64,000 nucleotides of DNA from an archaeon (GTDB taxonomy: Archaea > Nanobdellota > Nanobdellia > Pacearchaeales > GW2011-AR1): the NCBI GenBank assembly GCA_043822125.1, contig JBDRCB010000009.1, positions 79,736-143,735 of the forward strand, in the 5' to 3' direction. Below the pieces are notes generated by a model that was not told the DNA's origin, searched no databases, and saw only the letters and a list, made by a program, of their open reading frames with translations. Position 1 is the first letter of the stretch. The number at the start of each line of letters is the position of its first letter. Of the stretch, positions 1-64,000 are shown in pieces. The translations under genes and the position numbers were made by a program.

Positions 1-1
1 A

Positions 2-286
2 AAAGAACTTGAGGAAGTTGAAAATTTAGTCAATGCAGAAATACAAAAATCCTGCGAGGTTGTAAAAAAAGAAATGTCTCCTGAACTTGCAAAAAAGCAG
101 GGGGCACTTGGAATTTTCGAGGAAAAATATAAAGAAAAAGTTTCAGTTTATTCTATAGGAGATTTTTCAAAGGAAATCTGTGCAGGCCCTCATGTTAAAA
201 ACACCTGCGAACTCGGGCACTTTAAAATTCTAAAAGAAGAATCTTCAAGCCAGGGAGTAAGAAGAATAAAAGCTATTTTAGAATAA
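2..286 (+). CDS. Alanyl-tRNA synthetase / AlaX-type editing domain, C-terminal fragment (5' end lies outside the window)
   Basis: The frame is open from the window edge. GALGIFEEKY...ICAGPHVKNTCELGHFKI...GVRRIKA matches the AlaRS editing-domain C-terminal block. The protein stops right after it, with no C-Ala domain. Confidence 0.6.
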   Translation, partial: KELEEVENLVNAEIQKSCEVVKKEMSPELAKKQGALGIFEEKYKEKVSVYSIGDFSKEICAGPHVKNTCELGHFKILKEESSSQGVRRIKAILE

Positions 287-1117
287 AAAATCAACAGATT
301 TCCCGTCTGAAATAAAAATTATTTCTGGTTTTGAAATTAGCTCAACCTCCAATGACGTTGTGGTTTCTATATAACAATATCCATCGTAGCTGTTTTTGTT
401 GGTGCATTTTACTCCAACAGCCTCGTGATTTTCAAAAGGATAATAATAGATAACAACCCCATATCCTAATTCTTTGAGCAGAAACGCAAGCAATTCAGAT
501 CTTTCTCCGCAAATTCCCTCTTTATCATAAAGAACTTCATAAGGATATCTTGAATAATTTAATTCCTTTCCGTAAAAAAGATCTTTTTTATTTGAGATTC
601 CATAAGGAATATTTTGCACCAGACTCACTGCAATTTTAAACTGCTCTTTTTTATTTGAAGCAAGATTCTGAATTTCAACAAGAAGAGGCAGAAGCATCTC
701 TCTTTGATTTTCTTCATTAATACTTTTTAATTTAAAATTTTCTCTTGAGATATTATTCCCGTCAATAGGCTTCATTTCTTTTGAAAAGCTCTGAAGATAA
801 TCAACAAACCCCTCATAAACTATAAAATCAATTTTGCTCTCTTTGTTATTCAGAAAATACAAAAAGTCCCTGTTTTCAGATGTTGTTTTGTAATCAGAAA
901 AACATTTCTCTACCTGTATTTCAAAATTTTCAGGGCAGCCACATACAAATGCTTTCTCGACTAAAACACCTCTGTCGCAAAAATAAGGTCTATTCTCTGA
1001 ACAGAAACCATAAAATGTCCCGTCACCACATTCAAATTTCATACTAAAAAAATAAACCCCAAGAAAAATCAAAACCGCTGTTGCAATAATCCCAATCAGA
1101 AAATACCACCACTTCAT
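278..1117 (-). CDS. Membrane-anchored transglutaminase-like (Cys-His fold) protein
   Basis: 279-aa ORF with an N-terminal TM helix. GICGERSELLAFLLKELGYGVVIYYYPFENHEAVGV resembles the transglutaminase-like core (Cys...His). Confidence 0.45.
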   Translation of the reverse strand: MKWWYFLIGIIATAVLIFLGVYFFSMKFECGDGTFYGFCSENRPYFCDRGVLVEKAFVCGCPENFEIQVEKCFSDYKTTSENRDFLYFLNNKESKIDFIVYEGFVDYLQSFSKEMKPIDGNNISRENFKLKSINEENQREMLLPLLVEIQNLASNKKEQFKIAVSLVQNIPYGISNKKDLFYGKELNYSRYPYEVLYDKEGICGERSELLAFLLKELGYGVVIYYYPFENHEAVGVKCTNKNSYDGYCYIETTTSLEVELISKPEIIFISDGKSVDFLF

Positions 1118-1179
1118 TAATAAAAAACAAAAGAGAAATATAAAAAACTATCTAATAACCTCTTTAATATAACAATATA

Positions 1180-3627
1180 CTACTCAAGATAAACCGCAGG
1201 TTTTCCAGGCTTGGATTTTTTCGCCTTGTTTTCAGGATCATATTTTTCTTTTCTATTTATTGCAAAAATTTCCACATCAAGCCCAGTTTTCTTTTTTATT
1301 TGTTCTAAATTTCCAGAATAAATTCCCAACTCACTCGGAATTGTATAAACATAAACTTTCTTCTTTTCTCCAACTATCTTCAAAATATTCAAAATATCTC
1401 CTGCGAGTTTTTCAATTGCCTGCTCCTGCTTCTCAAATTCATCATTAATTTTTTTCTCTTCGGCAATAGGCCATTCAGCAAGAGAGATAAAACCTTTTCC
1501 TCCAATTTTCTCCCAAAGCTCCTCGGTAATATGCGGGCAGAATGGATGAAGAATTTTCAGACTTTTTTCTAAAATATCTTTTGAAACCTCTGAAGGTAAA
1601 GACTCAAATAAATCTCTTATTTTAATCACAGCAAGATTATACTTAAATTCTTCAATATATTTTGTAACCTCTTTTACAGTTGCATTAAGTTTGCTTTCTG
1701 TCCTAGCGTCAGATTTTTTCACAATTTTAACTCTATTTAAGTAATTTATAATTTTCTTAATAAACCTAAAAGAACCCTCGATTCCTTTATCACTCCAGTT
1801 TATATTTTTATCAGGGGATGCAATTGAAATTAAAAAAAATCTTGCAGTATCTATACCGTATTTTCTGCTGATAGTTTCAGGGAGTATAACATTCCCCTTT
1901 GACTTTGACATTTTCTCTCCATCATAACCATGCAACATTCCTTGATTAAATAATTTTAAAAATGGCTCGTCAAATTTTACAAATCCCATATCCCTCAAAG
2001 CCTTTGTAAAAAACCTGGAATAAAGCAGGTGAAGACATGCATGCTCTGCCCCGCCAATATACTGGTCAACAGGCATCCAGTAGTCAACTTTCTTTTTATC
2101 AAATGGCTCTTTTGGGTTTTTATTATCGCAAAACCGCATATAATACCAGCTTGAATCAAAAAAAGTATCCATAGTGTCTGTTTCCCGTCTGGCTTTTGCA
2201 TTGCATTTTGGACATTTCACATTAACAAATTTTTCATTTGTTGCGAGAGGGTTTCCTTTTCCAAATTTAACATCCATTGGCAGTTTCACAGGCAAATCTT
2301 TTTCAGGAACAGGGACAACACCACATTTATCGCAATAAATAATTGGAATTGGCGTTCCCCAATATCTCTGACGAGAAATCAACCAGTCGCGAAGTTTAAA
2401 TTGAATTTTTTTTCTCCCTAATTTTTTCTTTTCCAAAAATTTCGTGATTTCTTCGCGGGCTTTTTCAGAAGATAAATCATTGAAATCTCCTGAACTAATC
2501 AAAATTCCATCTTCAACATAAGGTTTTATTTTATCTCCTTTTTCAGATTTTATAACTTCTTTTATCTCAATCCCATACTTCTTCGCAAATTCAAAATCCC
2601 GAAAATCATGTGCAGGCACACCCATAACAATTCCAGAGCCATAATCAGCAACGACAAAATTTCCTGCCCAAATAGGAACCTTCTCTTTTGTAATCGGATT
2701 AACTGCATAACTTCCTGTAAAAACACCTTCTTTATCTAAATTTTCCATTTCTTTTTCAGAAACACTTTTTATTTTCTTCAAAAATTTTTCAACTTCTTTT
2801 TTTTGTTCTTTTGTAACAAATTCCATTAAACGAGGATGCTGTGCAGAAATCACCATGAATGTAACTCCGTAAATTGTATCAGGACGCGTCGTGAAAACAG
2901 GAAATTTTTCATTTCTATTGTCAATCTCAAAATCAATTTCTGCCCCATGTGATTTTCCAATCCAATTTTTCTGCATAAGTTTAATTCTATCCGGCCATTC
3001 TAATTTTTCAATGCACTTCAAAAGCTCATCTGTATATGAAGTTGTTTTAACAAACCATTGCTCAAGAAATTTAATCTCAACATCAGTATCATTATGATAC
3101 TCGCATTTTCCATTATGAACCTGCTCGTTTGCAAGAACAGTATTGCACTTCGGACACCAATTCACAGTAGATTTTTTCTTATATGCAAGCCCTTTCTCAA
3201 AAAATTTCAAAAAGAAAAACTGATTCCATTTATAATACGAAATATCGTGGCTCATAAGAATTCTGTTCCAATCATAGCTTAAACCAAGATCACGCATTTG
3301 AACAATATAATTTTTAATCGCCTGTTTTGTAAATTTTTTCGGATGAGATTTTGCCCTTATAGCTGCATTTTCAGCAGGAAGTCCAAAGCTGTCAAAACCC
3401 ATAGGATAGAGAACATTAAATCCCTTCATTCTTTTAAATCTCGCCAAAATATCTCCAAGTGTGTAATTAAAAGCATGTCCCATATGCAAACCTGAAGCAG
3501 AAGGATAGGGGTACATCTCAAGAACATAAAAATTTTTTTTCTTAGAATTTTCCTTAGCTTCAAAAACTTTTTTTTCCTCCCACTTCTTCTGCCATTTCTT
3601 TTCTATTCTTCTAAAGTCAGTTTCCAT
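1180..3627 (-). CDS. leuS: Leucyl-tRNA synthetase, bacterial-type architecture
   Basis: 815 aa with HMGH and KMSKS motifs. [48 protein letters not shown] and [16 protein letters not shown] are collinear with bacterial LeuRS. A TATA core sits 29 nt upstream of the ATG. Confidence 0.95.
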
Positions 3628-3633
3628 ATTATA

Positions 3634-3900
3634 TTAACGGCGAAGTGTATTTAAAATGTTTCCACCAGAAGGATGAAAAGTCGGCTCTCCATAATTTATA
3701 TGAAATCTATTTCGAGAAAATGTATTAAAAGTTATTGATACAGCCCCTTCTGGAAGTTCTAAAATATCGCCGTTTGAAGAGAAAGGAATATCATCAAAAA
3801 ATCTGACAAGTCCTGATTTTAGTCTATAATTGCGTGCACCTTCTGGGATTTTAATATTCTCTCCTTTTTCAATCTTAATAGAACAAATATATTCAGTCAT
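3634..3900 (-). CDS. Hypothetical protein (88 aa)
   Basis: ORF preceded by AGGAGG about 14 nt upstream of the ATG and a TATA-like box further upstream. No recognisable family. Confidence 0.4.
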   Translation of the reverse strand: MTEYICSIKIEKGENIKIPEGARNYRLKSGLVRFFDDIPFSSNGDILELPEGAVSITFNTFSRNRFHINYGEPTFHPSGGNILNTLRR

Positions 3901-4138
3901 CTCAATTGCAAAAACCTCCTTTCAATTTCAAATTAATATAAAAATTTTGAGCCATTTTATTTAGGAAAATTTAAAATAGCCCTTATAACAGAGCAATGAC
4001 TAACACAATAATCAGAATCAAAATGTTTTGCATTAGTCTCATAATCATAATTTAGAAAAAGGAGTTTTTAAATTCTTTTATCTCGCAATTAACTCTGCTT
4101 TTCCAAATCTTTAAATAATCTTTTAATTTCATTTTAAG

Positions 4139-4657
4139 ATGGACAAAATACCTGCATATCTAAGCGGAAAAATTATCGCCAGCAATGATTCTAAAGCACA
4201 TGCTCTTCATAACAAAAGCCACTTTGGAGAGAAAACCGACGACAAAATACAATACACTCTATCTGAAGCATTTTTTCTCGTTGAAAAAGACAAGATGGAG
4301 ATTTTTTCGCAGAATAAAAAATTATCAAAAAACGAGATTCAAAACAGATTAAGCAGAATAGATAAAAGGTTTTTTCTTAAATACTCTGTCTTCAAAGATT
4401 TGCGAGAAAAAGGATATATAGTAAAAACAGCACTAAAATTTGGAGCTGACTTTCGTGTCTATGATAAAGGGAAAAAACCTGGCGATAAGCATGCTAAATG
4501 GATTGTATTTGTAGAACATGAATCGCAAAAACTCGCATGGCATGAATTTTCCGCGAAGAATCGCGTCGCGCATTCCACTAAAAAAAACCTGCTGATTGCA
4601 ATTATAGACGAAGAAGGAGACATAACTTATTATGAAGTAAGATGGGTGAAGCCATAA
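4139..4657 (+). CDS. endA: tRNA-splicing endonuclease, short (alpha4-type size) subunit
   Basis: 172 aa. LREKGYIVKTALKFGADFRVYDKG...HAKWIV is the EndA catalytic-domain signature. The TATA core tttaaata lies exactly 29 nt upstream. Confidence 0.85.
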   Translation: MDKIPAYLSGKIIASNDSKAHALHNKSHFGEKTDDKIQYTLSEAFFLVEKDKMEIFSQNKKLSKNEIQNRLSRIDKRFFLKYSVFKDLREKGYIVKTALKFGADFRVYDKGKKPGDKHAKWIVFVEHESQKLAWHEFSAKNRVAHSTKKNLLIAIIDEEGDITYYEVRWVKP

Positions 4658-4691
4658 CAAATTTTATAATAGAAACAATTCTCTTAAAATC

Positions 4692-5525
4692 ATGCCTGTT
4701 CAAGATGCGTCGCAGATAAAAGAAAAGATAATCCAAACTATAAATATAAAGGGACCGAGCCTTCCTGTTCATTTAGCAAGTGCATGCGGGCAGAGTATTC
4801 TCTTCACTTCTGCATTTTTATCTGAGTTATTCTCTGAAAAGAAGATAAAAATCAGCAATCTGCGTGTTGGAAGCTCTCCTATTTATTTTCTTCCTGGACA
4901 GGAGCCGATGCTGGAAAATTTTTCACAATATCTTAAAAGCAGAGAAAAAGAAGCATATCTTCTGCTTAAAGGAAAAAAATCTTTAAAAGATGAAGAGCAA
5001 GAACCTGCAATCCGCGTTGCATTGAGAGCAATTAGAGATTTTGCAATTCCGTTTGATAGAAGCGGGGAGATTTATTGGAGGTATTTTACTGCTTCTGAAG
5101 AAGAAATTCAAGGAGAAAAGCCAAAAATTAAAGAAGAAGAAAAAGGAAAAATCTCCAAAGAACTTGAAATTTTTGAGAAGCCTAAGCAAAAAAAGAAGCA
5201 GGTGAAAAAAAAGTCTTCTGCAAAAAATGAAAAATTTTTCGAGAGAGTCAAAGAATTTTTATCAAAAAAAGAAATCCAAATCTTAAATATAGAAAATTTC
5301 AGGAAAGATGAACTGCTTTTAAGAGCAAAAGAGAATGAAGAAGAAAAATTGTTTATAATATATAATAAAAAAAGAATAACAGAATCGGATATAGTCTCTG
5401 CCTATAAAAAAGCCTTAGAATTCAATTTAAAATATGTAGTTTTAAGTTTTGGAGAACCTGCAAAAAAACTCGACAATTTCATCAAAGCAGCAAAAAATCT
5501 GTCAAAAATAGAAAAAATAGAATAA
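4692..5525 (+). CDS. Hypothetical protein with a Lys/Glu-rich central linker
   Basis: 277-aa ORF with coding-like composition. The N-terminal globular part may be a winged helix; no family recognised. Confidence 0.55.
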   Translation: MPVQDASQIKEKIIQTINIKGPSLPVHLASACGQSILFTSAFLSELFSEKKIKISNLRVGSSPIYFLPGQEPMLENFSQYLKSREKEAYLLLKGKKSLKDEEQEPAIRVALRAIRDFAIPFDRSGEIYWRYFTASEEEIQGEKPKIKEEEKGKISKELEIFEKPKQKKKQVKKKSSAKNEKFFERVKEFLSKKEIQILNIENFRKDELLLRAKENEEEKLFIIYNKKRITESDIVSAYKKALEFNLKYVVLSFGEPAKKLDNFIKAAKNLSKIEKIE

Positions 5526-5594
5526 TATTACCTAGCAGATTTTTACTTAAGGAAATACAAAAATATTTAAAAACTAAAAATTAAACACTTTAAC

Positions 5595-5801
5595 ATGGGA
5601 AAAATAAAATCTAAAATGATTAAAAAATCAGCTGAAAGATTAATAAAAGAAAATATAGACTTTGAAGGTGAGTTTGATAGGAATAAAAAAATTCTAGGAA
5701 GCACCATGCCAAGTAAAAAATTAAGAAACCGCTTGGCTGGATATATCGCAAGGTTGAAAAAACAGGAAAAGAAAAAACAGGAAATTCTCTCAATTAAATA
5801 A
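5595..5801 (+). CDS. rps17e: Ribosomal protein eS17 (S17e)
   Basis: MGKIKSKMIKKSAERLIKEN...PSKKLRNRLAGYIARLKK matches the S17e N-terminal and central motifs. Confidence 0.85.
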   Translation: MGKIKSKMIKKSAERLIKENIDFEGEFDRNKKILGSTMPSKKLRNRLAGYIARLKKQEKKKQEILSIK

Positions 5802-6026
5802 AACAAGAGAAATAGGCATCGCAGAAGTTATCAGAAAAAATTTCTAAAAGACAAAGATATAAAAATAGAGAACATAAAAATCAATAGTGAAGAATTTGAA
5901 AACAAGGACAAAAAGACAACTGTATCTATTATTGAAATAATACTAAACAAATAGTCTTATTTTTTAGATTTATTTATTCTTAATAAGAACCTCAAAACTT
6001 TTAAATTATACTCTTTTAATAATCTT

Positions 6027-6182
6027 GTCTCTGTAGCTCAGTCGTCAGAGCGCTGCTCTCATGAGTGTGAATTTTAATTCGCATACATTGAAGGGAAAAT
6101 TTTCGATTTCCAGTCTATGAGTCTTTTGTATTTCAAATACTGAGAAAGGCAGAGGTCAGGGGTTAAAATCCCCTCAGAGACA
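6027..6182 (+). tRNA. tRNA-Met (CAT; elongator Met or Ile2 type) with an 83-nt intron at 37/38 (intron 6064..6146)
   Basis: Hand-folded cloverleaf: acceptor GTCTCTG/CAGAGAC, anticodon stem CTGCT/GGCAG, loop CTCATG|A, T arm AGGGG-TTAAAAT-CCCCT. Canonical bulge-helix-bulge: central helix CTCA/TGAG, 3-nt bulges TGA and AAA, outer helix GTGT/ATAC. Confidence 0.9.
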
Positions 6183-6221
6183 TTCATTGTCCCTGCTCAC
6201 AAATTCACGAAATCAAAAACA

Positions 6222-6482
6222 TTATCTTCTCTCTTTATTTTGCTGTAAAAAAATAAGAAAATAATAAAAAATAGAACCAATCAGTGGAAGGAATATTAAG
6301 ATTAAAATCCATCTTATTTTTCTATTTTTACTCATAGAATTTTTTTTAATGCAATTAAAAATCATAAAAATCCACAAGATAAGAAGGAAAACTGCAAAAG
6401 CCAAAAGCACAAAGAACAACAAGATTAAAACAGGCATTAGAATATAAATCACACTCTCCATAAAATTAAACAGAAAAAGCAT
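6222..6482 (-). CDS. Small membrane protein, PLD-nuclease N-terminal (PLDc_N)-like
   Basis: 86 aa with two TM helices. WILILIFLPLIGSIFYYF resembles the PLDc_N motif. Confidence 0.5.
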   Translation of the reverse strand: MLFLFNFMESVIYILMPVLILLFFVLLAFAVFLLILWIFMIFNCIKKNSMSKNRKIRWILILIFLPLIGSIFYYFLIFLQQNKERR

Positions 6483-6498
6483 TTAAATTACTTTTTAA

Positions 6499-6846
6499 TC
6501 AATTGAAAATTTTCAATCCGTCATCCTTTTTTCTTGGGATAATATGAAAATGAATATGCCCAACTATCTGCCCTCCTGCCTCGAAACCATTATTTACTAT
6601 ATTAAATCCATCGCAGTTTTCTCTTTTCATAATTTTACTTGTTGTTTTTTTAAGGCAGTCAATAAGCTCTTCTCCTGTATTTTCAGGTAGATTAAATAAT
6701 GTGTCATAATGCTCTTTAGAAATAACTAGCGCGTGTCCTTCAACAATCGGGTCAATATCAAAAATAGAAAAAAATTTCTTATTTTCATAAATTTTTTCAG
6801 TAGGAACCTTTCCTCCGGAAATTTTGCAGAAGATACAATCTTTCAT
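6499..6846 (-). CDS. HIT-family nucleotide hydrolase/transferase
   Basis: CIFCKI...VEGHALVISKEH...GQIVGHIHFHIIPR contains the histidine triad. I chose the ATG at 6846 because a TATA core lies 29 nt upstream; the track start at 6867 is a TTG. Confidence 0.85.
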   Translation of the reverse strand: MKDCIFCKISGGKVPTEKIYENKKFFSIFDIDPIVEGHALVISKEHYDTLFNLPENTGEELIDCLKKTTSKIMKRENCDGFNIVNNGFEAGGQIVGHIHFHIIPRKKDDGLKIFN

Positions 6847-6933
6847 AAAAACAAATACAATTTGCAATTTAAAAATCTAATGTATAAAAAGATTCCCAAG
6901 TAACATATTAAAAAATAAAAATAAAAAATTAGA

Positions 6934-7005
6934 TTATCTTTTCTTTTTTTTCTTTTTTGTTGTTTTTTTAGCTGTTTTTTTCTTAGCAGCTTTTTTCTTT
7001 GCCAT
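6934..7005 (-). CDS. 23-aa poly-lysine micro-ORF (MAKKKAAKKKTAKKTTKKKKKKR)
   Basis: Below the ORF-track size cutoff. ATG preceded by aaaGAGGTtattgat (SD-like, 7-nt spacer) and TATA-like boxes further upstream. Confidence 0.35.
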   Translation of the reverse strand: MAKKKAAKKKTAKKTTKKKKKKR

Positions 7006-7088
7006 ATCAATAACCTCTTTTTTAATTAAACAATTAAAGATTTTAATATTTAAAAAACTTTTGTAAAATAAAAATAAAATAAAAATTA

Positions 7089-8792
7089 CTAATTTTTACC
7101 CTCGGGAAAATTGATAAAGGGTTTTCCTGCTTTTTCAAATTTAATCTCATTATTGATTAATTTTCCTAAAATATTTTTTAAATTAAGAATTTTTACCCTT
7201 ATTTGTCTTGCAGTATCTCTATCTCTAATTGTGGCGTCTTTGTTTTTTACAGAATCTCCGTCGACAGTTATGCAGTAAGGAGTTCCAATCTCGTCCTGCC
7301 GTGCATATCTTCTTCCAACACTTCCGCTTTCATCATAAACAACATTAAATTCTTTTTTCAACCCTCTATAAATTTTCATTGACAATTTTACAAGTTCCTC
7401 TTTATTCTTCACCAGAGGAAAAACTGCTGATTTAATCGGAGCAAGCTTTGGATGCAACTTCAAAATAATATTTTCTTTTTTTTCGTCTTTAAAAAAAGCA
7501 TCAAACATAAAAACTAAAAAAGCCCTCTCAACTCCCTGACTCGGTTCGCAGATTACATGAGGAATTAATCTTTTTCCATCGTCTTTTACAATCTCCATCT
7601 TGACTTTTGAATATTTTTGATGCTGTTTTAAATCATAATCTGTCCTGTTCGCAATTCCCTGAAGTTCTTTCCAGCCAAAAGGAAAATGATATTCTAAATC
7701 CCACGTGTCCAGTGCGTAATGTGATTTCTCTTCGGAAATATGCTGTCTGATTCTAAAATTATCCGGATTTGCCCCTAAACTAACAAACCATAAAAACTCC
7801 TGCTCAAGCCAGTAAGCATGCCAGTCTGTTTTAATAATTCCTTTTTCATAAGCATCTTTAAATTTCATTTTAACAGGCTCTTTATTCTGCCTCTGCAACT
7901 CTTCTGAATAAATTAAAATTTCTGAATTCCCTATTTTATAAGATAACTTTTCATCAGGGTCTACAAAATATTCTATCTCCATCTGTTCAAACTCTCTGCA
8001 TCTAAACAAAAAATCCCTCGGAGAAATTTCATTTCTAAAAGCTTTTCCTATCTGCGCAATTCCAAAAGGAAGTTTCAATCTTGCATTATCTTGTACTAAT
8101 TTAAAATTTGTAAAAATCAACTGCGCTGTTTCTGGCCTCAAATAAGAAGTTACAGAGTCTCCCTTAACAGGTCCTACATTTGTTGTGAACATAGGGTTAA
8201 ATTCTCCTTTATTTTCAAATTCCCCTCCGCACTTCTCACAGGAAATTTTTCCGACTTCATGTTTATCTATTTTTGTTTTATTTTTGCATTTTTTGCAAAC
8301 AACTGCAACATCAACAAAACTCGCAACATGCCCTGACGCCTCCCAAACTTTCGGATTTGTAATTATACTTCCATCAATTCCAACAACATCTTCTCTTTGA
8401 CGGACATGAAAATCCCACCACTGATTTTTAATATTATTCTTCAATTCAACTCCCAGATGCCCAAAATCCCAAAAACCAGCTAAACCTCCGTAGACTTCAG
8501 CACTTGGATAAACAAAGCCTTTTCTTTTGCAGAAAGACGCAAGTTCTTCAATAGAAATTTCTTCTTTAATATTTTTTTCAGTATTTTCTTTTTTCATTTT
8601 TTCAAAATTTTTTTTATTTTCAGAAAGTAAAGGCAAATTTTCTATAATCTGTTTTGCTTTCTTTTCAGCCTCTTCTCTGTCCTTTCCTAGATAAGCCAAA
8701 CATTTGCTGACAACCTTCCCTTCGACTCTCTTTGTCTTGTTAAGATAATAATAATCTCTTCCTGAAATTTTTTTTCTGACTATAAAAGCCAT
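7089..8792 (-). CDS. glyS: Glycyl-tRNA synthetase (archaeal/eukaryotic alpha2 type) with an N-terminal extension of about 84 aa
   Basis: FVYPSAEVYGGLAGFWDFGHLGVELKNNIKNQWW, class II motifs and a C-terminal anticodon-binding domain. A TATA core 29 nt upstream of the first ATG supports translation of the extension. Confidence 0.95.
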   Translation of the reverse strand: MAFIVRKKISGRDYYYLNKTKRVEGKVVSKCLAYLGKDREEAEKKAKQIIENLPLLSENKKNFEKMKKENTEKNIKEEISIEELASFCKRKGFVYPSAEVYGGLAGFWDFGHLGVELKNNIKNQWWDFHVRQREDVVGIDGSIITNPKVWEASGHVASFVDVAVVCKKCKNKTKIDKHEVGKISCEKCGGEFENKGEFNPMFTTNVGPVKGDSVTSYLRPETAQLIFTNFKLVQDNARLKLPFGIAQIGKAFRNEISPRDFLFRCREFEQMEIEYFVDPDEKLSYKIGNSEILIYSEELQRQNKEPVKMKFKDAYEKGIIKTDWHAYWLEQEFLWFVSLGANPDNFRIRQHISEEKSHYALDTWDLEYHFPFGWKELQGIANRTDYDLKQHQKYSKVKMEIVKDDGKRLIPHVICEPSQGVERAFLVFMFDAFFKDEKKENIILKLHPKLAPIKSAVFPLVKNKEELVKLSMKIYRGLKKEFNVVYDESGSVGRRYARQDEIGTPYCITVDGDSVKNKDATIRDRDTARQIRVKILNLKNILGKLINNEIKFEKAGKPFINFPEGKN

Positions 8793-8898
8793 AAAAAGTT
8801 TAGTAACTGCAATTATTTAAATATTACTTAAAACTTTATATAATTCTTTTGCCTTTTTGTCTTATTATAAAACAACATAAATTATTTTTTGAATTCTA

Positions 8899-9015
8899 AG
8901 CGGAGGGCGGGACTCGAACCCGCGAATACTCGCTATCTGCATTAATCACAAACTTAGTGAGGAAACAAGATTCCCAAACTGCAGGCGAGGGCAGTAGCCG
9001 CTGTGCCACCTCCGC
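8899..9015 (-). tRNA. tRNA-Cys (GCA) with an intron of about 44 nt at 37/38
   Basis: Acceptor GCGGAGG/CCTCCGC, discriminator U, anticodon stem CTCGC/GCGAG, loop CTGCAG|A, T arm GCGGG-TTCGAGT-CCCGC. Central BHB helix CTGC/GCAG with a 3' bulge ATA. Confidence 0.85.
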
Positions 9016-9154
9016 ATAAATCAGATAAGATATATTCATTTAAAATTATTGCTATAATGCCTATCTCCGAGCAATAGATAACTTATTTGGGTTGTGGAGT
9101 GTCTACAGAGGAATCATCGATAACATTTTAATATGGATTATTATTATATTCCTT

Positions 9155-12100
9155 ATGAAAAAGAAGGGGATATATTGTTTAATTTTATTTTTATTAATTA
9201 TACCAATTATCTGGGCGATTCCTCAATTATCATTTGTTCAACAAGCTCCTGCAGACATAAGCACCACTAATTTATATGATTCTGTGCTCAATATAACCTA
9301 TAACCTTACAGATGTAGCAGGACTAAATGCCTCTAGCATAAAAATTTATTATAAAACAAATTCCCCTGATTCTGATTGTTATATATACATAAATGGAACT
9401 TCTATTTGTGGTTATCAGCAAACAAGCTATTCTTCAAATTCTTCTGATTTATATTCCTTTAATTTATATGGAAGAGATGTTTATCCTGGAATTTATAATT
9501 ATAATGAAACTATAATGATTAATACAACACATCAGTCTTATTTGCTTGATTCAAATACTTCTTATCTGAAAATCAGATTGTTTAATGTATCAAACACCAA
9601 TGCTTATTCTGTTTTTGAATTATTTGCTAACGCTTCTTCTACTTCAGAGCCCCTAAGAATTTATTATTGTAATTCTTCTTTTACTTACAGAAATCCTTTG
9701 ACAAGTCCAAATTGTATAAATTTTTATAATCTAGATGCAGGCATTCCATTTAATCATACACACCCCCCCCAATCAGCACATCATCTGATTCCTTTTGCTG
9801 TAAATACAACTACTGGAAAAATTGGGGATGTTTATGTGACACCTACTTCATATTTTTTATTAAGAGGGAGAGATGACAGTGATTGGAGAGCTTATTATAT
9901 TCCGAATATATCAAGGCAAGATACAATACAAAATATGTCTTCAGGGCTTACTGCTACATTAAGGCCAGATGCTGTTGGTTCTTCCACTAACTTGGTTTCT
10001 GTCCCTACTGGCACTGCAAACTGGCAGGCTGTGGATGATGTAACTTCTGATGGGGATTTGACATATGTTCGTGGTCCTTCAACAACTGTTATTACTTATG
10101 ATTTATATAATATTTCAAATTTATCTTCTACACCTGCCTCAATAAAAAAAGTTACTGTTTATATTGTTGTTAGGGCAACTACTCAATGTCAAGGATTATG
10201 TCAAGCAAGAACAGAATTAAGAACAAATGGGGTGGACTATCATGGAACAACAATAACTCTTTCAGGAACTGCTTATACAATTTATTCTACAGAATATATA
10301 AATAACCCAAGTACAGGACAACCCTGGACAGAAGATGAAATCAATGCCTTACAAGTTGGAGTTGGATTAAAAAGTAACAGGGACAGTAATAACTGGAGAG
10401 CGCGGGCAACACAAGTATATGCAATTGTAGAATATACAGACTGGACTAATTTTTCCGGGACTGTTGATGCACATCTACATCAATATGATGGCTCGGATAT
10501 TTTTTATTATTATACCTGTGCAAATGATAATTCTGGGAATGAAAATTGTTCTGCACTGAAGTTTGATGTGATTGATTTAAGAGGATTGCCTCCGATAGCT
10601 CCTGAAGTATATGCTCCTGTAACTAATTATTACTCAGGAGAAATAGTCATAAATTACACAGAATCTATGTCTCCTAATGAATACCCTATATCTTACTATA
10701 ATATATCTCTTTTTTATCCTAATGTAACATTTGTCCAAACAATCCAAGCAAATAATAGCATAAGTTTATCTTATATATGGAATAGTAGTGAGGCCAGTGA
10801 CGGAAGCTATAGAATTAGTGTAGAAGCGTGCGATAATCAAGGACAATGTTCTTCAGGAAGGTCTCAAATATTTTTAATAGATAATACAAAACCAGTTGTA
10901 AATTTCACTCTGCCAACTGAAATCTCAGGAAGCAATTTATCTAGAAATTATATCTATGTAAATGTAACTTCAATAGATACTAATTTTGATAGAATAAGAA
11001 TATTATTATACAACTCATCACAAAACCACATTCAGACAGCTTCTGAATTTTCCTCTCCTGCTTTCTGGAACTTTATTGATCTTGAAGATGGAATTTATTA
11101 CTTCAATGCAACTGCTTTTGATTTAGCAGGTAATTCTAATTCAACTGAAACAAGAAATGTAACAATTGACACAACAGGCCCGGTTGTGCAATTTGTCTCT
11201 TCAACAACTTCTGATGGATATCATAATCAAACCTGGATTTATGCAAATGTAACTGCAGTTGATGCACTTTCTGAATTAAAAAATATAACTATTTACTTAT
11301 ATAACTCAACAGAAAATTTAATTAATTCTACAAATAGCACAACATCTCCTCTGCAGATTAACTTCACGGGCCTTGCTTATGATACATATTTTATAAATGC
11401 AACTGCTTATGATGTTTTGAATAATTCAGATTCCTCAGAAACAATAGCAATAGTTTTATCTGCAACACCAGATACAACTCCTCCAGCTTCTGTAACTTAT
11501 TTAAATTCTAGTGTTGTTAATAATACAGCAATCGCCTGGCAGTGGACAAATCCTTTAGATGAAGATTTTGACTCTGCAATTTTATATCTAAATAGTGTGA
11601 ATATAATAAATACATCAAATAATTATTACAATGCAACAGATTTATCTTGCAACACAGAATATCACTTAACAATCCACACAAATGATTACAGCAACAATGT
11701 AAACACAGCAGATGTTACAAATACAAACACAACAAGTGCCTGTCCAGACACAGCCCCTCCTGCCTCTGTAACAGGCTTATTTTCTAATGTTATAAGCTCA
11801 ACTATAATTAGTTGGCAATGGAATAATCCTGGAGATGCAGATTTCAGTTCCACAATCTTATATTTAAATGGTATAAACGTGGCTGACACTACAAATGAAG
11901 ATTATAATGCTACTGGATTAACATGTAACACCCAATATAATCTAACAATCAATACAAGAGATACTCTTTGGAATATTAATACTGTTGATGTGACAGATAC
12001 TGCCACAACAAGTGCCTGTCCAGGCACACCTGCTGTAACTCCTTCTGGAAGTAGCAGGAGGGGAAGTTATATTATTTATAGACCCACACAAGAAGAACTA

Positions 12101-12574
12101 AATAATGGGTATACAAAAATTATGTATCAAAATTGGGAAGTTTATTTCATAATAGAAAATAAATCCCATACTCTTAAAATCAACTATATTATCTCAGATG
12201 CTGTCAAAATTAGTATTTCATCTGAAATTCAAGAGGCCACACTTCTAAAAGGAGAAGAAAAGAAATTTGAAATGACAGGAGACAATTATTATGATTTACT
12301 GGTTAAATTAAATTCTATTGATTATTCCACAGTTAACCTCACTATAAAAACAATTCATGAAGAAAAAGAAAAAATAAATATTCCTGTAAATGAGATCCTA
12401 ACCAATGAAACGCCAACAGAAAATAAAACAGAGATTGAAAAAATTGAACCAATTTTAAAATGGAAGTTGTTTGTCGCCATAATTGTCGTTATTTTTATAT
12501 TAATTCTATTAGGTGACAACATCAAGAAAAAAACTCTACGATACAGAAAATATTCAAAAGTTCGGATTTTTTGA
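9155..12574 (+). CDS. Large secreted, sequon-rich surface protein with tandem Ig/FN3-like repeats and a C-terminal TM anchor
   Basis: Signal peptide MKKKGIYCLILFLLIIPIIWA and dozens of N-x-S/T sequons. Two 92-aa tandem repeats (11468..11743 and 11744..12019) and two further repeats of about 95 aa. C-terminal hydrophobic helix plus a basic tail. Start moved to ATG 9155, where a TATA core lies 29 nt upstream; the track start 9092 is non-ATG. Confidence 0.85.
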   Translation: MKKKGIYCLILFLLIIPIIWAIPQLSFVQQAPADISTTNLYDSVLNITYNLTDVAGLNASSIKIYYKTNSPDSDCYIYINGTSICGYQQTSYSSNSSDLYSFNLYGRDVYPGIYNYNETIMINTTHQSYLLDSNTSYLKIRLFNVSNTNAYSVFELFANASSTSEPLRIYYCNSSFTYRNPLTSPNCINFYNLDAGIPFNHTHPPQSAHHLIPFAVNTTTGKIGDVYVTPTSYFLLRGRDDSDWRAYYIPNISRQDTIQNMSSGLTATLRPDAVGSSTNLVSVPTGTANWQAVDDVTSDGDLTYVRGPSTTVITYDLYNISNLSSTPASIKKVTVYIVVRATTQCQGLCQARTELRTNGVDYHGTTITLSGTAYTIYSTEYINNPSTGQPWTEDEINALQVGVGLKSNRDSNNWRARATQVYAIVEYTDWTNFSGTVDAHLHQYDGSDIFYYYTCANDNSGNENCSALKFDVIDLRGLPPIAPEVYAPVTNYYSGEIVINYTESMSPNEYPISYYNISLFYPNVTFVQTIQANNSISLSYIWNSSEASDGSYRISVEACDNQGQCSSGRSQIFLIDNTKPVVNFTLPTEISGSNLSRNYIYVNVTSIDTNFDRIRILLYNSSQNHIQTASEFSSPAFWNFIDLEDGIYYFNATAFDLAGNSNSTETRNVTIDTTGPVVQFVSSTTSDGYHNQTWIYANVTAVDALSELKNITIYLYNSTENLINSTNSTTSPLQINFTGLAYDTYFINATAYDVLNNSDSSETIAIVLSATPDTTPPASVTYLNSSVVNNTAIAWQWTNPLDEDFDSAILYLNSVNIINTSNNYYNATDLSCNTEYHLTIHTNDYSNNVNTADVTNTNTTSACPDTAPPASVTGLFSNVISSTIISWQWNNPGDADFSSTILYLNGINVADTTNEDYNATGLTCNTQYNLTINTRDTLWNINTVDVTDTATTSACPGTPAVTPSGSSRRGSYIIYRPTQEELNNGYTKIMYQNWEVYFIIENKSHTLKINYIISDAVKISISSEIQEATLLKGEEKKFEMTGDNYYDLLVKLNSIDYSTVNLTIKTIHEEKEKINIPVNEILTNETPTENKTEIEKIEPILKWKLFVAIIVVIFILILLGDNIKKKTLRYRKYSKVRIF

Positions 12575-12667
12575 GTCCAAAAAATTCATAAAAGATTTTT
12601 ATGATATTTCTTGAGTCTAAGTGTTGGCTATATACCACAACTATAAGGACATTGACTTTTTTTCGAA

Positions 12668-12753
12668 TGCCCCGGACAGGATTCGAACCTGCGACTTCCA
12701 GCTTTCTTTAAATTTTAGAAGGCTGGCACTCTATCCAGCTGAGTTACCGGGGC
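12668..12753 (-). tRNA. tRNA-Arg (TCT) with a 12-nt intron at 37/38
   Basis: Acceptor GCCCCGG/CCGGGGC, D arm ACTC/GAGT, anticodon stem CCAGC/GCTGG, loop CTTCTA|A, T arm GCAGG-TTCGAAT-CCTGT. There are 19 nt between the anticodon-stem halves, which implies a 12-nt insert. Confidence 0.8.
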
Positions 12754-12793
12754 TATAAATCATAAAGAAAAAGTTGTATTTAAAATGTTTCTA

Positions 12794-13696
12794 TCATACT
12801 TCAACAACGTCAAAATCTTTGGCAATTTTGATGTTTTTAAAAATTTTTTTAGCATCATCAAGAAGGGGTTTTGCATTCTTCTCATATCTCTGGCTTATAT
12901 GTGTTAAAAATAACTTCTTCACTTTTGCTTTTTTCGCAATCTCTCCTGCTTGCTTTGAAGTCAAATGCAAATGCTCTTTTGCATGGTTCTTCATGTCCTC
13001 GCTGAAGCTGGACTCACACACAAACACATCTGCATTTTCAGCAAATTTAATAATTTTTTTGTGAAAAGAAGTATCTAATACAAAAGATATCTTCTTGCCT
13101 TCTTCAAGATAAATCAACCTTTTAGCAGAGTATTTTTTTCCTTGATAAAAAACATTTTTTCCTTGTTTGATTTTTTGAAGCAAAGGTCCTGCTGGCAGTT
13201 TAGATTTCAGTAATTTTTCCTTGTTTATCCTTCGCTGTTCTTTTAAAATAAAATTGTAAGCATTGCATGGAACCCTGTGATTCATTGCTTCTGCTTCCAA
13301 ATAAAAATCATTCGACTCAAAAAACTTTCCTGAAACTTCTTCTATCTTTACTTTATATTCTCTTTTAAATTCAAGGGCATCTAAAATACCGTCGAGAAAT
13401 TTTTTTATGCCTTTGGGACCATAAATAAAAAGAGTTTTATTATAACCACTCAAAGAAAATGTTGCAAGAAGCCCAGGAAGTCCGAGAATATGGTCTAAGT
13501 GCTTGTGTGTAATCAAAATTCTTGTTACTTTGCACGGATTTAGTTTTGCTGTTCTAAACTGCCGTTGTATGCCTTCTCCACAGTCAACTAAAATATTTTC
13601 CTCATTATAAACAAGTAAAGTTCCGCTGTGATTTCTGCTCGCGCTAGGAATGTTAGCAGAAGTTCCTAAAAAAATTATTTTAATTTTTTTTACCAT
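12794..13696 (-). CDS. rnz: Ribonuclease Z (tRNA 3' endonuclease)
   Basis: 300-aa metallo-beta-lactamase fold. ILITHKHLDHILGLPGLL (HxHxDH) with RNase Z length and layout. TATA core 29 nt upstream. Confidence 0.9.
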   Translation of the reverse strand: MVKKIKIIFLGTSANIPSASRNHSGTLLVYNEENILVDCGEGIQRQFRTAKLNPCKVTRILITHKHLDHILGLPGLLATFSLSGYNKTLFIYGPKGIKKFLDGILDALEFKREYKVKIEEVSGKFFESNDFYLEAEAMNHRVPCNAYNFILKEQRRINKEKLLKSKLPAGPLLQKIKQGKNVFYQGKKYSAKRLIYLEEGKKISFVLDTSFHKKIIKFAENADVFVCESSFSEDMKNHAKEHLHLTSKQAGEIAKKAKVKKLFLTHISQRYEKNAKPLLDDAKKIFKNIKIAKDFDVVEV

Positions 13697-13793
13697 AAAA
13701 AATTAAAGAAAAAATTGTTTAAATAACTTCTGAAAGCACAGCTAAGATAAATGCCAAGAAATCAACCTTGCGAAAATTAACAGGCTTAACGCA

Positions 13794-14045
13794 TCACTCT
13801 TTTTTTAGAGCAGTTGAAGCAGGAGATATAAAGATTATCGTATCTCCCCTTAAAAAAGTCAGTCCAAGGTTTCTCTTGATCTCGCCATTCTGCATTTCTT
13901 TGATATTGTCCAGCACTAAATTAATGTGGATATCAAAAGCGAGCAAAGTTCCAACAAACTGTTTGTCGCCTTTCAAATGCACCAAAACTTCTTTGCCCTT
14001 AGAATTGTTCAGCAAATCCAAAGGCCTTTCAATACTGTTTATCAT
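13794..14045 (-). CDS. Sm-like archaeal protein (SmAP/LSm)
   Basis: RPLDLLNNSKGKEVLVHLKGDKQFVGTLLAFDIHINLVL...FLRGDTIIFISP gives the Sm1 and Sm2 motifs. TATA core 29 nt upstream. Confidence 0.9.
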   Translation of the reverse strand: MINSIERPLDLLNNSKGKEVLVHLKGDKQFVGTLLAFDIHINLVLDNIKEMQNGEIKRNLGLTFLRGDTIIFISPASTALKKE

Positions 14046-14103
14046 TAATTAATCTCACTAAAAGTATTTTTAAACTTTTTTATTCGTGAAAAATAGTTCT
14101 CGG

Positions 14104-14116
14104 AAAAGTTTATAAA
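14104..14116 (+). promoter_or_regulatory. BRE/TATA promoter AAAAGTTTATAAA for rps8e
   Basis: The TATA core tttataaa starts 29 nt upstream of ATG 14138. The same 13-mer recurs at 14595 and 26381. Confidence 0.7.
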
Positions 14117-14137
14117 CAAAAAACCAACTTAAATGAT

Positions 14138-14506
14138 ATGAAAAAAGGGAAAAAAATTTCAGGCGGAAAATATACTAAAAGACGAAAAAAGAAAAAATAT
14201 GAACGGGTAGGACAGAAAAGAATAGTAAAACTCGGAGAAGAAAAAAGAAAACTAAAAAAAATAAGAGGGGGAAATAAAAAGGTTTTTTTGTTAAAAGCAA
14301 AAATAATAAATGTAATAAATAAAAATAAAGTTCAGAAGGCAGAAATAAAAAATGTTCTTGAAACTCCTTCAAATAAATTCCTTGCAAGGCAGAATGTTTT
14401 GACAAAGGGGACAATAGTAGATACATCTATTGGAAAAGTAAAAATAACAAACCGCCCAAGTCAAGAAGGAATGATTAATGGAGTTTTGGTAGAATTAAAA
14501 AATTAA
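14138..14506 (+). CDS. rps8e: Ribosomal protein eS8 (S8e)
   Basis: GGKYTKRRKKKKYERVG..., a basic N-terminus and a C-terminal GKVKITNRPSQEGMINGVLV typical of S8e. Confidence 0.85.
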   Translation: MKKGKKISGGKYTKRRKKKKYERVGQKRIVKLGEEKRKLKKIRGGNKKVFLLKAKIINVINKNKVQKAEIKNVLETPSNKFLARQNVLTKGTIVDTSIGKVKITNRPSQEGMINGVLVELKN

Positions 14507-14594
14507 AAATATATCAAAATAAGTTTCAGATGGATTTTCAATAAATTTTTACTATTTTAACATAATTATAAAAACCAAAAGTTTTTTATAGTCG

Positions 14595-14607
14595 AAAAGT
14601 TTATAAA
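14595..14607 (+). promoter_or_regulatory. BRE/TATA promoter AAAAGTTTATAAA for tfb
   Basis: Identical 13-mer to the rps8e promoter. The core starts 39 nt upstream of ATG 14639, which implies a short leader. Confidence 0.65.
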
Positions 14608-14638
14608 ACTTACGATTAACTCTTTTACCGACGGCAAA

Positions 14639-15565
14639 ATGGCAAATATTAAAAAATGTCCAGAATGTGGCAGTATTCACTTAACTTATGATTCTCATCT
14701 CGGAGAAATTATCTGCAATGACTGTGGTCTTGTCGTAGAAGAGAAAATGGTGGATACTGGAATTGATTTGTCTGGAAAATTTGACAAAAGTGAAAAAAAA
14801 GGGAGAGGAGGAGCTCCGATTTCTATGCAGAAATTTGATAAAGGATTAACAACAAATGTAGGGGAAATTTCAGATATTTACAAACTTGAACCCGGACAAA
14901 CACGGAAATTTTTAAGATTAAAAAAATGGCAGGAAAGAGTCTCGACTTCAATTGAAAGAAATTTAAGACTCGCGATGGCAGAATTAAGAGTTATTGCGTC
15001 TTATTTAAATCTCCCAAATGTGGTAAGAGATGAAGCCTCAAGAATTTACAATCATGTTCTGCAGAGGGGATTAGTAAGAGGAAGAAGCATGGAATCAGTA
15101 ATTGCTGCCTGTCTTTATGCTGCCTGTCGCTCCTACAACATACCACGAACCCTCGATGAAATGGCAACTGCATCAGATGTTGAAAGAAAAGAAATTGGAA
15201 GAACTTATAGATTTATAATAAGAAAAATGCAAATAAAAGTTACGCAAAGTTCTCCAAAAGATTATATCTCAAGGTTTTCTTCTGTCTTAAAACTTTCTCC
15301 AAAAACTCAAAACGATGCACTCAAGGTCTTGAAAGATGCAGACAGAGTAGAACTAACATCTGGTAGGGGTCCTGCAGGAATTGCTGCTGCAGCACTTTAC
15401 GTCGCTGCCCTGATGAATGATGAGAAAAAAACACAAAGGGAAGTTGCTGACATTGCTGGAATAACAGAAGTAACAATAAGAAACAGATACAAAGAGTTAA
15501 TAGAGAAATTAAAATTAGAAGAAAAAATAAAACTAAAAGAAAGAGAATTTTCTAAGAAAAAATAA
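14639..15565 (+). CDS. tfb: Transcription initiation factor B (TFB/TFIIB)
   Basis: N-terminal Zn ribbon CPECGS...CNDCG, a B-linker and two cyclin-fold repeats (ESVIAACLYAACR..., GIAAAALYVAA...). Confidence 0.95.
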   Translation: MANIKKCPECGSIHLTYDSHLGEIICNDCGLVVEEKMVDTGIDLSGKFDKSEKKGRGGAPISMQKFDKGLTTNVGEISDIYKLEPGQTRKFLRLKKWQERVSTSIERNLRLAMAELRVIASYLNLPNVVRDEASRIYNHVLQRGLVRGRSMESVIAACLYAACRSYNIPRTLDEMATASDVERKEIGRTYRFIIRKMQIKVTQSSPKDYISRFSSVLKLSPKTQNDALKVLKDADRVELTSGRGPAGIAAAALYVAALMNDEKKTQREVADIAGITEVTIRNRYKELIEKLKLEEKIKLKEREFSKKK

Positions 15566-15605
15566 TTCTAAACATTTTTATATTTTGAATTTATCTAAAA
15601 ATCAT

Positions 15606-15689
15606 GCGGAGATGCCGGAGTGGTCAAACGGGACGGACTCAAGATCCGTTAGCTTAGTGCTTACCTAGGTTCGAATCCTAGTCTCCGCA
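15606..15689 (+). tRNA. tRNA-Leu (CAA), class II long variable arm, no intron
   Basis: GCGGAGA...ACGGA-CTCAAGA-TCCGT, variable arm TAGCTTAGTGCTTAC, T arm CTAGG-TTCGAAT-CCTAG, acceptor TCTCCGC + A. Confidence 0.95.
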
Positions 15690-15736
15690 TTTTATTTAAT
15701 TAACATCTGTACTAACTTAATAGTAAATACAGGATA

Positions 15737-15750
15737 GAAATATTTATAAA
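15737..15750 (+). promoter_or_regulatory. Promoter 14-mer GAAATATTTATAAA
   Basis: The TATA core starts 29 nt upstream of ATG 15772. The identical 14-mer recurs four more times in the window, upstream of envelope-protein genes. Confidence 0.7.
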
Positions 15751-15771
15751 TTAAAAAATTCTAATAAAATT

Positions 15772-16416
15772 ATGGAAAAAGGCTTATCAACTATTTTAGG
15801 AACATTAGTATTAGGAACAGCAATAGCAGTAAGTGGATGCTCAGGTTCACCATTACAGATGAGAAACCCTGAAGGAGAAGTTTATAAAAAATATAATCCT
15901 GCTCCAACAACTGTAGAGAATACAAATGCTAATAGAAAAATAATAGACCATAATTTTGATTTAGCAAAAAAAGAAAGAGAAAAACTTAATGATGAAGTAT
16001 ATAGTCTTAGTAAATACGTGCGTGGCGACATAAAAGAAAGACTTGTTGCTTTAGAAGTAAATCAAGAAAAAGATGTTCAAAATAGGGGAAATTATTTTCA
16101 TTCTAATGTAACTAAGAAAGATAATCTTATATTATGGGAATTAGGTATAAGAGACTTATATTCTAGAGGAATAGTAATAAAAGACAAACCAACTAATCAT
16201 AAAAAAATTGGTTATTTAGTTCCACGGGAATCATTATTTCCTGAAGAATATTATCCAACTGCAGGAGAATATGAAATAGATACTGGAAGAAATTTCTTCG
16301 TGCCAAAAGAAGATATGGATAAAATTTTAGGAAAAATTAAAAAAATAGTCGAAAACCAAAAAGCAATGAAAATAAAAGAATTCTTAAGAGATTATATTAA
16401 GTCAAAGAAAAAATAA
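15772..16416 (+). CDS. Exported 214-aa protein. The N-terminus fits both a class-III (prepilin-like) signal and a lipobox.
   Basis: MEKG|LSTILGTLVLGTAIAVSG|CSG. K-G-L-S-T-I fits the FlaFind-type pattern, and VSGC fits a lipobox. The stop codon abuts the stop of the convergent giant gene with a 0-nt gap. Confidence 0.7.
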   Translation: MEKGLSTILGTLVLGTAIAVSGCSGSPLQMRNPEGEVYKKYNPAPTTVENTNANRKIIDHNFDLAKKEREKLNDEVYSLSKYVRGDIKERLVALEVNQEKDVQNRGNYFHSNVTKKDNLILWELGIRDLYSRGIVIKDKPTNHKKIGYLVPRESLFPEEYYPTAGEYEIDTGRNFFVPKEDMDKILGKIKKIVENQKAMKIKEFLRDYIKSKKK

Positions 16417-19400
16417 TTAAATAACTTCAAAATCAGCTATCCAATAATCAACAGCATCATTGCTACTTACTGTACAAAGAGGAATTGTATTGCTGACGTC
16501 ATTTATTATTTTAACTGTATAAGTTCCAAGAGCAAGTTTTTCTTGATTCCCTAGTGAGAGATCAGATAAGAAAAGAGATTCATCTAATAAATTAATTGAA
16601 TAAGTAGAAGAAGAATCAAATTGAATTTGTTTATTACGAACAAAATATTCTACCTCCCCTTTCTTATAAGAAATAGAAAGCATTGCTTTAACATCCTTAC
16701 AATCTTCATCTCCTCTCAAAATTAATGTAGTTGGATTAGTAAATTTTTCAGGAGATTTTAAACCTGCAGGAAATATATCTCTATCTCCTTCATTAAATTC
16801 TACAATAGAAATTCCTGCCCCTATTTTTTCACATTTTTTCTCTGCAGTTTTACAATTAACAGAACTATCAGCTGTAGTTGTTCTTGTCGCATAAACCCCA
16901 TTACCCGTCGCTGTCCTCTTAACAATAGTTGTTTCTTTTTTATCTATTTTTTCTAATAATTTTCCATAAGATTCTTTCGCAAGTCCTGCATAAGCATCTG
17001 CTTTTATCAGCAATAATCTTGCTTTTTGACTGCTCTTTGCAACTTTGCTGTAATAATTATTAACATTAACAATTTGCACTTGAAGTTCTTCTCCTTTTAA
17101 CTCTTTTATTAATTTATCAAAATTGGTATCATCTAAAAATTCTTTTTCACTTCTTAAAAATTCTAAATAAGAATCACTTACTGCTCCAAGGGTTGCATTT
17201 TCTATTTCTAAACTTTTTATTACATTTTTCACACTTTCTGTATCAAGCCAGCATCCGATATTAGGGTCATCGCAGTAACCGATTTTTCTCCATCTCGCAC
17301 TTTCTGTTCCTGCTTTTGCATCTGTCCCAACACCAGGATCACTAGTTGCGCAGATTCTTATAATTCCTCTGTTATAAATTTCAGGATTTACAGTCTCCTC
17401 AACACCAGCCTGCAAATTAGGACTCAGAAGACTATAAGCACTAGGAGTTCCTGCTATGCAATCCTCTAATCTTGTAACTGTCTCTGTTGCCTGCTCCTGC
17501 ATATACAAATCATTCATATAATCAACTGCAAATGAAGTAGACACCTGCTTGAATCCACACTCCTCTTGGTTATTAACTTTAATACACAATTCCTGATATC
17601 CTGCAGGTGCTGTAAAATCTTTTGTTTCAGAAGCATAACCTCCCATTGGTATATAACCAGATGCAACAAACCTTGGCGTCGATGTGTCCTGATAATATGC
17701 ACTACTTGTCCCGCCTTTCAAATAAACACTGTAATAAGCCCTAGACTCTTTTCCTGCATAAATATGATAAAACACTTTATATTGAGAAATAGGTGGAACT
17801 GTTGCTGTTGTGAATAGTATTTCATCAAACTTTCCATGGAACTGCGGAGGAGAGCGCGGGTCTGTGAGAGAATCAAGTAAATTTCCTCCATCAGGATAAG
17901 TGCCTGAAATTGAAACCTCGCAAACAGAATCAGTAATCCCTTCTATAAGCCTTTGTTTAAATGATGTATAAGAATTTTCAGAATAATATTGTATAAAATA
18001 ATCCATTGACTTTTCAGCATTTTGCCATGCAGAAGCAACAGTCATATATTCTCCTCCTCCTCGCGAACGCTGTCCTGCAATATACTCTAAAACTTTAGGA
18101 ATAATTATTTTTGTAAGTGGAATTGCCTGTCTCCAGAAAAACTCGCAGAGGTGTATGCTGTAAATCTCATCGCAGATTCCAACCATATCCCCTGTTGTCA
18201 AGCTCTCATTAAGGCAGTCTCTATAAGAAGTCAGAACAGAAATCCACCCGTCCATTCCTGCTTTAATTCCTGTCAAGCAAACTGGAATAGCAACACCTCC
18301 TTCAAGAGGATTTCCAAAATTAGGTAAGCACAATGCAACACTTCCGATTATTCCTGACTGCACAACATCCTGAACAGGAAAAGTGCCCCCAAAATCACAC
18401 CTGCTCGACGGGCATATAACAGGGTCGCACACATTAAATAAAACATTGCACTCTGTAGCAGACATTAAATCATAGCACTGAATATCAGGAATATCCACAG
18501 CAGGTTTTCCGACGAGAACACTAATTGAACCACCACATTGAGTTGAAACTGAAATTTTATTAATACTTTGTTTATACTGTCTTTGTGCATCTTGTACTGC
18601 TTTTATTGCACATGAAACTAATTTAGATGCTTCACTTTCACTTAAACCATGAAAAAAATTCAATGGCTGTCCAGTAGCAAGATTAATCATTATACACTCG
18701 TCATCTCCTTTTCTATTGTTTTCAATTCCATCAGTACCAATATTGCAAACCCAAAAACTATTTAATCTTCCAGAGGTTTGATAAGAAGTTGTTGCATCTG
18801 TCGTCGGAAGCGACTGGCTCACAGAAACATACCACCCGTTCTTTAAATCAAACGGAACAATCGCAGGCGTGCCCTTATACGGCTCTGTTTCATAATACCT
18901 CGCATAAACTTTTGTCTCTCCTTCTGAATATTTATATTCATTTTGATAAAGTGTTCTATCACTAAAAACAACATTAGCATTTTGAATTTCTTTGTAATTT
19001 GGATCGCAGTATGGTTGATTTATTTGGTCTGTTGAAGCGCAATCAATTAACTTGTTTAAATCTTCATCATAAATATCTTTTACCCTATACTGACTTACAC
19101 TAATTTTCTCTAACTCAAGATAATAAGTTTTTCCTTTATGAAGTAATAATTGAATATAGGCTCCTTTCTGAATAGATTTCATATTATTAGGTACGACTGC
19201 TCCTGTATAATAAATAGTTCCTACTCTTTTTTCAGTTGGTAAATTTATTGTAGCCACATCACTATCAAGTCCATATTCTTCCTTTGCTGTTGTTTGAAAA
19301 GTAGTTTTTTCAACATAATCTCCTGCTGCCTTATTAATATCAAAAGCAAGAGCATAAAGTTCTCTCTTTGCTATTTTATTCTCAGGGTCTTTTTCCAAAA

Positions 19401-22400
19401 TCATTAAATTATATTCAATTGCCCTCACCTGCTCATTTGTATAATAATGATTTTTCTTCCAAACCTCTGGATTTAATTTATTTATTAATTCACTAACTTC
19501 AACAAATTCTCCTTTTTTAAGAGGATTTTCAATTTTTTTACTCTTCCCATAGTTTTTCAAAGCATTAATAGTTGCTTCTGCATTTACAGGAACAATTTCT
19601 TCAGTATCATAAACTTTTGTTCCGAAAATTCCTTCTTCTGTTTCAAATTGTTTTTGCCTGTTCTGCAAAAGTTCATTTTGCTGTTTAATAGTCTCCTCCC
19701 TCATTTTAATTTCTTCTTCAATTTCTTTTTCCTTCATTGAAAAGCACTTATCCAAAGAATCATATTTTTCTTTTGCAACTTCACCAGAGCAAAACTCATA
19801 CCAACCGCCTTTGCCTCTCATAGCTTCCTGTCTTGCTATTGCTTTTCCATCCCAGTTTGTAATAATGTTTTTCAAAGTAATTAAAGTTCCAGTCGCCAGG
19901 CAAGCTGTTTTCAGAGTTTTAACAGCATTCCCGAGATTCTCTGATTTCTCTGTCCATTCTTTAATTGACTCCTCTAAATCCGCGACTTTCTTTTTTATCT
20001 GCTCTGGAGAAAGCTGTATTGCCCTCTTCTCAATTCCCACTCTAAAAGAAAAATTAGTAGTTGTCCCTGCATTTTCTATTGTTGGTATAACACTCACTCT
20101 TGCGATTTTTTTAAGATTCACCTTTGCCAAGACAATGCTAAATTGACTTCCAGAAGTTTGAGCAACATCTTTCTGCAGAGTAAATGTCTTTGAAATATCA
20201 GCACCATCTTTTTCTGTTGATTTCAGATTAACATTAACACTCGCAACATCATTGCCCAAAGAATCTCTCTCAACAGAAATCAGCTGAAGATAATTCATCG
20301 TCGGTGAAACTCCAGTTGTTGTTGCTGGGACAGTTGCAGATAAAGATACTCCGAGTTTCTCGTATTTTTCGAGGACTTTATCTACATAATTAGTATGAAA
20401 GGTATCGCAACCTGCTCCTAATCCAACATAACCTAAAAGAGCAGCTTCCCATCCAGAATATTTGAGAGTTTTACAACTATTTTCAACACCATTTTTAAAA
20501 GTTTCATATTTTGCTTTCAAATGTGCAGCACCAGCCATAATATTTTTTTTAGGATTAAATCTATCATCACTATCTTTAGTGCATATATCAGGACCTGTAC
20601 CAGAATAATATTTATTACCTATTTTATTAAGACACTTACTGCAATTCGACCATTCTCCTCCTTTACCCCCAAGAAGATTTCCTTTGTTATCAAAACATCC
20701 ATCAATAGCAATGAAATTTCCATAAGAAGGAATATTTAGAGAACCCTCTTTAACATTGGGCATAAGTTGCATTAAACCAACAGCTCCTGCCCAACTAATA
20801 ATATCTTTATTACAACTACTCTCAGTCATCATCAAAGCAACTAATAGCAATGGATCAATTTCATATTGTTCTCCTGCATCTACAACTTCTTGAGCATAAT
20901 TCTTACAAGAAGAAGAAATAGAACTTCCTGCTTTATCTATTGCATCTTTAACTTCTTGTACAGTTCTACTGACTTTCCATTCTCCCAACTTATCAGGCAA
21001 CTCCCCACTTATCGGAGCACCTTCATCCAAATAAACAATCTGATTCTTCCTCAAAGTATACGCTGTTGTTGTAGTGCCTCTATGAACAACAATCTCTGCA
21101 CCATATTCTTCCAGCGACGGTTCATAAATCCCGTCAAAAGAAACTGTCCTCAGCTGTCCATTAATCAAAACATCTTTGCTTGAAATTTCCAAACTTGAAG
21201 ATTTATAATCTTGTAAAGCGCATAATGTTTTATCTAATTTACTATCTGGATATGCTGTTTGAAATTCTGTGCACAAAGCAATTTTTTCTCTCTTCTGTCC
21301 AGTAATATGTGCTAACACAATTTTCTGATAAAAAGCCTGCTCTCCATAACTAATACCAGCATCATTGTAATTTTCTCCTGCAAAACTCTCAGTAATCTGC
21401 TGATAAGTTTTCATTGCACTTTCATAATTATTATTAAAATCAGTTTTTTCAACAGAAGAATCAGCAACAGAAAAATCACCTGCTCCTGAAAAACCAGCAA
21501 GTTTTATATCTTTTCCAAAAACAGATTTACTCTTGCTCATTTCAATCATCTCAAGATTTTCTCCTACTTTCAAAATACTTTCCCACTTATTAGCACGATT
21601 CAGCATAGCCCTAACTCTCGCGCTAATTACAGAAATTTCACTCTCAGTTAATTTGTCAGCACTTGTTCTTGATTTATATAAATAAATAATTAAATCCTCT
21701 GTTCTCTCCTCGTCAATTCTAAAGCTTCCTTTTTCAAATCTCGCAGTCCCAACATAACCCAGATAAACAGAAGAGCTGTCATCAGCAGTATATAACTTCT
21801 GCCCAATTTCATAAGAATTTTTAGTAGCATCAAATTCTAAATCCACACTCGGGCGGATAACAAGCTGAAAAGGAGCACTTGTGTCATCAGCGTCGCACCT
21901 TACATCTATTTTCTGCGAAAGCCCCTGCTTTTCTATGCTCCTGACATAGCATCTATTTTCTAAAAAAGGTTCATTGACTTTCACTTCAACAACATCTGCA
22001 TTTACTCTTAATCTTGCGCGAGTGTCTGGATTTTCAAGCCCATCTAAACTAATCTGCAGACTTGTAATGCAATCCAAGCCAGGAATTCTTATTTTTTCAG
22101 ATGTCTGTCCTGTTGTCAGACCAACAGTTGAAATTTTATTGTTCTTATCTGAATAAACAGCAATTGTTGAAAAAAAATCATCAACTGATTCTGCTCTCAG
22201 AAAACCCCTGCTGTTCCAGAATCCATATTGGGAATATCTTGAATTCCATTCACTATCACTCATTTCAGGAAGATAAAATTGAGTTCTGCCGATTCCAAAT
22301 GCATTTCTAATGTCATATTTTATCGTCGCTGTCAAATTTCCAGAAACTTCTTTTGGCAAACTTGATTCATTTCGATTCTGCCTTAAGGTAATCACAACAA

Positions 22401-22902
22401 AACCAACATTATTCAAAACAGGAGAATTAAGATTAAGTGAAGTTGCAAGTGCTGCCCGTGCAGGATAATAGCCAACTCCTGAAATCTCTTTTGGAATTTC
22501 AGAACCTCCAAAAGAAATACTGTCTATAACATCTACATCAACAAGAGGATTCATCTTCGTTGCTCCAATCTGGCAGAGAACTCGCACATCCTGTTCTGCA
22601 AGCAAATCACTTCTTACAACAGCAGGCTCGCATCCAAAAGGAGTAATCTGCAGCACAAAATCCTGTCCTGCAGTACACATAGAAGAATCAACCTGCCACA
22701 ACCCTCCTGTAAAAGAACCTAAAGAACTTCCATAAAACTGGGAATTATAAGAAGACAGCAACGATGAACTGCTATATGAATGAGTGTAAGGATTCCAATT
22801 AGAAGAACTGCTGAAAAAAGAACTAGTATATGCTGAAGCAAAAGAAATTAACAAAATTCCGATTAAAAAAAACATTCCGAACTTAAAACTTTTCAATCTC
22901 AT
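16417..22902 (-). CDS. Giant (2,161 aa) secreted protein with an internal lytic transglycosylase (SLT) domain, a coiled-coil segment and a Cys-rich C-terminal half
   Basis: Uninterrupted ORF with the Sec-type signal MRLKSFKFGMFFLIGILLISFASA|Y. SLT motifs IDPLLLVALMMTESS, AVGLMQLMP, NIMAGAAHLKAKY and GWEAALLGY. The ATG overlaps the upstream stop (ATGA). Confidence 0.9.
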   Translation of the reverse strand: MRLKSFKFGMFFLIGILLISFASAYTSSFFSSSSNWNPYTHSYSSSSLLSSYNSQFYGSSLGSFTGGLWQVDSSMCTAGQDFVLQITPFGCEPAVVRSDLLAEQDVRVLCQIGATKMNPLVDVDVIDSISFGGSEIPKEISGVGYYPARAALATSLNLNSPVLNNVGFVVITLRQNRNESSLPKEVSGNLTATIKYDIRNAFGIGRTQFYLPEMSDSEWNSRYSQYGFWNSRGFLRAESVDDFFSTIAVYSDKNNKISTVGLTTGQTSEKIRIPGLDCITSLQISLDGLENPDTRARLRVNADVVEVKVNEPFLENRCYVRSIEKQGLSQKIDVRCDADDTSAPFQLVIRPSVDLEFDATKNSYEIGQKLYTADDSSSVYLGYVGTARFEKGSFRIDEERTEDLIIYLYKSRTSADKLTESEISVISARVRAMLNRANKWESILKVGENLEMIEMSKSKSVFGKDIKLAGFSGAGDFSVADSSVEKTDFNNNYESAMKTYQQITESFAGENYNDAGISYGEQAFYQKIVLAHITGQKREKIALCTEFQTAYPDSKLDKTLCALQDYKSSSLEISSKDVLINGQLRTVSFDGIYEPSLEEYGAEIVVHRGTTTTAYTLRKNQIVYLDEGAPISGELPDKLGEWKVSRTVQEVKDAIDKAGSSISSSCKNYAQEVVDAGEQYEIDPLLLVALMMTESSCNKDIISWAGAVGLMQLMPNVKEGSLNIPSYGNFIAIDGCFDNKGNLLGGKGGEWSNCSKCLNKIGNKYYSGTGPDICTKDSDDRFNPKKNIMAGAAHLKAKYETFKNGVENSCKTLKYSGWEAALLGYVGLGAGCDTFHTNYVDKVLEKYEKLGVSLSATVPATTTGVSPTMNYLQLISVERDSLGNDVASVNVNLKSTEKDGADISKTFTLQKDVAQTSGSQFSIVLAKVNLKKIARVSVIPTIENAGTTTNFSFRVGIEKRAIQLSPEQIKKKVADLEESIKEWTEKSENLGNAVKTLKTACLATGTLITLKNIITNWDGKAIARQEAMRGKGGWYEFCSGEVAKEKYDSLDKCFSMKEKEIEEEIKMREETIKQQNELLQNRQKQFETEEGIFGTKVYDTEEIVPVNAEATINALKNYGKSKKIENPLKKGEFVEVSELINKLNPEVWKKNHYYTNEQVRAIEYNLMILEKDPENKIAKRELYALAFDINKAAGDYVEKTTFQTTAKEEYGLDSDVATINLPTEKRVGTIYYTGAVVPNNMKSIQKGAYIQLLLHKGKTYYLELEKISVSQYRVKDIYDEDLNKLIDCASTDQINQPYCDPNYKEIQNANVVFSDRTLYQNEYKYSEGETKVYARYYETEPYKGTPAIVPFDLKNGWYVSVSQSLPTTDATTSYQTSGRLNSFWVCNIGTDGIENNRKGDDECIMINLATGQPLNFFHGLSESEASKLVSCAIKAVQDAQRQYKQSINKISVSTQCGGSISVLVGKPAVDIPDIQCYDLMSATECNVLFNVCDPVICPSSRCDFGGTFPVQDVVQSGIIGSVALCLPNFGNPLEGGVAIPVCLTGIKAGMDGWISVLTSYRDCLNESLTTGDMVGICDEIYSIHLCEFFWRQAIPLTKIIIPKVLEYIAGQRSRGGGEYMTVASAWQNAEKSMDYFIQYYSENSYTSFKQRLIEGITDSVCEVSISGTYPDGGNLLDSLTDPRSPPQFHGKFDEILFTTATVPPISQYKVFYHIYAGKESRAYYSVYLKGGTSSAYYQDTSTPRFVASGYIPMGGYASETKDFTAPAGYQELCIKVNNQEECGFKQVSTSFAVDYMNDLYMQEQATETVTRLEDCIAGTPSAYSLLSPNLQAGVEETVNPEIYNRGIIRICATSDPGVGTDAKAGTESARWRKIGYCDDPNIGCWLDTESVKNVIKSLEIENATLGAVSDSYLEFLRSEKEFLDDTNFDKLIKELKGEELQVQIVNVNNYYSKVAKSSQKARLLLIKADAYAGLAKESYGKLLEKIDKKETTIVKRTATGNGVYATRTTTADSSVNCKTAEKKCEKIGAGISIVEFNEGDRDIFPAGLKSPEKFTNPTTLILRGDEDCKDVKAMLSISYKKGEVEYFVRNKQIQFDSSSTYSINLLDESLFLSDLSLGNQEKLALGTYTVKIINDVSNTIPLCTVSSNDAVDYWIADFEVI

Positions 22903-24803
22903 CTGAAATATATGCTTAACCTTTTTTCTTCAAAAAGAAGATAATTATTTTGAAGATGCTCAAGTGTTACTGGAATAGGCAGTTCTTCTGCATTAATCTC
23001 AATTTTATTTGAATTCTCGAGCTGGGATTCCAAAATATAATAATTTAATTTTCCTCCTCCTGCAAGAGCATTTGAAATAATCTGCGACGGGAATGTGATA
23101 TCAAAACACTGCTTTTCTGTAAGCCCTAACAATGCGCCAAAACCTTGCTGAGGGACATCAACACACTGTTGCTGAACAGATTCCTGCAATCTTATCGAAG
23201 AATTTCTGTAAGCATAAACCTGAACTTCATAATCTCCTTGACTCAAACTGATTTTTCTCTGCTCTGGATAAACAATTGTTTTAGAACCCTTTTCTGATGT
23301 AAAAGTAATAATAGCGTCGCTGTTGTATTCTCTGCCCCCGAGTTTAAGCTCAAAATCAAGTTCATATAATTTACCCATAATAATTTCAGCACTACCTGGA
23401 CTCACAGTTGAAAACATAAACTCAGAATCTTCATAACCCTCTGCCCTTGCTATAACAAATCCATTCGCACATTGAGGGAAATACTCGTCGATGACACCAT
23501 AACTTGTCCCGCCAATATAACACATAGTTGAAAAACATTCATAAGAAATATTTGTTTCAACAGGAGTTAATCTTGAATCATATGTTCTGATTGTAACAGG
23601 AGTGTTCTTGTTTTCGCACAAATCAAGAAGCTCTGCCCCAACAGCTTCAGAAGCCATTGGCTCTCTCGGAAGATTTCCTCTTACAACAACTGCAAATGGG
23701 AACTGGAAAATTTCATCTCCGCTGAAAATCTGAGTTAAAACAGGATATTTAATGTCATAAACAAAATGATAAGGAACATAGCAGAAACCCAAAATTCCCA
23801 AGCCAGGCTGATTTCCAACAGGACTCGCTATAAGCATTGCTCCAGAGGATGGCTCGACGCTGAAAGAATAAGGCCATGTTCTTGAATTCAAAAACCGCAC
23901 ATCCTCTTCAACAGAAACATCAACAATAAAATATTTATCATCCGGGCTTTTCAAATCATAATTCCCGTTTTTTAATTTCAATGCAAGAGTGTTTGCTTCA
24001 ACAGCTTCTTGTAGTTCAGAAAAAACCTCTTCAGCATTCCAGATTTTAGGAGCACAGCTCATTTCAACTCCGTCAACAGGGGCATAAAGCCGAAGTGTAT
24101 CAACAGCATATTCCTCTAAAAACAAACTCTTCTGCTCATAAGAATAAATTTTTACTGCAGATTCATACATCTTCCCAAGATTAGAATTCAAAACAACTCC
24201 GTGGTTTTTTATAATTGCACTCTCTTCTCCTCTATGAATTTCAAGATTCATATTTATTTTAACATCAACAACATTTTTTCCAATAGTAACATCCACTTTC
24301 GGCTCTCCCTGAATAATCTCAAACCCCTGCTCAAAATAAATTTTGAAATTGCAATTTCTTGCTCTTGATTCAATAAATTCAGCAAGTTGTTTTTCCATAT
24401 TTTTCAAAGTAGGAACCTGTTCTTTCTGGATATTATTTCCAGAAACATAATACCAATAAGGAATTGGATTTCCAAAAAAATCAAGATGATTTGAAAAAGG
24501 CATATAAGATGTCCCTGGCTCAAAATCAGAAGGAATAATATACCCTCCCTGAATTCCGAGAATATCAATTCCTATTGATGCATCTGTTTCAAGGCAGAAT
24601 AAAAAATCATTGTAAATTGGCTCCATTTCTGCAGGAAGCCCCTTCTGAAAAAAAATGTCGCGAAAAACAAAAAAAAGTAAAACACCCCCTACAATAACTA
24701 TCGCAACAATTATAAAAATTGCAACCTGTGCTTTTTTTTGATTTGCAAAACACCCAAAATCACACCGAGAATTTTTTAATCCTTCCACACCTTTTTTTTG
24801 CAT
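22899..24803 (-). CDS. 634-aa protein with a class-III (prepilin-like) signal / N-terminal TM anchor. It is the first gene of the giant-protein operon.
   Basis: N-terminus ...NQKKA|QVAIFIIVAIVIVGGVLLFFVF fits [KR][GA][Q..][hydrophobic x3] followed by a TM helix. TATA core 29 nt upstream of the ATG. 4-nt overlap with the downstream giant gene. Confidence 0.8.
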   Translation of the reverse strand: MQKKGVEGLKNSRCDFGCFANQKKAQVAIFIIVAIVIVGGVLLFFVFRDIFFQKGLPAEMEPIYNDFLFCLETDASIGIDILGIQGGYIIPSDFEPGTSYMPFSNHLDFFGNPIPYWYYVSGNNIQKEQVPTLKNMEKQLAEFIESRARNCNFKIYFEQGFEIIQGEPKVDVTIGKNVVDVKINMNLEIHRGEESAIIKNHGVVLNSNLGKMYESAVKIYSYEQKSLFLEEYAVDTLRLYAPVDGVEMSCAPKIWNAEEVFSELQEAVEANTLALKLKNGNYDLKSPDDKYFIVDVSVEEDVRFLNSRTWPYSFSVEPSSGAMLIASPVGNQPGLGILGFCYVPYHFVYDIKYPVLTQIFSGDEIFQFPFAVVVRGNLPREPMASEAVGAELLDLCENKNTPVTIRTYDSRLTPVETNISYECFSTMCYIGGTSYGVIDEYFPQCANGFVIARAEGYEDSEFMFSTVSPGSAEIIMGKLYELDFELKLGGREYNSDAIITFTSEKGSKTIVYPEQRKISLSQGDYEVQVYAYRNSSIRLQESVQQQCVDVPQQGFGALLGLTEKQCFDITFPSQIISNALAGGGKLNYYILESQLENSNKIEINAEELPIPVTLEHLQNNYLLFEEKRLSIYFR

Positions 24804-24824
24804 AAAAAAATAATGAAAATTATC

Positions 24825-24836
24825 TATATAAAGTTT
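24825..24836 (-). promoter_or_regulatory. TATA promoter of the 634-aa / 2,161-aa operon
   Basis: The minus strand reads aaactttatata. The core starts 29 nt upstream of ATG 24803. Confidence 0.6.
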
Positions 24837-24865
24837 ATTAAATATCTCTTATATAATAGAATAAA

Positions 24866-24937
24866 GGTCCTGTAGTCCAGTGGCTAAGACATGTCCTTGA
24901 CGTGGACAAGACCCCAGTTCAATTCTGGGCAGGACCA
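24866..24937 (+). tRNA. tRNA-Val (GAC), no intron
   Basis: GGTCCTG...TGTCC-TTGACGT-GGACA...CCCAG-TTCAATT-CTGGG-CAGGACC-A; 72 nt. Confidence 0.95.
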
Positions 24938-25013
24938 TATCAAATATCATAAAACAAAATTTCAAAGAAGAACAATCGGGAAAATTTAAAAACTCATTTT
25001 TTTATCAATATTT

Positions 25014-25322
25014 ATGAAAATTCCAAAAAAAACAAAAAGATACTGTCCTTATTGCAGAAAGCAAACAGAGCAGAAAATAAAATTAGTTTCAACAGGAGCA
25101 AAAAGAGGGGCATTGAAACGCGGTTCAAAAGACAGAGCAAAGTTAAGAGGGCAGAACAGAGGAATAGGAAACAAAGGAAAATATTCAAAACCAGCAGTTT
25201 CAAAATTCAAGAGAAAATCAAAAACAACTAAAAAAACAAACATAATGTACACCTGCACAGTTTGTGGAAAATCCAAATATCAAAAAAAAGGCAAAAGAGC
25301 AGGAAAACAACTACAAGAATAA
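25014..25322 (+). CDS. rpl44e: Ribosomal protein eL42 (L44e)
   Basis: MKIPKKTKRYCPYCRKQTEQK...CTVCGKSKYQKKGKR (Zn ribbon, basic). TATA core 29 nt upstream. Confidence 0.9.
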   Translation: MKIPKKTKRYCPYCRKQTEQKIKLVSTGAKRGALKRGSKDRAKLRGQNRGIGNKGKYSKPAVSKFKRKSKTTKKTNIMYTCTVCGKSKYQKKGKRAGKQLQE

Positions 25323-25323
25323 A

Positions 25324-25437
25324 ATGAAAAATCTATTAATTAAACTTGACTATCTCCTTTTCGTGAGATTTCTATCAGATTGCAATAAAGAAATCGCTTT
25401 TCTGCACAAGAAGGGAAGATCGAAAAAAACTATTTAA
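25324..25437 (+). pseudogene. Truncated, Cys-depleted S27e-like ORF (37 aa), a possible eS27 relic
   Basis: Starts 1 nt after the L44e stop, which is the conserved archaeal L44e-S27e position. FVRFLS-DCNKE-IAFLH aligns by eye with S27e FLRVKCIDCGNEQIVFSH. One Cys of the first knuckle is lost and the second CxxC is absent. Confidence 0.45.
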
Positions 25438-25448
25438 ATTATTTTCAA

Positions 25449-25985
25449 ATGGCACAAGCAAAAAAGAAAAAAAGATTTTTTGAAGTAGAAATACCGATTA
25501 TAAAAAAGCAGACACAACTTCAGGCATATGAAATTGAAGATTTAAATGGAAGATTCATAAATTATGATTTAACAAGATTATTAAGAGGAAAAAGTGCAAT
25601 ACTGCAGTTGAAAATAAAAACCGAAGGAAAAGAAATTACAGCAAAACCAATGCAGATAAAAATTCTCCCTTATTTTTTGAGAAAAATGGTGAAGAAAGGG
25701 ACAAGTTATGCAGAAGATTCTTTTTCAGCAGAATGTAAAGATGCAAAGGTTAAAATAAAGCCGATTTTAGTGACAAGAAGAAAAGTTTCTCGTGTGATAA
25801 GAAAAACACTAAGGGAAAAATGCAAGGAAGAATTAATAAATTACATTAAAGAAAAGAATTCAGAATCAATTTTCGAGGAGATTATCAGCAACAGACTGCA
25901 AAAAACTTTAAGTTTAAAACTCAAAAAAATTTATCCTCTTTCTCTTTGTGAGATACGAGTCTTAAAAGTAATAGAAAATAAATAA
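25449..25985 (+). CDS. rps3ae: Ribosomal protein eS1 (S3Ae), short form
   Basis: KKKRFFEVEIPIIKKQTQLQAYEIEDLNGRFINYDLTRLLRGKSAILQLKI matches the S3Ae N-terminal pattern; 178 aa. Confidence 0.8.
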   Translation: MAQAKKKKRFFEVEIPIIKKQTQLQAYEIEDLNGRFINYDLTRLLRGKSAILQLKIKTEGKEITAKPMQIKILPYFLRKMVKKGTSYAEDSFSAECKDAKVKIKPILVTRRKVSRVIRKTLREKCKEELINYIKEKNSESIFEEIISNRLQKTLSLKLKKIYPLSLCEIRVLKVIENK

Positions 25986-26068
25986 GCTTACGAAACTTTT
26001 TCTCTTTATAAAATAAAAATTAAGACTGCAAACTTTCACAAGTTTAATTTATAGCCTTTGCTCTGCAA

Positions 26069-26184
26069 AAGCCTGCAGAGGGATTTGAACCCCCGACCTA
26101 CTGCTTTCATGATTCCAGAAGGAAACTAAAACATCCGAAAATATTATTTACAAGGCAGCCGCTCTACCACTGAGCTATGCAGGC
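26069..26184 (-). tRNA. tRNA-Thr (TGT) with an intron of about 43 nt. The isotype call is moderately confident.
   Basis: Acceptor GCCTGCA/TGCAGGC, discriminator U, D arm GCTC/GAGC, anticodon stem GCTGC/GCAG(G), loop CTTGTA|A, T arm GGGGG-TTCAAAT-CCCTC. The 27:43 pair and variable-loop length are irregular in my hand fold. Confidence 0.7.
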
Positions 26185-26226
26185 AATTAATTAAAATGAA
26201 ATGCTAATTTAAAAGATTTATTGTTG

Positions 26227-26346
26227 TTATTTTTTCATCGGAGAATGTTTTTTAGTGCATTTATAGCAAACCCATCCCATATAAAAAGAATCATATTCCA
26301 AAGGTCTTCCGCACCTCTTGCAAAAAAAATCTTCATCTCTTGACAT
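26227..26346 (-). CDS. 39-aa zinc-ribbon protein (CxxC...CxxC)
   Basis: MSRDEDFFCKRCGRPLEYDSFYMGWVCYKCTKKHSPMKK. It is below the ORF-track cutoff and sits in an otherwise empty gap with TATA-like boxes upstream. Confidence 0.5.
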   Translation of the reverse strand: MSRDEDFFCKRCGRPLEYDSFYMGWVCYKCTKKHSPMKK

Positions 26347-26380
26347 TTTAAAAGAAATATCAGAAATAGAAAATAATTAT

Positions 26381-26393
26381 AAAAGTTTATAAA
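26381..26393 (+). promoter_or_regulatory. Third copy of AAAAGTTTATAAA. Near-palindromic context, orphan on the plus strand.
   Basis: Identical 13-mer to the rps8e and tfb promoters. There is no ATG at +29 on the plus strand, and the next 240 nt have no convincing ORF. It may instead serve the minus-strand Zn-ribbon ORF, 47 nt away. Confidence 0.4.
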
Positions 26394-26637
26394 AACTTTA
26401 AAGGAGTAAACTTATTTAAGAAGATAAATTTCATAAAAATTTTTCTTGAAGATAAACTAAGCATTCTATGATAAATTCGCGAGCGCCTTTCAAATTCCCT
26501 CTTGACTAAAAAAATTTCTTCCATATCTCCAATTAAAGCTGAAAGAGATTTCAAGGAGGAATACTTCTCTTTAAGATTAATAATAAAATTCCAAAATTTC
26601 CGTATCTATTATCAAGATAAATACTTTTCCTGCTATA

Positions 26638-26961
26638 CTATTTTACAACAACAGCAGTTCCATATGCAAGCATTTCTGAAGCACCTGCCATAACCATTGA
26701 AGTCATAAATCTCATTCCTACAATTGCATTTGCTCCCATCTCAATCGCCTGATTCACCATTCTGTTGTATGCCTCATCCCTTGAATTGCTTGTCATATCC
26801 GAATAGGTTTTTATTTCTCCTCCGACGATATTCTTAAATCCTGCTCCAATGTCTCTCCCGATATTCCTTGCTCTTACAGTATTTCCCCTAGCGACTCCAA
26901 GAACTTTTACAATTTTCTTTCCAGGTAACTCGTCTGTTGTTGAAACCAAAAATTCTTTCAT
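26638..26961 (-). CDS. YbjQ/UPF0145 family protein
   Basis: 107 aa. RGNTVRARNIGRDIGAGFKNIVGGEI...AIEMGANAIVGMRF is typical of the family. Confidence 0.85.
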   Translation of the reverse strand: MKEFLVSTTDELPGKKIVKVLGVARGNTVRARNIGRDIGAGFKNIVGGEIKTYSDMTSNSRDEAYNRMVNQAIEMGANAIVGMRFMTSMVMAGASEMLAYGTAVVVK

Positions 26962-27158
26962 TTTCTCTCCCTATATTTAATTGATTCAATTTTATCCTCG
27001 TTTCTGTTAAATAAAATAAACAAGCCAATTATTAAAATTGGAATCCCATATATCCATGTGAGGAAAGTAAGCTTCTCTGCAAAAAAAACAGGAAGAATAA
27101 CAAGCACAATTCCTACCATCATCATAATCCCTCCTGTTATTAATCTGCTTGAATTCAT
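26958..27158 (-). CDS. Small two-TM membrane protein
   Basis: 66-aa ORF with two hydrophobic helices and a 4-nt overlap with the downstream YbjQ gene. Confidence 0.5.
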   Translation of the reverse strand: MNSSRLITGGIMMMVGIVLVILPVFFAEKLTFLTWIYGIPILIIGLFILFNRNEDKIESIKYRERK

Positions 27159-27203
27159 AATTCTAAACTATTTTTATTATTAATAAATTTAACTAAATAA
27201 AAA

Positions 27204-27497
27204 TTACTTGAATTTATAATTTCCTCCTTCAATTTTAATTGCTTTTCCTTTCACAATTGCATCTGAGATTTTTTTTCTCGCGCTTTTCAAAAGACGAGAC
27301 AGCGTCGGCTGGCTGATATTCATCTGCTTGCCTGCTTTTATCTGCTCTGTCTGCTCTAAATCAACTAATCGAACAGCCTCGTATTCTTCCAAGGTAAGTA
27401 TAACCTCTTCTAAATCAGCAAGTCTTATCCCTGCAGGTTTAAAATAAATCACATCCGGCCTGAATCTAATTCTTCTGCAAATTCTTGGGCGGGGCAT
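27204..27497 (-). CDS. DUF134 (UPF0251) predicted DNA-binding protein
   Basis: MPRPRICRRI...YFKPAG...LTLEEYEAVRLVDLE...QMNISQPTLSRLL (sigma-70 region-4-like HTH). Confidence 0.8.
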   Translation of the reverse strand: MPRPRICRRIRFRPDVIYFKPAGIRLADLEEVILTLEEYEAVRLVDLEQTEQIKAGKQMNISQPTLSRLLKSARKKISDAIVKGKAIKIEGGNYKFK

Positions 27498-27524
27498 TTT
27501 AAAATAAAATAAAATTTAATAGGT

Positions 27525-27773
27525 TTATTTAAGTTCCTTCAAAACTTTTTCCAGTTCTTTTTTTTCAGCTTCAATTTCTGCAAGTTCTGCTTCTAAAACT
27601 TTTCTTTCTTCATCCTTTGTAAGCTGAACTGGTTGGAAGTATCTCCAGCCAAAACCCCTGCTGAATCCCCTCCCAAAGCCACGCCTAAAGCCAATTCCTG
27701 CTCCACATAATCCTAAACTTTTTCCTGTTAAAGCACCTTGTCCTAAAGGTCCTGTTCTATCTTGTCCTGGCAT
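27525..27773 (-). CDS. DUF5320-like small protein
   Basis: MPGQDRTGPLGQGALTGKSLGLCG... followed by a C-terminal coiled coil. This family commonly neighbours DUF134. Confidence 0.65.
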   Translation of the reverse strand: MPGQDRTGPLGQGALTGKSLGLCGAGIGFRRGFGRGFSRGFGWRYFQPVQLTKDEERKVLEAELAEIEAEKKELEKVLKELK

Positions 27774-27841
27774 TTTAATTTTTCTCCAATTTAGTTATGA
27801 ATACATATTCATTATACTATTTAAATGTTTCGCTAAAGATG

Positions 27842-28396
27842 TTACTTCTCGACAACCTCTACTTTCTTGTCCTCAATTAAAATTTCAGCAATCTCTTTCG
27901 AAATATTTGCTACCTGTCCTTTTTGAAACGGCCCTGTTTTTTTTCCTTCAACATCTACAAATTCCTCAACATCATCCAAAAAAACAACAAGTTCATTTTT
28001 AGATTCAGATTCTGATTTCCCATTTAGAATCTCACTGAGTTTTTTATCTGAAAAATCAATGCACTTCATAAGCTCCTCAAACAGCTCTTTCTCAAATTGA
28101 AGCATATTATCAAAATCCTGCTTTGAAATTCCTGTTTCAGCTGCAATAAGCACAAGATTCAGGATTTTTTTTCTGCGTCTAAGCATAAGCTCCTTGAAAA
28201 GAGTTATTGCATTCTCGAGCTGTTTTTTTGTTTTAATGATAACATCAGAAAAAACATCATCGCTCTTTTCAGCAACCTGCTTTTTATCCCTCAGATAATC
28301 AGCAACATCAATTACAAAATTTTTAGAAAGATTCTGCAACTGCTCTGAATACCTCTCTTTCCTCGCAGATTCGTAAATATCATTATAAGTTATCAT
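27842..28396 (-). CDS. GINS subunit (Gins51-like), putative
   Basis: 184 aa. The N-terminal helical A-domain (ERYSEQLQNLSKNFVIDVADYL, RRRKKILNLVLIAA) and C-terminal B-domain (VVFLDDVEEFVDVEGKKTGPFQKGQVANISKEIAEILI) follow the archaeal Gins51 layout. Confidence 0.6.
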   Translation of the reverse strand: MITYNDIYESARKERYSEQLQNLSKNFVIDVADYLRDKKQVAEKSDDVFSDVIIKTKKQLENAITLFKELMLRRRKKILNLVLIAAETGISKQDFDNMLQFEKELFEELMKCIDFSDKKLSEILNGKSESESKNELVVFLDDVEEFVDVEGKKTGPFQKGQVANISKEIAEILIEDKKVEVVEK

Positions 28397-28444
28397 CTTT
28401 TAGAAAAATTCAGAGATATTTAATAATTGCTGTGCTTCAAAAAT

Positions 28445-29677
28445 CTATTTGTCAAAACCAACTTTTTTCAGCAGTTCTTTGCCCATAATTCTTCCAAGAG
28501 TGCCGATTCTTGCTTCTTTCTCGCAGAATTTTTTTGCTTTTGGAATAGAATCATTATAAAATAAAACAGGGACTGGGTCTGCTGAATGATTTTTTAATTT
28601 GCAGGGAGTGGAATGGTCCGCTGTAACAACAACTTTAATTTTTCTTGGTGGAGCAAACTTGCGGAGAAATTTGAAAAGAGTTTTATCCAAGTATTCAATC
28701 ATCTCCTTTTTCTCAACAGGTTTATTGTCATGTCCAGGAAGATCTGTCTCTTTTATATGAATATAAATATAATCTGAATTTTTGGATTTTTTCAGAACTT
28801 TTGTGGAAAATTTAGCTGCTTTACGAAGTCCTTCATACAAACTTTTGTAAGAATCAAAGCTTTTTAGTTTTGGGTAATCAAAAAACTGAACATCCATTCC
28901 GCACGACTTTGCAAACCCTATCTCAAGAGGCATATACACTGCAGCAGTCCATCTTCTATAAAGCTTCAGTTTTGGAATCTCTATCCCTGCTCCTCTAACC
29001 AACAAATAATTCGCAGGCAACAATCCGATTTTTCTTCTCTCTTCATTAATAGGATGCTTGTCAAGAACTTCAAATGCTTTTTTGAGAAATTCGTTCAAAA
29101 CATTTGCAGTATACTGCGAATTTTCCTCGTCGTCAAGAGGTTTGCATTCTCCTGCCTTATCAATTAATTTTGATTTCCCTTGATTATATGTAGAATCATT
29201 TCCAGAAATATTATCTGAAAAACCGCCTCTCAAAACAAGAACTCCTCTGTGCTGAACAGTTGATTTAATTTCAAATTTAACAGGAAGTGGAATTTTATTT
29301 AATGCTTTTACAAGAACTTCTGCTTCAGCTGTTTTCAGTGTTCTACCTGCCCTTCTGTCAATAATATTCATATTATTGTCAACTGTCGCAAAATTAATTC
29401 TTAAAGTCAAATCCCCTCTTGTTACATTCAAGCCAGCACCTTTTGCTTCCAACTGCCCTCTTGTGCTGGAAATCAAATCATTTCCAAAAATAGATACAAT
29501 TGCTTCATCTGATTCTGGAATAAATCCTGGACGAACAGGATACATATAGCCAAGTTCTCCGCGCGTTGCTAAAAAATCAAGATTAGGAGTATTTGCAGAT
29601 TCTAAAGGTGTTTTATCTCCAAGGAGATTATGAGGTAAATCCCCCATTCCATCAATAATCACAAATATCCCCTTCAT
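28445..29677 (-). CDS. apgM: Cofactor-independent phosphoglycerate mutase, archaeal type
   Basis: 410 aa. VIIDGMGD, the TDLPGHD-like region and VVTADHSTPC motifs. Confidence 0.9.
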   Translation of the reverse strand: MKGIFVIIDGMGDLPHNLLGDKTPLESANTPNLDFLATRGELGYMYPVRPGFIPESDEAIVSIFGNDLISSTRGQLEAKGAGLNVTRGDLTLRINFATVDNNMNIIDRRAGRTLKTAEAEVLVKALNKIPLPVKFEIKSTVQHRGVLVLRGGFSDNISGNDSTYNQGKSKLIDKAGECKPLDDEENSQYTANVLNEFLKKAFEVLDKHPINEERRKIGLLPANYLLVRGAGIEIPKLKLYRRWTAAVYMPLEIGFAKSCGMDVQFFDYPKLKSFDSYKSLYEGLRKAAKFSTKVLKKSKNSDYIYIHIKETDLPGHDNKPVEKKEMIEYLDKTLFKFLRKFAPPRKIKVVVTADHSTPCKLKNHSADPVPVLFYNDSIPKAKKFCEKEARIGTLGRIMGKELLKKVGFDK

Positions 29678-29762
29678 AATATAAAACAGATTCTTCTCTT
29701 TATAAGAATTTATATTCCTTAAAAGAAGAAAACATTATAAATCTTAAAAAGATTATTAAAAC

Positions 29763-30845
29763 ATGTTTGGAAAATTAAAAGAAAAATTAAAATCATGGAC
29801 AAAAAGAATCTCAAAAGAAGTTGAAGAAATAGAGGAGATTATTGAAAAAAAACCAGAAAGAAAAAAATTAAAGGAGATAAAACTACCTGAAAATTTCAAT
29901 GCAGGAACCCAAAAATTTGAGCCTGATTTGGAAAAAATTCCTGAAATAGAAAAAGAGCGTAAATCATTTTTAAAAAAAATAACATCAAAAATAAGCAGAG
30001 TAAAAATAAATGAAAAAGAATTTGAAGTCTATTCTGAAGAGCTGGAAATGCTCCTGCTTGAAAATAATGTTGCATTCGAAGTCGCAGAAAAAATAATTAA
30101 AGAATTAAAGGAAAGGATTGTCGGACAGGACTTGTTGAGAAAAGAAATTGAATCAGAAATAAAAGACATTTTCAAGGAAATTATTCAGGAAATTTTAATT
30201 GAGCCTTTTGACATAATAAAAAAAACAAAAGAAAAAAATTCAGATTCAAAAGAGCCATATGTAATTCTCTTCTGCGGAATCAACGGAACAGGCAAAACAA
30301 CTACAATTGCAAAAATAGCAGAACATCTAAAGAAAAAGGGTTTCACTTGTGTTCTTGCTGCAGCAGACACCTTTCGGGCAGCCTCAATTGAACAAATAAA
30401 AAAACACGGAGAAAAATTAAAGATAAAAGTCATAGCAAACGAATACGGCTCTGACCCTGCTTCTGTTGGTTTTGATGCAGTGAATTATGCGAAAAAAAAC
30501 AAAATAAACTGCGTGCTGATAGATACTGCTGGAAGAATGCATACTGCAAAAAATCTTTTAAATGAAATAGAAAAAATATCCAAAGTCTGCAAGCCTGACT
30601 GTAAAATATTCGTAGGAGAAAGTATAACAGGAAACGATGCAATAGAGCAAGTGAAAGGTTTTGATTGGGCAATTGGAATTGATGGGATAATCCTCACAAA
30701 AGCAGACATCGATGAAAAAGGCGGAACAGCACTCAGCGTTGGCTATGTGACGAAAAAACCAATTTTATTTTTAGGAACCGGACAGGAGTATGATGCTATT
30801 GAGGTTTTTGACAAAAATAAATTTATCAAAAAATTAGGGTTGTAA
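29763..30845 (+). CDS. ftsY: Signal recognition particle receptor FtsY
   Basis: NG domain: FCGINGTGKTTTIAKIA, DTAGRMH, TKADIDEKGG. TATA-like core 29 nt upstream. Confidence 0.95.
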   Translation: MFGKLKEKLKSWTKRISKEVEEIEEIIEKKPERKKLKEIKLPENFNAGTQKFEPDLEKIPEIEKERKSFLKKITSKISRVKINEKEFEVYSEELEMLLLENNVAFEVAEKIIKELKERIVGQDLLRKEIESEIKDIFKEIIQEILIEPFDIIKKTKEKNSDSKEPYVILFCGINGTGKTTTIAKIAEHLKKKGFTCVLAAADTFRAASIEQIKKHGEKLKIKVIANEYGSDPASVGFDAVNYAKKNKINCVLIDTAGRMHTAKNLLNEIEKISKVCKPDCKIFVGESITGNDAIEQVKGFDWAIGIDGIILTKADIDEKGGTALSVGYVTKKPILFLGTGQEYDAIEVFDKNKFIKKLGL

Positions 30846-30871
30846 ATTTTTCTGCTATTTGCTTAAAAATT

Positions 30872-31120
30872 TTAGGGAAAATATTCAAATTTTTCTTTTA
30901 ATCCTTCAAATAACAGCAGATTTCCTTTGCGAACGGGAAGATCTCCCATCTCATCTTCGCGACGGACAAATGGAAAAATCCCCTCATTATCATTCATATA
31001 TAATCTTCCGTGCACAACCCTGCAAATTCCCAGCAAAACTTCCTTAGGATCAAGCTGTCTGATTAAAACGACTCTTCTTCTCTGATATTGAGCAAGTTCT
31101 GAAAGCCCTATCTTTTTCAT
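30872..31120 (-). CDS. Hypothetical protein (82 aa)
   Basis: ORF with start re-called to ATG 31120, where a TATA-like core lies 29 nt upstream; the track start is a TTG. No family recognised. Confidence 0.4.
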   Translation of the reverse strand: MKKIGLSELAQYQRRRVVLIRQLDPKEVLLGICRVVHGRLYMNDNEGIFPFVRREDEMGDLPVRKGNLLLFEGLKEKFEYFP

Positions 31121-31209
31121 AAAACACAGCCAATAAAACAATTATTAAATCTTGCGGAAGATGCTTCTAAAACCCAAAAACTTAATAATCTTCTTTTTGC
31201 TTCTAAAAT

Positions 31210-32589
31210 ATGCTAGAACATCTTGGAGAAGTTCTTCGGAAAGCAACAAATAAAATAGCAAATGCTATCTTTTTAGACAAAAATTTAGTGGATTCTATTA
31301 TAAGAGATTTGCAGAGAGTCCTAATTGAAGCAGATGTCAACATACAATTGGTAAAAGAACTATCTGATAAAATAAGAAAATCTGCATTTGATGAAAGAAT
31401 AAAAGAAATTGATAAAAAAGAGCATCTGATAAAAATTCTCCACGACGAACTTGCACAGATTTTCGGAGAGCACAAACAGCTTAAGATAAAATCAACACAG
31501 AACAAAATAATGTTTCTTGGATTATATGGTGCTGGAAAGACAACCACAATAGGAAAATTAGGGAATTATTATGCCAAGAGAGGAAAAAAAGTAATCCTCA
31601 TCGGGCTTGATGTTCATCGCCCTGCAGCAAAAGAGCAGTTAAAACAGATAGCAGAAAAGAATAAACTAAATTATTTTATTGATTTAGAAGAGACAGATGC
31701 ATTGAAAACATGGAAAAAATTTGAGAAAAAAATAAAAGATTATGACTTAATATTAATAGATACTGCAGGGAGGCACAATCTTGACAAAGAACTTACAAAA
31801 GAAATAAAATCACTCTCTAAAGAAATAAAGCCAACAGAAATAATTTTAGTCATGCCTGCGGATATAGGACAGGCAGCAAAAACACAGGCTAAAGAATTCA
31901 AAGAGGCTGTCAATGTTTCCGGTGTTATTATAACAAGAATGGATTCAACTGCAAAAGGTGGTGGTGCTCTGACAGCATGTGCAGAAACCAATGCTCCTAT
32001 TTATTTTATAACAAACGGGGAAAAAATCAATGACATAGAAGAATTTAATCCAAAGACTTTTTTATCAAGATTGCTGGGCATGGGGGATCTGCAGAATTTA
32101 ATTGAAAAAATCCGTTCTGTCACAGGCGAAGCAGAGCAGGAAAAAATACAAAAAAAAATACAAGAGGGAAAAATATCCCTGGAAGATGTTATAGAGCAAG
32201 TGAAATCTATGAACTCCCTAGGGGGTTTTGAAAAAATAAAATCAATGATACCTGGAATTGGAAGTGCAAAGATTCCTGAAAACATGATAGAGACGCAAGA
32301 GCAAAAGATTGCGAAATGGGAGCACATTTTAAAATCTATGACAAAGAAAGAAAGAGAAAACCCTGAAATCCTCGACGACAAAAAAACAGGAACTTCAAGA
32401 ATGAACAGAATTGCAAGGGGGGCAGGAGTGAATAACTCAGATATCAGAGCTTTGTTAAAGCAATATAAAATGCTGGGTAGTATGATTAAAGAAGGATTTG
32501 CAGATATGGATATTTCAAAAGGCATGTCGCAGAAGCAGATGATGAAACTCGCTAAGAAATTCGGAAAGACAAAAAAGATAAGATTTTAA
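31210..32589 (+). CDS. srp54: Signal recognition particle protein SRP54
   Basis: GLYGAGKTTTIGKL, DTAGRH, TRMDSTAKGG and a Met-rich M domain. Confidence 0.95.
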   Translation: MLEHLGEVLRKATNKIANAIFLDKNLVDSIIRDLQRVLIEADVNIQLVKELSDKIRKSAFDERIKEIDKKEHLIKILHDELAQIFGEHKQLKIKSTQNKIMFLGLYGAGKTTTIGKLGNYYAKRGKKVILIGLDVHRPAAKEQLKQIAEKNKLNYFIDLEETDALKTWKKFEKKIKDYDLILIDTAGRHNLDKELTKEIKSLSKEIKPTEIILVMPADIGQAAKTQAKEFKEAVNVSGVIITRMDSTAKGGGALTACAETNAPIYFITNGEKINDIEEFNPKTFLSRLLGMGDLQNLIEKIRSVTGEAEQEKIQKKIQEGKISLEDVIEQVKSMNSLGGFEKIKSMIPGIGSAKIPENMIETQEQKIAKWEHILKSMTKKERENPEILDDKKTGTSRMNRIARGAGVNNSDIRALLKQYKMLGSMIKEGFADMDISKGMSQKQMMKLAKKFGKTKKIRF

Positions 32590-32611
32590 ACAGGATATTT
32601 CTATAATTCCA

Positions 32612-33109
32612 ATGAATTTAAACACAAGCATCTTAACTATCATTGTAGGAATATTAGGAATTTTATTCGGAACTTTGATAAGCCCCCGTGTGAATCAAAA
32701 ACTAATACAAAAATACAGCAGAAAAGAATTATTTTTTAAAAAGAAATTAGAGTATTTTGAAAAAATTGCAGAAAACATAGAGAACAATATTAAAATCTAT
32801 AAAAATTCAATTATGAGTTCTAATAATAAAACCAAAAAAACCAAAGAAATTATAAAAAACCTAAAAGAAGAAAGAAAGAAATTTTTAATATCCTCGAGCT
32901 TTATTTATCTAGAAAAATCTAAATTATCAGATTTAATAAAAAAATTCACAAACATAGAAAAAAACATATTTTCAGATTTTAATAAACTAACAATCAGAAA
33001 AGCCAGTCCAGAGATAGTTTCTGATTTGGAAAAGCAATTGGAAATATTAAAAAAATCAGGAAACCTTATCATTTTAGAAATGAAAAATGAAATTAAAAAA
33101 AAGCTATGA
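32612..33109 (+). CDS. Membrane-anchored coiled-coil protein, hypothetical
   Basis: 165-aa ORF with an N-terminal TM helix and a Lys/Glu-rich helical remainder. Confidence 0.5.
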   Translation: MNLNTSILTIIVGILGILFGTLISPRVNQKLIQKYSRKELFFKKKLEYFEKIAENIENNIKIYKNSIMSSNNKTKKTKEIIKNLKEERKKFLISSSFIYLEKSKLSDLIKKFTNIEKNIFSDFNKLTIRKASPEIVSDLEKQLEILKKSGNLIILEMKNEIKKKL

Positions 33110-33728
33110 ATCATCGCAGAAATCTATTATAGCGCAGGGGGCGGAAGCAGTTATTATAAAAGAAGGGGATAATATTATAAAACAGCGTATAAAAAAATCC
33201 TATAGAATCCCTGAACTTGACGAGAAAATCAGAAAACAGCGTACGCGCTCTGAAAAAAAGCTCTTAGAAAAAGTAATGCAGTTTATTTCTGCTCCTAAAA
33301 TAATCAAAACAGATGAAAAAAACAAAGAGATAATTATGGAATTTATAGAGGGGAAAAAACTTTCAGAGCACCTTGATAATTTTCCTCTGGTAGAACAGAA
33401 AAAAATATGCAGGCAAATAGGAGAAAACACAGCCAAACTCCATAACGCTGACATAATTCACAGCGATTTGACTACTTCAAATATGATTTTAAAAAACAGC
33501 AAAATTTTTTTTATTGATTTTGGACTAAGTTACATAAGCAAAAAATTCGAAGACAAAGCAGTTGATATGCATCTCTTTAAACAAGCAATAGAAGCAAAAC
33601 ATTTCAAAAACTGGGAAGTCCTCTTAAGAGAATTTGAAAAAGGTTACAAATTCATCAATAAATTGGAAGCAGAAAAAGTTTTCAATCAGCTTGAGAAAGT
33701 TGGGAAGAGGGGGAGATATAAAAATTAG
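33087..33728 (+). CDS. bud32: Bud32/PRPK atypical kinase (KEOPS subunit)
   Basis: IAQGAEAVIIK, EGKKL, IIHSDLTTSNMIL, FIDFGLS and a C-terminal basic tail. Confidence 0.85.
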   Translation: MKLKKSYESSQKSIIAQGAEAVIIKEGDNIIKQRIKKSYRIPELDEKIRKQRTRSEKKLLEKVMQFISAPKIIKTDEKNKEIIMEFIEGKKLSEHLDNFPLVEQKKICRQIGENTAKLHNADIIHSDLTTSNMILKNSKIFFIDFGLSYISKKFEDKAVDMHLFKQAIEAKHFKNWEVLLREFEKGYKFINKLEAEKVFNQLEKVGKRGRYKN

Positions 33729-34276
33729 ATTTTCAAGAAGTTTTGAAAATTTAAAAAAGAAGATTTCAAACCCCCTTCATTTTTTAAGATAATTAAAGGT
33801 GTATTAAATTTTTGAGATAAACGGATAGCCTCATTTCTTTCAGTTTCAATTTCCAATCTAGATAAGTCCAAACTAACAGAATATCTATCTCTCCCACGAA
33901 AAATCCTCCTATTAACTATTTCTTCAGGATTTGTTTCTAATAAAATATAAAGACCAAGATTCTTTGCTATATCCTCAGGACAAAGATTAACAAAAATTCC
34001 ATCCTCTAAGAAATAAGTATAACAAGTATCTATGAGGTAAATTCCAGAAGAAGACAGGGTATAAAGTTTATTAAAAAACCACCTATTAATCTCTGAACTT
34101 TTTTCTTGGTCTAATTTTGAGAGTCCAATTCCATACTTTCTTCTAGCTTCTGGACGTTTAATTTCTCCACTACGAATGTGAATAATTTTACTTAACTTCG
34201 CTGATAATACTTCACAAAGAGTTGTTTTTCCAGCCCCTGGAACCCCTCCAACATAAATAAAATTTTTATCTGACAT
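33725..34276 (-). CDS. P-loop nucleoside/nucleotide kinase, archaeal adenylate-kinase-like
   Basis: VGGVPGAGKTT Walker A, LIDTCYTY, ILLETNPEEIVNRRI..GRDR. The layout resembles the AdkA family, but the substrate is unknown. Confidence 0.6.
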   Translation of the reverse strand: MSDKNFIYVGGVPGAGKTTLCEVLSAKLSKIIHIRSGEIKRPEARRKYGIGLSKLDQEKSSEINRWFFNKLYTLSSSGIYLIDTCYTYFLEDGIFVNLCPEDIAKNLGLYILLETNPEEIVNRRIFRGRDRYSVSLDLSRLEIETERNEAIRLSQKFNTPLIILKNEGGLKSSFLNFQNFLKI

Positions 34277-34318
34277 AAATATTACTCTAAATTTAAATAT
34301 AAAAATTTTTTGGAATTA

Positions 34319-34338
34319 TAGCCCCACCAGGATTCGAA
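34319..34338. repeat. Direct repeat (distal att-like copy): 20-nt duplicate of the tRNA-Gln 3' end
   Basis: TAGCCCCACCAGGATTCGAA is identical to 35290..35309. The flanking sequence does not fold into a tRNA. Confidence 0.85.
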
Positions 34339-34529
34339 GCCCGAGCCATTTGGGTTTTAGGATTTAGGTCGTCGGTAGTAGGGGAAATGTTTAATCCTTT
34401 GCGTTTTTCTCGACGGTGAATCGTTACTTTCGAACCAATTTCACTCTTTTTTATTTTATTATTTTTTAACATTTTACAGCAAAATAAAAGCTTACTCATT
34501 AATAAATGTTTATTGAGAAAAATTAATTT

Positions 34530-34844
34530 TTAAAACTTAAATAATCTTTCATATTCTTTATGATTCATCCAATCAAGAACAATTGCTAAGATTTCCACTT
34601 CATTATTTGTGAGAGTGTAAATTAATCTCCAATCTTTTCTTAAATTATAAATCCATAAATTATTTAGATTATATTTTTGTTTAAGTTCTCGGGGGATAAG
34701 TTTTTTCTTTACATTTCTCCCGAAAAATGCGTTTTGTTTCAAGGTATTCAATGCTTCTTCTATTTCTTTTCTAAGTCTTACATCTTTTAGTTTATTAAAA
34801 GAATCTTTTAGTTCCTTATCTTTGAAAATTACTCTGGATTCCAT
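34530..34844 (-). CDS. RelE/ParE-superfamily toxin, putative
   Basis: 104 aa. ...NLWIYNLRKDWRLIYTLTNNEVEILAIVLDWMNHKEY resembles the RelE/YoeB-like C-terminal core. 16-nt overlap with the upstream small gene. Confidence 0.6.
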   Translation of the reverse strand: MESRVIFKDKELKDSFNKLKDVRLRKEIEEALNTLKQNAFFGRNVKKKLIPRELKQKYNLNNLWIYNLRKDWRLIYTLTNNEVEILAIVLDWMNHKEYERLFKF

Positions 34845-35134
34845 TCTAAGTCTTTTCTGTCTTTGTATTTATTATAAAACTCAGGGTTCCAAATGTATAC
34901 AACATAACCATCTTTGTCATAAACTATTTTATACAGGCTTTCTAAATATTCCATTATTACTTGGAAAGTTTGCCACATTACTTTTTTAGGAAGACTTTTA
35001 AACAAATCAGTTTTTTTATACTCTCCTGAATTTTCTTCTATAAAATTTTCTACCATTAAAACAGTTTGCAATGTTGGGCTTCTTGCTATGTCGTTTGTTC
35101 TATTATAATTCTTTTTTATTATTTGATGTTCCAT
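34829..35134 (-). CDS. Putative cognate antitoxin (101 aa)
   Basis: Lies immediately upstream of, and overlaps, the toxin gene, and is preceded by an 18-bp perfect palindrome. The call rests on context only. Confidence 0.45.
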   Translation of the reverse strand: MEHQIIKKNYNRTNDIARSPTLQTVLMVENFIEENSGEYKKTDLFKSLPKKVMWQTFQVIMEYLESLYKIVYDKDGYVVYIWNPEFYNKYKDRKDLEWNPE

Positions 35135-35152
35135 TTTCTCCTAAATTTGTAA

Positions 35153-35170
35153 TAATATCAATTGATATTA
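35153..35170. promoter_or_regulatory. 18-bp perfect palindrome TAATATCAATTGATATTA, candidate toxin-antitoxin operator
   Basis: Perfect inverted repeat 19 nt upstream of the antitoxin ATG (35134). Confidence 0.5.
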
Positions 35171-35289
35171 CTATATAAATGTTTCTTTTACTCCCCCAAC
35201 ACTTTATTCTTACCCATCCCAAACCCTCACTCGAATTATTACTCCATCACACTTAGGCAAATTCATGTTCTTTTGTAGTTAATCATGAG

Positions 35290-35404
35290 TAGCCCCACCA
35301 GGATTCGAACCTGGGTCACTAGCTCTCCTTGCAAACGCGAGGAGTGAAAAATGCTCGCATTTTACTCCAAAGGCTAGCATACTTGACCGCTGTACTATGG
35401 GGCT
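35290..35404 (-). tRNA. tRNA-Gln (TTG) with a 42-nt intron at 37/38
   Basis: Acceptor AGCCCCA/TGGGGCT + A, anticodon stem CTAGC/GCTAG, loop CTTTGG|A, T arm CCAGG-TTCGAAT-CCTGG. Canonical BHB: central helix CTTT/AAGG, bulges GGA and AGA, outer helix GTAAA/TTTGC. Confidence 0.9.
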
Positions 35405-35574
35405 TTATAATTTCATCTGCTCGTTTGGATGTGAAACAACAAACAAAGTAAAAGTTGTTAAACTTTTGCTTATACTATAGGTTCTGAAAAAATAAAATGA
35501 AGGTTATTTTTAAGAGTTTTGATATAGATCTTAGAGAATAATAATTCATTTAAATTAAAAATTAATATAATATC

Positions 35575-35835
35575 ATGTATCTTCCATGGTCAGAAAAAGA
35601 AGTTTCAGATTATTTGGATAACAGAAACCCAAATTTAATCAGTTTATATTTAGATAAAAGTTTAGATATTAACTCTCCTCCTGAAATTGCGAATTTTTTA
35701 GGCGGACGACTTTCACCTATGCTATTAATGATTGATGAAGAACTAATCATAAATACTTCAAAAAAAGAAGGAAGGGGTAAAGCCCTATTATTAATGGAAG
35801 AATTATTTGAACCTTCAAAGTTTATAGATAATTAA
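35575..35835 (+). CDS. Hypothetical protein (86 aa)
   Basis: ORF only; no family recognised. Confidence 0.35.
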   Translation: MYLPWSEKEVSDYLDNRNPNLISLYLDKSLDINSPPEIANFLGGRLSPMLLMIDEELIINTSKKEGRGKALLLMEELFEPSKFIDN

Positions 35836-35838
35836 TTA

Positions 35839-36627
35839 TTATTCAAAAACTCTTTTGTAAAAAACTTCTCTGTTAATCTCCTGTCTTTTTGGAGTTATAT
35901 GGAAAAAATTACTTAAATTAAATGGCTTGTATTTTTCTCCAATTAAAGCAGCTGCAAGTTTTTTATATTCAATGCTTCCCTCTGAGTTAGGTTTGTAAGT
36001 TGTCAATGGAACTGAATTAAAAAGTGATTTCATAGCATTTAAATCATGGGGAATAACAGCAAGAATCGGAATTTCAGTTGTCTTTTCAATATCAGCTAAA
36101 GGAATTTCAAAATTTTTATTATAAACTTTATTTAAAATTATCCCGTTTATTTTAATTCCTCTTTGCTGTGCGAGTTTAATTGCCTTCAATGTATTGCTCA
36201 GTGTAGGAAAATCAGGAGTAGTCACAACAAAAAGCTCGTCAGATGCAAGCATGGCTCCCAAAGTTTCATCATTCATTGCAGGAGAAGAATCAATCAGGGC
36301 ATAATCATATTTATTTTTTAAATTTTTAAGTTTACTCCTTAATTTAAGAGGGTTTATAATTTTTTTCGAAAACAGCGACGGAAGAATTACATCAAATTTC
36401 TCGTGCTTCACAATCGCATCTTTAATATGCTTCGCTTCGTCTAAAACTTCATGAAGAGTTGTTTCAGGATCAATAATATTCAAATGGAGTCCAAGATTAG
36501 AAGAAGAAAAATTAGCATCTACTAAAAGAATTTTTTTCCCAAAATCCGCGAGCGCGGCCCCCAGTGCAGCAACTGCAGACGTCTTCCCAACACCTCCTTT
36601 AAGCGAAACAATCCCAATAGTTTTCAT
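35839..36627 (-). CDS. minD: MinD/ParA-family P-loop ATPase
   Basis: GIVSLKGGVGKTS deviant Walker A, DANFSSSNL, IDSSPA. Confidence 0.85.
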   Translation of the reverse strand: MKTIGIVSLKGGVGKTSAVAALGAALADFGKKILLVDANFSSSNLGLHLNIIDPETTLHEVLDEAKHIKDAIVKHEKFDVILPSLFSKKIINPLKLRSKLKNLKNKYDYALIDSSPAMNDETLGAMLASDELFVVTTPDFPTLSNTLKAIKLAQQRGIKINGIILNKVYNKNFEIPLADIEKTTEIPILAVIPHDLNAMKSLFNSVPLTTYKPNSEGSIEYKKLAAALIGEKYKPFNLSNFFHITPKRQEINREVFYKRVFE

Positions 36628-36755
36628 TTAATTTTTCAAATCGCATTACCTATTTACTGGATATAATCTGTTAAATTTAAATACTTTTCCAGACAAGAAA
36701 TATTCAGGAAAAATCGCACAGCAAACTTTAAAAAACCTTTTCACAATTTAATAAA

Positions 36756-37115
36756 ATGCCGAAGAAAAAATCAGAAGAAAATACTAAAAAAGAAAAGCAA
36801 AAAAAGCTCTCGCAGATAGAGTTTGAAAAAGAAGTATTAGCACTTGCAGAAAAAGGGATGACTGCTGAAAAGATAGGAGAAACTTTAAGAAAAAACAAAA
36901 TACATCCGAAAGAATACAATAAAAAAATCTCAAAAATACTCAAAGAAAAAGGAAAATACGTTAATCCTGATTTAAAAAATGTAGAGGAGAAATTAGAAAG
37001 AATCAAGATTCATTATAGCAAAAACAAGCAGGATAAGAGAGCCATGCGTGAAAAAGACAGAGTTTTTGCGCAGTTTAGGAAGCTAAAAATATATTTTGGA
37101 ATCCCAGTAAAATAA
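36756..37115 (+). CDS. rps15: Ribosomal protein uS15 (S15P/S13e)
   Basis: ...LERIKIHYSKNKQDKRAMREKDRVFAQFRKLKIYF matches the uS15 C-terminal helical motif. Confidence 0.8.
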   Translation: MPKKKSEENTKKEKQKKLSQIEFEKEVLALAEKGMTAEKIGETLRKNKIHPKEYNKKISKILKEKGKYVNPDLKNVEEKLERIKIHYSKNKQDKRAMREKDRVFAQFRKLKIYFGIPVK

Positions 37116-37133
37116 TTTCTACTTAAAACAAAA

Positions 37134-38471
37134 ATGGAAAAAAGAGGGAATCTTCTAAAAGAGGAAATAAAATTGCATGCATCAAAATTTCTTGAGAAAT
37201 CAAAAGATATGGAAATTTTAGTTGTGAGCCATTTTGACACAGATGGAATCACCTCTGCAGTAATTATGATTAACTCTCTTAAAAGACTTGACAAGAAATT
37301 CTCAGTAAAAATAGTAAAGAGCCTTGAAGAAAGTTTTATTCAGACACTTCCAAAAGACAAGCTGATTATTTTTCTTGACTTAGCATCAGGAAGTTTAAGC
37401 CAGATAAAAAATTCAGGTTTAAAAGAAGTATTCATAATAGATCACCATGAAATAAAAGAAAAAATTACAGAGGAAATAAATATAATAAATCCTCATCTTT
37501 ATAATAATCAAAAAATAAGTGCCTCTGGCTTGACATATTTATTCTGCAAAGAAATAGATTCAAAAAATAAAGAATTCGCAAAACTTGCTGTCCTTGGAAT
37601 GATAGGAGACTTGCTTGAAAAAGAAATTGGAAAACTAAACAACAATATTCTCGATGATGGGGAAATAAAAAGAAAAAGAGGTCTATTAATTTACCCTTCA
37701 ACAAGGCCATTGAACAGAACACTGGAATTCTGTTCTGAGCCGTATATTCCAGGGGTCACAGGAGACGTAAAAGGAGTCTTGGAATTATTAAGAGAATCTG
37801 GACTAAACCCTGTAAATGGAAAATACAAAAGTTTAATTGAGTTAAATGAAGAAGAGATGGAAAAGTTGATAACTGCTGTTTTTTTAAGAAATCCCCAGTC
37901 AAAAAATAAAGAAATTATAGGAGATATTTTCCTGATAAAATTTTTCAATAGACTTGAAGATGCAAGAGAATTAAGTGCTATGATAAATGCTTGCTCTCGC
38001 CTCGGAGAAAGTGAAATAGCAATACAGCTATGTATGGAAATTCCGTCTGCAAAAAAAAGAGCTGAAACAATACACGCAAAATACAAGCAGTTTATTATCT
38101 CGGGGCTGAAATTCGCAGCAGAAACAGAAAAAATAGAAGGAAATGGGTTTATAATTATCAACGCAAAAGATAAAATAAAAGACACAATGATTGGAACAAT
38201 TGCAAGCATTTTATCAAACTCTTCTGTTTATGAAGAAGGAACAATAATAATTACTATGGCTTATTACGAGGATAAAATAAAAATTTCTGCAAGAAACGTA
38301 GGAAAAAATGGCAGAAACGTGAGAGAAATTTTAAGCACAGCCACAGAAGAAACAGGAGGAGAAGTGGGAGGACACGAATTCGCAGCAGGATGCATAATTT
38401 CAAAAGAAAAAGAAAAAGAATTCATTAATTTATTGAAAAAAAATTTAGAAATTGAAGTTGTCAGGGTTTAA
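37134..38471 (+). CDS. RecJ/Cdc45-like DHH phosphoesterase (GAN-like)
   Basis: VVSHFDTDGITSA, IIDHHE and GGHEFAAG (DHH/DHHA1 motifs). It sits next to rps15, as in many archaea. Confidence 0.8.
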   Translation: MEKRGNLLKEEIKLHASKFLEKSKDMEILVVSHFDTDGITSAVIMINSLKRLDKKFSVKIVKSLEESFIQTLPKDKLIIFLDLASGSLSQIKNSGLKEVFIIDHHEIKEKITEEINIINPHLYNNQKISASGLTYLFCKEIDSKNKEFAKLAVLGMIGDLLEKEIGKLNNNILDDGEIKRKRGLLIYPSTRPLNRTLEFCSEPYIPGVTGDVKGVLELLRESGLNPVNGKYKSLIELNEEEMEKLITAVFLRNPQSKNKEIIGDIFLIKFFNRLEDARELSAMINACSRLGESEIAIQLCMEIPSAKKRAETIHAKYKQFIISGLKFAAETEKIEGNGFIIINAKDKIKDTMIGTIASILSNSSVYEEGTIIITMAYYEDKIKISARNVGKNGRNVREILSTATEETGGEVGGHEFAAGCIISKEKEKEFINLLKKNLEIEVVRV

Positions 38472-38528
38472 CAAATCGTTCTAAATCAAACATCACAACC
38501 TTTAAAACTATTATAATTTTCTAATTTT

Positions 38529-39245
38529 ATGGAGTATAATTTAGAAGAAGGAGATGTTGTAATGTGCACTGTTGACAGAATAGTCGGAACAGTTGTATTT
38601 GTAAAAATCGATGGAAACGGTGAAGGGGGTATAATCTTAAGTGAAATCGCTCCAGGAAGAATCAGAAATCTAAGAGATTATGTGGTCCCAAAAAAAAGAA
38701 TTGTCTGCAAAGTGTTGAGAATCTTAGGAGATAGAATAGACCTTTCGCTGAGAAGAGTCACACAAAAAGAGCAGAAAAAAGCACTTGAGCAATTTAATCT
38801 TGAAAAAAGTTATTTGAATATTTTAAAAAGTGTGTTAAAAGAAAAAACAGATTCTGCTGTCGAGAAAATTACAAAAGAAGATACACTTTACAATTTTCTG
38901 GAGGAATCCAAGGAAAATCCAGCAATGCTTGAAAAAATAATTGAAAAATCAGAAGCAAAAAAAATACTTGAAATAATAAAAAATCAGAAGCAAAAAAAAT
39001 ATTCTCTGAAAAAAGAAATCTCCTTAACAACAAAAAAACCAGACGGAATAACCACAATTAAAGAAGCCTTCAGAGGATTAAAAAATATCAAATTAAAATA
39101 CATCTCAGCCGGAAGATATTCTCTTGAAACAGAAGATAATAGTATAAAATCAGCAGACCAGAAAATAAAAGAGGTTTTCTCTGAAATAGAAAAAAGAGCA
39201 AAAGAAAACAACATGGAATTCTCAGTTATTGAAAAAGGAAAATGA
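38529..39245 (+). CDS. eif2a: Translation initiation factor aIF2 alpha
   Basis: S1 domain EGDVVMCTVDRIVGTVVFVKI...SEIAPGRIRNLRDYV...DLSLRRV plus the C-terminal alpha-beta domain. Confidence 0.9.
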   Translation: MEYNLEEGDVVMCTVDRIVGTVVFVKIDGNGEGGIILSEIAPGRIRNLRDYVVPKKRIVCKVLRILGDRIDLSLRRVTQKEQKKALEQFNLEKSYLNILKSVLKEKTDSAVEKITKEDTLYNFLEESKENPAMLEKIIEKSEAKKILEIIKNQKQKKYSLKKEISLTTKKPDGITTIKEAFRGLKNIKLKYISAGRYSLETEDNSIKSADQKIKEVFSEIEKRAKENNMEFSVIEKGK

Positions 39246-39397
39246 CAAAGCTAAGAAAATGCCCATCCTGTAAAAATTATACTTTAAAGGAAAATTGCCA
39301 AAAATGTAAATCACCGACGGCAAATGCACATTATAAATTTGTGAAGATAAAAGATATTCCTAATCAGAATAATTTCTTCTGCTCCTCCTCGAGCTGA
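39242..39397 (+). CDS. nop10: H/ACA RNP protein Nop10
   Basis: Below the track cutoff. MTKLRKCPSCKNYTLKENCQKCKSPTANAHYKF... The ATG overlaps the eif2a stop (ATGA), and eif2a-nop10 synteny is conserved. The 3' end overlaps the convergent EndoQ gene. Confidence 0.75.
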   Translation: MTKLRKCPSCKNYTLKENCQKCKSPTANAHYKFVKIKDIPNQNNFFCSSSS

Positions 39398-40593
39398 GCA
39401 ACACCATATTCTCCGTCAAAACCAGGCTTGACTTTTATTTTTCCCTTTCTGTTTCTTAAAATCAAATCAATTAACTTCTCGTCAATTTTTAATTCTGCAA
39501 GTTCTTCCTTTGATACATCTATCAGAACATTAAATTCATTTTCAAATTTTTCAATCAAATTATTATAAACCTCCCAGACCTTTTTGCTCTGAAGACCTCC
39601 TCCAACAGCAAGAATTATAATCTCGTGCAGGGGTAAAAGAACAGAATAATTTTTTGGATTTTCTGGTTTGAATCCCTTGGGATTTCCTGCTAATTTCTCA
39701 ACTCGATTCTCAACTCCAATTGTCAAATGTTTTTTGCATTCAGGGCAAATTTCATTTAACCCAGAAGACTCTTCAGGACAGCAGGAAAAATTGCAGTTTC
39801 TATGCCCATCCCAGTGATATTTTCCATAAGCAGGGTCCACTTCTATTGTTCCTATAAAATCATTTTCTCTTATCTGCCTTATTAACTCTTTATAAGAATC
39901 TGTTTTCTTAAATATCGTCGCTTCTCTTCCTAATCTATAAGGCCAAAAGCTGTGTGAATCAGAAAAACTAACTATTGATTTATTATTCTCTGTAATTTCC
40001 TTTATCCTCCAGTTCATTGCAGGATCCGACGACATTCCTGTTTCAATTGCATAGATTTTATCAAACTGCCTTCCAAAACATTCTTTCAGGGAATCAAAAC
40101 CAGAATTGCTCCCAAAAACTCCGAACCACGGAGTCCAGACATGTGCTGGAATTATCTCAATATCCTCTGAAATTTTTTTTAAATCCTCTGTAAACTTCTC
40201 TCCAGAAATATTGAAAATCGGTCTCCCATCATAATCTCTCCTCGCCTTAATACCATTGTCAATATAAAAATTAATTTTTTCAGCAATCTCAATTGAAGGA
40301 ACCAGAATAACAAGGTGAATTCTCCGCCCACGCTCTTGAGTATACATTAAAGAAACTTCCCCTGAAATTACAAATGGAAAATCACTATAATAATAAAAAC
40401 CATTTTCATTTCCTTTAAGTTTTTCTCTTATCTCTTTAAACCAAACAGGATGAGTAAAATCTCCTGTTCCAAGTAAATTCAATCCTTTTATCCTCGCCCA
40501 TTTAACTAAATTTTCAATTGTAATATCTTTACTGCAAGCCCTTGAAAATCTTGAATGAATATGCAAATCAGCAATCATATAATTTTTATTCAT
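39364..40593 (-). CDS. Endonuclease Q-like PHP-domain nuclease
   Basis: ADLHIHSRFSRA, LLGTGDFTHP, a PHP fold, the Zn finger CPECKKHLTIGVENRV and a C-terminal GFDGEYG. Confidence 0.75.
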   Translation of the reverse strand: MNKNYMIADLHIHSRFSRACSKDITIENLVKWARIKGLNLLGTGDFTHPVWFKEIREKLKGNENGFYYYSDFPFVISGEVSLMYTQERGRRIHLVILVPSIEIAEKINFYIDNGIKARRDYDGRPIFNISGEKFTEDLKKISEDIEIIPAHVWTPWFGVFGSNSGFDSLKECFGRQFDKIYAIETGMSSDPAMNWRIKEITENNKSIVSFSDSHSFWPYRLGREATIFKKTDSYKELIRQIRENDFIGTIEVDPAYGKYHWDGHRNCNFSCCPEESSGLNEICPECKKHLTIGVENRVEKLAGNPKGFKPENPKNYSVLLPLHEIIILAVGGGLQSKKVWEVYNNLIEKFENEFNVLIDVSKEELAELKIDEKLIDLILRNRKGKIKVKPGFDGEYGVAQLEEEQKKLF

Positions 40594-40624
40594 AGTAAAC
40601 TAAAAAATAGAACAAGTTAAAAAC

Positions 40625-42100
40625 TTATTGTCTCTTTTTATAAGCAATTCCGCCACCAACAGCTAATGCGAGAAGTATAATTATTATTAAGATTATCATA
40701 CCCTTATTACTGCTAGGTTCAGAGGTCTCTGCTTCTTCTCCAGAAGTAATTATCTCCCCGCTTGTAGAAACCCCTTCTTCCTCTTCTGAATATTCTTCAT
40801 AGATTTTTTGAACAAGAAGATTAGCCTTATTATTCTCAATCCCAATAAGATTCACATAAATATCATAATAATTGTCATCATCAATATCTACTTTAGCATC
40901 TTCTCCTATATCTAATTTTACCTCTATAGGGTCACTTGCAATTTCAACCACCGCACCTGTTGCACTAACACTTTTAACACCAACATAATGGGTTTTAGTT
41001 CCAATATTTACTCTAATTCTTTCTTTAGCAGAAATTAATTTAGAATACCCATTTTCAAATTGTTCATTAGTAACACTATAAGTATTTGTCCACGTTGTAG
41101 TTGTTGATGAGTCTCCAGACAACGAACCTCCTACACTGCAATCACTGGTGCTAAATGAAGTTAAAGCAGATGTTCCTGAATTTCCAGCAGCATCAGAGCA
41201 GGACACTTGGAAAGAATATGTTATTCCGCAACTTATTCCAGAAGTTACATATAAAGTTTGGCTACTTGTTGTTCCAGTTATTGTTCCCCCAGTTGAAATT
41301 CCCTCAACCCAGCAAGTAGAATTTGTATCACTTATACCTCCATCAGCATCAATAGTTATTGCTAATGTTGTCTGCGAGGCATCTAAACTAGTCAAAGTAG
41401 GCAAAGGAGAAACATGGTCCAAATAAATTAATCTAGTAGCAGTTGAATTTGTATTTCCTGCAGAATCATTTATAGTTACATTATAATAATAAAGACCATC
41501 ATTTAGCGAAGTCCAGTTTATATATCTCGTCCCTGCTGCACGAGTAGTATACTTTGTGCTGTTAACTGCAGAACCATTAGAGTAATAAAGATTAAATAAA
41601 GTTGCACTTTCATTTACCTCTGTGATAGATAAATTTGCATAAGCCCAATTATATAAATTTGTTTTAGTATTACTTGCTAATGTTCCTACCCCAAAATCTA
41701 TTTGCGGATAAGTATTATCAACTCTAAACGGGGAGATTGAAGTCATCTCAGAAGTACCAAGAGTATTTGTAGCATTACAAGTAATATTAAATCCATAACC
41801 ATCTGTCCAACTAATTATGTTTATTGTTGCATTTGAGAAATAACTCTGGTTATAAGATGTATTGCTCATTTGTAAAATAGGAGAAGCAGTTAAGTTTGCA
41901 ACACCAGTGTTATTATAATAACAAGTTAAACTAGTAGTAAGATTAAGATTAAGAGTATTGATAGTAATATTAAGTGTAGTGGAATAATTACCATTTGAAA
42001 CTGGTGTGACAATACTCATATTTATCGCCATTACCCCATAACAAGAAATAATAATAAAAACTCCTGTTAAAATTATCAATGAAATTTTTTTATTTACCAT
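40625..42100 (-). CDS. Secreted sequon-rich surface protein with a C-terminal TM anchor. It shares a C-terminal module with the protein at 9155..12574.
   Basis: Signal peptide, many N-x-S/T sequons, a shared ...ENGYSK...DNYYDIYVNL...IYEE module and a TM helix followed by KKRQ. Start set to ATG 42100 because the track start is a GTG. Confidence 0.8.
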   Translation of the reverse strand: MVNKKISLIILTGVFIIISCYGVMAINMSIVTPVSNGNYSTTLNITINTLNLNLTTSLTCYYNNTGVANLTASPILQMSNTSYNQSYFSNATINIISWTDGYGFNITCNATNTLGTSEMTSISPFRVDNTYPQIDFGVGTLASNTKTNLYNWAYANLSITEVNESATLFNLYYSNGSAVNSTKYTTRAAGTRYINWTSLNDGLYYYNVTINDSAGNTNSTATRLIYLDHVSPLPTLTSLDASQTTLAITIDADGGISDTNSTCWVEGISTGGTITGTTSSQTLYVTSGISCGITYSFQVSCSDAAGNSGTSALTSFSTSDCSVGGSLSGDSSTTTTWTNTYSVTNEQFENGYSKLISAKERIRVNIGTKTHYVGVKSVSATGAVVEIASDPIEVKLDIGEDAKVDIDDDNYYDIYVNLIGIENNKANLLVQKIYEEYSEEEEGVSTSGEIITSGEEAETSEPSSNKGMIILIIIILLALAVGGGIAYKKRQ

Positions 42101-42138
42101 TCTCACACTCTTTTAATACCTGATATAATAAAAAAGAG

Positions 42139-42152
42139 TTTATAAATATTTC
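42139..42152 (-). promoter_or_regulatory. Promoter 14-mer GAAATATTTATAAA (minus-strand reading)
   Basis: Identical 14-mer upstream of the surface-protein gene. Here the core is 46 nt from ATG 42100, so it is either a leadered transcript or a second box is used. Confidence 0.45.
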
Positions 42153-42269
42153 TCTACTAGTCCTGCTGTAAAAAATTTTCGTAATGAAGAAAAATAAAAT
42201 TCTTCGACGGCAAATAAAATTCAAATTCCATAACACAAAAATTTATAAACTTTTTTTCAGACAAAATTC

Positions 42270-42926
42270 ATGAGAAAAATATTTTTAGGTCCTCCTGGAA
42301 GCGGGAAAGGAACAGCAGCGTCGAGAGTTGCTCCAAAATTCAAAATCCCACATATCTCTACAGGAGATTTACTTAGAGAAAATATAAAAAATATAACAGA
42401 AATCGGTATGAAAGCAAAAGAATTTATGGACAATGGAAAACTTGTTCCTGATAAGATAGTTATTGAGATGCTAAAGCAGAGAATTTCAAAACCAGATTGT
42501 GAAGAAGGATTTATTCTTGATGGATTTCCAAGAACAATTCCGCAGGCAGAAATGCTTGAAAAACTTGCAGATATTGATTTAGTAGTGAATATGAATGTAA
42601 CTGATGATGTAGTTGTAAAAAGATTATCATCGCGAATCACTTGCAAAGACTGCAGTGAAGTTTTTAATCTAATCGGACTTCCTCCAAAAAAAGCATGGAC
42701 TTGCGACAAATGCGAAGGACAGCTGACAAGAAGATCTGACGACGAACCTGAAACAATTCAAAACCGCCTTGATATTTATAAAAAACAAACACAGCCACTA
42801 ATTGACTTCTACAAAAACAAGGGAAATTTAATAAATGTAACTTGCGCAAATGTAGAGCAGACAGTAGAGGAAACATTTCAGTCAGTAATAGACGCAATTA
42901 ATAATTTTTTAGAAAAAAAAGAATAA
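42270..42926 (+). CDS. adk: Adenylate kinase, bacterial/long type with a zinc lid
   Basis: GPPGSGKGT, DGFPRT, lid CKDC...CDKC, RSDD. TATA core 28 nt upstream. Confidence 0.95.
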   Translation: MRKIFLGPPGSGKGTAASRVAPKFKIPHISTGDLLRENIKNITEIGMKAKEFMDNGKLVPDKIVIEMLKQRISKPDCEEGFILDGFPRTIPQAEMLEKLADIDLVVNMNVTDDVVVKRLSSRITCKDCSEVFNLIGLPPKKAWTCDKCEGQLTRRSDDEPETIQNRLDIYKKQTQPLIDFYKNKGNLINVTCANVEQTVEETFQSVIDAINNFLEKKE

Positions 42927-42976
42927 ATATTTTTACTATAAAAATCAAATCCATTCTTGAGTTCGTGCCTCATTAG

Positions 42977-44020
42977 TTATTTTAAATCGTCCTTAATCCC
43001 TGCCTCTGTAACATAAAAAATTGTTTCATTATCAGGCAGATTAGGTGAGTCAATTAATTTTGCAACCCGTGAACCCTGTTTTCCCCGACGAAGATATAGC
43101 CTGTATGTTGAAGCGTGCCCGACAATGTTTCCGCCTATTGCTGTAGTTGGATCCCCAAAAAGCTGTGCAGGATTTGCCATAACTTGGTTTGTAACAAAAA
43201 CAGCAAGATTATGCTGTTCTGCTAGTTTCATTAAGCTGTGAAGATATTTATTTAATCTCTGCTGTCTGTCAGCAAGTTGCCCTCGTCCTGAGAATTCTGC
43301 TCTGAAATGTGCTGTTAAAGAATCAATAATAACCAGCTTAATCGGCTCTCCTTTTTTCACCATGTCTGAAATTTTATCCACAAGAAGTATCTGATGGTCT
43401 GAATTAAATGCACGGGCGACAAAAATATTTTTCAAAACTTTTTCATGATTAGCCCCCATTCCTTCTGCTATTTGCTTTATTCTTATTGGTCTGAAAGTTC
43501 CTTCTGTATCTATAAAAACAGTTTTCCCGCTGGATCCTCCTTTTTCTAGAGGGAGTTGCACATTAACAGCAAGAGTCAATCCAAGTTGTGTTTTTCCAGA
43601 GCCAAAAGCACCAAATGCTTCTGTTATTGCTCTTGTTTCAACACCCCTTCCCCCAAGGAGCTCGTCGAAATTTTTACTTCCAGTAGTAATATAACCAACA
43701 CTCTCTCTCCTTTTTGCATACTCCAACCCATCTTGAAATCCTAAATCCAGCATTTCCCTCGCTGCCTGAATTGCTTTTCTTGCAACAGCAGGACTTACAC
43801 CAGCAATATCAGAAAGTTCAGCAGGCCCTATAACTGCAAGAGACATTAAATCAGAAATTCCAGCTGACTCCAGTTTCGCTGCAACAGCAGGTCCGACTCC
43901 AGGCAAATCAGTCAACTGCGGTTCTTTTTTTTCTCCAGAAGATTTTTTTAAATCTTCGCTCACTTTTGATGACCCAGAAACAGCTTTCTTAATCTCCTCT
44001 GCATCTTTCTTTATCGCCAT
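42977..44020 (-). CDS. radA: DNA repair and recombination protein RadA
   Basis: N-terminal HhH (LPGVGPAVAAKLESAGI), GAFGSGKTQ, VIIDSLTAHFR. TATA core 29 nt upstream. Confidence 0.95.
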   Translation of the reverse strand: MAIKKDAEEIKKAVSGSSKVSEDLKKSSGEKKEPQLTDLPGVGPAVAAKLESAGISDLMSLAVIGPAELSDIAGVSPAVARKAIQAAREMLDLGFQDGLEYAKRRESVGYITTGSKNFDELLGGRGVETRAITEAFGAFGSGKTQLGLTLAVNVQLPLEKGGSSGKTVFIDTEGTFRPIRIKQIAEGMGANHEKVLKNIFVARAFNSDHQILLVDKISDMVKKGEPIKLVIIDSLTAHFRAEFSGRGQLADRQQRLNKYLHSLMKLAEQHNLAVFVTNQVMANPAQLFGDPTTAIGGNIVGHASTYRLYLRRGKQGSRVAKLIDSPNLPDNETIFYVTEAGIKDDLK

Positions 44021-44069
44021 ATTAGTTTTACAAAGATTTTATTTATAAGCATTTAGAAACTCAAATATA

Positions 44070-44489
44070 CTAATTATCTTTATCTGGAACTTTATATTCT
44101 TCCCATCTAACTCTTTTTTTATTTATTGTATCCTTTAAATTTTTTTCCTGGGAAGATAATTTTGCCTTCCCGCTTTTCACCTCAACAAAAACAACTTCTT
44201 CTATTTTCTTTTCATCCATCCCCCTGAAAACAATAAAATCAACAGGTTTTCCTATAAATCTGCATTCAGTAGGTTTAAAATTAAAATCAGGAAAATAAGG
44301 AGCCATCTGCTCTGAAAACTGCCCTGACAAAACAGCTCTTGATTTTGAAATCGCGTCCCGCCGGTGATTCGGCAGTTCCAGCTCCCACTCCCGATTTTTT
44401 CTAAAAGAGCCTATTTTATAGCCAATCAAGTAGAAAATTATCAAACCAGCAAGAAACAAGGTGATAATAATTATTATAGTTAATTCCAT
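44070..44489 (-). CDS. Membrane-anchored endonuclease related to archaeal Holliday-junction resolvases (COG4741-like)
   Basis: N-terminal TM helix. SKSRAVLSGQFSEQMAPYFPDFNFKPTECRFIGKPVDFIVFRG...VVFVEVKSGKAKLS shows the restriction-endonuclease-fold D...E-x-K pattern. Confidence 0.65.
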   Translation of the reverse strand: MELTIIIIITLFLAGLIIFYLIGYKIGSFRKNREWELELPNHRRDAISKSRAVLSGQFSEQMAPYFPDFNFKPTECRFIGKPVDFIVFRGMDEKKIEEVVFVEVKSGKAKLSSQEKNLKDTINKKRVRWEEYKVPDKDN

Positions 44490-44518
44490 AAAAAATAAAT
44501 AGGTAAGGCTATAAATAT

Positions 44519-45454
44519 TTATTCAAAACTATTAATCAATTCATCCAAATTCACTTCTTTAGCTTCTGTAACTATAAACTCAGGATTGTTGAAGAATTTG
44601 TTGTTTCTCACATCTCCTATAAAAAACATTTCCTTGCCGATTAAATCTTCCTTTTGATAAGATAATTTTTCTGTATCTTCTAAATCCCTGATTCCCAGTT
44701 CTGAAAGATTATCATGGAACAAAACACAGCGGATTGTTTCTGTTCCGTCGTCGAGAACAAGATTAATAAGAGCTCTCTTTTCAGGAAGAACTTTTCCATG
44801 TTCTGAACATAAAAATGAATTCCCGTCTGGATTTGCTCTTTTTTTACACTCTGGACAAACCTGAAAAAATCTCGGCTCAAATGCCTGCAGAACAAATGCC
44901 CGTGTTTTCACATTGTCTGCAATCTTAAAGTCACAAATTGGTTTCTCTTTCACAATCTTCTCTGTAAAAACATTCTCAAAAACCTCGCTGCTTTTTTTTA
45001 ATTCAGAAAAACTTCCCAAATGAACTTCATTGTCCCGAACAGATGCATTTGCTATTTCAACGACGCTTCCTTCTCCTATTTCTTTTTTTTCAATCAACTC
45101 AATGTGATTTGTATCCCATAAAACAACTTTTATATTTGAAGTGTCGTCGGCAAGAACAAAATTAGCGACTTTCCCTTCTTTGTCATTTCTAAAGAAAGTC
45201 CTTACAGGAGACAATTTAATTATTTTTCCAGTAACATTTACTTTCCTCATCCCAGAAAGTAGTTCATTGATTTTGCATTTTTCATTGTCAAAAGAAACCC
45301 CGAGTTCAGCAGCAACAACCTGTGCAGCTCCGTCTCTGCTGATTAACCCTGCCAGCTTCGCCCGTTTTGCCTCCACTCTCCTTTCAAGCTCCTCAACAGA
45401 AATTCCTGAAAGTTTGGAAATCTTGTCAAGAACTTTTTCATAATTTCCCTCCAT
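44519..45454 (-). CDS. Replication protein A (RPA/ssDNA-binding, OB folds plus Zn finger)
   Basis: N-terminal ...RAKLAGLISRDGAAQVVAAELGV, OB folds and CPECKKR...CSEHG. Start re-called to ATG 45454, where a TATA core lies 29 nt upstream. Confidence 0.8.
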   Translation of the reverse strand: MEGNYEKVLDKISKLSGISVEELERRVEAKRAKLAGLISRDGAAQVVAAELGVSFDNEKCKINELLSGMRKVNVTGKIIKLSPVRTFFRNDKEGKVANFVLADDTSNIKVVLWDTNHIELIEKKEIGEGSVVEIANASVRDNEVHLGSFSELKKSSEVFENVFTEKIVKEKPICDFKIADNVKTRAFVLQAFEPRFFQVCPECKKRANPDGNSFLCSEHGKVLPEKRALINLVLDDGTETIRCVLFHDNLSELGIRDLEDTEKLSYQKEDLIGKEMFFIGDVRNNKFFNNPEFIVTEAKEVNLDELINSFE

Positions 45455-45507
45455 ATAAAGAAAAATCCCAGTGTGTTTATAAGTATTTTCGTAATAAAAT
45501 ATCAACA

Positions 45508-45522
45508 AAATTTATAAATAAA
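45508..45522 (+). promoter_or_regulatory. TATA promoter AAATTTATAAATAAA for the micro-ORF / aEF-1beta unit
   Basis: The core tttataaa starts 29 nt upstream of ATG 45540. There is no TATA box at -29 of the aEF-1beta ATG. Confidence 0.6.
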
Positions 45523-45539
45523 CTTTTTCTTCTTCAAAA

Positions 45540-45650
45540 ATGAAAAAAATAAACAAGTGGTATCTATCGGATTGCAAAAAAAGATGCCACCCTTCAGCGC
45601 TTCTAGGAAGGAGCGCGAGGAAAACAAGGGGTTTCCTCGCATGGGAATAA
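45540..45650 (+). CDS. 36-aa leaderless micro-ORF upstream of, and overlapping, aEF-1beta
   Basis: MKKINKWYLSDCKKRCHPSALLGRSARKTRGFLAWE. Its ATG is at the canonical 29-nt spacing from a TATA box, and its stop overlaps the aEF-1beta start (ATGGGAATAA). It contains two GC-rich 7-bp hairpins (45597..45616 and 45617..45638). Confidence 0.4.
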   Translation: MKKINKWYLSDCKKRCHPSALLGRSARKTRGFLAWE

Positions 45651-45913
45651 CATTAATAAAAATAAAAATCATGCCGACTTCTCCAGAAGTGGATTTAAAA
45701 GAAATAAAAAAAGAAGCACAGAAAATTATCGAAGAAAATAAAGGCATGCGGGTAATGTTTGAAGAACAGCCAATTGCATTTGGCTTAAAAGCAGTCATTG
45801 CAGGTTTTGACATCGATGAAAGCGACGAACTTGAGCCAATAGAGAACTCTCTGCGAGAAATTGAAAATGTCAGCTCAGCAGAAGTCGTGGATATGAGGCG
45901 AGCATTCGGATGA
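45641..45913 (+). CDS. Translation elongation factor aEF-1 beta
   Basis: MGITLIKIKIMPTSPEVDLKEIKKEAQKII...IAFGLKAVIAGFDIDE...; 90 aa from the internal ATG. The track start 45557 is a GTG inside the leader. Confidence 0.85.
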   Translation: MGITLIKIKIMPTSPEVDLKEIKKEAQKIIEENKGMRVMFEEQPIAFGLKAVIAGFDIDESDELEPIENSLREIENVSSAEVVDMRRAFG

Positions 45914-45966
45914 GTGAGTAAATTGAAACATTAATTAAATCAATTAAAGTCAAAAAAAGTTTAGAG

Positions 45967-46896
45967 TTAACTAAATTTCTTCTTTAATTCATCATTTAAA
46001 ACATTAATCTTTTTCATAGAAGAATTCCCTCCTCCCTTATCAGGATGAAATTGATAAGCTGCTTTTCTAAAAAACCCCTTTAATTCATCTTTACTTTTAG
46101 CATTTCTCATAGTATTAAGAGCTTCATCAATATTCTTAAATCCTGTATCTTCTCCTTTCTGTTGTGAGAGTTCTTCTTCATTTCTTGGAGTATATTCTAA
46201 TAACTTAGGAGAATCTGTTCTTTTTGATTTTCCTCCAATAAAAATATTAGACAAACCCCGAACAAGCATATGAAACAACGCATCATCTTCTTTTCTCTGC
46301 TGTTCTTTAAACTGTCCTATTTTCTTTTCATACCAGCTTCTAACAACTTTAAAGAAATTTTCGAAAAAGTAAAATAAAATTCCAAGGATTATAACAAGCA
46401 GAATAATAGCAATAAACATAAACTCAATAAATTTTAAAAGAGTTGAAAAAAGTAGCCCAGCCCAGTCAACAACTTTAAGATAAAGCCCTATCTGCCCAAA
46501 AAGAACAACAATCACAAAAGATAAAATCCAGTCAACCCCTCTCGGAAAAAGAGAAATCGCCCTCAATAAGTAAGCAAGATTATAAAACAAATAAAACCAA
46601 ACAATTAAAATAAATAAAAATGCAAATGAAAAAGTATAACCTGTTCCAATCAAAATATCAAAGATAATAGAAATTTCAGAAAAAAAACCATCAACAGCAG
46701 ACACAAATTTATTTTTTAAAAAAATATTTTTCCATTCTTTACTTAAATAATCCCATTTGCTTTCAGCAGATTCTCTTGCAGTTTCAATTTTTTCTTCAGC
46801 ACCTTCAATTTTCTCCTGCAAATTCTCAGCAAAAACAAAATTGCAGAAAAAAGAAGATAAAACCAACAGCAAAAACAAAACACCTAATTTTTTCAT
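45967..46896 (-). CDS. Polytopic membrane protein with a C-terminal J domain
   Basis: Signal/TM helix plus about 4 further TM helices, then ...FRKAAYQFHPDKGGGNSSMKKINVLNDELKKKF (HPD motif). Confidence 0.7.
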   Translation of the reverse strand: MKKLGVLFLLLVLSSFFCNFVFAENLQEKIEGAEEKIETARESAESKWDYLSKEWKNIFLKNKFVSAVDGFFSEISIIFDILIGTGYTFSFAFLFILIVWFYLFYNLAYLLRAISLFPRGVDWILSFVIVVLFGQIGLYLKVVDWAGLLFSTLLKFIEFMFIAIILLVIILGILFYFFENFFKVVRSWYEKKIGQFKEQQRKEDDALFHMLVRGLSNIFIGGKSKRTDSPKLLEYTPRNEEELSQQKGEDTGFKNIDEALNTMRNAKSKDELKGFFRKAAYQFHPDKGGGNSSMKKINVLNDELKKKFS

Positions 46897-46940
46897 AATA
46901 AAATTAAAGAAAAAGAGTTTAAAAAAATTTGTGATACATA

Positions 46941-47660
46941 TTAAGAACCAGTAGCATGTCTCCCAGTCCCAGTTAAAACATCCATTCCAGTTCTAATATC
47001 ATCCATTGTTTTAGCAGCAGCAACTGTTTTTGCTTTTAAAAGAGTCTTACTTAACAAACCAACAAAAAATGAATTAAATATTGCCAAAGTTAATGCAATA
47101 AGAAAAAACACAATAAACATTATTCCACTAAAATTTCCTCCTGAATCAAACTCTGTGGTAACACCACCAAATCCGATGGTGCTCCAATTCACAACCATTG
47201 TATAAAGTAAAAATGCTGCAAAAATTCCCCATGCAACATGCTGCACAACTAATAACTGCACATTTCCATTTTTAACAGCTCTAAAAGTAAATCCAGCAAT
47301 AGCAACAAAAGGAACTAATGTAACCAAGGCACCTCCAAAAGATTGATAAAGAAGCTTAATTGTAAGAATATTTTGTTCAGTCATATAATAAGTAGATAAT
47401 GCTCCAACAGCAAGGGAGATAACAAATAAAATTCCTTTATTTTTTAAAAAACCAGTTGTATCTAATAAAGAAAACACAAAAAGAACAATAATTATAAAAA
47501 TCAGGAACTGAGCAAAAACCTCACTGTTTCCAACATTACCAAAATAATTACGAATAGGGTTAATAATATCAGTAAAAAAATTAGCAGCACTTATAAAATT
47601 TAATCCCAAAATAACTACAAGAAAAATACAAATAACAATCCCATACACTCTTTTATTCAT
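46941..47660 (-). CDS. Polytopic membrane protein, hypothetical
   Basis: Start re-called to ATG 47660 (MNKRVYG...). The codons upstream of it in the track ORF are the promoter itself. Six or seven hydrophobic helices. Confidence 0.65.
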   Translation of the reverse strand: MNKRVYGIVICIFLVVILGLNFISAANFFTDIINPIRNYFGNVGNSEVFAQFLIFIIIVLFVFSLLDTTGFLKNKGILFVISLAVGALSTYYMTEQNILTIKLLYQSFGGALVTLVPFVAIAGFTFRAVKNGNVQLLVVQHVAWGIFAAFLLYTMVVNWSTIGFGGVTTEFDSGGNFSGIMFIVFFLIALTLAIFNSFFVGLLSKTLLKAKTVAAAKTMDDIRTGMDVLTGTGRHATGS

Positions 47661-47681
47661 GCTCAATTCAGGCAAAAAGTG

Positions 47682-47695
47682 TTTATAAATATTTC
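47682..47695 (-). promoter_or_regulatory. Promoter 14-mer GAAATATTTATAAA (minus-strand reading)
   Basis: The core starts 29 nt upstream of ATG 47660. Confidence 0.7.
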
Positions 47696-47765
47696 TCAAA
47701 TTTTTGAGTTACTTTAAAACAAAAAATAACCTAACATTTTTATATCTTATCTTCTTGTTTTTTCT

Positions 47766-48440
47766 ATGGTACTCTCAGCAGAACAGCTCCAGCAGTTAAA
47801 AAAACAAATTATTCAGCAGATTGAATCAACTTTTCCAGAAGACAAAAAAAATTCAGCAATTCAGCAGATTGAATCAATGGGTGATGAGCAGTTTGTAGAA
47901 TTTTTAAAGCAAAATAATTTAATTTCCCAAGATTTCTCTTCAACAGCTCCCCAAGGGCGAGTGTCCGGGGAGTCTGCGAACGGAAATTCCACAAGCCAGT
48001 GTGTTTTTTGCTCAATTCTCGAAGAAAAAATCCCTTCCTATAAAGTAGATGAAAACAAAGAAGCAGTTGCTGTCTTGGAAATAAACCCCATCTCAAAAGC
48101 ACACTCCCTCATAATTCCAAAAAAGCACTTATCCTCTTCAGCAGAGATTCCACAGCAGGTTTTTTCTCTTGCTAAAAAAATTTCAAAAAAAATAAAAACA
48201 AAATTCAAGCCAGTAGATATTCAGATTTCTTCTTCAAATTTATTTGGACACGAAATAATCAATATCCTTCCTATTTACAAAAATGAAAATCTCGGTTCTG
48301 AGAGAAAACCAGCAGAAAAAGAGGAATTAGAAAAACTTCAAAAAATTCTGGAAAAAAAACCAAGAAAGAAAATTATTAAAAAAATGAAAGCCAAAGAAAT
48401 CAAAGAAGAAAAAATCTGGCTTCCTAAAAGAATACCTTAA
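47766..48440 (+). CDS. HIT-fold protein lacking the histidine triad
   Basis: CVFCSILEEKIPSYKVDENKEAVAVLEINPISKAHSLIIPKKH is HIT-like, but the triad position reads GHEIINILP. It has an extra N-terminal helical region and a basic tail. Confidence 0.65.
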   Translation: MVLSAEQLQQLKKQIIQQIESTFPEDKKNSAIQQIESMGDEQFVEFLKQNNLISQDFSSTAPQGRVSGESANGNSTSQCVFCSILEEKIPSYKVDENKEAVAVLEINPISKAHSLIIPKKHLSSSAEIPQQVFSLAKKISKKIKTKFKPVDIQISSSNLFGHEIINILPIYKNENLGSERKPAEKEELEKLQKILEKKPRKKIIKKMKAKEIKEEKIWLPKRIP

Positions 48441-49269
48441 AAATTATAAAATTCTGAAGATAAAAATAAATCAGAATCAAAAAACTAATCAGAAAAACAG
48501 GAACAAAAGGTATTCCCTGTCTTATCCTCACAAATCTGTATTTTTTTCTAATCTTTTTAATCTCCTCGTCGCTGAGCCCCTCCCACTTTGATTTTAAAAT
48601 TTTTCTCCCGACATTCAGATTTTCATAAAGCCAATCTCCTTCTCTTAAATCACATGTCTTGATTCTCTTAACCATACATGCCTCATCAACTGCTTTTGCA
48701 TAAATATAAAAATAAGGCATTAGAAAAAAAAGCACTCCAAAATAAAATAAAAAACTTTCTAAAAATCCTGCTGTCATTAAAATAAGTGCAAAAATCATTA
48801 AAGAATATGCTAAATTTTTATTTTTTGAAAAAATCCTCAAAAACTCTCCACTGAAATTACTAAAATTTCTCTTTGCCAAAACAATGCTCCAAATCAATCC
48901 GTAAACTCCTCCTGCAAACAGAAAAATAAAAAGAAAAACTGCGAAAATTTTCAAGTTATAAAAAAAATCTTTTGAAAAAGGAAGAACAGCTCCAAGTGCA
49001 ATCATCAGCTTCGCATCTCCTCCTGCAAAAATCTTCCCATAGTAAAAAGCATTTCCCAGGATAAAAAAAATTCCAAGTCCGATTAAACCCTGATAAAAAA
49101 AACCAAATCCTGCATCAGAAAATAAAGAATAAAAAAATCTAAATCCAAGGGCAAAGAATATCAGTGAAAAACTAAGCCAATTCGCGACTTCGTGTGTTTT
49201 CAAATCCTGGACACTCGCGAAAACAATCCAAATCAAGCCGAGAGCAATGAGAAAAAAAACCTCAAACAT
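48424..49269 (-). CDS. Type IV prepilin/preflagellin peptidase (A24 family; PibD/FlaK-like)
   Basis: Polytopic membrane protein. First Asp in SVQDLKTHEV, second in FAGGDAKLMIALG, and C-terminal GIPFVP. Confidence 0.8.
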   Translation of the reverse strand: MFEVFFLIALGLIWIVFASVQDLKTHEVANWLSFSLIFFALGFRFFYSLFSDAGFGFFYQGLIGLGIFFILGNAFYYGKIFAGGDAKLMIALGAVLPFSKDFFYNLKIFAVFLFIFLFAGGVYGLIWSIVLAKRNFSNFSGEFLRIFSKNKNLAYSLMIFALILMTAGFLESFLFYFGVLFFLMPYFYIYAKAVDEACMVKRIKTCDLREGDWLYENLNVGRKILKSKWEGLSDEEIKKIRKKYRFVRIRQGIPFVPVFLISFLILIYFYLQNFIIFKVFF

Positions 49270-49445
49270 TTTAATTTATCCTGCTCCTTTCTCTCCCGCC
49301 TTTTTTATAAGGATGTTTTTTCTTTTCTCTTTTTTTCACTTTTCTTTTATTTCTCCTATCAGAAGAACTGCAATAATCTCCCATAATTCAAAAAGAAAAA
49401 AATTGTTTATAAATTATTTGAAAAAAATAAACATTCAATAAAAAC

Positions 49446-49459
49446 AAATATTTTTAAAT
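49446..49459 (+). promoter_or_regulatory. TATA promoter for the 523-aa paralog
   Basis: aaatatttttaaat, with the core about 29 nt upstream of ATG 49480. Confidence 0.55.
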
Positions 49460-49479
49460 GTCCACTATATAGTAAGAAC

Positions 49480-49643
49480 ATGTCAAAATCCCCACTATCA
49501 AAACTCGGACTTGCTCTTGCATCAGGAGTTATTGTTGCAGCTACTACATTTTATGCTGTTTTGCCTTCCCAAAAAAACCCTGTTAAACAAATTGCAGAAG
49601 AATCAGTCGCTACTCCGCTAGTTGAAAGAACTTCTGAAAGAAA
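49480..49643 (+). repeat. 164-nt direct repeat, copy 1 (5' end of paralog A)
   Basis: 163/164 identical to 51065..51228. The single difference is A49612 versus G51197 (Thr/Ala). Confidence 0.95.
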
Positions 49644-51051
49644 GAAAGAAAAAGTAAAAAAAGAATACATAGAAAGAGTTGTTGGTGAAGAGGGTATCAG
49701 AGAAATCCATACAATCCAACGATGGGACAAAAACGGATTAAGCCATCCCACAGCAAATTTAAGTGTAAAAGTTAAACCAAATTATTCTCAAAGAAATATT
49801 TCATTAGAATATTTGGTTTCTCCAGAAAAAGAAATTCCTAAATTACATTTTGAAAGAATTCCATTTCCAAGATTAATTCCTTGGTTAAATGATTCTGCAA
49901 CAAGTATCTTATTAATTCATCCAGAAGGAACTGGATTCTCTCTTAATCAAAGATTAATAATCCAGTCCAAAGCAGATTCGCAAGAAGTAAAACATGCAAT
50001 CCCATTTGAAGAAGCAAAGAAAATAAAAGTTGCAATGTATTTAGGGCAAAAAGCATTTGAAAAAGGAGCAGAATACATTGGAATTCCTGCAGCAGAAGCA
50101 ATTGAGATTATGGAAAAAATTGTTTCAGTCCAGTCAAGAATCGAAGAAGAAACTTTAAGAAAATCAATCAACAAAGACGCTGTAATTACAAGAATACCTC
50201 TTTACATTTTAGACAAAATAGGCTACTCAAAAACTGGAAGACGAATAGATATTCAATTAACAAAAGAAAATTCAAGAGAACAATTCTCAACATGGTTAGT
50301 AATTCCTCAGATTGGAATTGGAAATCAGGACTATGGTTTTGGTTCTTTAGAAAGAAAAATATATAGAATTAATTTTCCTGAAGAGATTAAAGAGATTAAA
50401 GAACAAAAAATTGAGACTCTTTCCTTTTTAGATTTAGAAAACCAGATTATTCTTTCAGAAAATATCTTTAAATTAACAGATGACGGAAAAAAAACTTTCT
50501 TTTCAAGCAGTAAAGCTTTAGATATATTAAAAAATAAAAATCCAGAATATTTAATTGGTTCAAAGTTAGAGAAAGGGCATTCACGAACTATCTCTCCAAA
50601 TGATGGAGTGCCAGAAATAATGCTTGTTTTAGATGGAGGATTTAGAAGAATAAGACAAGCGAGATCAAGAACAGGAGATTATGATTACAAAACAAGAGGA
50701 ACCCTTTACATTATAATTGATAATGATGCAATTAAAAGATTAAAACATCCGAAAATAGAGTGGGAACTAGACTCCGACGATTCAAAATCATGGGAGTATT
50801 GGAATGGAGAGAATTTATTCGGAAACAGATACAATCAAAAAAAATTAATTTTTAAAAAAACTCAATATGATGGAATCTACGCTGAAAGCGTAGAGTTTAA
50901 CGAACTTCCCTCTATTAATAGACCTGCTGGAAGAGACGCAGTAATAAGAGACTATAAAGCAACACCAAATGTAAAAATGTCATTTACCCTATGGGCTCAC
51001 TGTTGGAGAGAAAATCCATTTCATCTAGAAAAAGAAGAAGATTTAAGATAA
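49480..51051 (+). CDS. N-terminally anchored 523-aa protein, paralog A (shared N-terminal cassette)
   Basis: MSKSPLSKLGLALASGVIVAATTFYAVLPSQ... TM anchor. The first 164 nt are near-identical to the next gene and the rest is unrelated. Confidence 0.8.
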   Translation: MSKSPLSKLGLALASGVIVAATTFYAVLPSQKNPVKQIAEESVATPLVERTSERKKEKVKKEYIERVVGEEGIREIHTIQRWDKNGLSHPTANLSVKVKPNYSQRNISLEYLVSPEKEIPKLHFERIPFPRLIPWLNDSATSILLIHPEGTGFSLNQRLIIQSKADSQEVKHAIPFEEAKKIKVAMYLGQKAFEKGAEYIGIPAAEAIEIMEKIVSVQSRIEEETLRKSINKDAVITRIPLYILDKIGYSKTGRRIDIQLTKENSREQFSTWLVIPQIGIGNQDYGFGSLERKIYRINFPEEIKEIKEQKIETLSFLDLENQIILSENIFKLTDDGKKTFFSSSKALDILKNKNPEYLIGSKLEKGHSRTISPNDGVPEIMLVLDGGFRRIRQARSRTGDYDYKTRGTLYIIIDNDAIKRLKHPKIEWELDSDDSKSWEYWNGENLFGNRYNQKKLIFKKTQYDGIYAESVEFNELPSINRPAGRDAVIRDYKATPNVKMSFTLWAHCWRENPFHLEKEEDLR

Positions 51052-51064
51052 AAATAACCAAAAA

Positions 51065-51228
51065 ATGTCAAAATCCCCACTATCAAAACTCGGACTTGCT
51101 CTTGCATCAGGAGTTATTGTTGCAGCTACTACATTTTATGCTGTTTTGCCTTCCCAAAAAAACCCTGTTAAACAAATTGCAGAAGAATCAGTCGCTGCTC
51201 CGCTAGTTGAAAGAACTTCTGAAAGAAA
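51065..51228 (+). repeat. 164-nt direct repeat, copy 2 (5' end of paralog B)
   Basis: See copy 1. The offset is exactly 1585 nt. Confidence 0.95.
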
Positions 51229-52762
51229 AGATGGGAAAAAAATTCCCTCACCATCGCAACAATTTATAGAAATTGCAGAGAAATTTATCGTAAACAACAA
51301 GAGATCTCCAAGAAGGACAAATAATTCCTTTCTTGGGCTAGAAAGAGAAATAATTAGTGAAAATAGAAAAATTATAATGCAGGAATTTGAAGTGGAATTT
51401 GGAAATAAAAAAGGAAAGTTAAGAAAAGAGAGATTCAGTTTATGTGTAAAAGAGGATGAAGGTACACTTTCATTAATGTACGCTCCATCAATCTGTTTCC
51501 GTCCATGGGGAGAAAGAATGGGCATTATGGTAGACACAGAATATTGGCAAAAAAGAAAAGAATTACCAGAAATAAATGAAAAAGAAACATTTATTTATAT
51601 TTTCCATCCTAGCGAAATAATTATTAAAAAAAGAATTCAATTGAGAGAGGAAGAAGGGCTAAAACTATCATTTAACCTTCCAGAACATATAGAAAGGCAA
51701 ATTGAAACAGAACATGCAATTTTTTTTGAGGAGGTTGAAAAAGAAAATGAAAAATATATGTCTACAAGAAAATTTCAAGAAATTATGAAAGGATACTCTA
51801 TATCAAAAGTTCCAACAGAAGTTCAAACAGATTCATTTTTTAAAACCATAGGCGGAAAAAGGAAAATGTTTATTAGAAAAGAACTTATAGGAGATTCAAA
51901 CATCCCTTTTGAAGGGTTCTCAAAAAACCCGGTGTTTATATGGGCGGTAATTACATATGGGGATCCTTCACTTTCAAATCAAGAGTCTAAATCAAAAAGA
52001 TATGGGAAATTAGAGACAATACTAACTCTAAATGTGGACAAACCTGAAGAACGAAAAAGAGTAGAAGAAGAAACGGAAACTAAGAGAAAAATAGTATCTC
52101 ATATAGAAAATTCGGCAACTACAGCAGAGGATAGGATAAAATTAATTGAAATAGAACTAGGAAAAAGTGAAAAAAAGTTAACAGAAAAAAATATCTTAAC
52201 AGAATTAAGAAAAAAATACTTAAATGAAATAAATAGAATACTTGATGTAAAAACAACTTCCTATAACATAGAAACCGCCAGAGGGGCAATTTATCGTCTT
52301 AGGTTAATCAAAGAGGATGAAAGAGAAAAAATCCGCGATATAAATTTGATTAATAAACCAGAGAGAATTGAGCGGTTTACATTATCTCCTGATGAAAATT
52401 TTGCAATGTTCATGCTCCAGCCAGAAGGATATTATAAAATTTTAGATATAAGAAATAAAAAATTGAGAATGATTGTTGAAGATAAAAAAATAAGAGAATT
52501 CCCTGTTTTCTCGCCAAATAGTAAAAAGATAGCATTTGAATTTCGGGAGGGAGGAGGGAATTATCAAATAGGAGTTATCAATGTTGATGGAACTTTTTTT
52601 AGGAGAGTCTCATATGAAAAAAAAGGGAGTAGTGTAAATCCCCGCTGGTCTGCTGATAGTAAAAAAATTTTTTATACAAATATACATTATTATATTACTG
52701 GAGCTACAAGCGCAACCTATCTAAGATCTGTAGATATTGAAGACTTTGAAAGAAAAAAATAA
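51065..52762 (+). CDS. N-terminally anchored 565-aa protein, paralog B, with C-terminal PD40/TolB-like beta-propeller repeats
   Basis: Same N-terminal cassette as paralog A. C-terminal VFSPNSKKIAFEF...GVINVDG...PRWSADSKKIFY repeats. Confidence 0.8.
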   Translation: MSKSPLSKLGLALASGVIVAATTFYAVLPSQKNPVKQIAEESVAAPLVERTSERKDGKKIPSPSQQFIEIAEKFIVNNKRSPRRTNNSFLGLEREIISENRKIIMQEFEVEFGNKKGKLRKERFSLCVKEDEGTLSLMYAPSICFRPWGERMGIMVDTEYWQKRKELPEINEKETFIYIFHPSEIIIKKRIQLREEEGLKLSFNLPEHIERQIETEHAIFFEEVEKENEKYMSTRKFQEIMKGYSISKVPTEVQTDSFFKTIGGKRKMFIRKELIGDSNIPFEGFSKNPVFIWAVITYGDPSLSNQESKSKRYGKLETILTLNVDKPEERKRVEEETETKRKIVSHIENSATTAEDRIKLIEIELGKSEKKLTEKNILTELRKKYLNEINRILDVKTTSYNIETARGAIYRLRLIKEDEREKIRDINLINKPERIERFTLSPDENFAMFMLQPEGYYKILDIRNKKLRMIVEDKKIREFPVFSPNSKKIAFEFREGGGNYQIGVINVDGTFFRRVSYEKKGSSVNPRWSADSKKIFYTNIHYYITGATSATYLRSVDIEDFERKK

Positions 52763-52771
52763 TTAATAAAC

Positions 52772-54925
52772 TTAACTGCCCAGCCCGCCTAAAACAACTG
52801 TTGCTAGGATAAATAAAGCAAGAGTTGAAAAAAGTGCAGTTAAAAAATAAAGAAAGAGCCCCCTCAGATAATTTTTCCCTCTTTTGTTTGTCTTCTCAAG
52901 TTTGTCTTCTCCAGAATCAATTGTAACAAGTGCTCCTGTGAGAATGAAGATTATTTGAATAAGGTAAATTCCAATAATAATCTGCAGATAATAAGGAGGT
53001 ATCATTTTTGTCAAATCAAAAATTTTCAAAATCGTGCTGAGCCCTCCAAAGCCGAGAATTTCCTGCCCTTCTATTTCCAAAAAATTAATTTTGCTTAAAA
53101 TAGTTGTTATCATTGCTGATAGCCCGACGACAATTCCCGCAAGAAGAGGTGCAAGGAAAGTCATATTGCTCTTCATATCAGAAACAATCTCTGCAAGCAT
53201 ATCCTTCAATCGCACAGTTGTCTTCTGAATATTCTTAACATATTCTGATATGCTCATCAAACTCACCGCCGCAATTTTCAGCCCTTTTTTCGCAGATTCA
53301 ATTAATATTCTCATACTTGTTGCAATTAACTCAGAAGGATAAAAAATTATAGCCCCTCGCTGTGAATCAAAAATTGCTTTTTCAGCACCCATCCCCATCT
53401 GCCTGATGTTATAGTTAACTCTTTTAAAAAAATCCTCTGTCATCAGGCCCTTGGAAGATTCAGCAACTCTTCCGAATGCAAGTTCAACAGGAAGTCCGTT
53501 TCCAATGCGGTTCCCGAGCTGAAATAATGAATTATTAAATTCCCCTTCTAAATTTTTTGTCCTCTCTCTTTCAACTATAATCTCCTTTGTTCTTTTTTTA
53601 TGTGCAATTGAAAAAAATGCTGCAATTCCGAGGGGAAAAAACATTCCGAGAATCAAGGCGCCTACTCCAAACGGCCCTTTAATTCCCTCCCCGCTGTCTT
53701 TAAACCCAAAAATTTTTTCATTTCCAAAAATTCCCAAACCAAGTTCTGCAAAAGTATAATCATTTTTCAGTCCAATCAAATCAGGAATAGGAGTATACTG
53801 AAATATCAACGGTAAAAATCCAATTATAAAAAAAGGTAAGCAGATAAGAAAAGCAGTAAAATACGGCTTCTTGGTTTTATATTTAGGATAAAGAGGGTTT
53901 CTCTCAAGCAGAGTTGTCTCTCCGTACCCTCCTGGCCTCAAATGCAAAACTTTGTCTGTAAGATAAAAAATAAAAAAAGGGATTATAAAATTAAACAAAA
54001 TAAAAACATGATGCCATTTTACAAGGTCTCCTATCATAGCAGAAGCAAGAGGTAGGAGGGCGAGCCCGAGTGTCGGAAGAACAACCCCTAGCATGTAAAT
54101 ATTTGTCAGCGGACTCCTGACTTCATGTGTGAATTTTAGCATTTTGTCATAAACACCATCGAGAACCACCTGAAGGGACTTTTCAAGAGTCGCTATTCTA
54201 TGCGAGTTGTCAGGCTCAAACAAACTGCTTTCAATTAAATGAAAAGATTCTATAAATTCAGTGGAATAATCTCTCCATGTTTCTAAATAATTATCCAGAC
54301 TCTCTTTGATAGTAGAGAACTTTCCAATTTCCACGTCGTAAAAAACTTTTTTAAAATCAAGTGCAAGAGGATACTGCAGGTTCTGTGCTGCAAATGCAAT
54401 CGCCTTCTCTAGATTAGGGGTATGCCTCATATAAACAACCACATACAAAATCGCGGGAACCATTTGCGAAGATGCTTTAAGTCTCCATTTATTCGCGAGC
54501 CGTTCTGGATATCCTATAACAAAATAAAACAAGAACATTGAAAGAATCAGCACTAAAAAGAAAAATAAAAAAGGAAAATTCGCAAGACTGCCTTTTATTA
54601 AAATAACAGAAACAGAAATAATAAGCCCAATCATCAAAACACTGAGAAAAGCAGTAACACCAAGGGTAAGTGCCTGCCATGGCTCAATGTCAAGATGAGC
54701 AACATCAATATGCTTCTGGATTTTTTTTCTGTCTTTCTCAGAAACATTTATTCTTATGAAACTTCCGAGAGTATGGCAGAATTTTTCATACCCTGAAAAT
54801 TCAGGAGCCATCTCGCTTTTGAAAACTTCATAGCTTCTGCTGAAACTCCCGCCCGAAACATCACTTTTAATCTGCGACTCAATTTTTGCCCCGTGTTTTT
54901 TCAGAATATCTTTTGCATCATCCAT
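52772..54925 (-). CDS. FlaJ/PilC/TadC-like polytopic platform protein (two T2SSF-like cytoplasmic domains), putative
   Basis: 717 aa with at least 9 TM helices. Two soluble segments resemble T2SSF domains (AIAFAAQNLQYPLALDF...; AFGRVAESSKGL...GMGAEKAI...). It lies directly downstream of the secretion ATPase. Confidence 0.6.
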   Translation of the reverse strand: MDDAKDILKKHGAKIESQIKSDVSGGSFSRSYEVFKSEMAPEFSGYEKFCHTLGSFIRINVSEKDRKKIQKHIDVAHLDIEPWQALTLGVTAFLSVLMIGLIISVSVILIKGSLANFPFLFFFLVLILSMFLFYFVIGYPERLANKWRLKASSQMVPAILYVVVYMRHTPNLEKAIAFAAQNLQYPLALDFKKVFYDVEIGKFSTIKESLDNYLETWRDYSTEFIESFHLIESSLFEPDNSHRIATLEKSLQVVLDGVYDKMLKFTHEVRSPLTNIYMLGVVLPTLGLALLPLASAMIGDLVKWHHVFILFNFIIPFFIFYLTDKVLHLRPGGYGETTLLERNPLYPKYKTKKPYFTAFLICLPFFIIGFLPLIFQYTPIPDLIGLKNDYTFAELGLGIFGNEKIFGFKDSGEGIKGPFGVGALILGMFFPLGIAAFFSIAHKKRTKEIIVERERTKNLEGEFNNSLFQLGNRIGNGLPVELAFGRVAESSKGLMTEDFFKRVNYNIRQMGMGAEKAIFDSQRGAIIFYPSELIATSMRILIESAKKGLKIAAVSLMSISEYVKNIQKTTVRLKDMLAEIVSDMKSNMTFLAPLLAGIVVGLSAMITTILSKINFLEIEGQEILGFGGLSTILKIFDLTKMIPPYYLQIIIGIYLIQIIFILTGALVTIDSGEDKLEKTNKRGKNYLRGLFLYFLTALFSTLALFILATVVLGGLGS

Positions 54926-55016
54926 CTTTTAAATTACAATTAAAAAAGATTAATAAATGTTTTTAGTTAATAAAAAAGAATTTAAACTATTTCAAAAAAA
55001 TTTCTGGCTAAACTCT

Positions 55017-57296
55017 TCACTTCTTTGCCTCTTTATCAAACCATTTTTTCCAGACAGGAAAAACTTTTTCACTTAAGGGTAAGCCAGTTTCCTCCCGAAT
55101 CTCGTCAGAGATTTTGTGAAAAATATGATTTGCAAGAGTGTTGAATTTTGATTCAAGAAGAAAATAATTTTTTGTTTCTTCTGCTGTTTTTACAATTTCC
55201 TCTTTTATTTTAGCCCTCAGTAAAATATTGTCATAAACAGCATCCCAGTTCCCAGCCCAGCCCTTTACACTCGACGCAACATCTTTAATCACCTCGCTGT
55301 CTCCATTAATCAAATCATCTGTCGGCTCCAGTTCGTCTTTCTCCACATTATACCTCATCAAATCAACAAAACCTTTTTCAGCAAGAGGGTCTTTTGTCCA
55401 GTGTTTTCTGACTTCAGAGATTCTTACAACTCTTTTCCACGCATGCAATCCATCAGGAGATTTTATTGGGTTGCAGACAACAATAATATCTGTTGCTTTA
55501 AACGACGTCGCTGGGACTTCCAAATCATTAACAACTCTGTCAAAAACCCCATACGGCGATGCTCCGTGAATTGTTCCTGCAACAACATTAGCCAAAGCAC
55601 CGACACGCATTGCTTCATAAAGTGCCTTTGCCTCCACGCTTCTTACTTCACCAATAATCAAACAGCTATCCCCTAATCTCAAACTAGTCCTTATCCCATC
55701 GTCAGCAGAAACTTCCATTGTTGTTTTCAAAAGAGCAGAACGAACTTTCATTCTAAGAATATCATAATCTAATTTTCTAAGAGACTCAACAGGAAGTTCA
55801 AGAGAATCTTCTATAACAATAATTCTGTGTTTCGGAACTATCTCTAGCATTAAACTTCCAAGCAGAGAAGTCTTTCCCGAACTCCTTGTTCCTGCAACTA
55901 AAATAGTTCTCGCGCCGTCGATTAAAAAGCTAAGTAGTCCTGCTGCAAAAGGATTAATCATTTTATATTTAATGAAAAGAGGAAGTGTCCACGGCTCTTC
56001 TCTATGTCTTCTGATAGCATAAGCAAGTCCGTCAGGAGAAAGTGGTTCCTGAATAATTGCAATTCTTGCCCGCATTTTTCCAATCTCAAGCTGAGTGTCA
56101 AGGATAGGATTTGCTTCATCAAGAGGACGCCCTGAAATCATTCTGAATTTAGCAGCCCAGGAATTAACATCCTCGTGGCTCGGCAGAATATTTGTAAGAC
56201 ACTCATCATAATCCTGATGCCTCAGAAAAATATTCGTAGTGGAAATCGGTGCATTTAAAACAATGTCTTGGATTTTTTTATCCTGAAGAAGAACTTCAAT
56301 AATTCCAAATCCAATTGTATGTCTTACAAGAATAACTGCGAGTTTATTCATCTCTGAATAATCAAGAGAGATATTTTTATTCTGAGCCAAATCTCTCAGC
56401 AAATCCCTCGATACATTAAAAAAAACCTGTCTTATTCTTTCTGTGTCTGTAAATTCCTCTGCCCTTGGCTGATGTTCTATTAAAACCCCTCTCGCAAGAT
56501 TCAACAGCATACTGTGCTCTTCGCTGAGGGAATTTTCAGGCGGAACAATATGATAAATTAATTTAGACTCATCATTTTTCTTCAGGATCGTAACAAAAGA
56601 CTCGTCATAATCTTCTCCGAAGATTTTATACTGGTCTATAATTTCTGCGTCGTCGGGTATGTCTGCAACCAGCCTTGTGAAAGTAAAATTCGGAATTACA
56701 TCTGGCTTGAAAAGCTTATAATAAATCTCTCTATCTCCTTTCTGATAATTCTCAAAATAATGCAGAGCATTCTGAATGAGTTTTGTTTTTTCAAGAAGTT
56801 CAAAAATTCTCTCCAAAAGTCGGATGTAATTTCTCTGGTCAGTTTTAAATTCCTCGCTTGTTTTTTCAAGAAAAATCTTAGATTCAATAATAATTTTTTT
56901 CAGTTCAAAATAAGATGCAACAGGATCTCTTTTCATAAGATAAAGAAAAGAAAACAAATCATTGTATCTTTTTGTAAAAAATTGCTCATAATTTGTAATA
57001 AGTTTTTCCTGCGACAAAATTTTTTCCTGCCTCGCTAGATAAATATAAAGCTGAGAAAGTTCAAGCAACATTGATACTTCATTAAAATCATAATTATAAT
57101 TTTTCTGCTGGACAAAAACAACCCTAGAAACATTTGAATTTTCTATGAGTGCGTCAAAAGTTCTCTCCATCACCTCTGGATATTCTGCTATATTTGGAAC
57201 AAAGGGGGCCCCTAGGTAGTTAATATAAAGAATCTCCTCACCTCCTTCCCTCTGAACTTCATAAGAATATAGAGGAGCATCATTTCTAAATTGCAT
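55017..57296 (-). CDS. FlaI/PilB/VirB11-family secretion ATPase with a long N-terminal extension
   Basis: 759 aa. Walker A AGTRSSGKTSLLGS, Walker B IIVIEDSLEL, GEVRSVEA and His-box-like GTIHGASP. Confidence 0.85.
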   Translation of the reverse strand: MQFRNDAPLYSYEVQREGGEEILYINYLGAPFVPNIAEYPEVMERTFDALIENSNVSRVVFVQQKNYNYDFNEVSMLLELSQLYIYLARQEKILSQEKLITNYEQFFTKRYNDLFSFLYLMKRDPVASYFELKKIIIESKIFLEKTSEEFKTDQRNYIRLLERIFELLEKTKLIQNALHYFENYQKGDREIYYKLFKPDVIPNFTFTRLVADIPDDAEIIDQYKIFGEDYDESFVTILKKNDESKLIYHIVPPENSLSEEHSMLLNLARGVLIEHQPRAEEFTDTERIRQVFFNVSRDLLRDLAQNKNISLDYSEMNKLAVILVRHTIGFGIIEVLLQDKKIQDIVLNAPISTTNIFLRHQDYDECLTNILPSHEDVNSWAAKFRMISGRPLDEANPILDTQLEIGKMRARIAIIQEPLSPDGLAYAIRRHREEPWTLPLFIKYKMINPFAAGLLSFLIDGARTILVAGTRSSGKTSLLGSLMLEIVPKHRIIVIEDSLELPVESLRKLDYDILRMKVRSALLKTTMEVSADDGIRTSLRLGDSCLIIGEVRSVEAKALYEAMRVGALANVVAGTIHGASPYGVFDRVVNDLEVPATSFKATDIIVVCNPIKSPDGLHAWKRVVRISEVRKHWTKDPLAEKGFVDLMRYNVEKDELEPTDDLINGDSEVIKDVASSVKGWAGNWDAVYDNILLRAKIKEEIVKTAEETKNYFLLESKFNTLANHIFHKISDEIREETGLPLSEKVFPVWKKWFDKEAKK

Positions 57297-57402
57297 AAAT
57301 AAAAAAAGAAATAAGAGTTTAATAATTTTTATCTACTCTTCCAAGACAAGTATCTCAATAGCAAAACACAACAATTTTAAACTCATCAAACTTTAACATG
57401 AT

Positions 57403-57714
57403 ATGAATGAAGGAAATTATCCTGAGCAGTATTCAAACATAAAACTGCGGGACCTAGAGGAAAAACAGAGGATTCTGAAAGACAGGATGATTTTAATAGG
57501 AAAAAATCTTATAGAAACAAAAGAAAAAACAGAACAGACAATTTTAGAAATAAAAAGAGAGATTGAAATTTTAAAGACAAATATGGAGAGATTAATTTCT
57601 TTTTTAGAAATCACTTCAAAAGAATTTTCAAAATTTGCAAGAAAAGAAGATTTGGAGATTTTGGCAAAACAGGCAAAAATGTTTCAGCCTTTGAAAATTT
57701 TAAAAGAAAAATGA
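57403..57714 (+). CDS. Coiled-coil protein (103 aa), hypothetical
   Basis: ORF divergent from the ATPase gene, with heptad-rich sequence. Confidence 0.5.
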   Translation: MNEGNYPEQYSNIKLRDLEEKQRILKDRMILIGKNLIETKEKTEQTILEIKREIEILKTNMERLISFLEITSKEFSKFARKEDLEILAKQAKMFQPLKILKEK

Positions 57715-57759
57715 AGATCTCAAAATTAGATATCAGTTTAATAAAAATCAAAAATTAAA

Positions 57760-58386
57760 ATGGGAATTTTAGAGCAGGTCACGAATATGAAAAAAGGGGG
57801 GATGTCTGAAGAAGAAATTTCTACAAAATTAAAAGAGCAGGGAATATCTCCAAAGGAAATAATTTCTGCAATCAGCCAGGCTCAGATAAAAAATGCTGTT
57901 GTGAACAATGAAGAAGTTCCACAGCCTCCCACAGGAGAAGATGAATATATACCATCAAAACAAAATATTTACACTCCAAAAGCACAGGAAGCAGAATATC
58001 AACCGCAGTATGAAACTGGATATTATCAACCCCAGGAATATTATCCTCAGGAAGGATATGAGCAGTATCCCCAAACGAGCACAGGCACAGATACAATGAT
58101 AGAAATTGCAGAGCAAGTCTTGTCTGAAAAAATAAAAGAAATAAAGAGTCAGCTTAATGCAGTGAATGAATTTAAAGTCCTGACTCAGACAAAAATAGAT
58201 GTTATGTCAGAAAAATTAAAAAGAATTGAAACAATTATAGATAATCTCCAGATTCAGATCCTTGAGAAAGTAGGCTCTTATGGAAATAATTTAGAAAACA
58301 TAAAAAAAGAAATGTCTATGATGCAGGATTCATTCACAAAAATGATTTCAGACAAAGCATCTCATAAAAAAACTCATAAAAAATAA
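57760..58386 (+). CDS. Hypothetical protein with a Y/Q/P-rich linker and a C-terminal coiled coil
   Basis: 208 aa with the central YQPQYETGYYQPQEYYPQEGYEQYPQ low-complexity region. Confidence 0.5.
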   Translation: MGILEQVTNMKKGGMSEEEISTKLKEQGISPKEIISAISQAQIKNAVVNNEEVPQPPTGEDEYIPSKQNIYTPKAQEAEYQPQYETGYYQPQEYYPQEGYEQYPQTSTGTDTMIEIAEQVLSEKIKEIKSQLNAVNEFKVLTQTKIDVMSEKLKRIETIIDNLQIQILEKVGSYGNNLENIKKEMSMMQDSFTKMISDKASHKKTHKK

Positions 58387-58953
58387 TTAATTTTTTTCTG
58401 TTCCAAAAAGAGATTTCATAAAAGGAGAATCAACAAATGTGCTTTGTTTTGGGCTAGAAGCTCCTACAATTACCCCTATAAGTACTAAAATAAAAACTGC
58501 CCCCACAATTATAGGCCAATTATCCTTCCACCAATAACCAGCAGACCATCCGACTGCACCTCCTGTTTGGATTAAAACAACTGCTAATATAACTGCTCCT
58601 ATTCCAAAAAAAGAATATGTCGCCCAAGTTGCCTTAGGAGTGAATATTCCAAAAACAATCATAACAATCAAAAGAATTGCCAACCCTACTCCAAAGCGGG
58701 GAAAAATTTCAGAAAAAAATCTAGAAACGATATTAAACTGCAAAGCCATCAACCCAACAACCAAGGCAATAATCCCATTTATAAATTTATTCTGCTCAAA
58801 TATTTTTGTTTTTTCCAATAATCCAAAAACAAGTGCAAATAATAAAAGAAAAGGAAGAAGATAACTGAAAAATCCTGCCTGCTCCCATTGAGAAAGAATA
58901 GTTCCTATACCCCCATAAGAACCATACCAAGCAAGACCTAACACCTCTATCAT
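58387..58953 (-). CDS. Polytopic membrane protein, paralog 1 (LPFLLLF..LVF..LEKTKIF family)
   Basis: 188 aa. Shares the motif LPFLLLFALVFGLLEKTKIF with the neighbouring gene. Confidence 0.65.
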   Translation of the reverse strand: MIEVLGLAWYGSYGGIGTILSQWEQAGFFSYLLPFLLLFALVFGLLEKTKIFEQNKFINGIIALVVGLMALQFNIVSRFFSEIFPRFGVGLAILLIVMIVFGIFTPKATWATYSFFGIGAVILAVVLIQTGGAVGWSAGYWWKDNWPIIVGAVFILVLIGVIVGASSPKQSTFVDSPFMKSLFGTEKN

Positions 58954-58975
58954 TATCTTAAATTAAGAAATCTTC

Positions 58976-58989
58976 TTTATAAATATTTC
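58976..58989 (-). promoter_or_regulatory. Promoter 14-mer GAAATATTTATAAA (minus-strand reading)
   Basis: The core starts 30 nt upstream of ATG 58953. Confidence 0.7.
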
Positions 58990-58993
58990 TAAA

Positions 58994-59491
58994 TTATTTG
59001 GAACTTCTTATCAGCAAAGCAAGAGCAACTGCAATAACAGCGACGAAAAGAACATTTATCCAGAAAGTACTACTCCACGATTGCTTAAAGAAAAAATTTA
59101 TTACAGAATTATCCATTCCAGTCGCCCAAATAACTGCTCCGATAAGTGCTAGCACTACAAAAATTCCAACAACCCACTTAACACCTTTAGTTGATAAAAT
59201 ATTTTCCTTCAAACTGCTCCCTGAAACAAACCCCCACATTATAAGTCCGACAAACATAACAACCAACGCAACTGTTAAAAATAATATTAAATTTTCAACA
59301 ACTAATTTTGGATAAACAGCACTTACAAAAACAAGTGCGATTACAAATGAAAACAAAGCATTAAGTTGTTTTTTGTCGTCCCCGAAAATTTTTGTTTTTT
59401 CAAGAATAGCAAAAACCAAGAAAAACAAAAGCAGAAAAGGGAGTGCGAACTTTGTAAATATCCAATGCTGTAAAATTGTGTCTTCCACCAT
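58994..59491 (-). CDS. Polytopic membrane protein, paralog 2
   Basis: 165 aa with LPFLLLFFLVFAILEKTKIF. Confidence 0.65.
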   Translation of the reverse strand: MVEDTILQHWIFTKFALPFLLLFFLVFAILEKTKIFGDDKKQLNALFSFVIALVFVSAVYPKLVVENLILFLTVALVVMFVGLIMWGFVSGSSLKENILSTKGVKWVVGIFVVLALIGAVIWATGMDNSVINFFFKQSWSSTFWINVLFVAVIAVALALLIRSSK

Positions 59492-59495
59492 CTTT

Positions 59496-59774
59496 TTATA
59501 TTAAATCGCCTGGAATCTCCTCCAAATCAGACTCCTGACTCGGCAGAGACGATTTGCTGATTATGAAAATATCGCTAATTGCTCTTACGAACTGGTGCGG
59601 AATTATAACCCCTCTTGCCCCTCCTATCAAAGACATAACACTTCCTCCAACTTTAATCCTCCATCCATCAATTTTATTTTCCTGAAGATTCGCCTCTTCA
59701 ACTTCTCCAAAAAAATCCCCAGAATCAGTATAAACTTTTTTCCCAATAACTTCGCTTACTTTTTTTATTCGCAT
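59496..59774 (-). CDS. PRC-barrel domain protein
   Basis: VIGKKVYTDSGDFFGEVEEANLQENKIDGWRIKVGG. Start re-called to ATG 59774, where a TATA core lies 29 nt upstream; the track start is a GTG. Confidence 0.7.
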   Translation of the reverse strand: MRIKKVSEVIGKKVYTDSGDFFGEVEEANLQENKIDGWRIKVGGSVMSLIGGARGVIIPHQFVRAISDIFIISKSSLPSQESDLEEIPGDLI

Positions 59775-59795
59775 GTTATACACACACCAAACTTG

Positions 59796-59809
59796 TTTAT
59801 AAATATTTC
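59796..59809 (-). promoter_or_regulatory. Promoter 14-mer GAAATATTTATAAA (minus-strand reading)
   Basis: The core starts 29 nt upstream of ATG 59774. Confidence 0.7.
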
Positions 59810-59875
59810 GTCAGAAAAAATATATATAATCAAAAACATAACAAGATTTATAAAAAATCAAAACTTCTGTGAAAC

Positions 59876-60502
59876 ATGCTAAATAAAAATGAAATCATAA
59901 CAATCCTCCTTGTTTCTATTGTTCTTGGGTTTGTAGTAAGTCTGGTAAAAAGTTTCAATGCATTTCTTTATGCTTTGCTCGCTGTATTTCTCGTCCTTGG
60001 AGTTAATATCTTCGCAAAAAAAATAGCCGGTTATTATCTTGAATCAGAAATAGAAATAAAGTTGTGGGAAATTTCCAGATATGGTTGGACAGCAGGTTCT
60101 CGTTTTAAAAAACCAATTCCAGCAGGGATTCTTGTCCCAATTCTTGTTCTTGTTTTTTCATTCGGTTATGTAAAATGGCTTGGCTCTCTGATTTTTGATG
60201 TAAAACCTAAAATTTACAGGGCGGCAAAAAGGCATGGACTTTACAAATTTTCTGAAATGACAGAATGGCACTTGGGGCTAATTGCAGCATCAGGAATTAT
60301 AGCAAACATTTTCTTCGCTATTGTCGGATATTTAATCGGATACTCTGAATTCACGAGATTGAATATTTATTATGCTTTCTTCAACATACTCCCTCTTTCA
60401 AATCTTGATGGAAATAAAATATTTTTCGGAAGCCTGGTTTTATGGAGCTTCCTCGTATCATTAGTGATAATAGGGTTGCTAATGGCTGTTTTTATAATAT
60501 AA
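59876..60502 (+). CDS. M50 (site-2 protease)-like membrane protein lacking the HExxH motif
   Basis: IAASGIIANIFFAIVGYL and FFNILPLSNLDGNKIF match the conserved M50 blocks. The HExxH position reads VNIFAK. Confidence 0.6.
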   Translation: MLNKNEIITILLVSIVLGFVVSLVKSFNAFLYALLAVFLVLGVNIFAKKIAGYYLESEIEIKLWEISRYGWTAGSRFKKPIPAGILVPILVLVFSFGYVKWLGSLIFDVKPKIYRAAKRHGLYKFSEMTEWHLGLIAASGIIANIFFAIVGYLIGYSEFTRLNIYYAFFNILPLSNLDGNKIFFGSLVLWSFLVSLVIIGLLMAVFII

Positions 60503-60503
60503 A

Positions 60504-60710
60504 ATGAAAGAAGATTTTTTTAAAAAAAGAAAAGTGACTGTATTTTTTGCAGTTATCGCATTAGTAGGAGGGGTATTTTTTCTGAGAAAAAGCATCACAG
60601 GAAATATAATCTTATCAAACCCAGTTCAGACAACATCCTTGTCAGCTATAGGTATTTTGCTGATTCTTTGCTCTATTATTTTAGGGGCATATTCTGTGAA
60701 AAAGAAATAA
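60504..60710 (+). CDS. Small two-TM membrane protein
   Basis: 68-aa ORF tightly packed between neighbouring genes. Confidence 0.45.
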   Translation: MKEDFFKKRKVTVFFAVIALVGGVFFLRKSITGNIILSNPVQTTSLSAIGILLILCSIILGAYSVKKK

Positions 60711-60714
60711 TAAA

Positions 60715-62268
60715 ATGAAATTCTTAAAAGGGATTACTCCGAGAGAATACCAGCAGAAAATATTTGAAACCTGTGTCAAAAAAAACTGCTTAGTTGTGCT
60801 TCCTACTGGAATTGGAAAAACACTCATTGCACTCATGCTTACTATAAAAAGAATGCAGGAATTTCCAGGAGAAAAAGTTGTTTTTCTTGCTCCAACAAAG
60901 CCCCTCGCTGAACAGCAAATGAATTATTTTAAAAAACATCTTCCAGAACTCTTTGGAGAGATAAATCTATTCACAGGAAAAGTAAAAGCAGAGCAGAGAG
61001 AGAAAATATGGAAAACAGCAGATATAATTTTTTCAACTCCCCAGTGTGTTGCAAATGATTTAAGAAAAAATCTTTACAGCCTGCAGGATGTATGCCTGCT
61101 GATTGAAGATGAAGCCCACAGATGCATAAAAAATTATGATTATAATTACATCGCAAAAAAATACGCAGAGCATGCAAAAAACCAGAGAATCTTGGGGATG
61201 ACTGCATCTCCTGGAAGTGAGTCTGCAAAAATAAAAGAAGTCTGCAAAAATCTCTCGATAGAAGAAGTTGAATTAAGAACAAGAATCAGCGACGATGTAA
61301 AAGAATATCTTCAGGATTTGGAATTTGAAAAAATAATAGTGGAGCTCCCAAAGGAATTTGAAGAAATGCGCAACATTTTGCTGAGAATATTCAATGAATA
61401 TGCAGAAGAATTAAAAAGCAGAAAAATTCTCTTTGGTCCCTCGACAAAAACAGAATTAATAGCACTTCAAAAAAGAATTTCAGGTATTTTGTTGAGAGGA
61501 AATAAAAATTTTAATTATATGATTGGAGCAAGTGTCTGCGCCCAGGCAATAAAAATTCAGCACGCCCTTGAGCTTCTTGAAACACAGACTCTTTTAAGTT
61601 TTAACAAATATCTCAAAGAATTATTTAGTCAGGCAGAAAAAAGAAAAAGCAAAGGAGTAATAAAGCTGGTGTCAAATCAAGATTTTAATTTTATTTACAT
61701 GCGCTCAAATGAACTTCTTGCAAAGAGTAAGGAGCATCCAAAGCTGGAAAAATTAAAAGAAATAATTGAAAAAGAAATATCAAAAAATTCAAAAGTAAAA
61801 ATAATTGTCTTCACGCAGTTCAGGGATTCTGCTGAATCCATTTCTAAAAAACTAAATTCGCTGAAAAACATTAACGCGAAAGTTTTTGTCGGACAGGCAA
61901 AAAAAAACAACTCTGGATTAAGCCAAAAGGAGCAGAAAAAAATAATTGATGATTTTTCATCAGGAAAAATAAATGTTCTGTGTGCAACATCAATAGCAGA
62001 AGAAGGGCTGGATATCCCTGAAGTAAATTCTGTAATCTTCTATGAACCAATTCCCTCTGCAATTCGTGCTATCCAAAGGGCAGGAAGAACTGCCCGCCTC
62101 ATGAAGGGTAAGCTCATTATGCTAATAACGAAAAAAACCCGCGACGAAACTTTTTATTATGTTTCAAGAAGCAGAGAGAAGAAAATGCACAAAGCAATAG
62201 ATAAAATCAAAGAGGATTTGTCAAACAGCAAAGAATATAAAAAAGAAAAGCAGAAAAAATTATTATGA
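60715..62268 (+). CDS. hef: Hef/FANCM-type SF2 helicase (helicase half only)
   Basis: LVVLPTGIGKT, IEDEAHRC, MTASPGS, an inserted helical domain and QRAGRTAR. Confidence 0.85.
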   Translation: MKFLKGITPREYQQKIFETCVKKNCLVVLPTGIGKTLIALMLTIKRMQEFPGEKVVFLAPTKPLAEQQMNYFKKHLPELFGEINLFTGKVKAEQREKIWKTADIIFSTPQCVANDLRKNLYSLQDVCLLIEDEAHRCIKNYDYNYIAKKYAEHAKNQRILGMTASPGSESAKIKEVCKNLSIEEVELRTRISDDVKEYLQDLEFEKIIVELPKEFEEMRNILLRIFNEYAEELKSRKILFGPSTKTELIALQKRISGILLRGNKNFNYMIGASVCAQAIKIQHALELLETQTLLSFNKYLKELFSQAEKRKSKGVIKLVSNQDFNFIYMRSNELLAKSKEHPKLEKLKEIIEKEISKNSKVKIIVFTQFRDSAESISKKLNSLKNINAKVFVGQAKKNNSGLSQKEQKKIIDDFSSGKINVLCATSIAEEGLDIPEVNSVIFYEPIPSAIRAIQRAGRTARLMKGKLIMLITKKTRDETFYYVSRSREKKMHKAIDKIKEDLSNSKEYKKEKQKKLL

Positions 62269-62942
62269 AAGAAATATTTAATATTTTTCCTGAGAAAAAA
62301 AAGAGTCCTGAAAAACTGCAGAAAAACTGCAGAATTCTTGTTGATTATCGCGAGAAAAACTGTTTCGTCGCTACGAAATTAATAAAAAATAATTTTGAAG
62401 TTGAGTTCAAGGAATTAAAAGTAGCAGACTATATTGTGAGGGATGTTGCAATAGAAAGAAAAACAGTGCCAGATTTTATGTCCTCTATGCTAAATAAAAG
62501 ACTGAAAAAGCAAATTGAGGAAATTCAGCAGTATAAAAACAAATTATTGATAATCGAGGGTATTGATGAGCAGGAGTTATACCCTGAAAAAAATGGAATT
62601 AATCCAAATGCAATAAGAGGTTTTTTGCTTTCAATTCTCCTAAAGCACAAGATTCCTGTTTTATTCACAAAAAATCAGGAGGACACTGCAAAATTTATCT
62701 CTGTCCTCGCAAACAAGAGAAAGAATGAAATATCTCTGAATGCAAAAAAGAAATCATTTAATAAAAAAGAGCAGATGCAATTTATTATTGAAAGTTTTCC
62801 AGGCATAGGTCCTGTAACAGCAAAAAAATTACTGGAAAAATTTAACTCAATAAAAAAAATAATCAATGCACCCGAAGAAGAATTAAAAGAAATTCTCGGC
62901 AAAAAAGCAGAAATCTTTAAGATTGTTGAAGAGGAATATTAA
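62265..62942 (+). CDS. ERCC4/XPF-type nuclease with a C-terminal (HhH)2 (Hef nuclease half)
   Basis: VDYREK, DYIV...AIERKTVPDF (ERK...D), FPGIGPVTAKKLLEKF. The ATG overlaps the helicase stop (ATGA). Confidence 0.85.
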   Translation: MKEIFNIFPEKKKSPEKLQKNCRILVDYREKNCFVATKLIKNNFEVEFKELKVADYIVRDVAIERKTVPDFMSSMLNKRLKKQIEEIQQYKNKLLIIEGIDEQELYPEKNGINPNAIRGFLLSILLKHKIPVLFTKNQEDTAKFISVLANKRKNEISLNAKKKSFNKKEQMQFIIESFPGIGPVTAKKLLEKFNSIKKIINAPEEELKEILGKKAEIFKIVEEEY

Positions 62943-63373
62943 ATTAAAATTCCTTCAATATTTTCTTTATGAAACCTGCATTCAAGTTGCCCTCTAAACG
63001 CAGGATCTGCCCAATAAGTTTCAAAAAATTTTTCTAATTGTTCTTGAGAATAACTTCCTTTTAATTTTATAGGAGGGTCCATTAGAGTAGGGTCCCAATA
63101 TCTCTCAGTAGGCACATGTTCTATAAAAGAAGTTCCATTTATACCCCCAATAGCTTTCCATACAAGAGGATATCTAAAAAATGTAAGAACCTCTGCAGAA
63201 ACATTTATTTTTTTCCTAATTAATTTTTCTGATGCTGATTCAAATAACTTGTCAAAAAAAATGTCTTTTAATATAGATTCATGTTCTCTCAATAAAAAAT
63301 ACGCTTCAAATAACATAAACCTGAAAAGGTCCTTAAGAGAAATTTTATTTTCCAGATTAGAATCGCCTTTCAT
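62939..63373 (-). CDS. Hypothetical protein (144 aa)
   Basis: ORF only. Confidence 0.4.
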   Translation of the reverse strand: MKGDSNLENKISLKDLFRFMLFEAYFLLREHESILKDIFFDKLFESASEKLIRKKINVSAEVLTFFRYPLVWKAIGGINGTSFIEHVPTERYWDPTLMDPPIKLKGSYSQEQLEKFFETYWADPAFRGQLECRFHKENIEGILI

Positions 63374-63441
63374 TTCAAGTTCAAAAACAAAGGCGTCTAA
63401 ACTTTATAAATTTATTGGGAATCCCTATAATCAAAAAATTA

Positions 63442-63924
63442 TTAGAAAGTTAATCTCTTTGAAACATCATTTATAAAATCTTCTGTTAAACTAAACATTC
63501 TCGACGAAGCCCTACCATTATTAGAGGTAAGAATTTCTAAAACTTCCTGTAAAAAATATCTCTCTTTTTCACTCTCAGTATAATTTTTAATCCAGTTGGA
63601 AAAAGCAAGCATCCCTTTTTTATAAATTTCAGCTCCCTCTCCTAATAACCCCTTTGCTCTCTCAAAAGAAGGAGGATAAATAATTTCAACATCTTCTAAA
63701 CAAATAATACTCGGGGGAGAATGATTTATTTTTACGGGGGGACTGCAGATAGGTTCATAAGGAATATTTCTTTTTTGTAAAAACTTTTCAAAAGCATGAT
63801 GTCCAGACAGCAAATCAAATCCTTCTGGTAAAACAAGTTTTAAAAGTCCTCTCTTATATTCTTTAATTAATTCCCCTGCATAAACTTCTTGCTTCTTATC
63901 TTCCATCAAAATTACTTCAAACAA
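63442..63924 (-). CDS. Hypothetical protein (160 aa)
   Basis: ORF only. Confidence 0.4.
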   Translation of the reverse strand: MFEVILMEDKKQEVYAGELIKEYKRGLLKLVLPEGFDLLSGHHAFEKFLQKRNIPYEPICSPPVKINHSPPSIICLEDVEIIYPPSFERAKGLLGEGAEIYKKGMLAFSNWIKNYTESEKERYFLQEVLEILTSNNGRASSRMFSLTEDFINDVSKRLTF

Positions 63925-64000
63925 AAAGCCTTTTTAAAAAATTCTATACTAAAAAATATTTTTTAGGATGCGAAAATTATATAAAACTACAAATCCTTTT

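What the first reader, a model, noticed from the sequence alone, without database searches (positions are those of the whole stretch)
16417..24803. Coupled operon: a prepilin-signal 634-aa protein plus a 2,161-aa secreted giant carrying a peptidoglycan-lytic domain
Seen in sequence: one promoter (TATA core 29 nt upstream of ATG 24803) precedes two ORFs joined by an ATGA overlap, together 8.4 kb, about 13% of the window. The first protein starts ...KKA|QVAIFIIVAIVIVGG, which fits the archaeal class-III (prepilin) signal pattern. The second has a Sec-type signal, an SLT lytic-transglycosylase module, a coiled coil and a Cys-rich C-terminal half containing an amphipathic/hydrophobic stretch (GIIGSVALCLPNFGNPLEGGVAIPVCLTGIKAG). 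Established knowledge: class-III signals are cut by A24 peptidases and mark subunits that assemble with type-IV-pilus machinery, and both a peptidase and an ATPase/platform pair lie in this window (48.4-57.3 kb). Inference: this may be a surface or pilus-associated apparatus that presents a cell-wall-cutting giant protein. In a reduced, probably host-dependent archaeon, that would be a candidate host-attachment or penetration system. I do not recognise the combination as a described system.
Basis: partly seen in the sequence, partly recalled or inferred. Interest (0 to 1): 0.8.

Follow-up and report, generated by a model that had tools for sequence, protein, structure and literature searches.

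The report
Archaeal anchor plus wall-cutting giant
A two-gene cassette shared by hundreds of tiny Pacearchaeota/Woesearchaeota-type archaea encodes a membrane-held partner protein and a giant exported scaffold with swappable heads, here an intact bacterial-cell-wall-cutting enzyme; it is a candidate tool for attaching to or attacking bacteria, and while the giant was already noted in the literature, I found no description of the partner or the modular design.

Summary
A 634-aa ORF (22899..24803, -) and a 2,161-aa ORF (16417..22902, -) overlap by ATGA and sit on an archaeal chromosome. The giant carries an SLT lytic-transglycosylase module with its catalytic Glu (E694) intact.

The pair is not an oddity of this genome. 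In 81 of 81 related loci with downstream sequence, the giant directly follows the partner, inside a conserved S3Ae-L44e | pair | TFB-S8e neighbourhood. At least 343 species-level genomes encode the partner.

The partner's N-terminus carries a near-invariant [KR][GAS]|Q-x-T-x-F class-III-like motif, which is kept even in relatives at 25-35% identity.

The SLT is an accessory. The giant is a roughly 1,750-aa constant scaffold with two variable slots. About 22% of relatives carry SLT, and only 4 of 119 carry it at this position. About 29% carry a Cys-His module that weakly resembles NlpC/P60. The C-terminal tail is hypervariable.

No pilus genes lie within 10 kb of the cassette in any of the 87 related loci fetched. 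Neither the scaffold nor the partner has a recognisable structural relative.

Large SLT proteins of these archaea are already published (Castelle 2021; Vigneron 2022). The papers I searched mention neither the partner, nor its signal, nor the modular design. The pilus link remains unproven.

The parts
24825..24832 (-). TATA-like octamer TTTATATA, 22-29 nt upstream of the partner's ATG. The spacing suggests a leaderless or near-leaderless transcript.
   Evidence: The octamer is not enriched in the window (10 found, 6.4 expected), so this is suggestive only.
22899..24803 (-). Partner gene, 634 aa. It is an extracytoplasmic protein with 10 invariant Cys, held by an N-terminal hydrophobic helix. 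It has no Pfam, NCBIfam or PHROG family.
   Evidence: AF2 model pLDDT 72.6: TM helix 22-51, helix 58-84, an alpha/beta domain at 106-240, and beta-sandwich domains at about 400-634. Foldseek gave only generic Ig/CnaB-like hits.
24663..24803 (-). Class-III-type (prepilin-like) signal: a 25-aa basic leader, the K-A|Q motif at residues 24-26, then a hydrophobic helix at residues 26-47.
   Evidence: Family motif [KN][RK][GAS]|Q[VLI]T[IV]F[IV][IV]. Q+1 is present in 119/119, T+3 in 118/119 and F+5 in 119/119; the median leader is 6.5 aa. The motif is kept in members at 25-35% identity. Profile hits are insignificant.
22899..22902 (-). ATGA overlap between the partner's stop and the giant's start, consistent with translational coupling.
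   Evidence: The same 4-nt or 1-nt overlaps, or gaps of 1-32 nt, occur in relatives.
16417..22902 (-). Giant gene, 2,161 aa, a Sec-exported modular scaffold.
22831..22902 (-). Sec-type signal peptide of the giant (residues 1-24, ...SFASA|Y).
   Evidence: Hydropathy. The family consensus keeps it.
21013..22830 (-). Conserved N region of the scaffold (residues about 25-630).
   Evidence: Present in all 119 homologues. Median identity is 40% in 75 loci. No Pfam or PDB relative.
20293..20985 (-). Slot 1 insert (residues about 640-870): an SLT lytic-transglycosylase module. The catalytic Glu694 codon is at 20821-20823. A Cys-rich insertion of about 60 aa lies inside the domain.
   Evidence: PF01464 E 2.4e-15. 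Alignment to MltC/MltE places E694 on their catalytic Glu, with the GLMQ and NPxxNI motifs present. Only 4/119 homologues have SLT at this position.
16963..20295 (-). Conserved scaffold core (residues 870-1980): beta-rich start, long helices at about 966-1210, beta-rich middle, then the Cys-rich region.
   Evidence: Present in all homologues. AF2 pLDDT 64. No Foldseek match in PDB or BFVD.
17227..18600 (-). Most conserved segment of the giant (residues 1435-1892), Cys-rich, including ...CDPVICPSSRCDFGG...PVCLTG...GGGEY...
   Evidence: 33% identity to giants of distant cassettes L083 and L084. It is the strongest HMM stretch in L083, L084 and L086, and the only residual similarity to L085 and L087. 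Many invariant Cys.
16417..16962 (-). Slot 2: a unique C-terminal tail (residues 1981-2161).
   Evidence: No tblastn hit in 82 related loci. No Pfam hit. Family tails range from 148 to 1,142 aa.
48424..49269 (-). A24 (prepilin/preflagellin-type) peptidase, a candidate processing enzyme. It is not part of the cassette.
   Evidence: PF01478 E 1.8e-10. Asp22 and GGD 82-84 are present.
52772..57296 (-). T2SSE-family ATPase (55017-57296) and the adjacent 717-aa polytopic membrane protein (52772-54925). This is a candidate type-IV-filament machinery whose link to the cassette is unproven.
   Evidence: PF00437 E 8.5e-15 for the ATPase. The 717-aa protein has 8 or more hydrophobic segments but no Pfam hit. 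No such genes lie near the cassette in 87 loci.

Best explanation
This is a conserved, vertically inherited two-protein cell-surface module of Pacearchaeota/Woesearchaeota-type Nanoarchaeota.

Gene 1 makes a disulfide-rich extracellular protein of about 615-635 aa. It is held by an N-terminal hydrophobic helix that carries a class-III-type (prepilin-like) processing motif. Gene 2, translationally coupled to gene 1, makes a Sec-exported constant scaffold of about 1,750 aa. The scaffold has two variable slots, one between the N region and the core and one at the C-terminal tail. Lineage-specific 'heads' are inserted in these slots.

In this genome slot 1 holds a catalytically intact family-1 lytic transglycosylase, and the tail is a unique domain of about 180 aa.

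Proposed working:
1. Both proteins are exported.
2. The partner is cut by the A24 peptidase and stays in the membrane, or on a short type-IV-filament-like stalk.
3. The partner holds the scaffold at the cell surface.
4. The scaffold presents its heads to a neighbouring bacterium.
5. The transglycosylase cleaves glycan strands locally, for attachment, access or predation.

Shown: the gene pairing, its conservation, the conserved signal motif, the modular architecture, the intact SLT catalytic motifs, and export signals on both proteins. Inferred: physical contact between the two proteins, processing by the A24 peptidase, surface retention, and bacteria as the target.
For: - Pairing: the giant directly follows the partner on the same strand in 81/81 loci with downstream sequence. 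The same holds in divergent cassettes at 25-45% identity. ATGA or near-zero spacing is typical.
- Spread: 343 species-level genomes carry the partner, and the family has 5,680 clusters at 50% identity.
- Chromosomal core: the S3Ae-L44e | pair | TFB-S8e neighbourhood is conserved.
- Extracytoplasmic location: a Sec signal on the giant, an N-in anchor with a basic leader on the partner, 10 invariant Cys in the partner and many in the giant.
- Signal motif: Q+1 in 119/119, T+3 in 118/119, F+5 in 119/119, median leader 6.5 aa. The motif persists in distant members. A third gene with the same N-terminus follows the giant in L059. Small class-III-like genes follow it in L085 and L087.
- An A24 peptidase is encoded in the window.
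- Modularity: blocks 1-630 and 870-1980 are present in all 119 homologues. The median spacer between them is 10 aa (maximum 550). Tails range from 148 to 1,142 aa, and the window's tail is unique.
- Heads: SLT in 27/120. A Cys-His module with weak NlpC/P60 and CHAP hits in 35/120. Also M10 and trypsin-like peptidase, LRR, ankyrin and DUF1615 domains. In L085, a distant cassette, the large gene after the giant carries an Amidase_2 domain with a faint Peptidase_M74 hit; in L087 the corresponding gene carries DUF2272, whose function I did not establish.
- SLT integrity: E694 aligns to the catalytic Glu of MltC and MltE, and the GLMQ and NPxxNI motifs are present.
- Evolutionary rate: partner 55%, giant 40-43%, against TFB 92% and L44e 76% in the same loci. 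This fits an exposed, fast-evolving interaction surface.
- Published precedent for the bacterial-wall reading: PMC8204110, PMC9723730.
Against: - There is no direct evidence that the two proteins touch. No multimer model could be run.
- Class-III assignment rests on a motif. Profile models give E 0.3-3. The window's own protein has an atypically long leader and Ala at +3.
- About 40-50% of family members have no recognisable wall-degrading head. The conserved function of the scaffold therefore cannot be peptidoglycan cleavage itself.
- The NlpC/P60-like call is below threshold.
- The structure models are mediocre (pLDDT 72.6 and 64.4) and gave no informative matches.
- No expression or localisation data were examined. 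A metaproteomic Pacearchaeota study reports its genomes lack the transglycosylase (PMC11537232).
Confidence: 0.5

Rival explanations
1. Pilus-tip or pseudopilus apparatus. After cleavage by the A24 peptidase, the partner is loaded as a bulky 'modular pilin' at the tip or base of a type-IV filament built by the ATPase/platform at 52.8-57.3 kb. It carries the giant as tip cargo, much as minor pilins carry PilY1.
For: - The class-III-like motif is conserved, with short leaders, across the whole family.
- The secondary-structure order TM helix, second helix, then a 4-stranded sheet (residues 22-206) is compatible with a pilin-like module followed by extra domains.
- Additional class-III-like genes occur in some cassettes.
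- A peptidase and an ATPase are present in the window.
- Large class-III-signal proteins that functionalise type-IV filaments are documented in archaea (10.64898/2026.04.22.720090).
Against: - No ATPase, platform or A24 gene lies within 10 kb of the cassette in 87 loci. In the window they are 24-32 kb away.
- No small pilin gene was found in the window.
- No type IV pilin appeared among the 50 Foldseek matches listed.
- Profile hits to class III and archaellin N-termini are insignificant.
- No PilY1-like domain was found.
Confidence: 0.2
2. Cell-envelope (S-layer-like) structure. The partner is the membrane anchor and the giant is the canopy or stalk of the wall of these archaea. Enzymes are displayed on it, as the tetrabrachion S-layer of Staphylothermus carries a protease.
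For: - The pair is near-universal and apparently single-copy in a housekeeping neighbourhood.
- An anchor plus large exported protein arrangement resembles the SlaB/SlaA logic (comparison from my own knowledge, not tested here).
- Long helical segments are present.
- The rate of evolution is moderately fast, as for envelope proteins.
Against: - No sequence or fold similarity to any solved S-layer protein.
- The hypervariable tails and swappable enzymatic heads fit an interaction organ better than a lattice.
- Other large secreted proteins exist in the window (9092-12574).
- Abundance was not tested.
Confidence: 0.13
3. A freely secreted bacteriolytic enzyme, an archaeal 'weapon' against bacteria. 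The partner acts only as an export or maturation helper, not as a surface anchor.
For: - The SLT is intact.
- Archaeal peptidoglycan hydrolases that kill bacteria are documented, and are prominent in Nanoarchaeota (PMC12352652).
- The giant has no membrane anchor of its own after signal cleavage.
Against: - A conserved scaffold of about 1,750 aa and an obligatory co-translated partner are hard to justify for a diffusible enzyme.
- Many members lack any hydrolase head.
Confidence: 0.1
4. Remnant of a mobile element or virus (a tape-measure or tail-like protein with an SLT domain), integrated between two tRNA genes.
For: - tRNA-Leu and tRNA-Val flank the region.
- PHROG and phage hits exist for the SLT segment.
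- GC is slightly higher than in the flanks.
Against: - Phage similarity is confined to about 50-160 residues within the SLT segment. There is none for the scaffold or partner.
- The same chromosomal neighbourhood recurs in about 80 species.
- No integrase or capsid genes lie between the tRNAs.
- No BFVD fold match.
Confidence: 0.02

Closest known systems
[quoted passage not shown] 2021, PMC8204110; also Vigneron et al. 2022, PMC9723730)
   Same: It shares the clade, the size class (up to about 3,000 aa), the SLT domain, predicted extracellular location, and the proposed role against bacterial walls. The window protein itself is annotated in NCBI as 'transglycosylase SLT domain-containing protein'.
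   Different: Those papers define the family by its SLT domain. Here SLT is present in only about 22% of scaffold homologues and sits in two alternative positions. The passages I read do not mention the obligatory upstream partner, its class-III-like signal, or the constant-scaffold and variable-slot design.
Archaeal class-III-signal non-pilin proteins (Sulfolobus bindosome sugar-binding proteins; census in 10.64898/2026.04.22.720090)
   Same: It is a large functional protein with a basic leader, a [KR][GA]-type cleavage motif and a hydrophobic N-terminal helix. Like those proteins, it is encoded away from the type-IV-filament locus.
   Different: It has no solute-binding domain and no ABC transporter neighbour. 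It is always paired with a giant exported protein. Processing is untested.
Bacterial type IV pilus tip complexes (minor pilins plus PilY1) and 'modular pilins' such as Streptococcus sanguinis PilB/PilC (from my own knowledge)
   Same: The logic matches: a class-III-signal subunit carrying bulky extra domains, together with a large Sec-exported non-pilin adhesin.
   Different: No PilY1 or pilin domain was detected. There is no linkage to pilus genes. The domain of life differs. The analogy is functional only.
Family 1 lytic transglycosylases (MltC, MltE/EmtA, Slt70; PF01464/GH23) and their fusions in phage tail or tape-measure proteins and the PRD1 transglycosylase
   Same: The SLT module aligns to MltC and MltE over the catalytic E-S motif, and the GLMQ and NPxxNI motifs are present. 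Phage hits cover the same segment.
   Different: The module is embedded in the middle of an archaeal giant, and a Cys-rich insertion of about 60 aa splits the domain. The organism has no murein of its own (established knowledge for non-methanogen archaea).
Polymorphic toxin-type proteins (CdiA, Rhs; from my own knowledge)
   Same: It has a conserved delivery scaffold with a hypervariable C-terminal end and swappable enzymatic modules.
   Different: There are no TPS, FHA or YD repeats. No conserved downstream immunity gene exists: the adjacent 214-aa ORF is convergent and lineage-specific.

Membership tests
Archaeal class III (prepilin-like) signal peptide substrates | Basic leader, [KRDE][GA][ALIFQMVED][ILMVTAS]x3 cleavage motif (FlaFind-type rule, from my own knowledge), then about 20 hydrophobic residues near the N-terminus | tested here: met
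   The window has K24-A25|Q26-V-A-I followed by a helix at 26-47. The family consensus is KRG|QVTIF, with a median leader of 6.5 aa. The window's leader is atypically long at 25 aa.
Archaeal class III (prepilin-like) signal peptide substrates | Match to curated N-terminal profiles (PF04021 Class_IIIsignal, PF01917 Arch_flagellin N-terminus) | tested here: inconclusive
   E-values were 0.28-3.2, all below the cut-offs. Short hydrophobic peptides rarely score.
Archaeal class III (prepilin-like) signal peptide substrates | A cognate A24 peptidase encoded in the genome | tested here: met
   48424-49269: PF01478 E 1.8e-10, with Asp22 and GGD 82-84.
Archaeal class III (prepilin-like) signal peptide substrates | Actual cleavage by the peptidase | not testable with these tools
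   Needs an in vitro or in vivo processing assay.
Type IV filament (pilus) subunit or tip component | Type IV pilin fold, or incorporation into a filament | tested here: inconclusive
   The secondary-structure order is compatible. No type IV pilin appeared among the 50 Foldseek matches listed, which are dominated by C-terminal Ig-like domains.
Type IV filament (pilus) subunit or tip component | Genomic association with the ATPase/platform locus | tested here: not met
   None of 87 related loci has an ATPase, platform or A24 homologue within 10 kb, while GINS is found in 44 and YbjQ in 22. The distance in the window is 24-32 kb.
Family 1 lytic transglycosylase (SLT, PF01464, GH23) | Domain match above the curated threshold | tested here: met
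   56.5 bits against a cut-off of 21.3, E 2.4e-15. NCBIfam and PDB hits are to MltC, EmtA and BB0259.
Family 1 lytic transglycosylase (SLT, PF01464, GH23) | Catalytic Glu in the E-S motif, plus the GLMQ and downstream N-P-x-x-N-I motifs | tested here: met
   MMTE694SS, GLMQLMPN and NPKKNIMAGAAHL align to MltC and MltE. The AYNxG-type motif is degenerate (ALLGYVGLG).
Family 1 lytic transglycosylase (SLT, PF01464, GH23) | Peptidoglycan-cleaving activity | not testable with these tools
   Needs an enzyme assay.
Large SLT-domain proteins of Pacearchaeota/Woesearchaeota (fam00969, PMC8204110) | A protein of more than 2,000 aa, predicted extracellular, with an SLT domain, restricted to these lineages | tested here: met
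   2,161 aa, Sec signal, SLT domain. All named homologues are Pacearchaeota, Woesearchaeota or Nanoarchaeota MAGs. The fam00969 HMM itself was not on hand.
Two-component S-layer (SlaA/SlaB-type or tetrabrachion-type) | Sequence or fold similarity to known S-layer proteins, or lattice formation | tested here: not met
   No PDB sequence or fold match for either protein. Lattice formation is not testable here.
Polymorphic toxin systems (CdiA/Rhs-type) | TPS, FHA or YD-repeat scaffold and a cognate immunity gene directly downstream | tested here: not met
   No such Pfam domains. The downstream 214-aa ORF is convergent and not conserved. Only the variable C-terminus resembles these systems.
Phage tail or tape-measure proteins with an SLT domain | Similarity outside the SLT domain, or a viral gene context | tested here: not met
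   PHROG and phage tblastn hits are confined to the SLT region: all tblastn hits end by residue 715, most PHROG hits by 744, and one 'endolysin' PHROG extends to 814. The partner has no hit. The context is ribosomal-protein and TFB genes.

The most novel reading that the evidence does not exclude
The cassette may be the core of a host-contact organelle common to Pacearchaeota/Woesearchaeota-type archaea. In this reading, a class-III-processed subunit assembled by type-IV-filament machinery holds a giant scaffold. The scaffold's exchangeable heads (lytic transglycosylase, NlpC/P60-like peptidase, amidase, proteases, LRR/ankyrin binders) are tuned to particular bacterial hosts. Its deeply conserved Cys-rich core (residues 1435-1892, no known fold) would perform a still unknown, possibly membrane-active step. 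If true, this would give the first molecular handle on archaeon-on-bacterium episymbiosis, and head type could be used to predict hosts.
Probability: 0.2. Interest if true: 0.85.

Novelty: new variant of a known kind. Interest (0 to 1): 0.6.

Why it matters
Pacearchaeota and Woesearchaeota are abundant and uncultivated, and they are presumed to depend on hosts. Neither the hosts nor the contact machinery are known. The published hint is 'some genomes have a big SLT protein'.

This analysis turns that hint into a defined, near-universal two-gene module. It has a constant scaffold, an obligatory partner carrying a prepilin-type signal, and heads that change between lineages. About half of the heads look like peptidoglycan hydrolases.

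That gives concrete experiments. The heads can be expressed and tested on walls of co-occurring bacteria. The partner can be tested for cleavage by the A24 peptidase. The complex can be looked for by cryo-ET or metaproteomics. It also gives a comparative marker, head type, that might predict host range. Finally, it defines two large protein families with no structural relatives.

Tried and rejected
- Pfam, NCBIfam and PHROG scans of both proteins found nothing beyond SLT.
- PDB sequence searches with single sequences and with family profiles found nothing beyond SLT.
- AF2 models were mediocre: partner pLDDT 72.6, scaffold core pLDDT 64.4. Foldseek against PDB and BFVD returned only generic Ig/CnaB-type beta-sandwich hits for the partner and nothing for the core.
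- The first alignments of the core with about 85-90 full-length giants failed. I reduced the set to 47 sequences.
- Class III and archaellin profile tests on N-terminal peptides were insignificant.
- I expected the mature N-terminal helix to be more conserved than the rest of the partner. It is not: column identity is 0.69 against 0.74. Only Q+1, T+3 and F+5 stand out.
- I first thought the partner was 'as conserved as housekeeping genes'. I rejected this: it is 55% identical where TFB is 92% and L44e 76% in the same loci.
- The mobile-element or prophage idea (flanking tRNAs, slightly higher GC) was rejected on synteny in about 80 species and the absence of viral similarity.
- A search for small pilin genes, or other class-III-motif ORFs, in the window found none.
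- A search for type-IV-filament genes near the cassette in relatives found none.
- Profile tests of the Cys-His tail module against PDB and Pfam gave only sub-threshold NlpC/P60 and CHAP hits.
- The recent Nanobdellota complete-genome preprint does not mention transglycosylases, pilins or giant proteins.

Full report
**1. The observation**

The window holds a 634-aa ORF (22899..24803, - strand) and a 2,161-aa ORF (16417..22902, - strand). The first ends and the second begins in an ATGA overlap at 22899-22902. A TTTATATA octamer lies 22-29 nt upstream of the first ATG. The octamer is not enriched in this AT-rich window (10 found, 6.4 expected by shuffling). The promoter is therefore plausible, and by its spacing would give a leaderless transcript, but it is not demonstrated.

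The surroundings are an archaeal chromosome. S8e, TFB and tRNA-Leu lie on one side. tRNA-Val, L44e, S3Ae, YbjQ and GINS lie on the other. An A24 peptidase (48424-49269) and a T2SSE-family ATPase (55017-57296) are confirmed. The 717-aa protein between them is polytopic but matches no platform-protein profile. The window is identical to an NCBI MAG labelled 'archaeon' with a 161,824-bp contig.

**2. The partner (634 aa)**

It matches no Pfam, NCBIfam or PHROG family and no PDB sequence relative. It has a very large family, however. There are 1,982 clusters at 90% identity among the candidates scored. An exhaustive profile search found 5,680 clusters at 50% identity at E<=1e-3.

In 120 aligned members the N-terminus reads [KN][RK][GAS]|Q[VLI]T[IV]F[IV][IV][IV]A. 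Gln+1 is present in 119/119, Thr+3 in 118/119 and Phe+5 in 119/119. The median leader is 6.5 residues. Members at only 25-35% identity still start MRAQITLF..., MKKGQVTIF..., MKKRGQVTVY....

This fits the archaeal class-III (prepilin-type) pattern, and it is far more constrained than a generic membrane anchor would need to be. Curated class-III and archaellin N-terminal profiles give only E 0.3-3, so the assignment rests on the motif. The window's own protein is atypical in two ways: it has a 25-aa leader with no nearer in-frame start codon, and it is the one sequence with Ala at +3. It is the only ORF in the window with such a signal.

Ten Cys are invariant, consistent with an extracytoplasmic, disulfide-bonded ectodomain. 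The AF2 model (pLDDT 72.6) shows a TM helix at 22-51, a second helix at 58-84, an alpha/beta domain at 106-240, and beta-sandwich domains from about 400. Foldseek returns only generic tandem Ig/CnaB-like matches at TM 0.1-0.27, including Gram-positive pilus adhesins and the B. anthracis TIE protein. The most conserved stretches (236-257 and 317-348) have the lowest model confidence. I read this as possible partner-binding loops. That reading is an inference.

**3. The giant (2,161 aa)**

It has a Sec-type signal (...SFASA|Y) and no other TM-grade segment.

Comparison with 119 homologues divides it into four blocks:
- an N region, residues 1-630, present in all;
- an insert at about 640-870, present at this position in only 4;
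- a core, residues 870-1980, present in all;
- a tail, residues 1981-2161, that matches nothing in 82 related loci.

In most relatives the N region and the core are separated by about 10 residues. Tails range from 148 to 1,142 aa.

The insert is the SLT domain (PF01464, 56.5 bits against a cut-off of 21.3). It aligns to MltC and MltE with Glu694 on their catalytic Glu and with the GLMQ and NPxxNI motifs. A Cys-rich insertion of about 60 aa splits the domain. It therefore looks catalytically competent.

Across the family, SLT is present in 27 of 120 members, usually in the tail. Other members carry M10 or trypsin-like peptidase, LRR, ankyrin, TPM or DUF1615 domains. I also found a recurrent module of about 180 aa in 35 of 120 tails (C..A..Y.Y..AGV ... 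GD.LS.V ... GHNVIF.W). Its only Pfam hints are sub-threshold NlpC/P60 (3 of 18 members, best E 0.005) and CHAP (E 0.03). It overlaps the Pfam SLT set in just one protein. If the hint is right, about half of the family carries a wall-hydrolase head.

The scaffold itself has no relative in Pfam, PDB or BFVD by sequence or fold. The core model has pLDDT 64. Phage similarity is limited to the SLT segment.

**4. The pair across genomes**

A scan of one genome per species found 343 genomes encoding the partner, and 80 loci were fetched. Counting those 80 and two fetched earlier, in 81 of 81 loci with any downstream sequence the giant's N region starts right after the partner on the same strand. The arrangement S3Ae-L44e (divergent) | partner-giant | TFB-S8e (convergent) recurs throughout. 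All named sources are Pacearchaeota, Woesearchaeota or Nanoarchaeota MAGs. One contig is labelled 'Bacillota', which looks like a binning error.

In the same loci the median identities are:
- TFB 92%
- L44e 76%
- S8e 70%
- S3Ae 65%
- partner 55%
- giant 40-43%

The pair is therefore vertically inherited but evolves faster than its housekeeping neighbours.

Divergent cassettes keep the pairing:
- L083: 638 aa then 2,734 aa (SLT plus DUF1615).
- L084: 715 aa then 2,165 aa (SLT).
- L086: 659 aa then 1,742 aa.
- L085: 684 aa, then 1,764 aa, then a 191-aa class-III-like protein, then 1,358 aa (Amidase_2, with a faint Peptidase_M74 hit).
- L087: 661 aa, then 1,781 aa, then a 178-aa class-III-like protein, then 626 aa (DUF2272).

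The part of the giant that survives best across these distances is the Cys-rich region, window residues 1435-1892. In L059 a third gene with the same RKRGQVTIFIII N-terminus follows the giant.

No type-IV-filament ATPase, platform or A24 homologue lies within 10 kb of the cassette in any of 87 related loci. The controls GINS and YbjQ were found in 44 and 22 loci.

**5. What it most likely is**

I read this as a two-protein cell-surface module. An anchored partner, possibly processed at its class-III motif, holds a Sec-exported constant scaffold. The scaffold displays lineage-specific heads.

In this genome one head is an intact lytic transglycosylase. These archaea are not known to make murein (established knowledge), so its substrate is most plausibly the wall of a neighbouring bacterium.

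Shown: the pairing, conservation, motif, modularity, catalytic motifs and export signals. Inferred: the physical complex, processing, surface retention and the bacterial target. My confidence is about 0.5.

It has the motif and the extra class-III-like genes of some cassettes in its favour. The lack of any genomic linkage and of a recognisable pilin fold count against it. An S-layer-like envelope role (about 0.13) and a freely secreted lysin (about 0.1) are the other live options. A mobile-element origin is effectively excluded.

**6. Relation to what is known**

Large extracellular SLT-domain proteins of Pacearchaeota and Woesearchaeota are published. They are interpreted as tools to bind or degrade bacterial walls:
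- Castelle et al. 2021 describe fam00969, up to 3,000 aa, in a Pace/Woese-specific module of 51 families (PMC8204110).
- Vigneron et al. 2022 (PMC9723730).
- PMC10936187.
- PMC11537232.

Archaeal peptidoglycan hydrolases that kill bacteria are documented experimentally for other archaea (PMC12352652). Class-III signals on large non-pilin proteins encoded away from filament loci are also established (bindosome; 10.64898/2026.04.22.720090).

I did not find four things in the papers I searched: the obligatory partner gene, its conserved prepilin-type signal, the constant-scaffold and two-slot architecture in which SLT is only one option, and the conserved chromosomal position. I therefore class the finding as a new variant of a known kind, not as categorically new.

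**7. Verdict**

Interest is 0.6. The basic idea of a big SLT protein used against bacteria is not new, and the pilus link is unproven. The cassette is nevertheless a well-defined, widespread and experimentally tractable candidate for the host-contact machinery of a major uncultivated archaeal group. Both of its protein families lack any structural relative.

Noticed in passing
window 49480-51051 and 51065-52762 (+): Two tandem paralogues (523 and 565 aa) share an identical first 44 residues (MSKSPLSKLGLALASGVIVAATTFYAVLPSQKNPVKQIAEESVA). The second has PD40/TolB-like beta-propeller repeats. They sit between the A24 peptidase and the polytopic membrane protein and ATPase.
   Followed up: no
window 15772-16416 (+): A 214-aa ORF has a lipobox-like N-terminus (…AIAVSGC|SGS). 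Its stop codon abuts the giant's stop codon tail-to-tail with no spacer. It has no Pfam or NCBIfam hit and no homologue in 82 related loci, so it is lineage-specific.
   Followed up: partly
Relatives of the giant, e.g. P0101 residues 1966-2157, P0093 2255-2438 (not in the window): A recurrent Cys...His module of about 180 aa occurs in the variable tail of 35/120 giants. It gives weak NlpC/P60 (E 0.005) and CHAP (E 0.03) hits and is almost mutually exclusive with SLT. It may be an unrecognised peptidoglycan peptidase family.
   Followed up: partly
Tails of giant homologues (output), e.g. P0070, P0111, P0076: Seen by eye only: repeated motifs of about 40 aa of the type EF(I/V)..L...G(V/I)(L/I)(T/S).EEY.E(I/L).G.G.F, and small Cys knots of the type C..CG....CD...C..IG...G..C. 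One weak SHOCT_2 hit (E 0.0045).
   Followed up: no
L085 17351-21986; L087 17325-19738; L059 18705-19523: Divergent cassettes carry extra genes after the giant. These include small (178-191 aa) or 272-aa proteins with class-III-like N-termini. They also include a further large protein: 1,358 aa in L085 with an Amidase_2 domain and a faint Peptidase_M74 hit, and 626 aa in L087 with DUF2272.
   Followed up: partly
window 52772-54925 (-): The 717-aa protein next to the T2SSE ATPase has at least 8 hydrophobic segments but no Pfam or NCBIfam hit, including none to T2SSF/FlaJ-type platform proteins. If it is the platform, it is very divergent.
   Followed up: partly
window 9092-12574 (+) and 40625-42106 (-): Two other large proteins with N-terminal hydrophobic segments that look like export signals: 1,160 aa with a near-threshold bacterial Ig-like Big_13 hit (26.3 bits against a cut-off of 27), and 493 aa. 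The giant is therefore not the only candidate surface protein in the window.
   Followed up: no
L067 (DATKUW010000047.1): This contig is labelled 'Bacillota bacterium' in its MAG record. It carries the full archaeal S3Ae-L44e | partner-giant | TFB-S8e arrangement, so it is probably a mis-binned Nanoarchaeota contig.
   Followed up: no
window 15605-15690 and 24866-24937 (+): tRNA-Leu(CAA) and tRNA-Val(GAC) bracket the 214-aa ORF and the cassette. The bracketed region has slightly higher GC (0.35-0.37 against about 0.31-0.33). No integrase or repeats were seen, and synteny argues against an island.
   Followed up: partly
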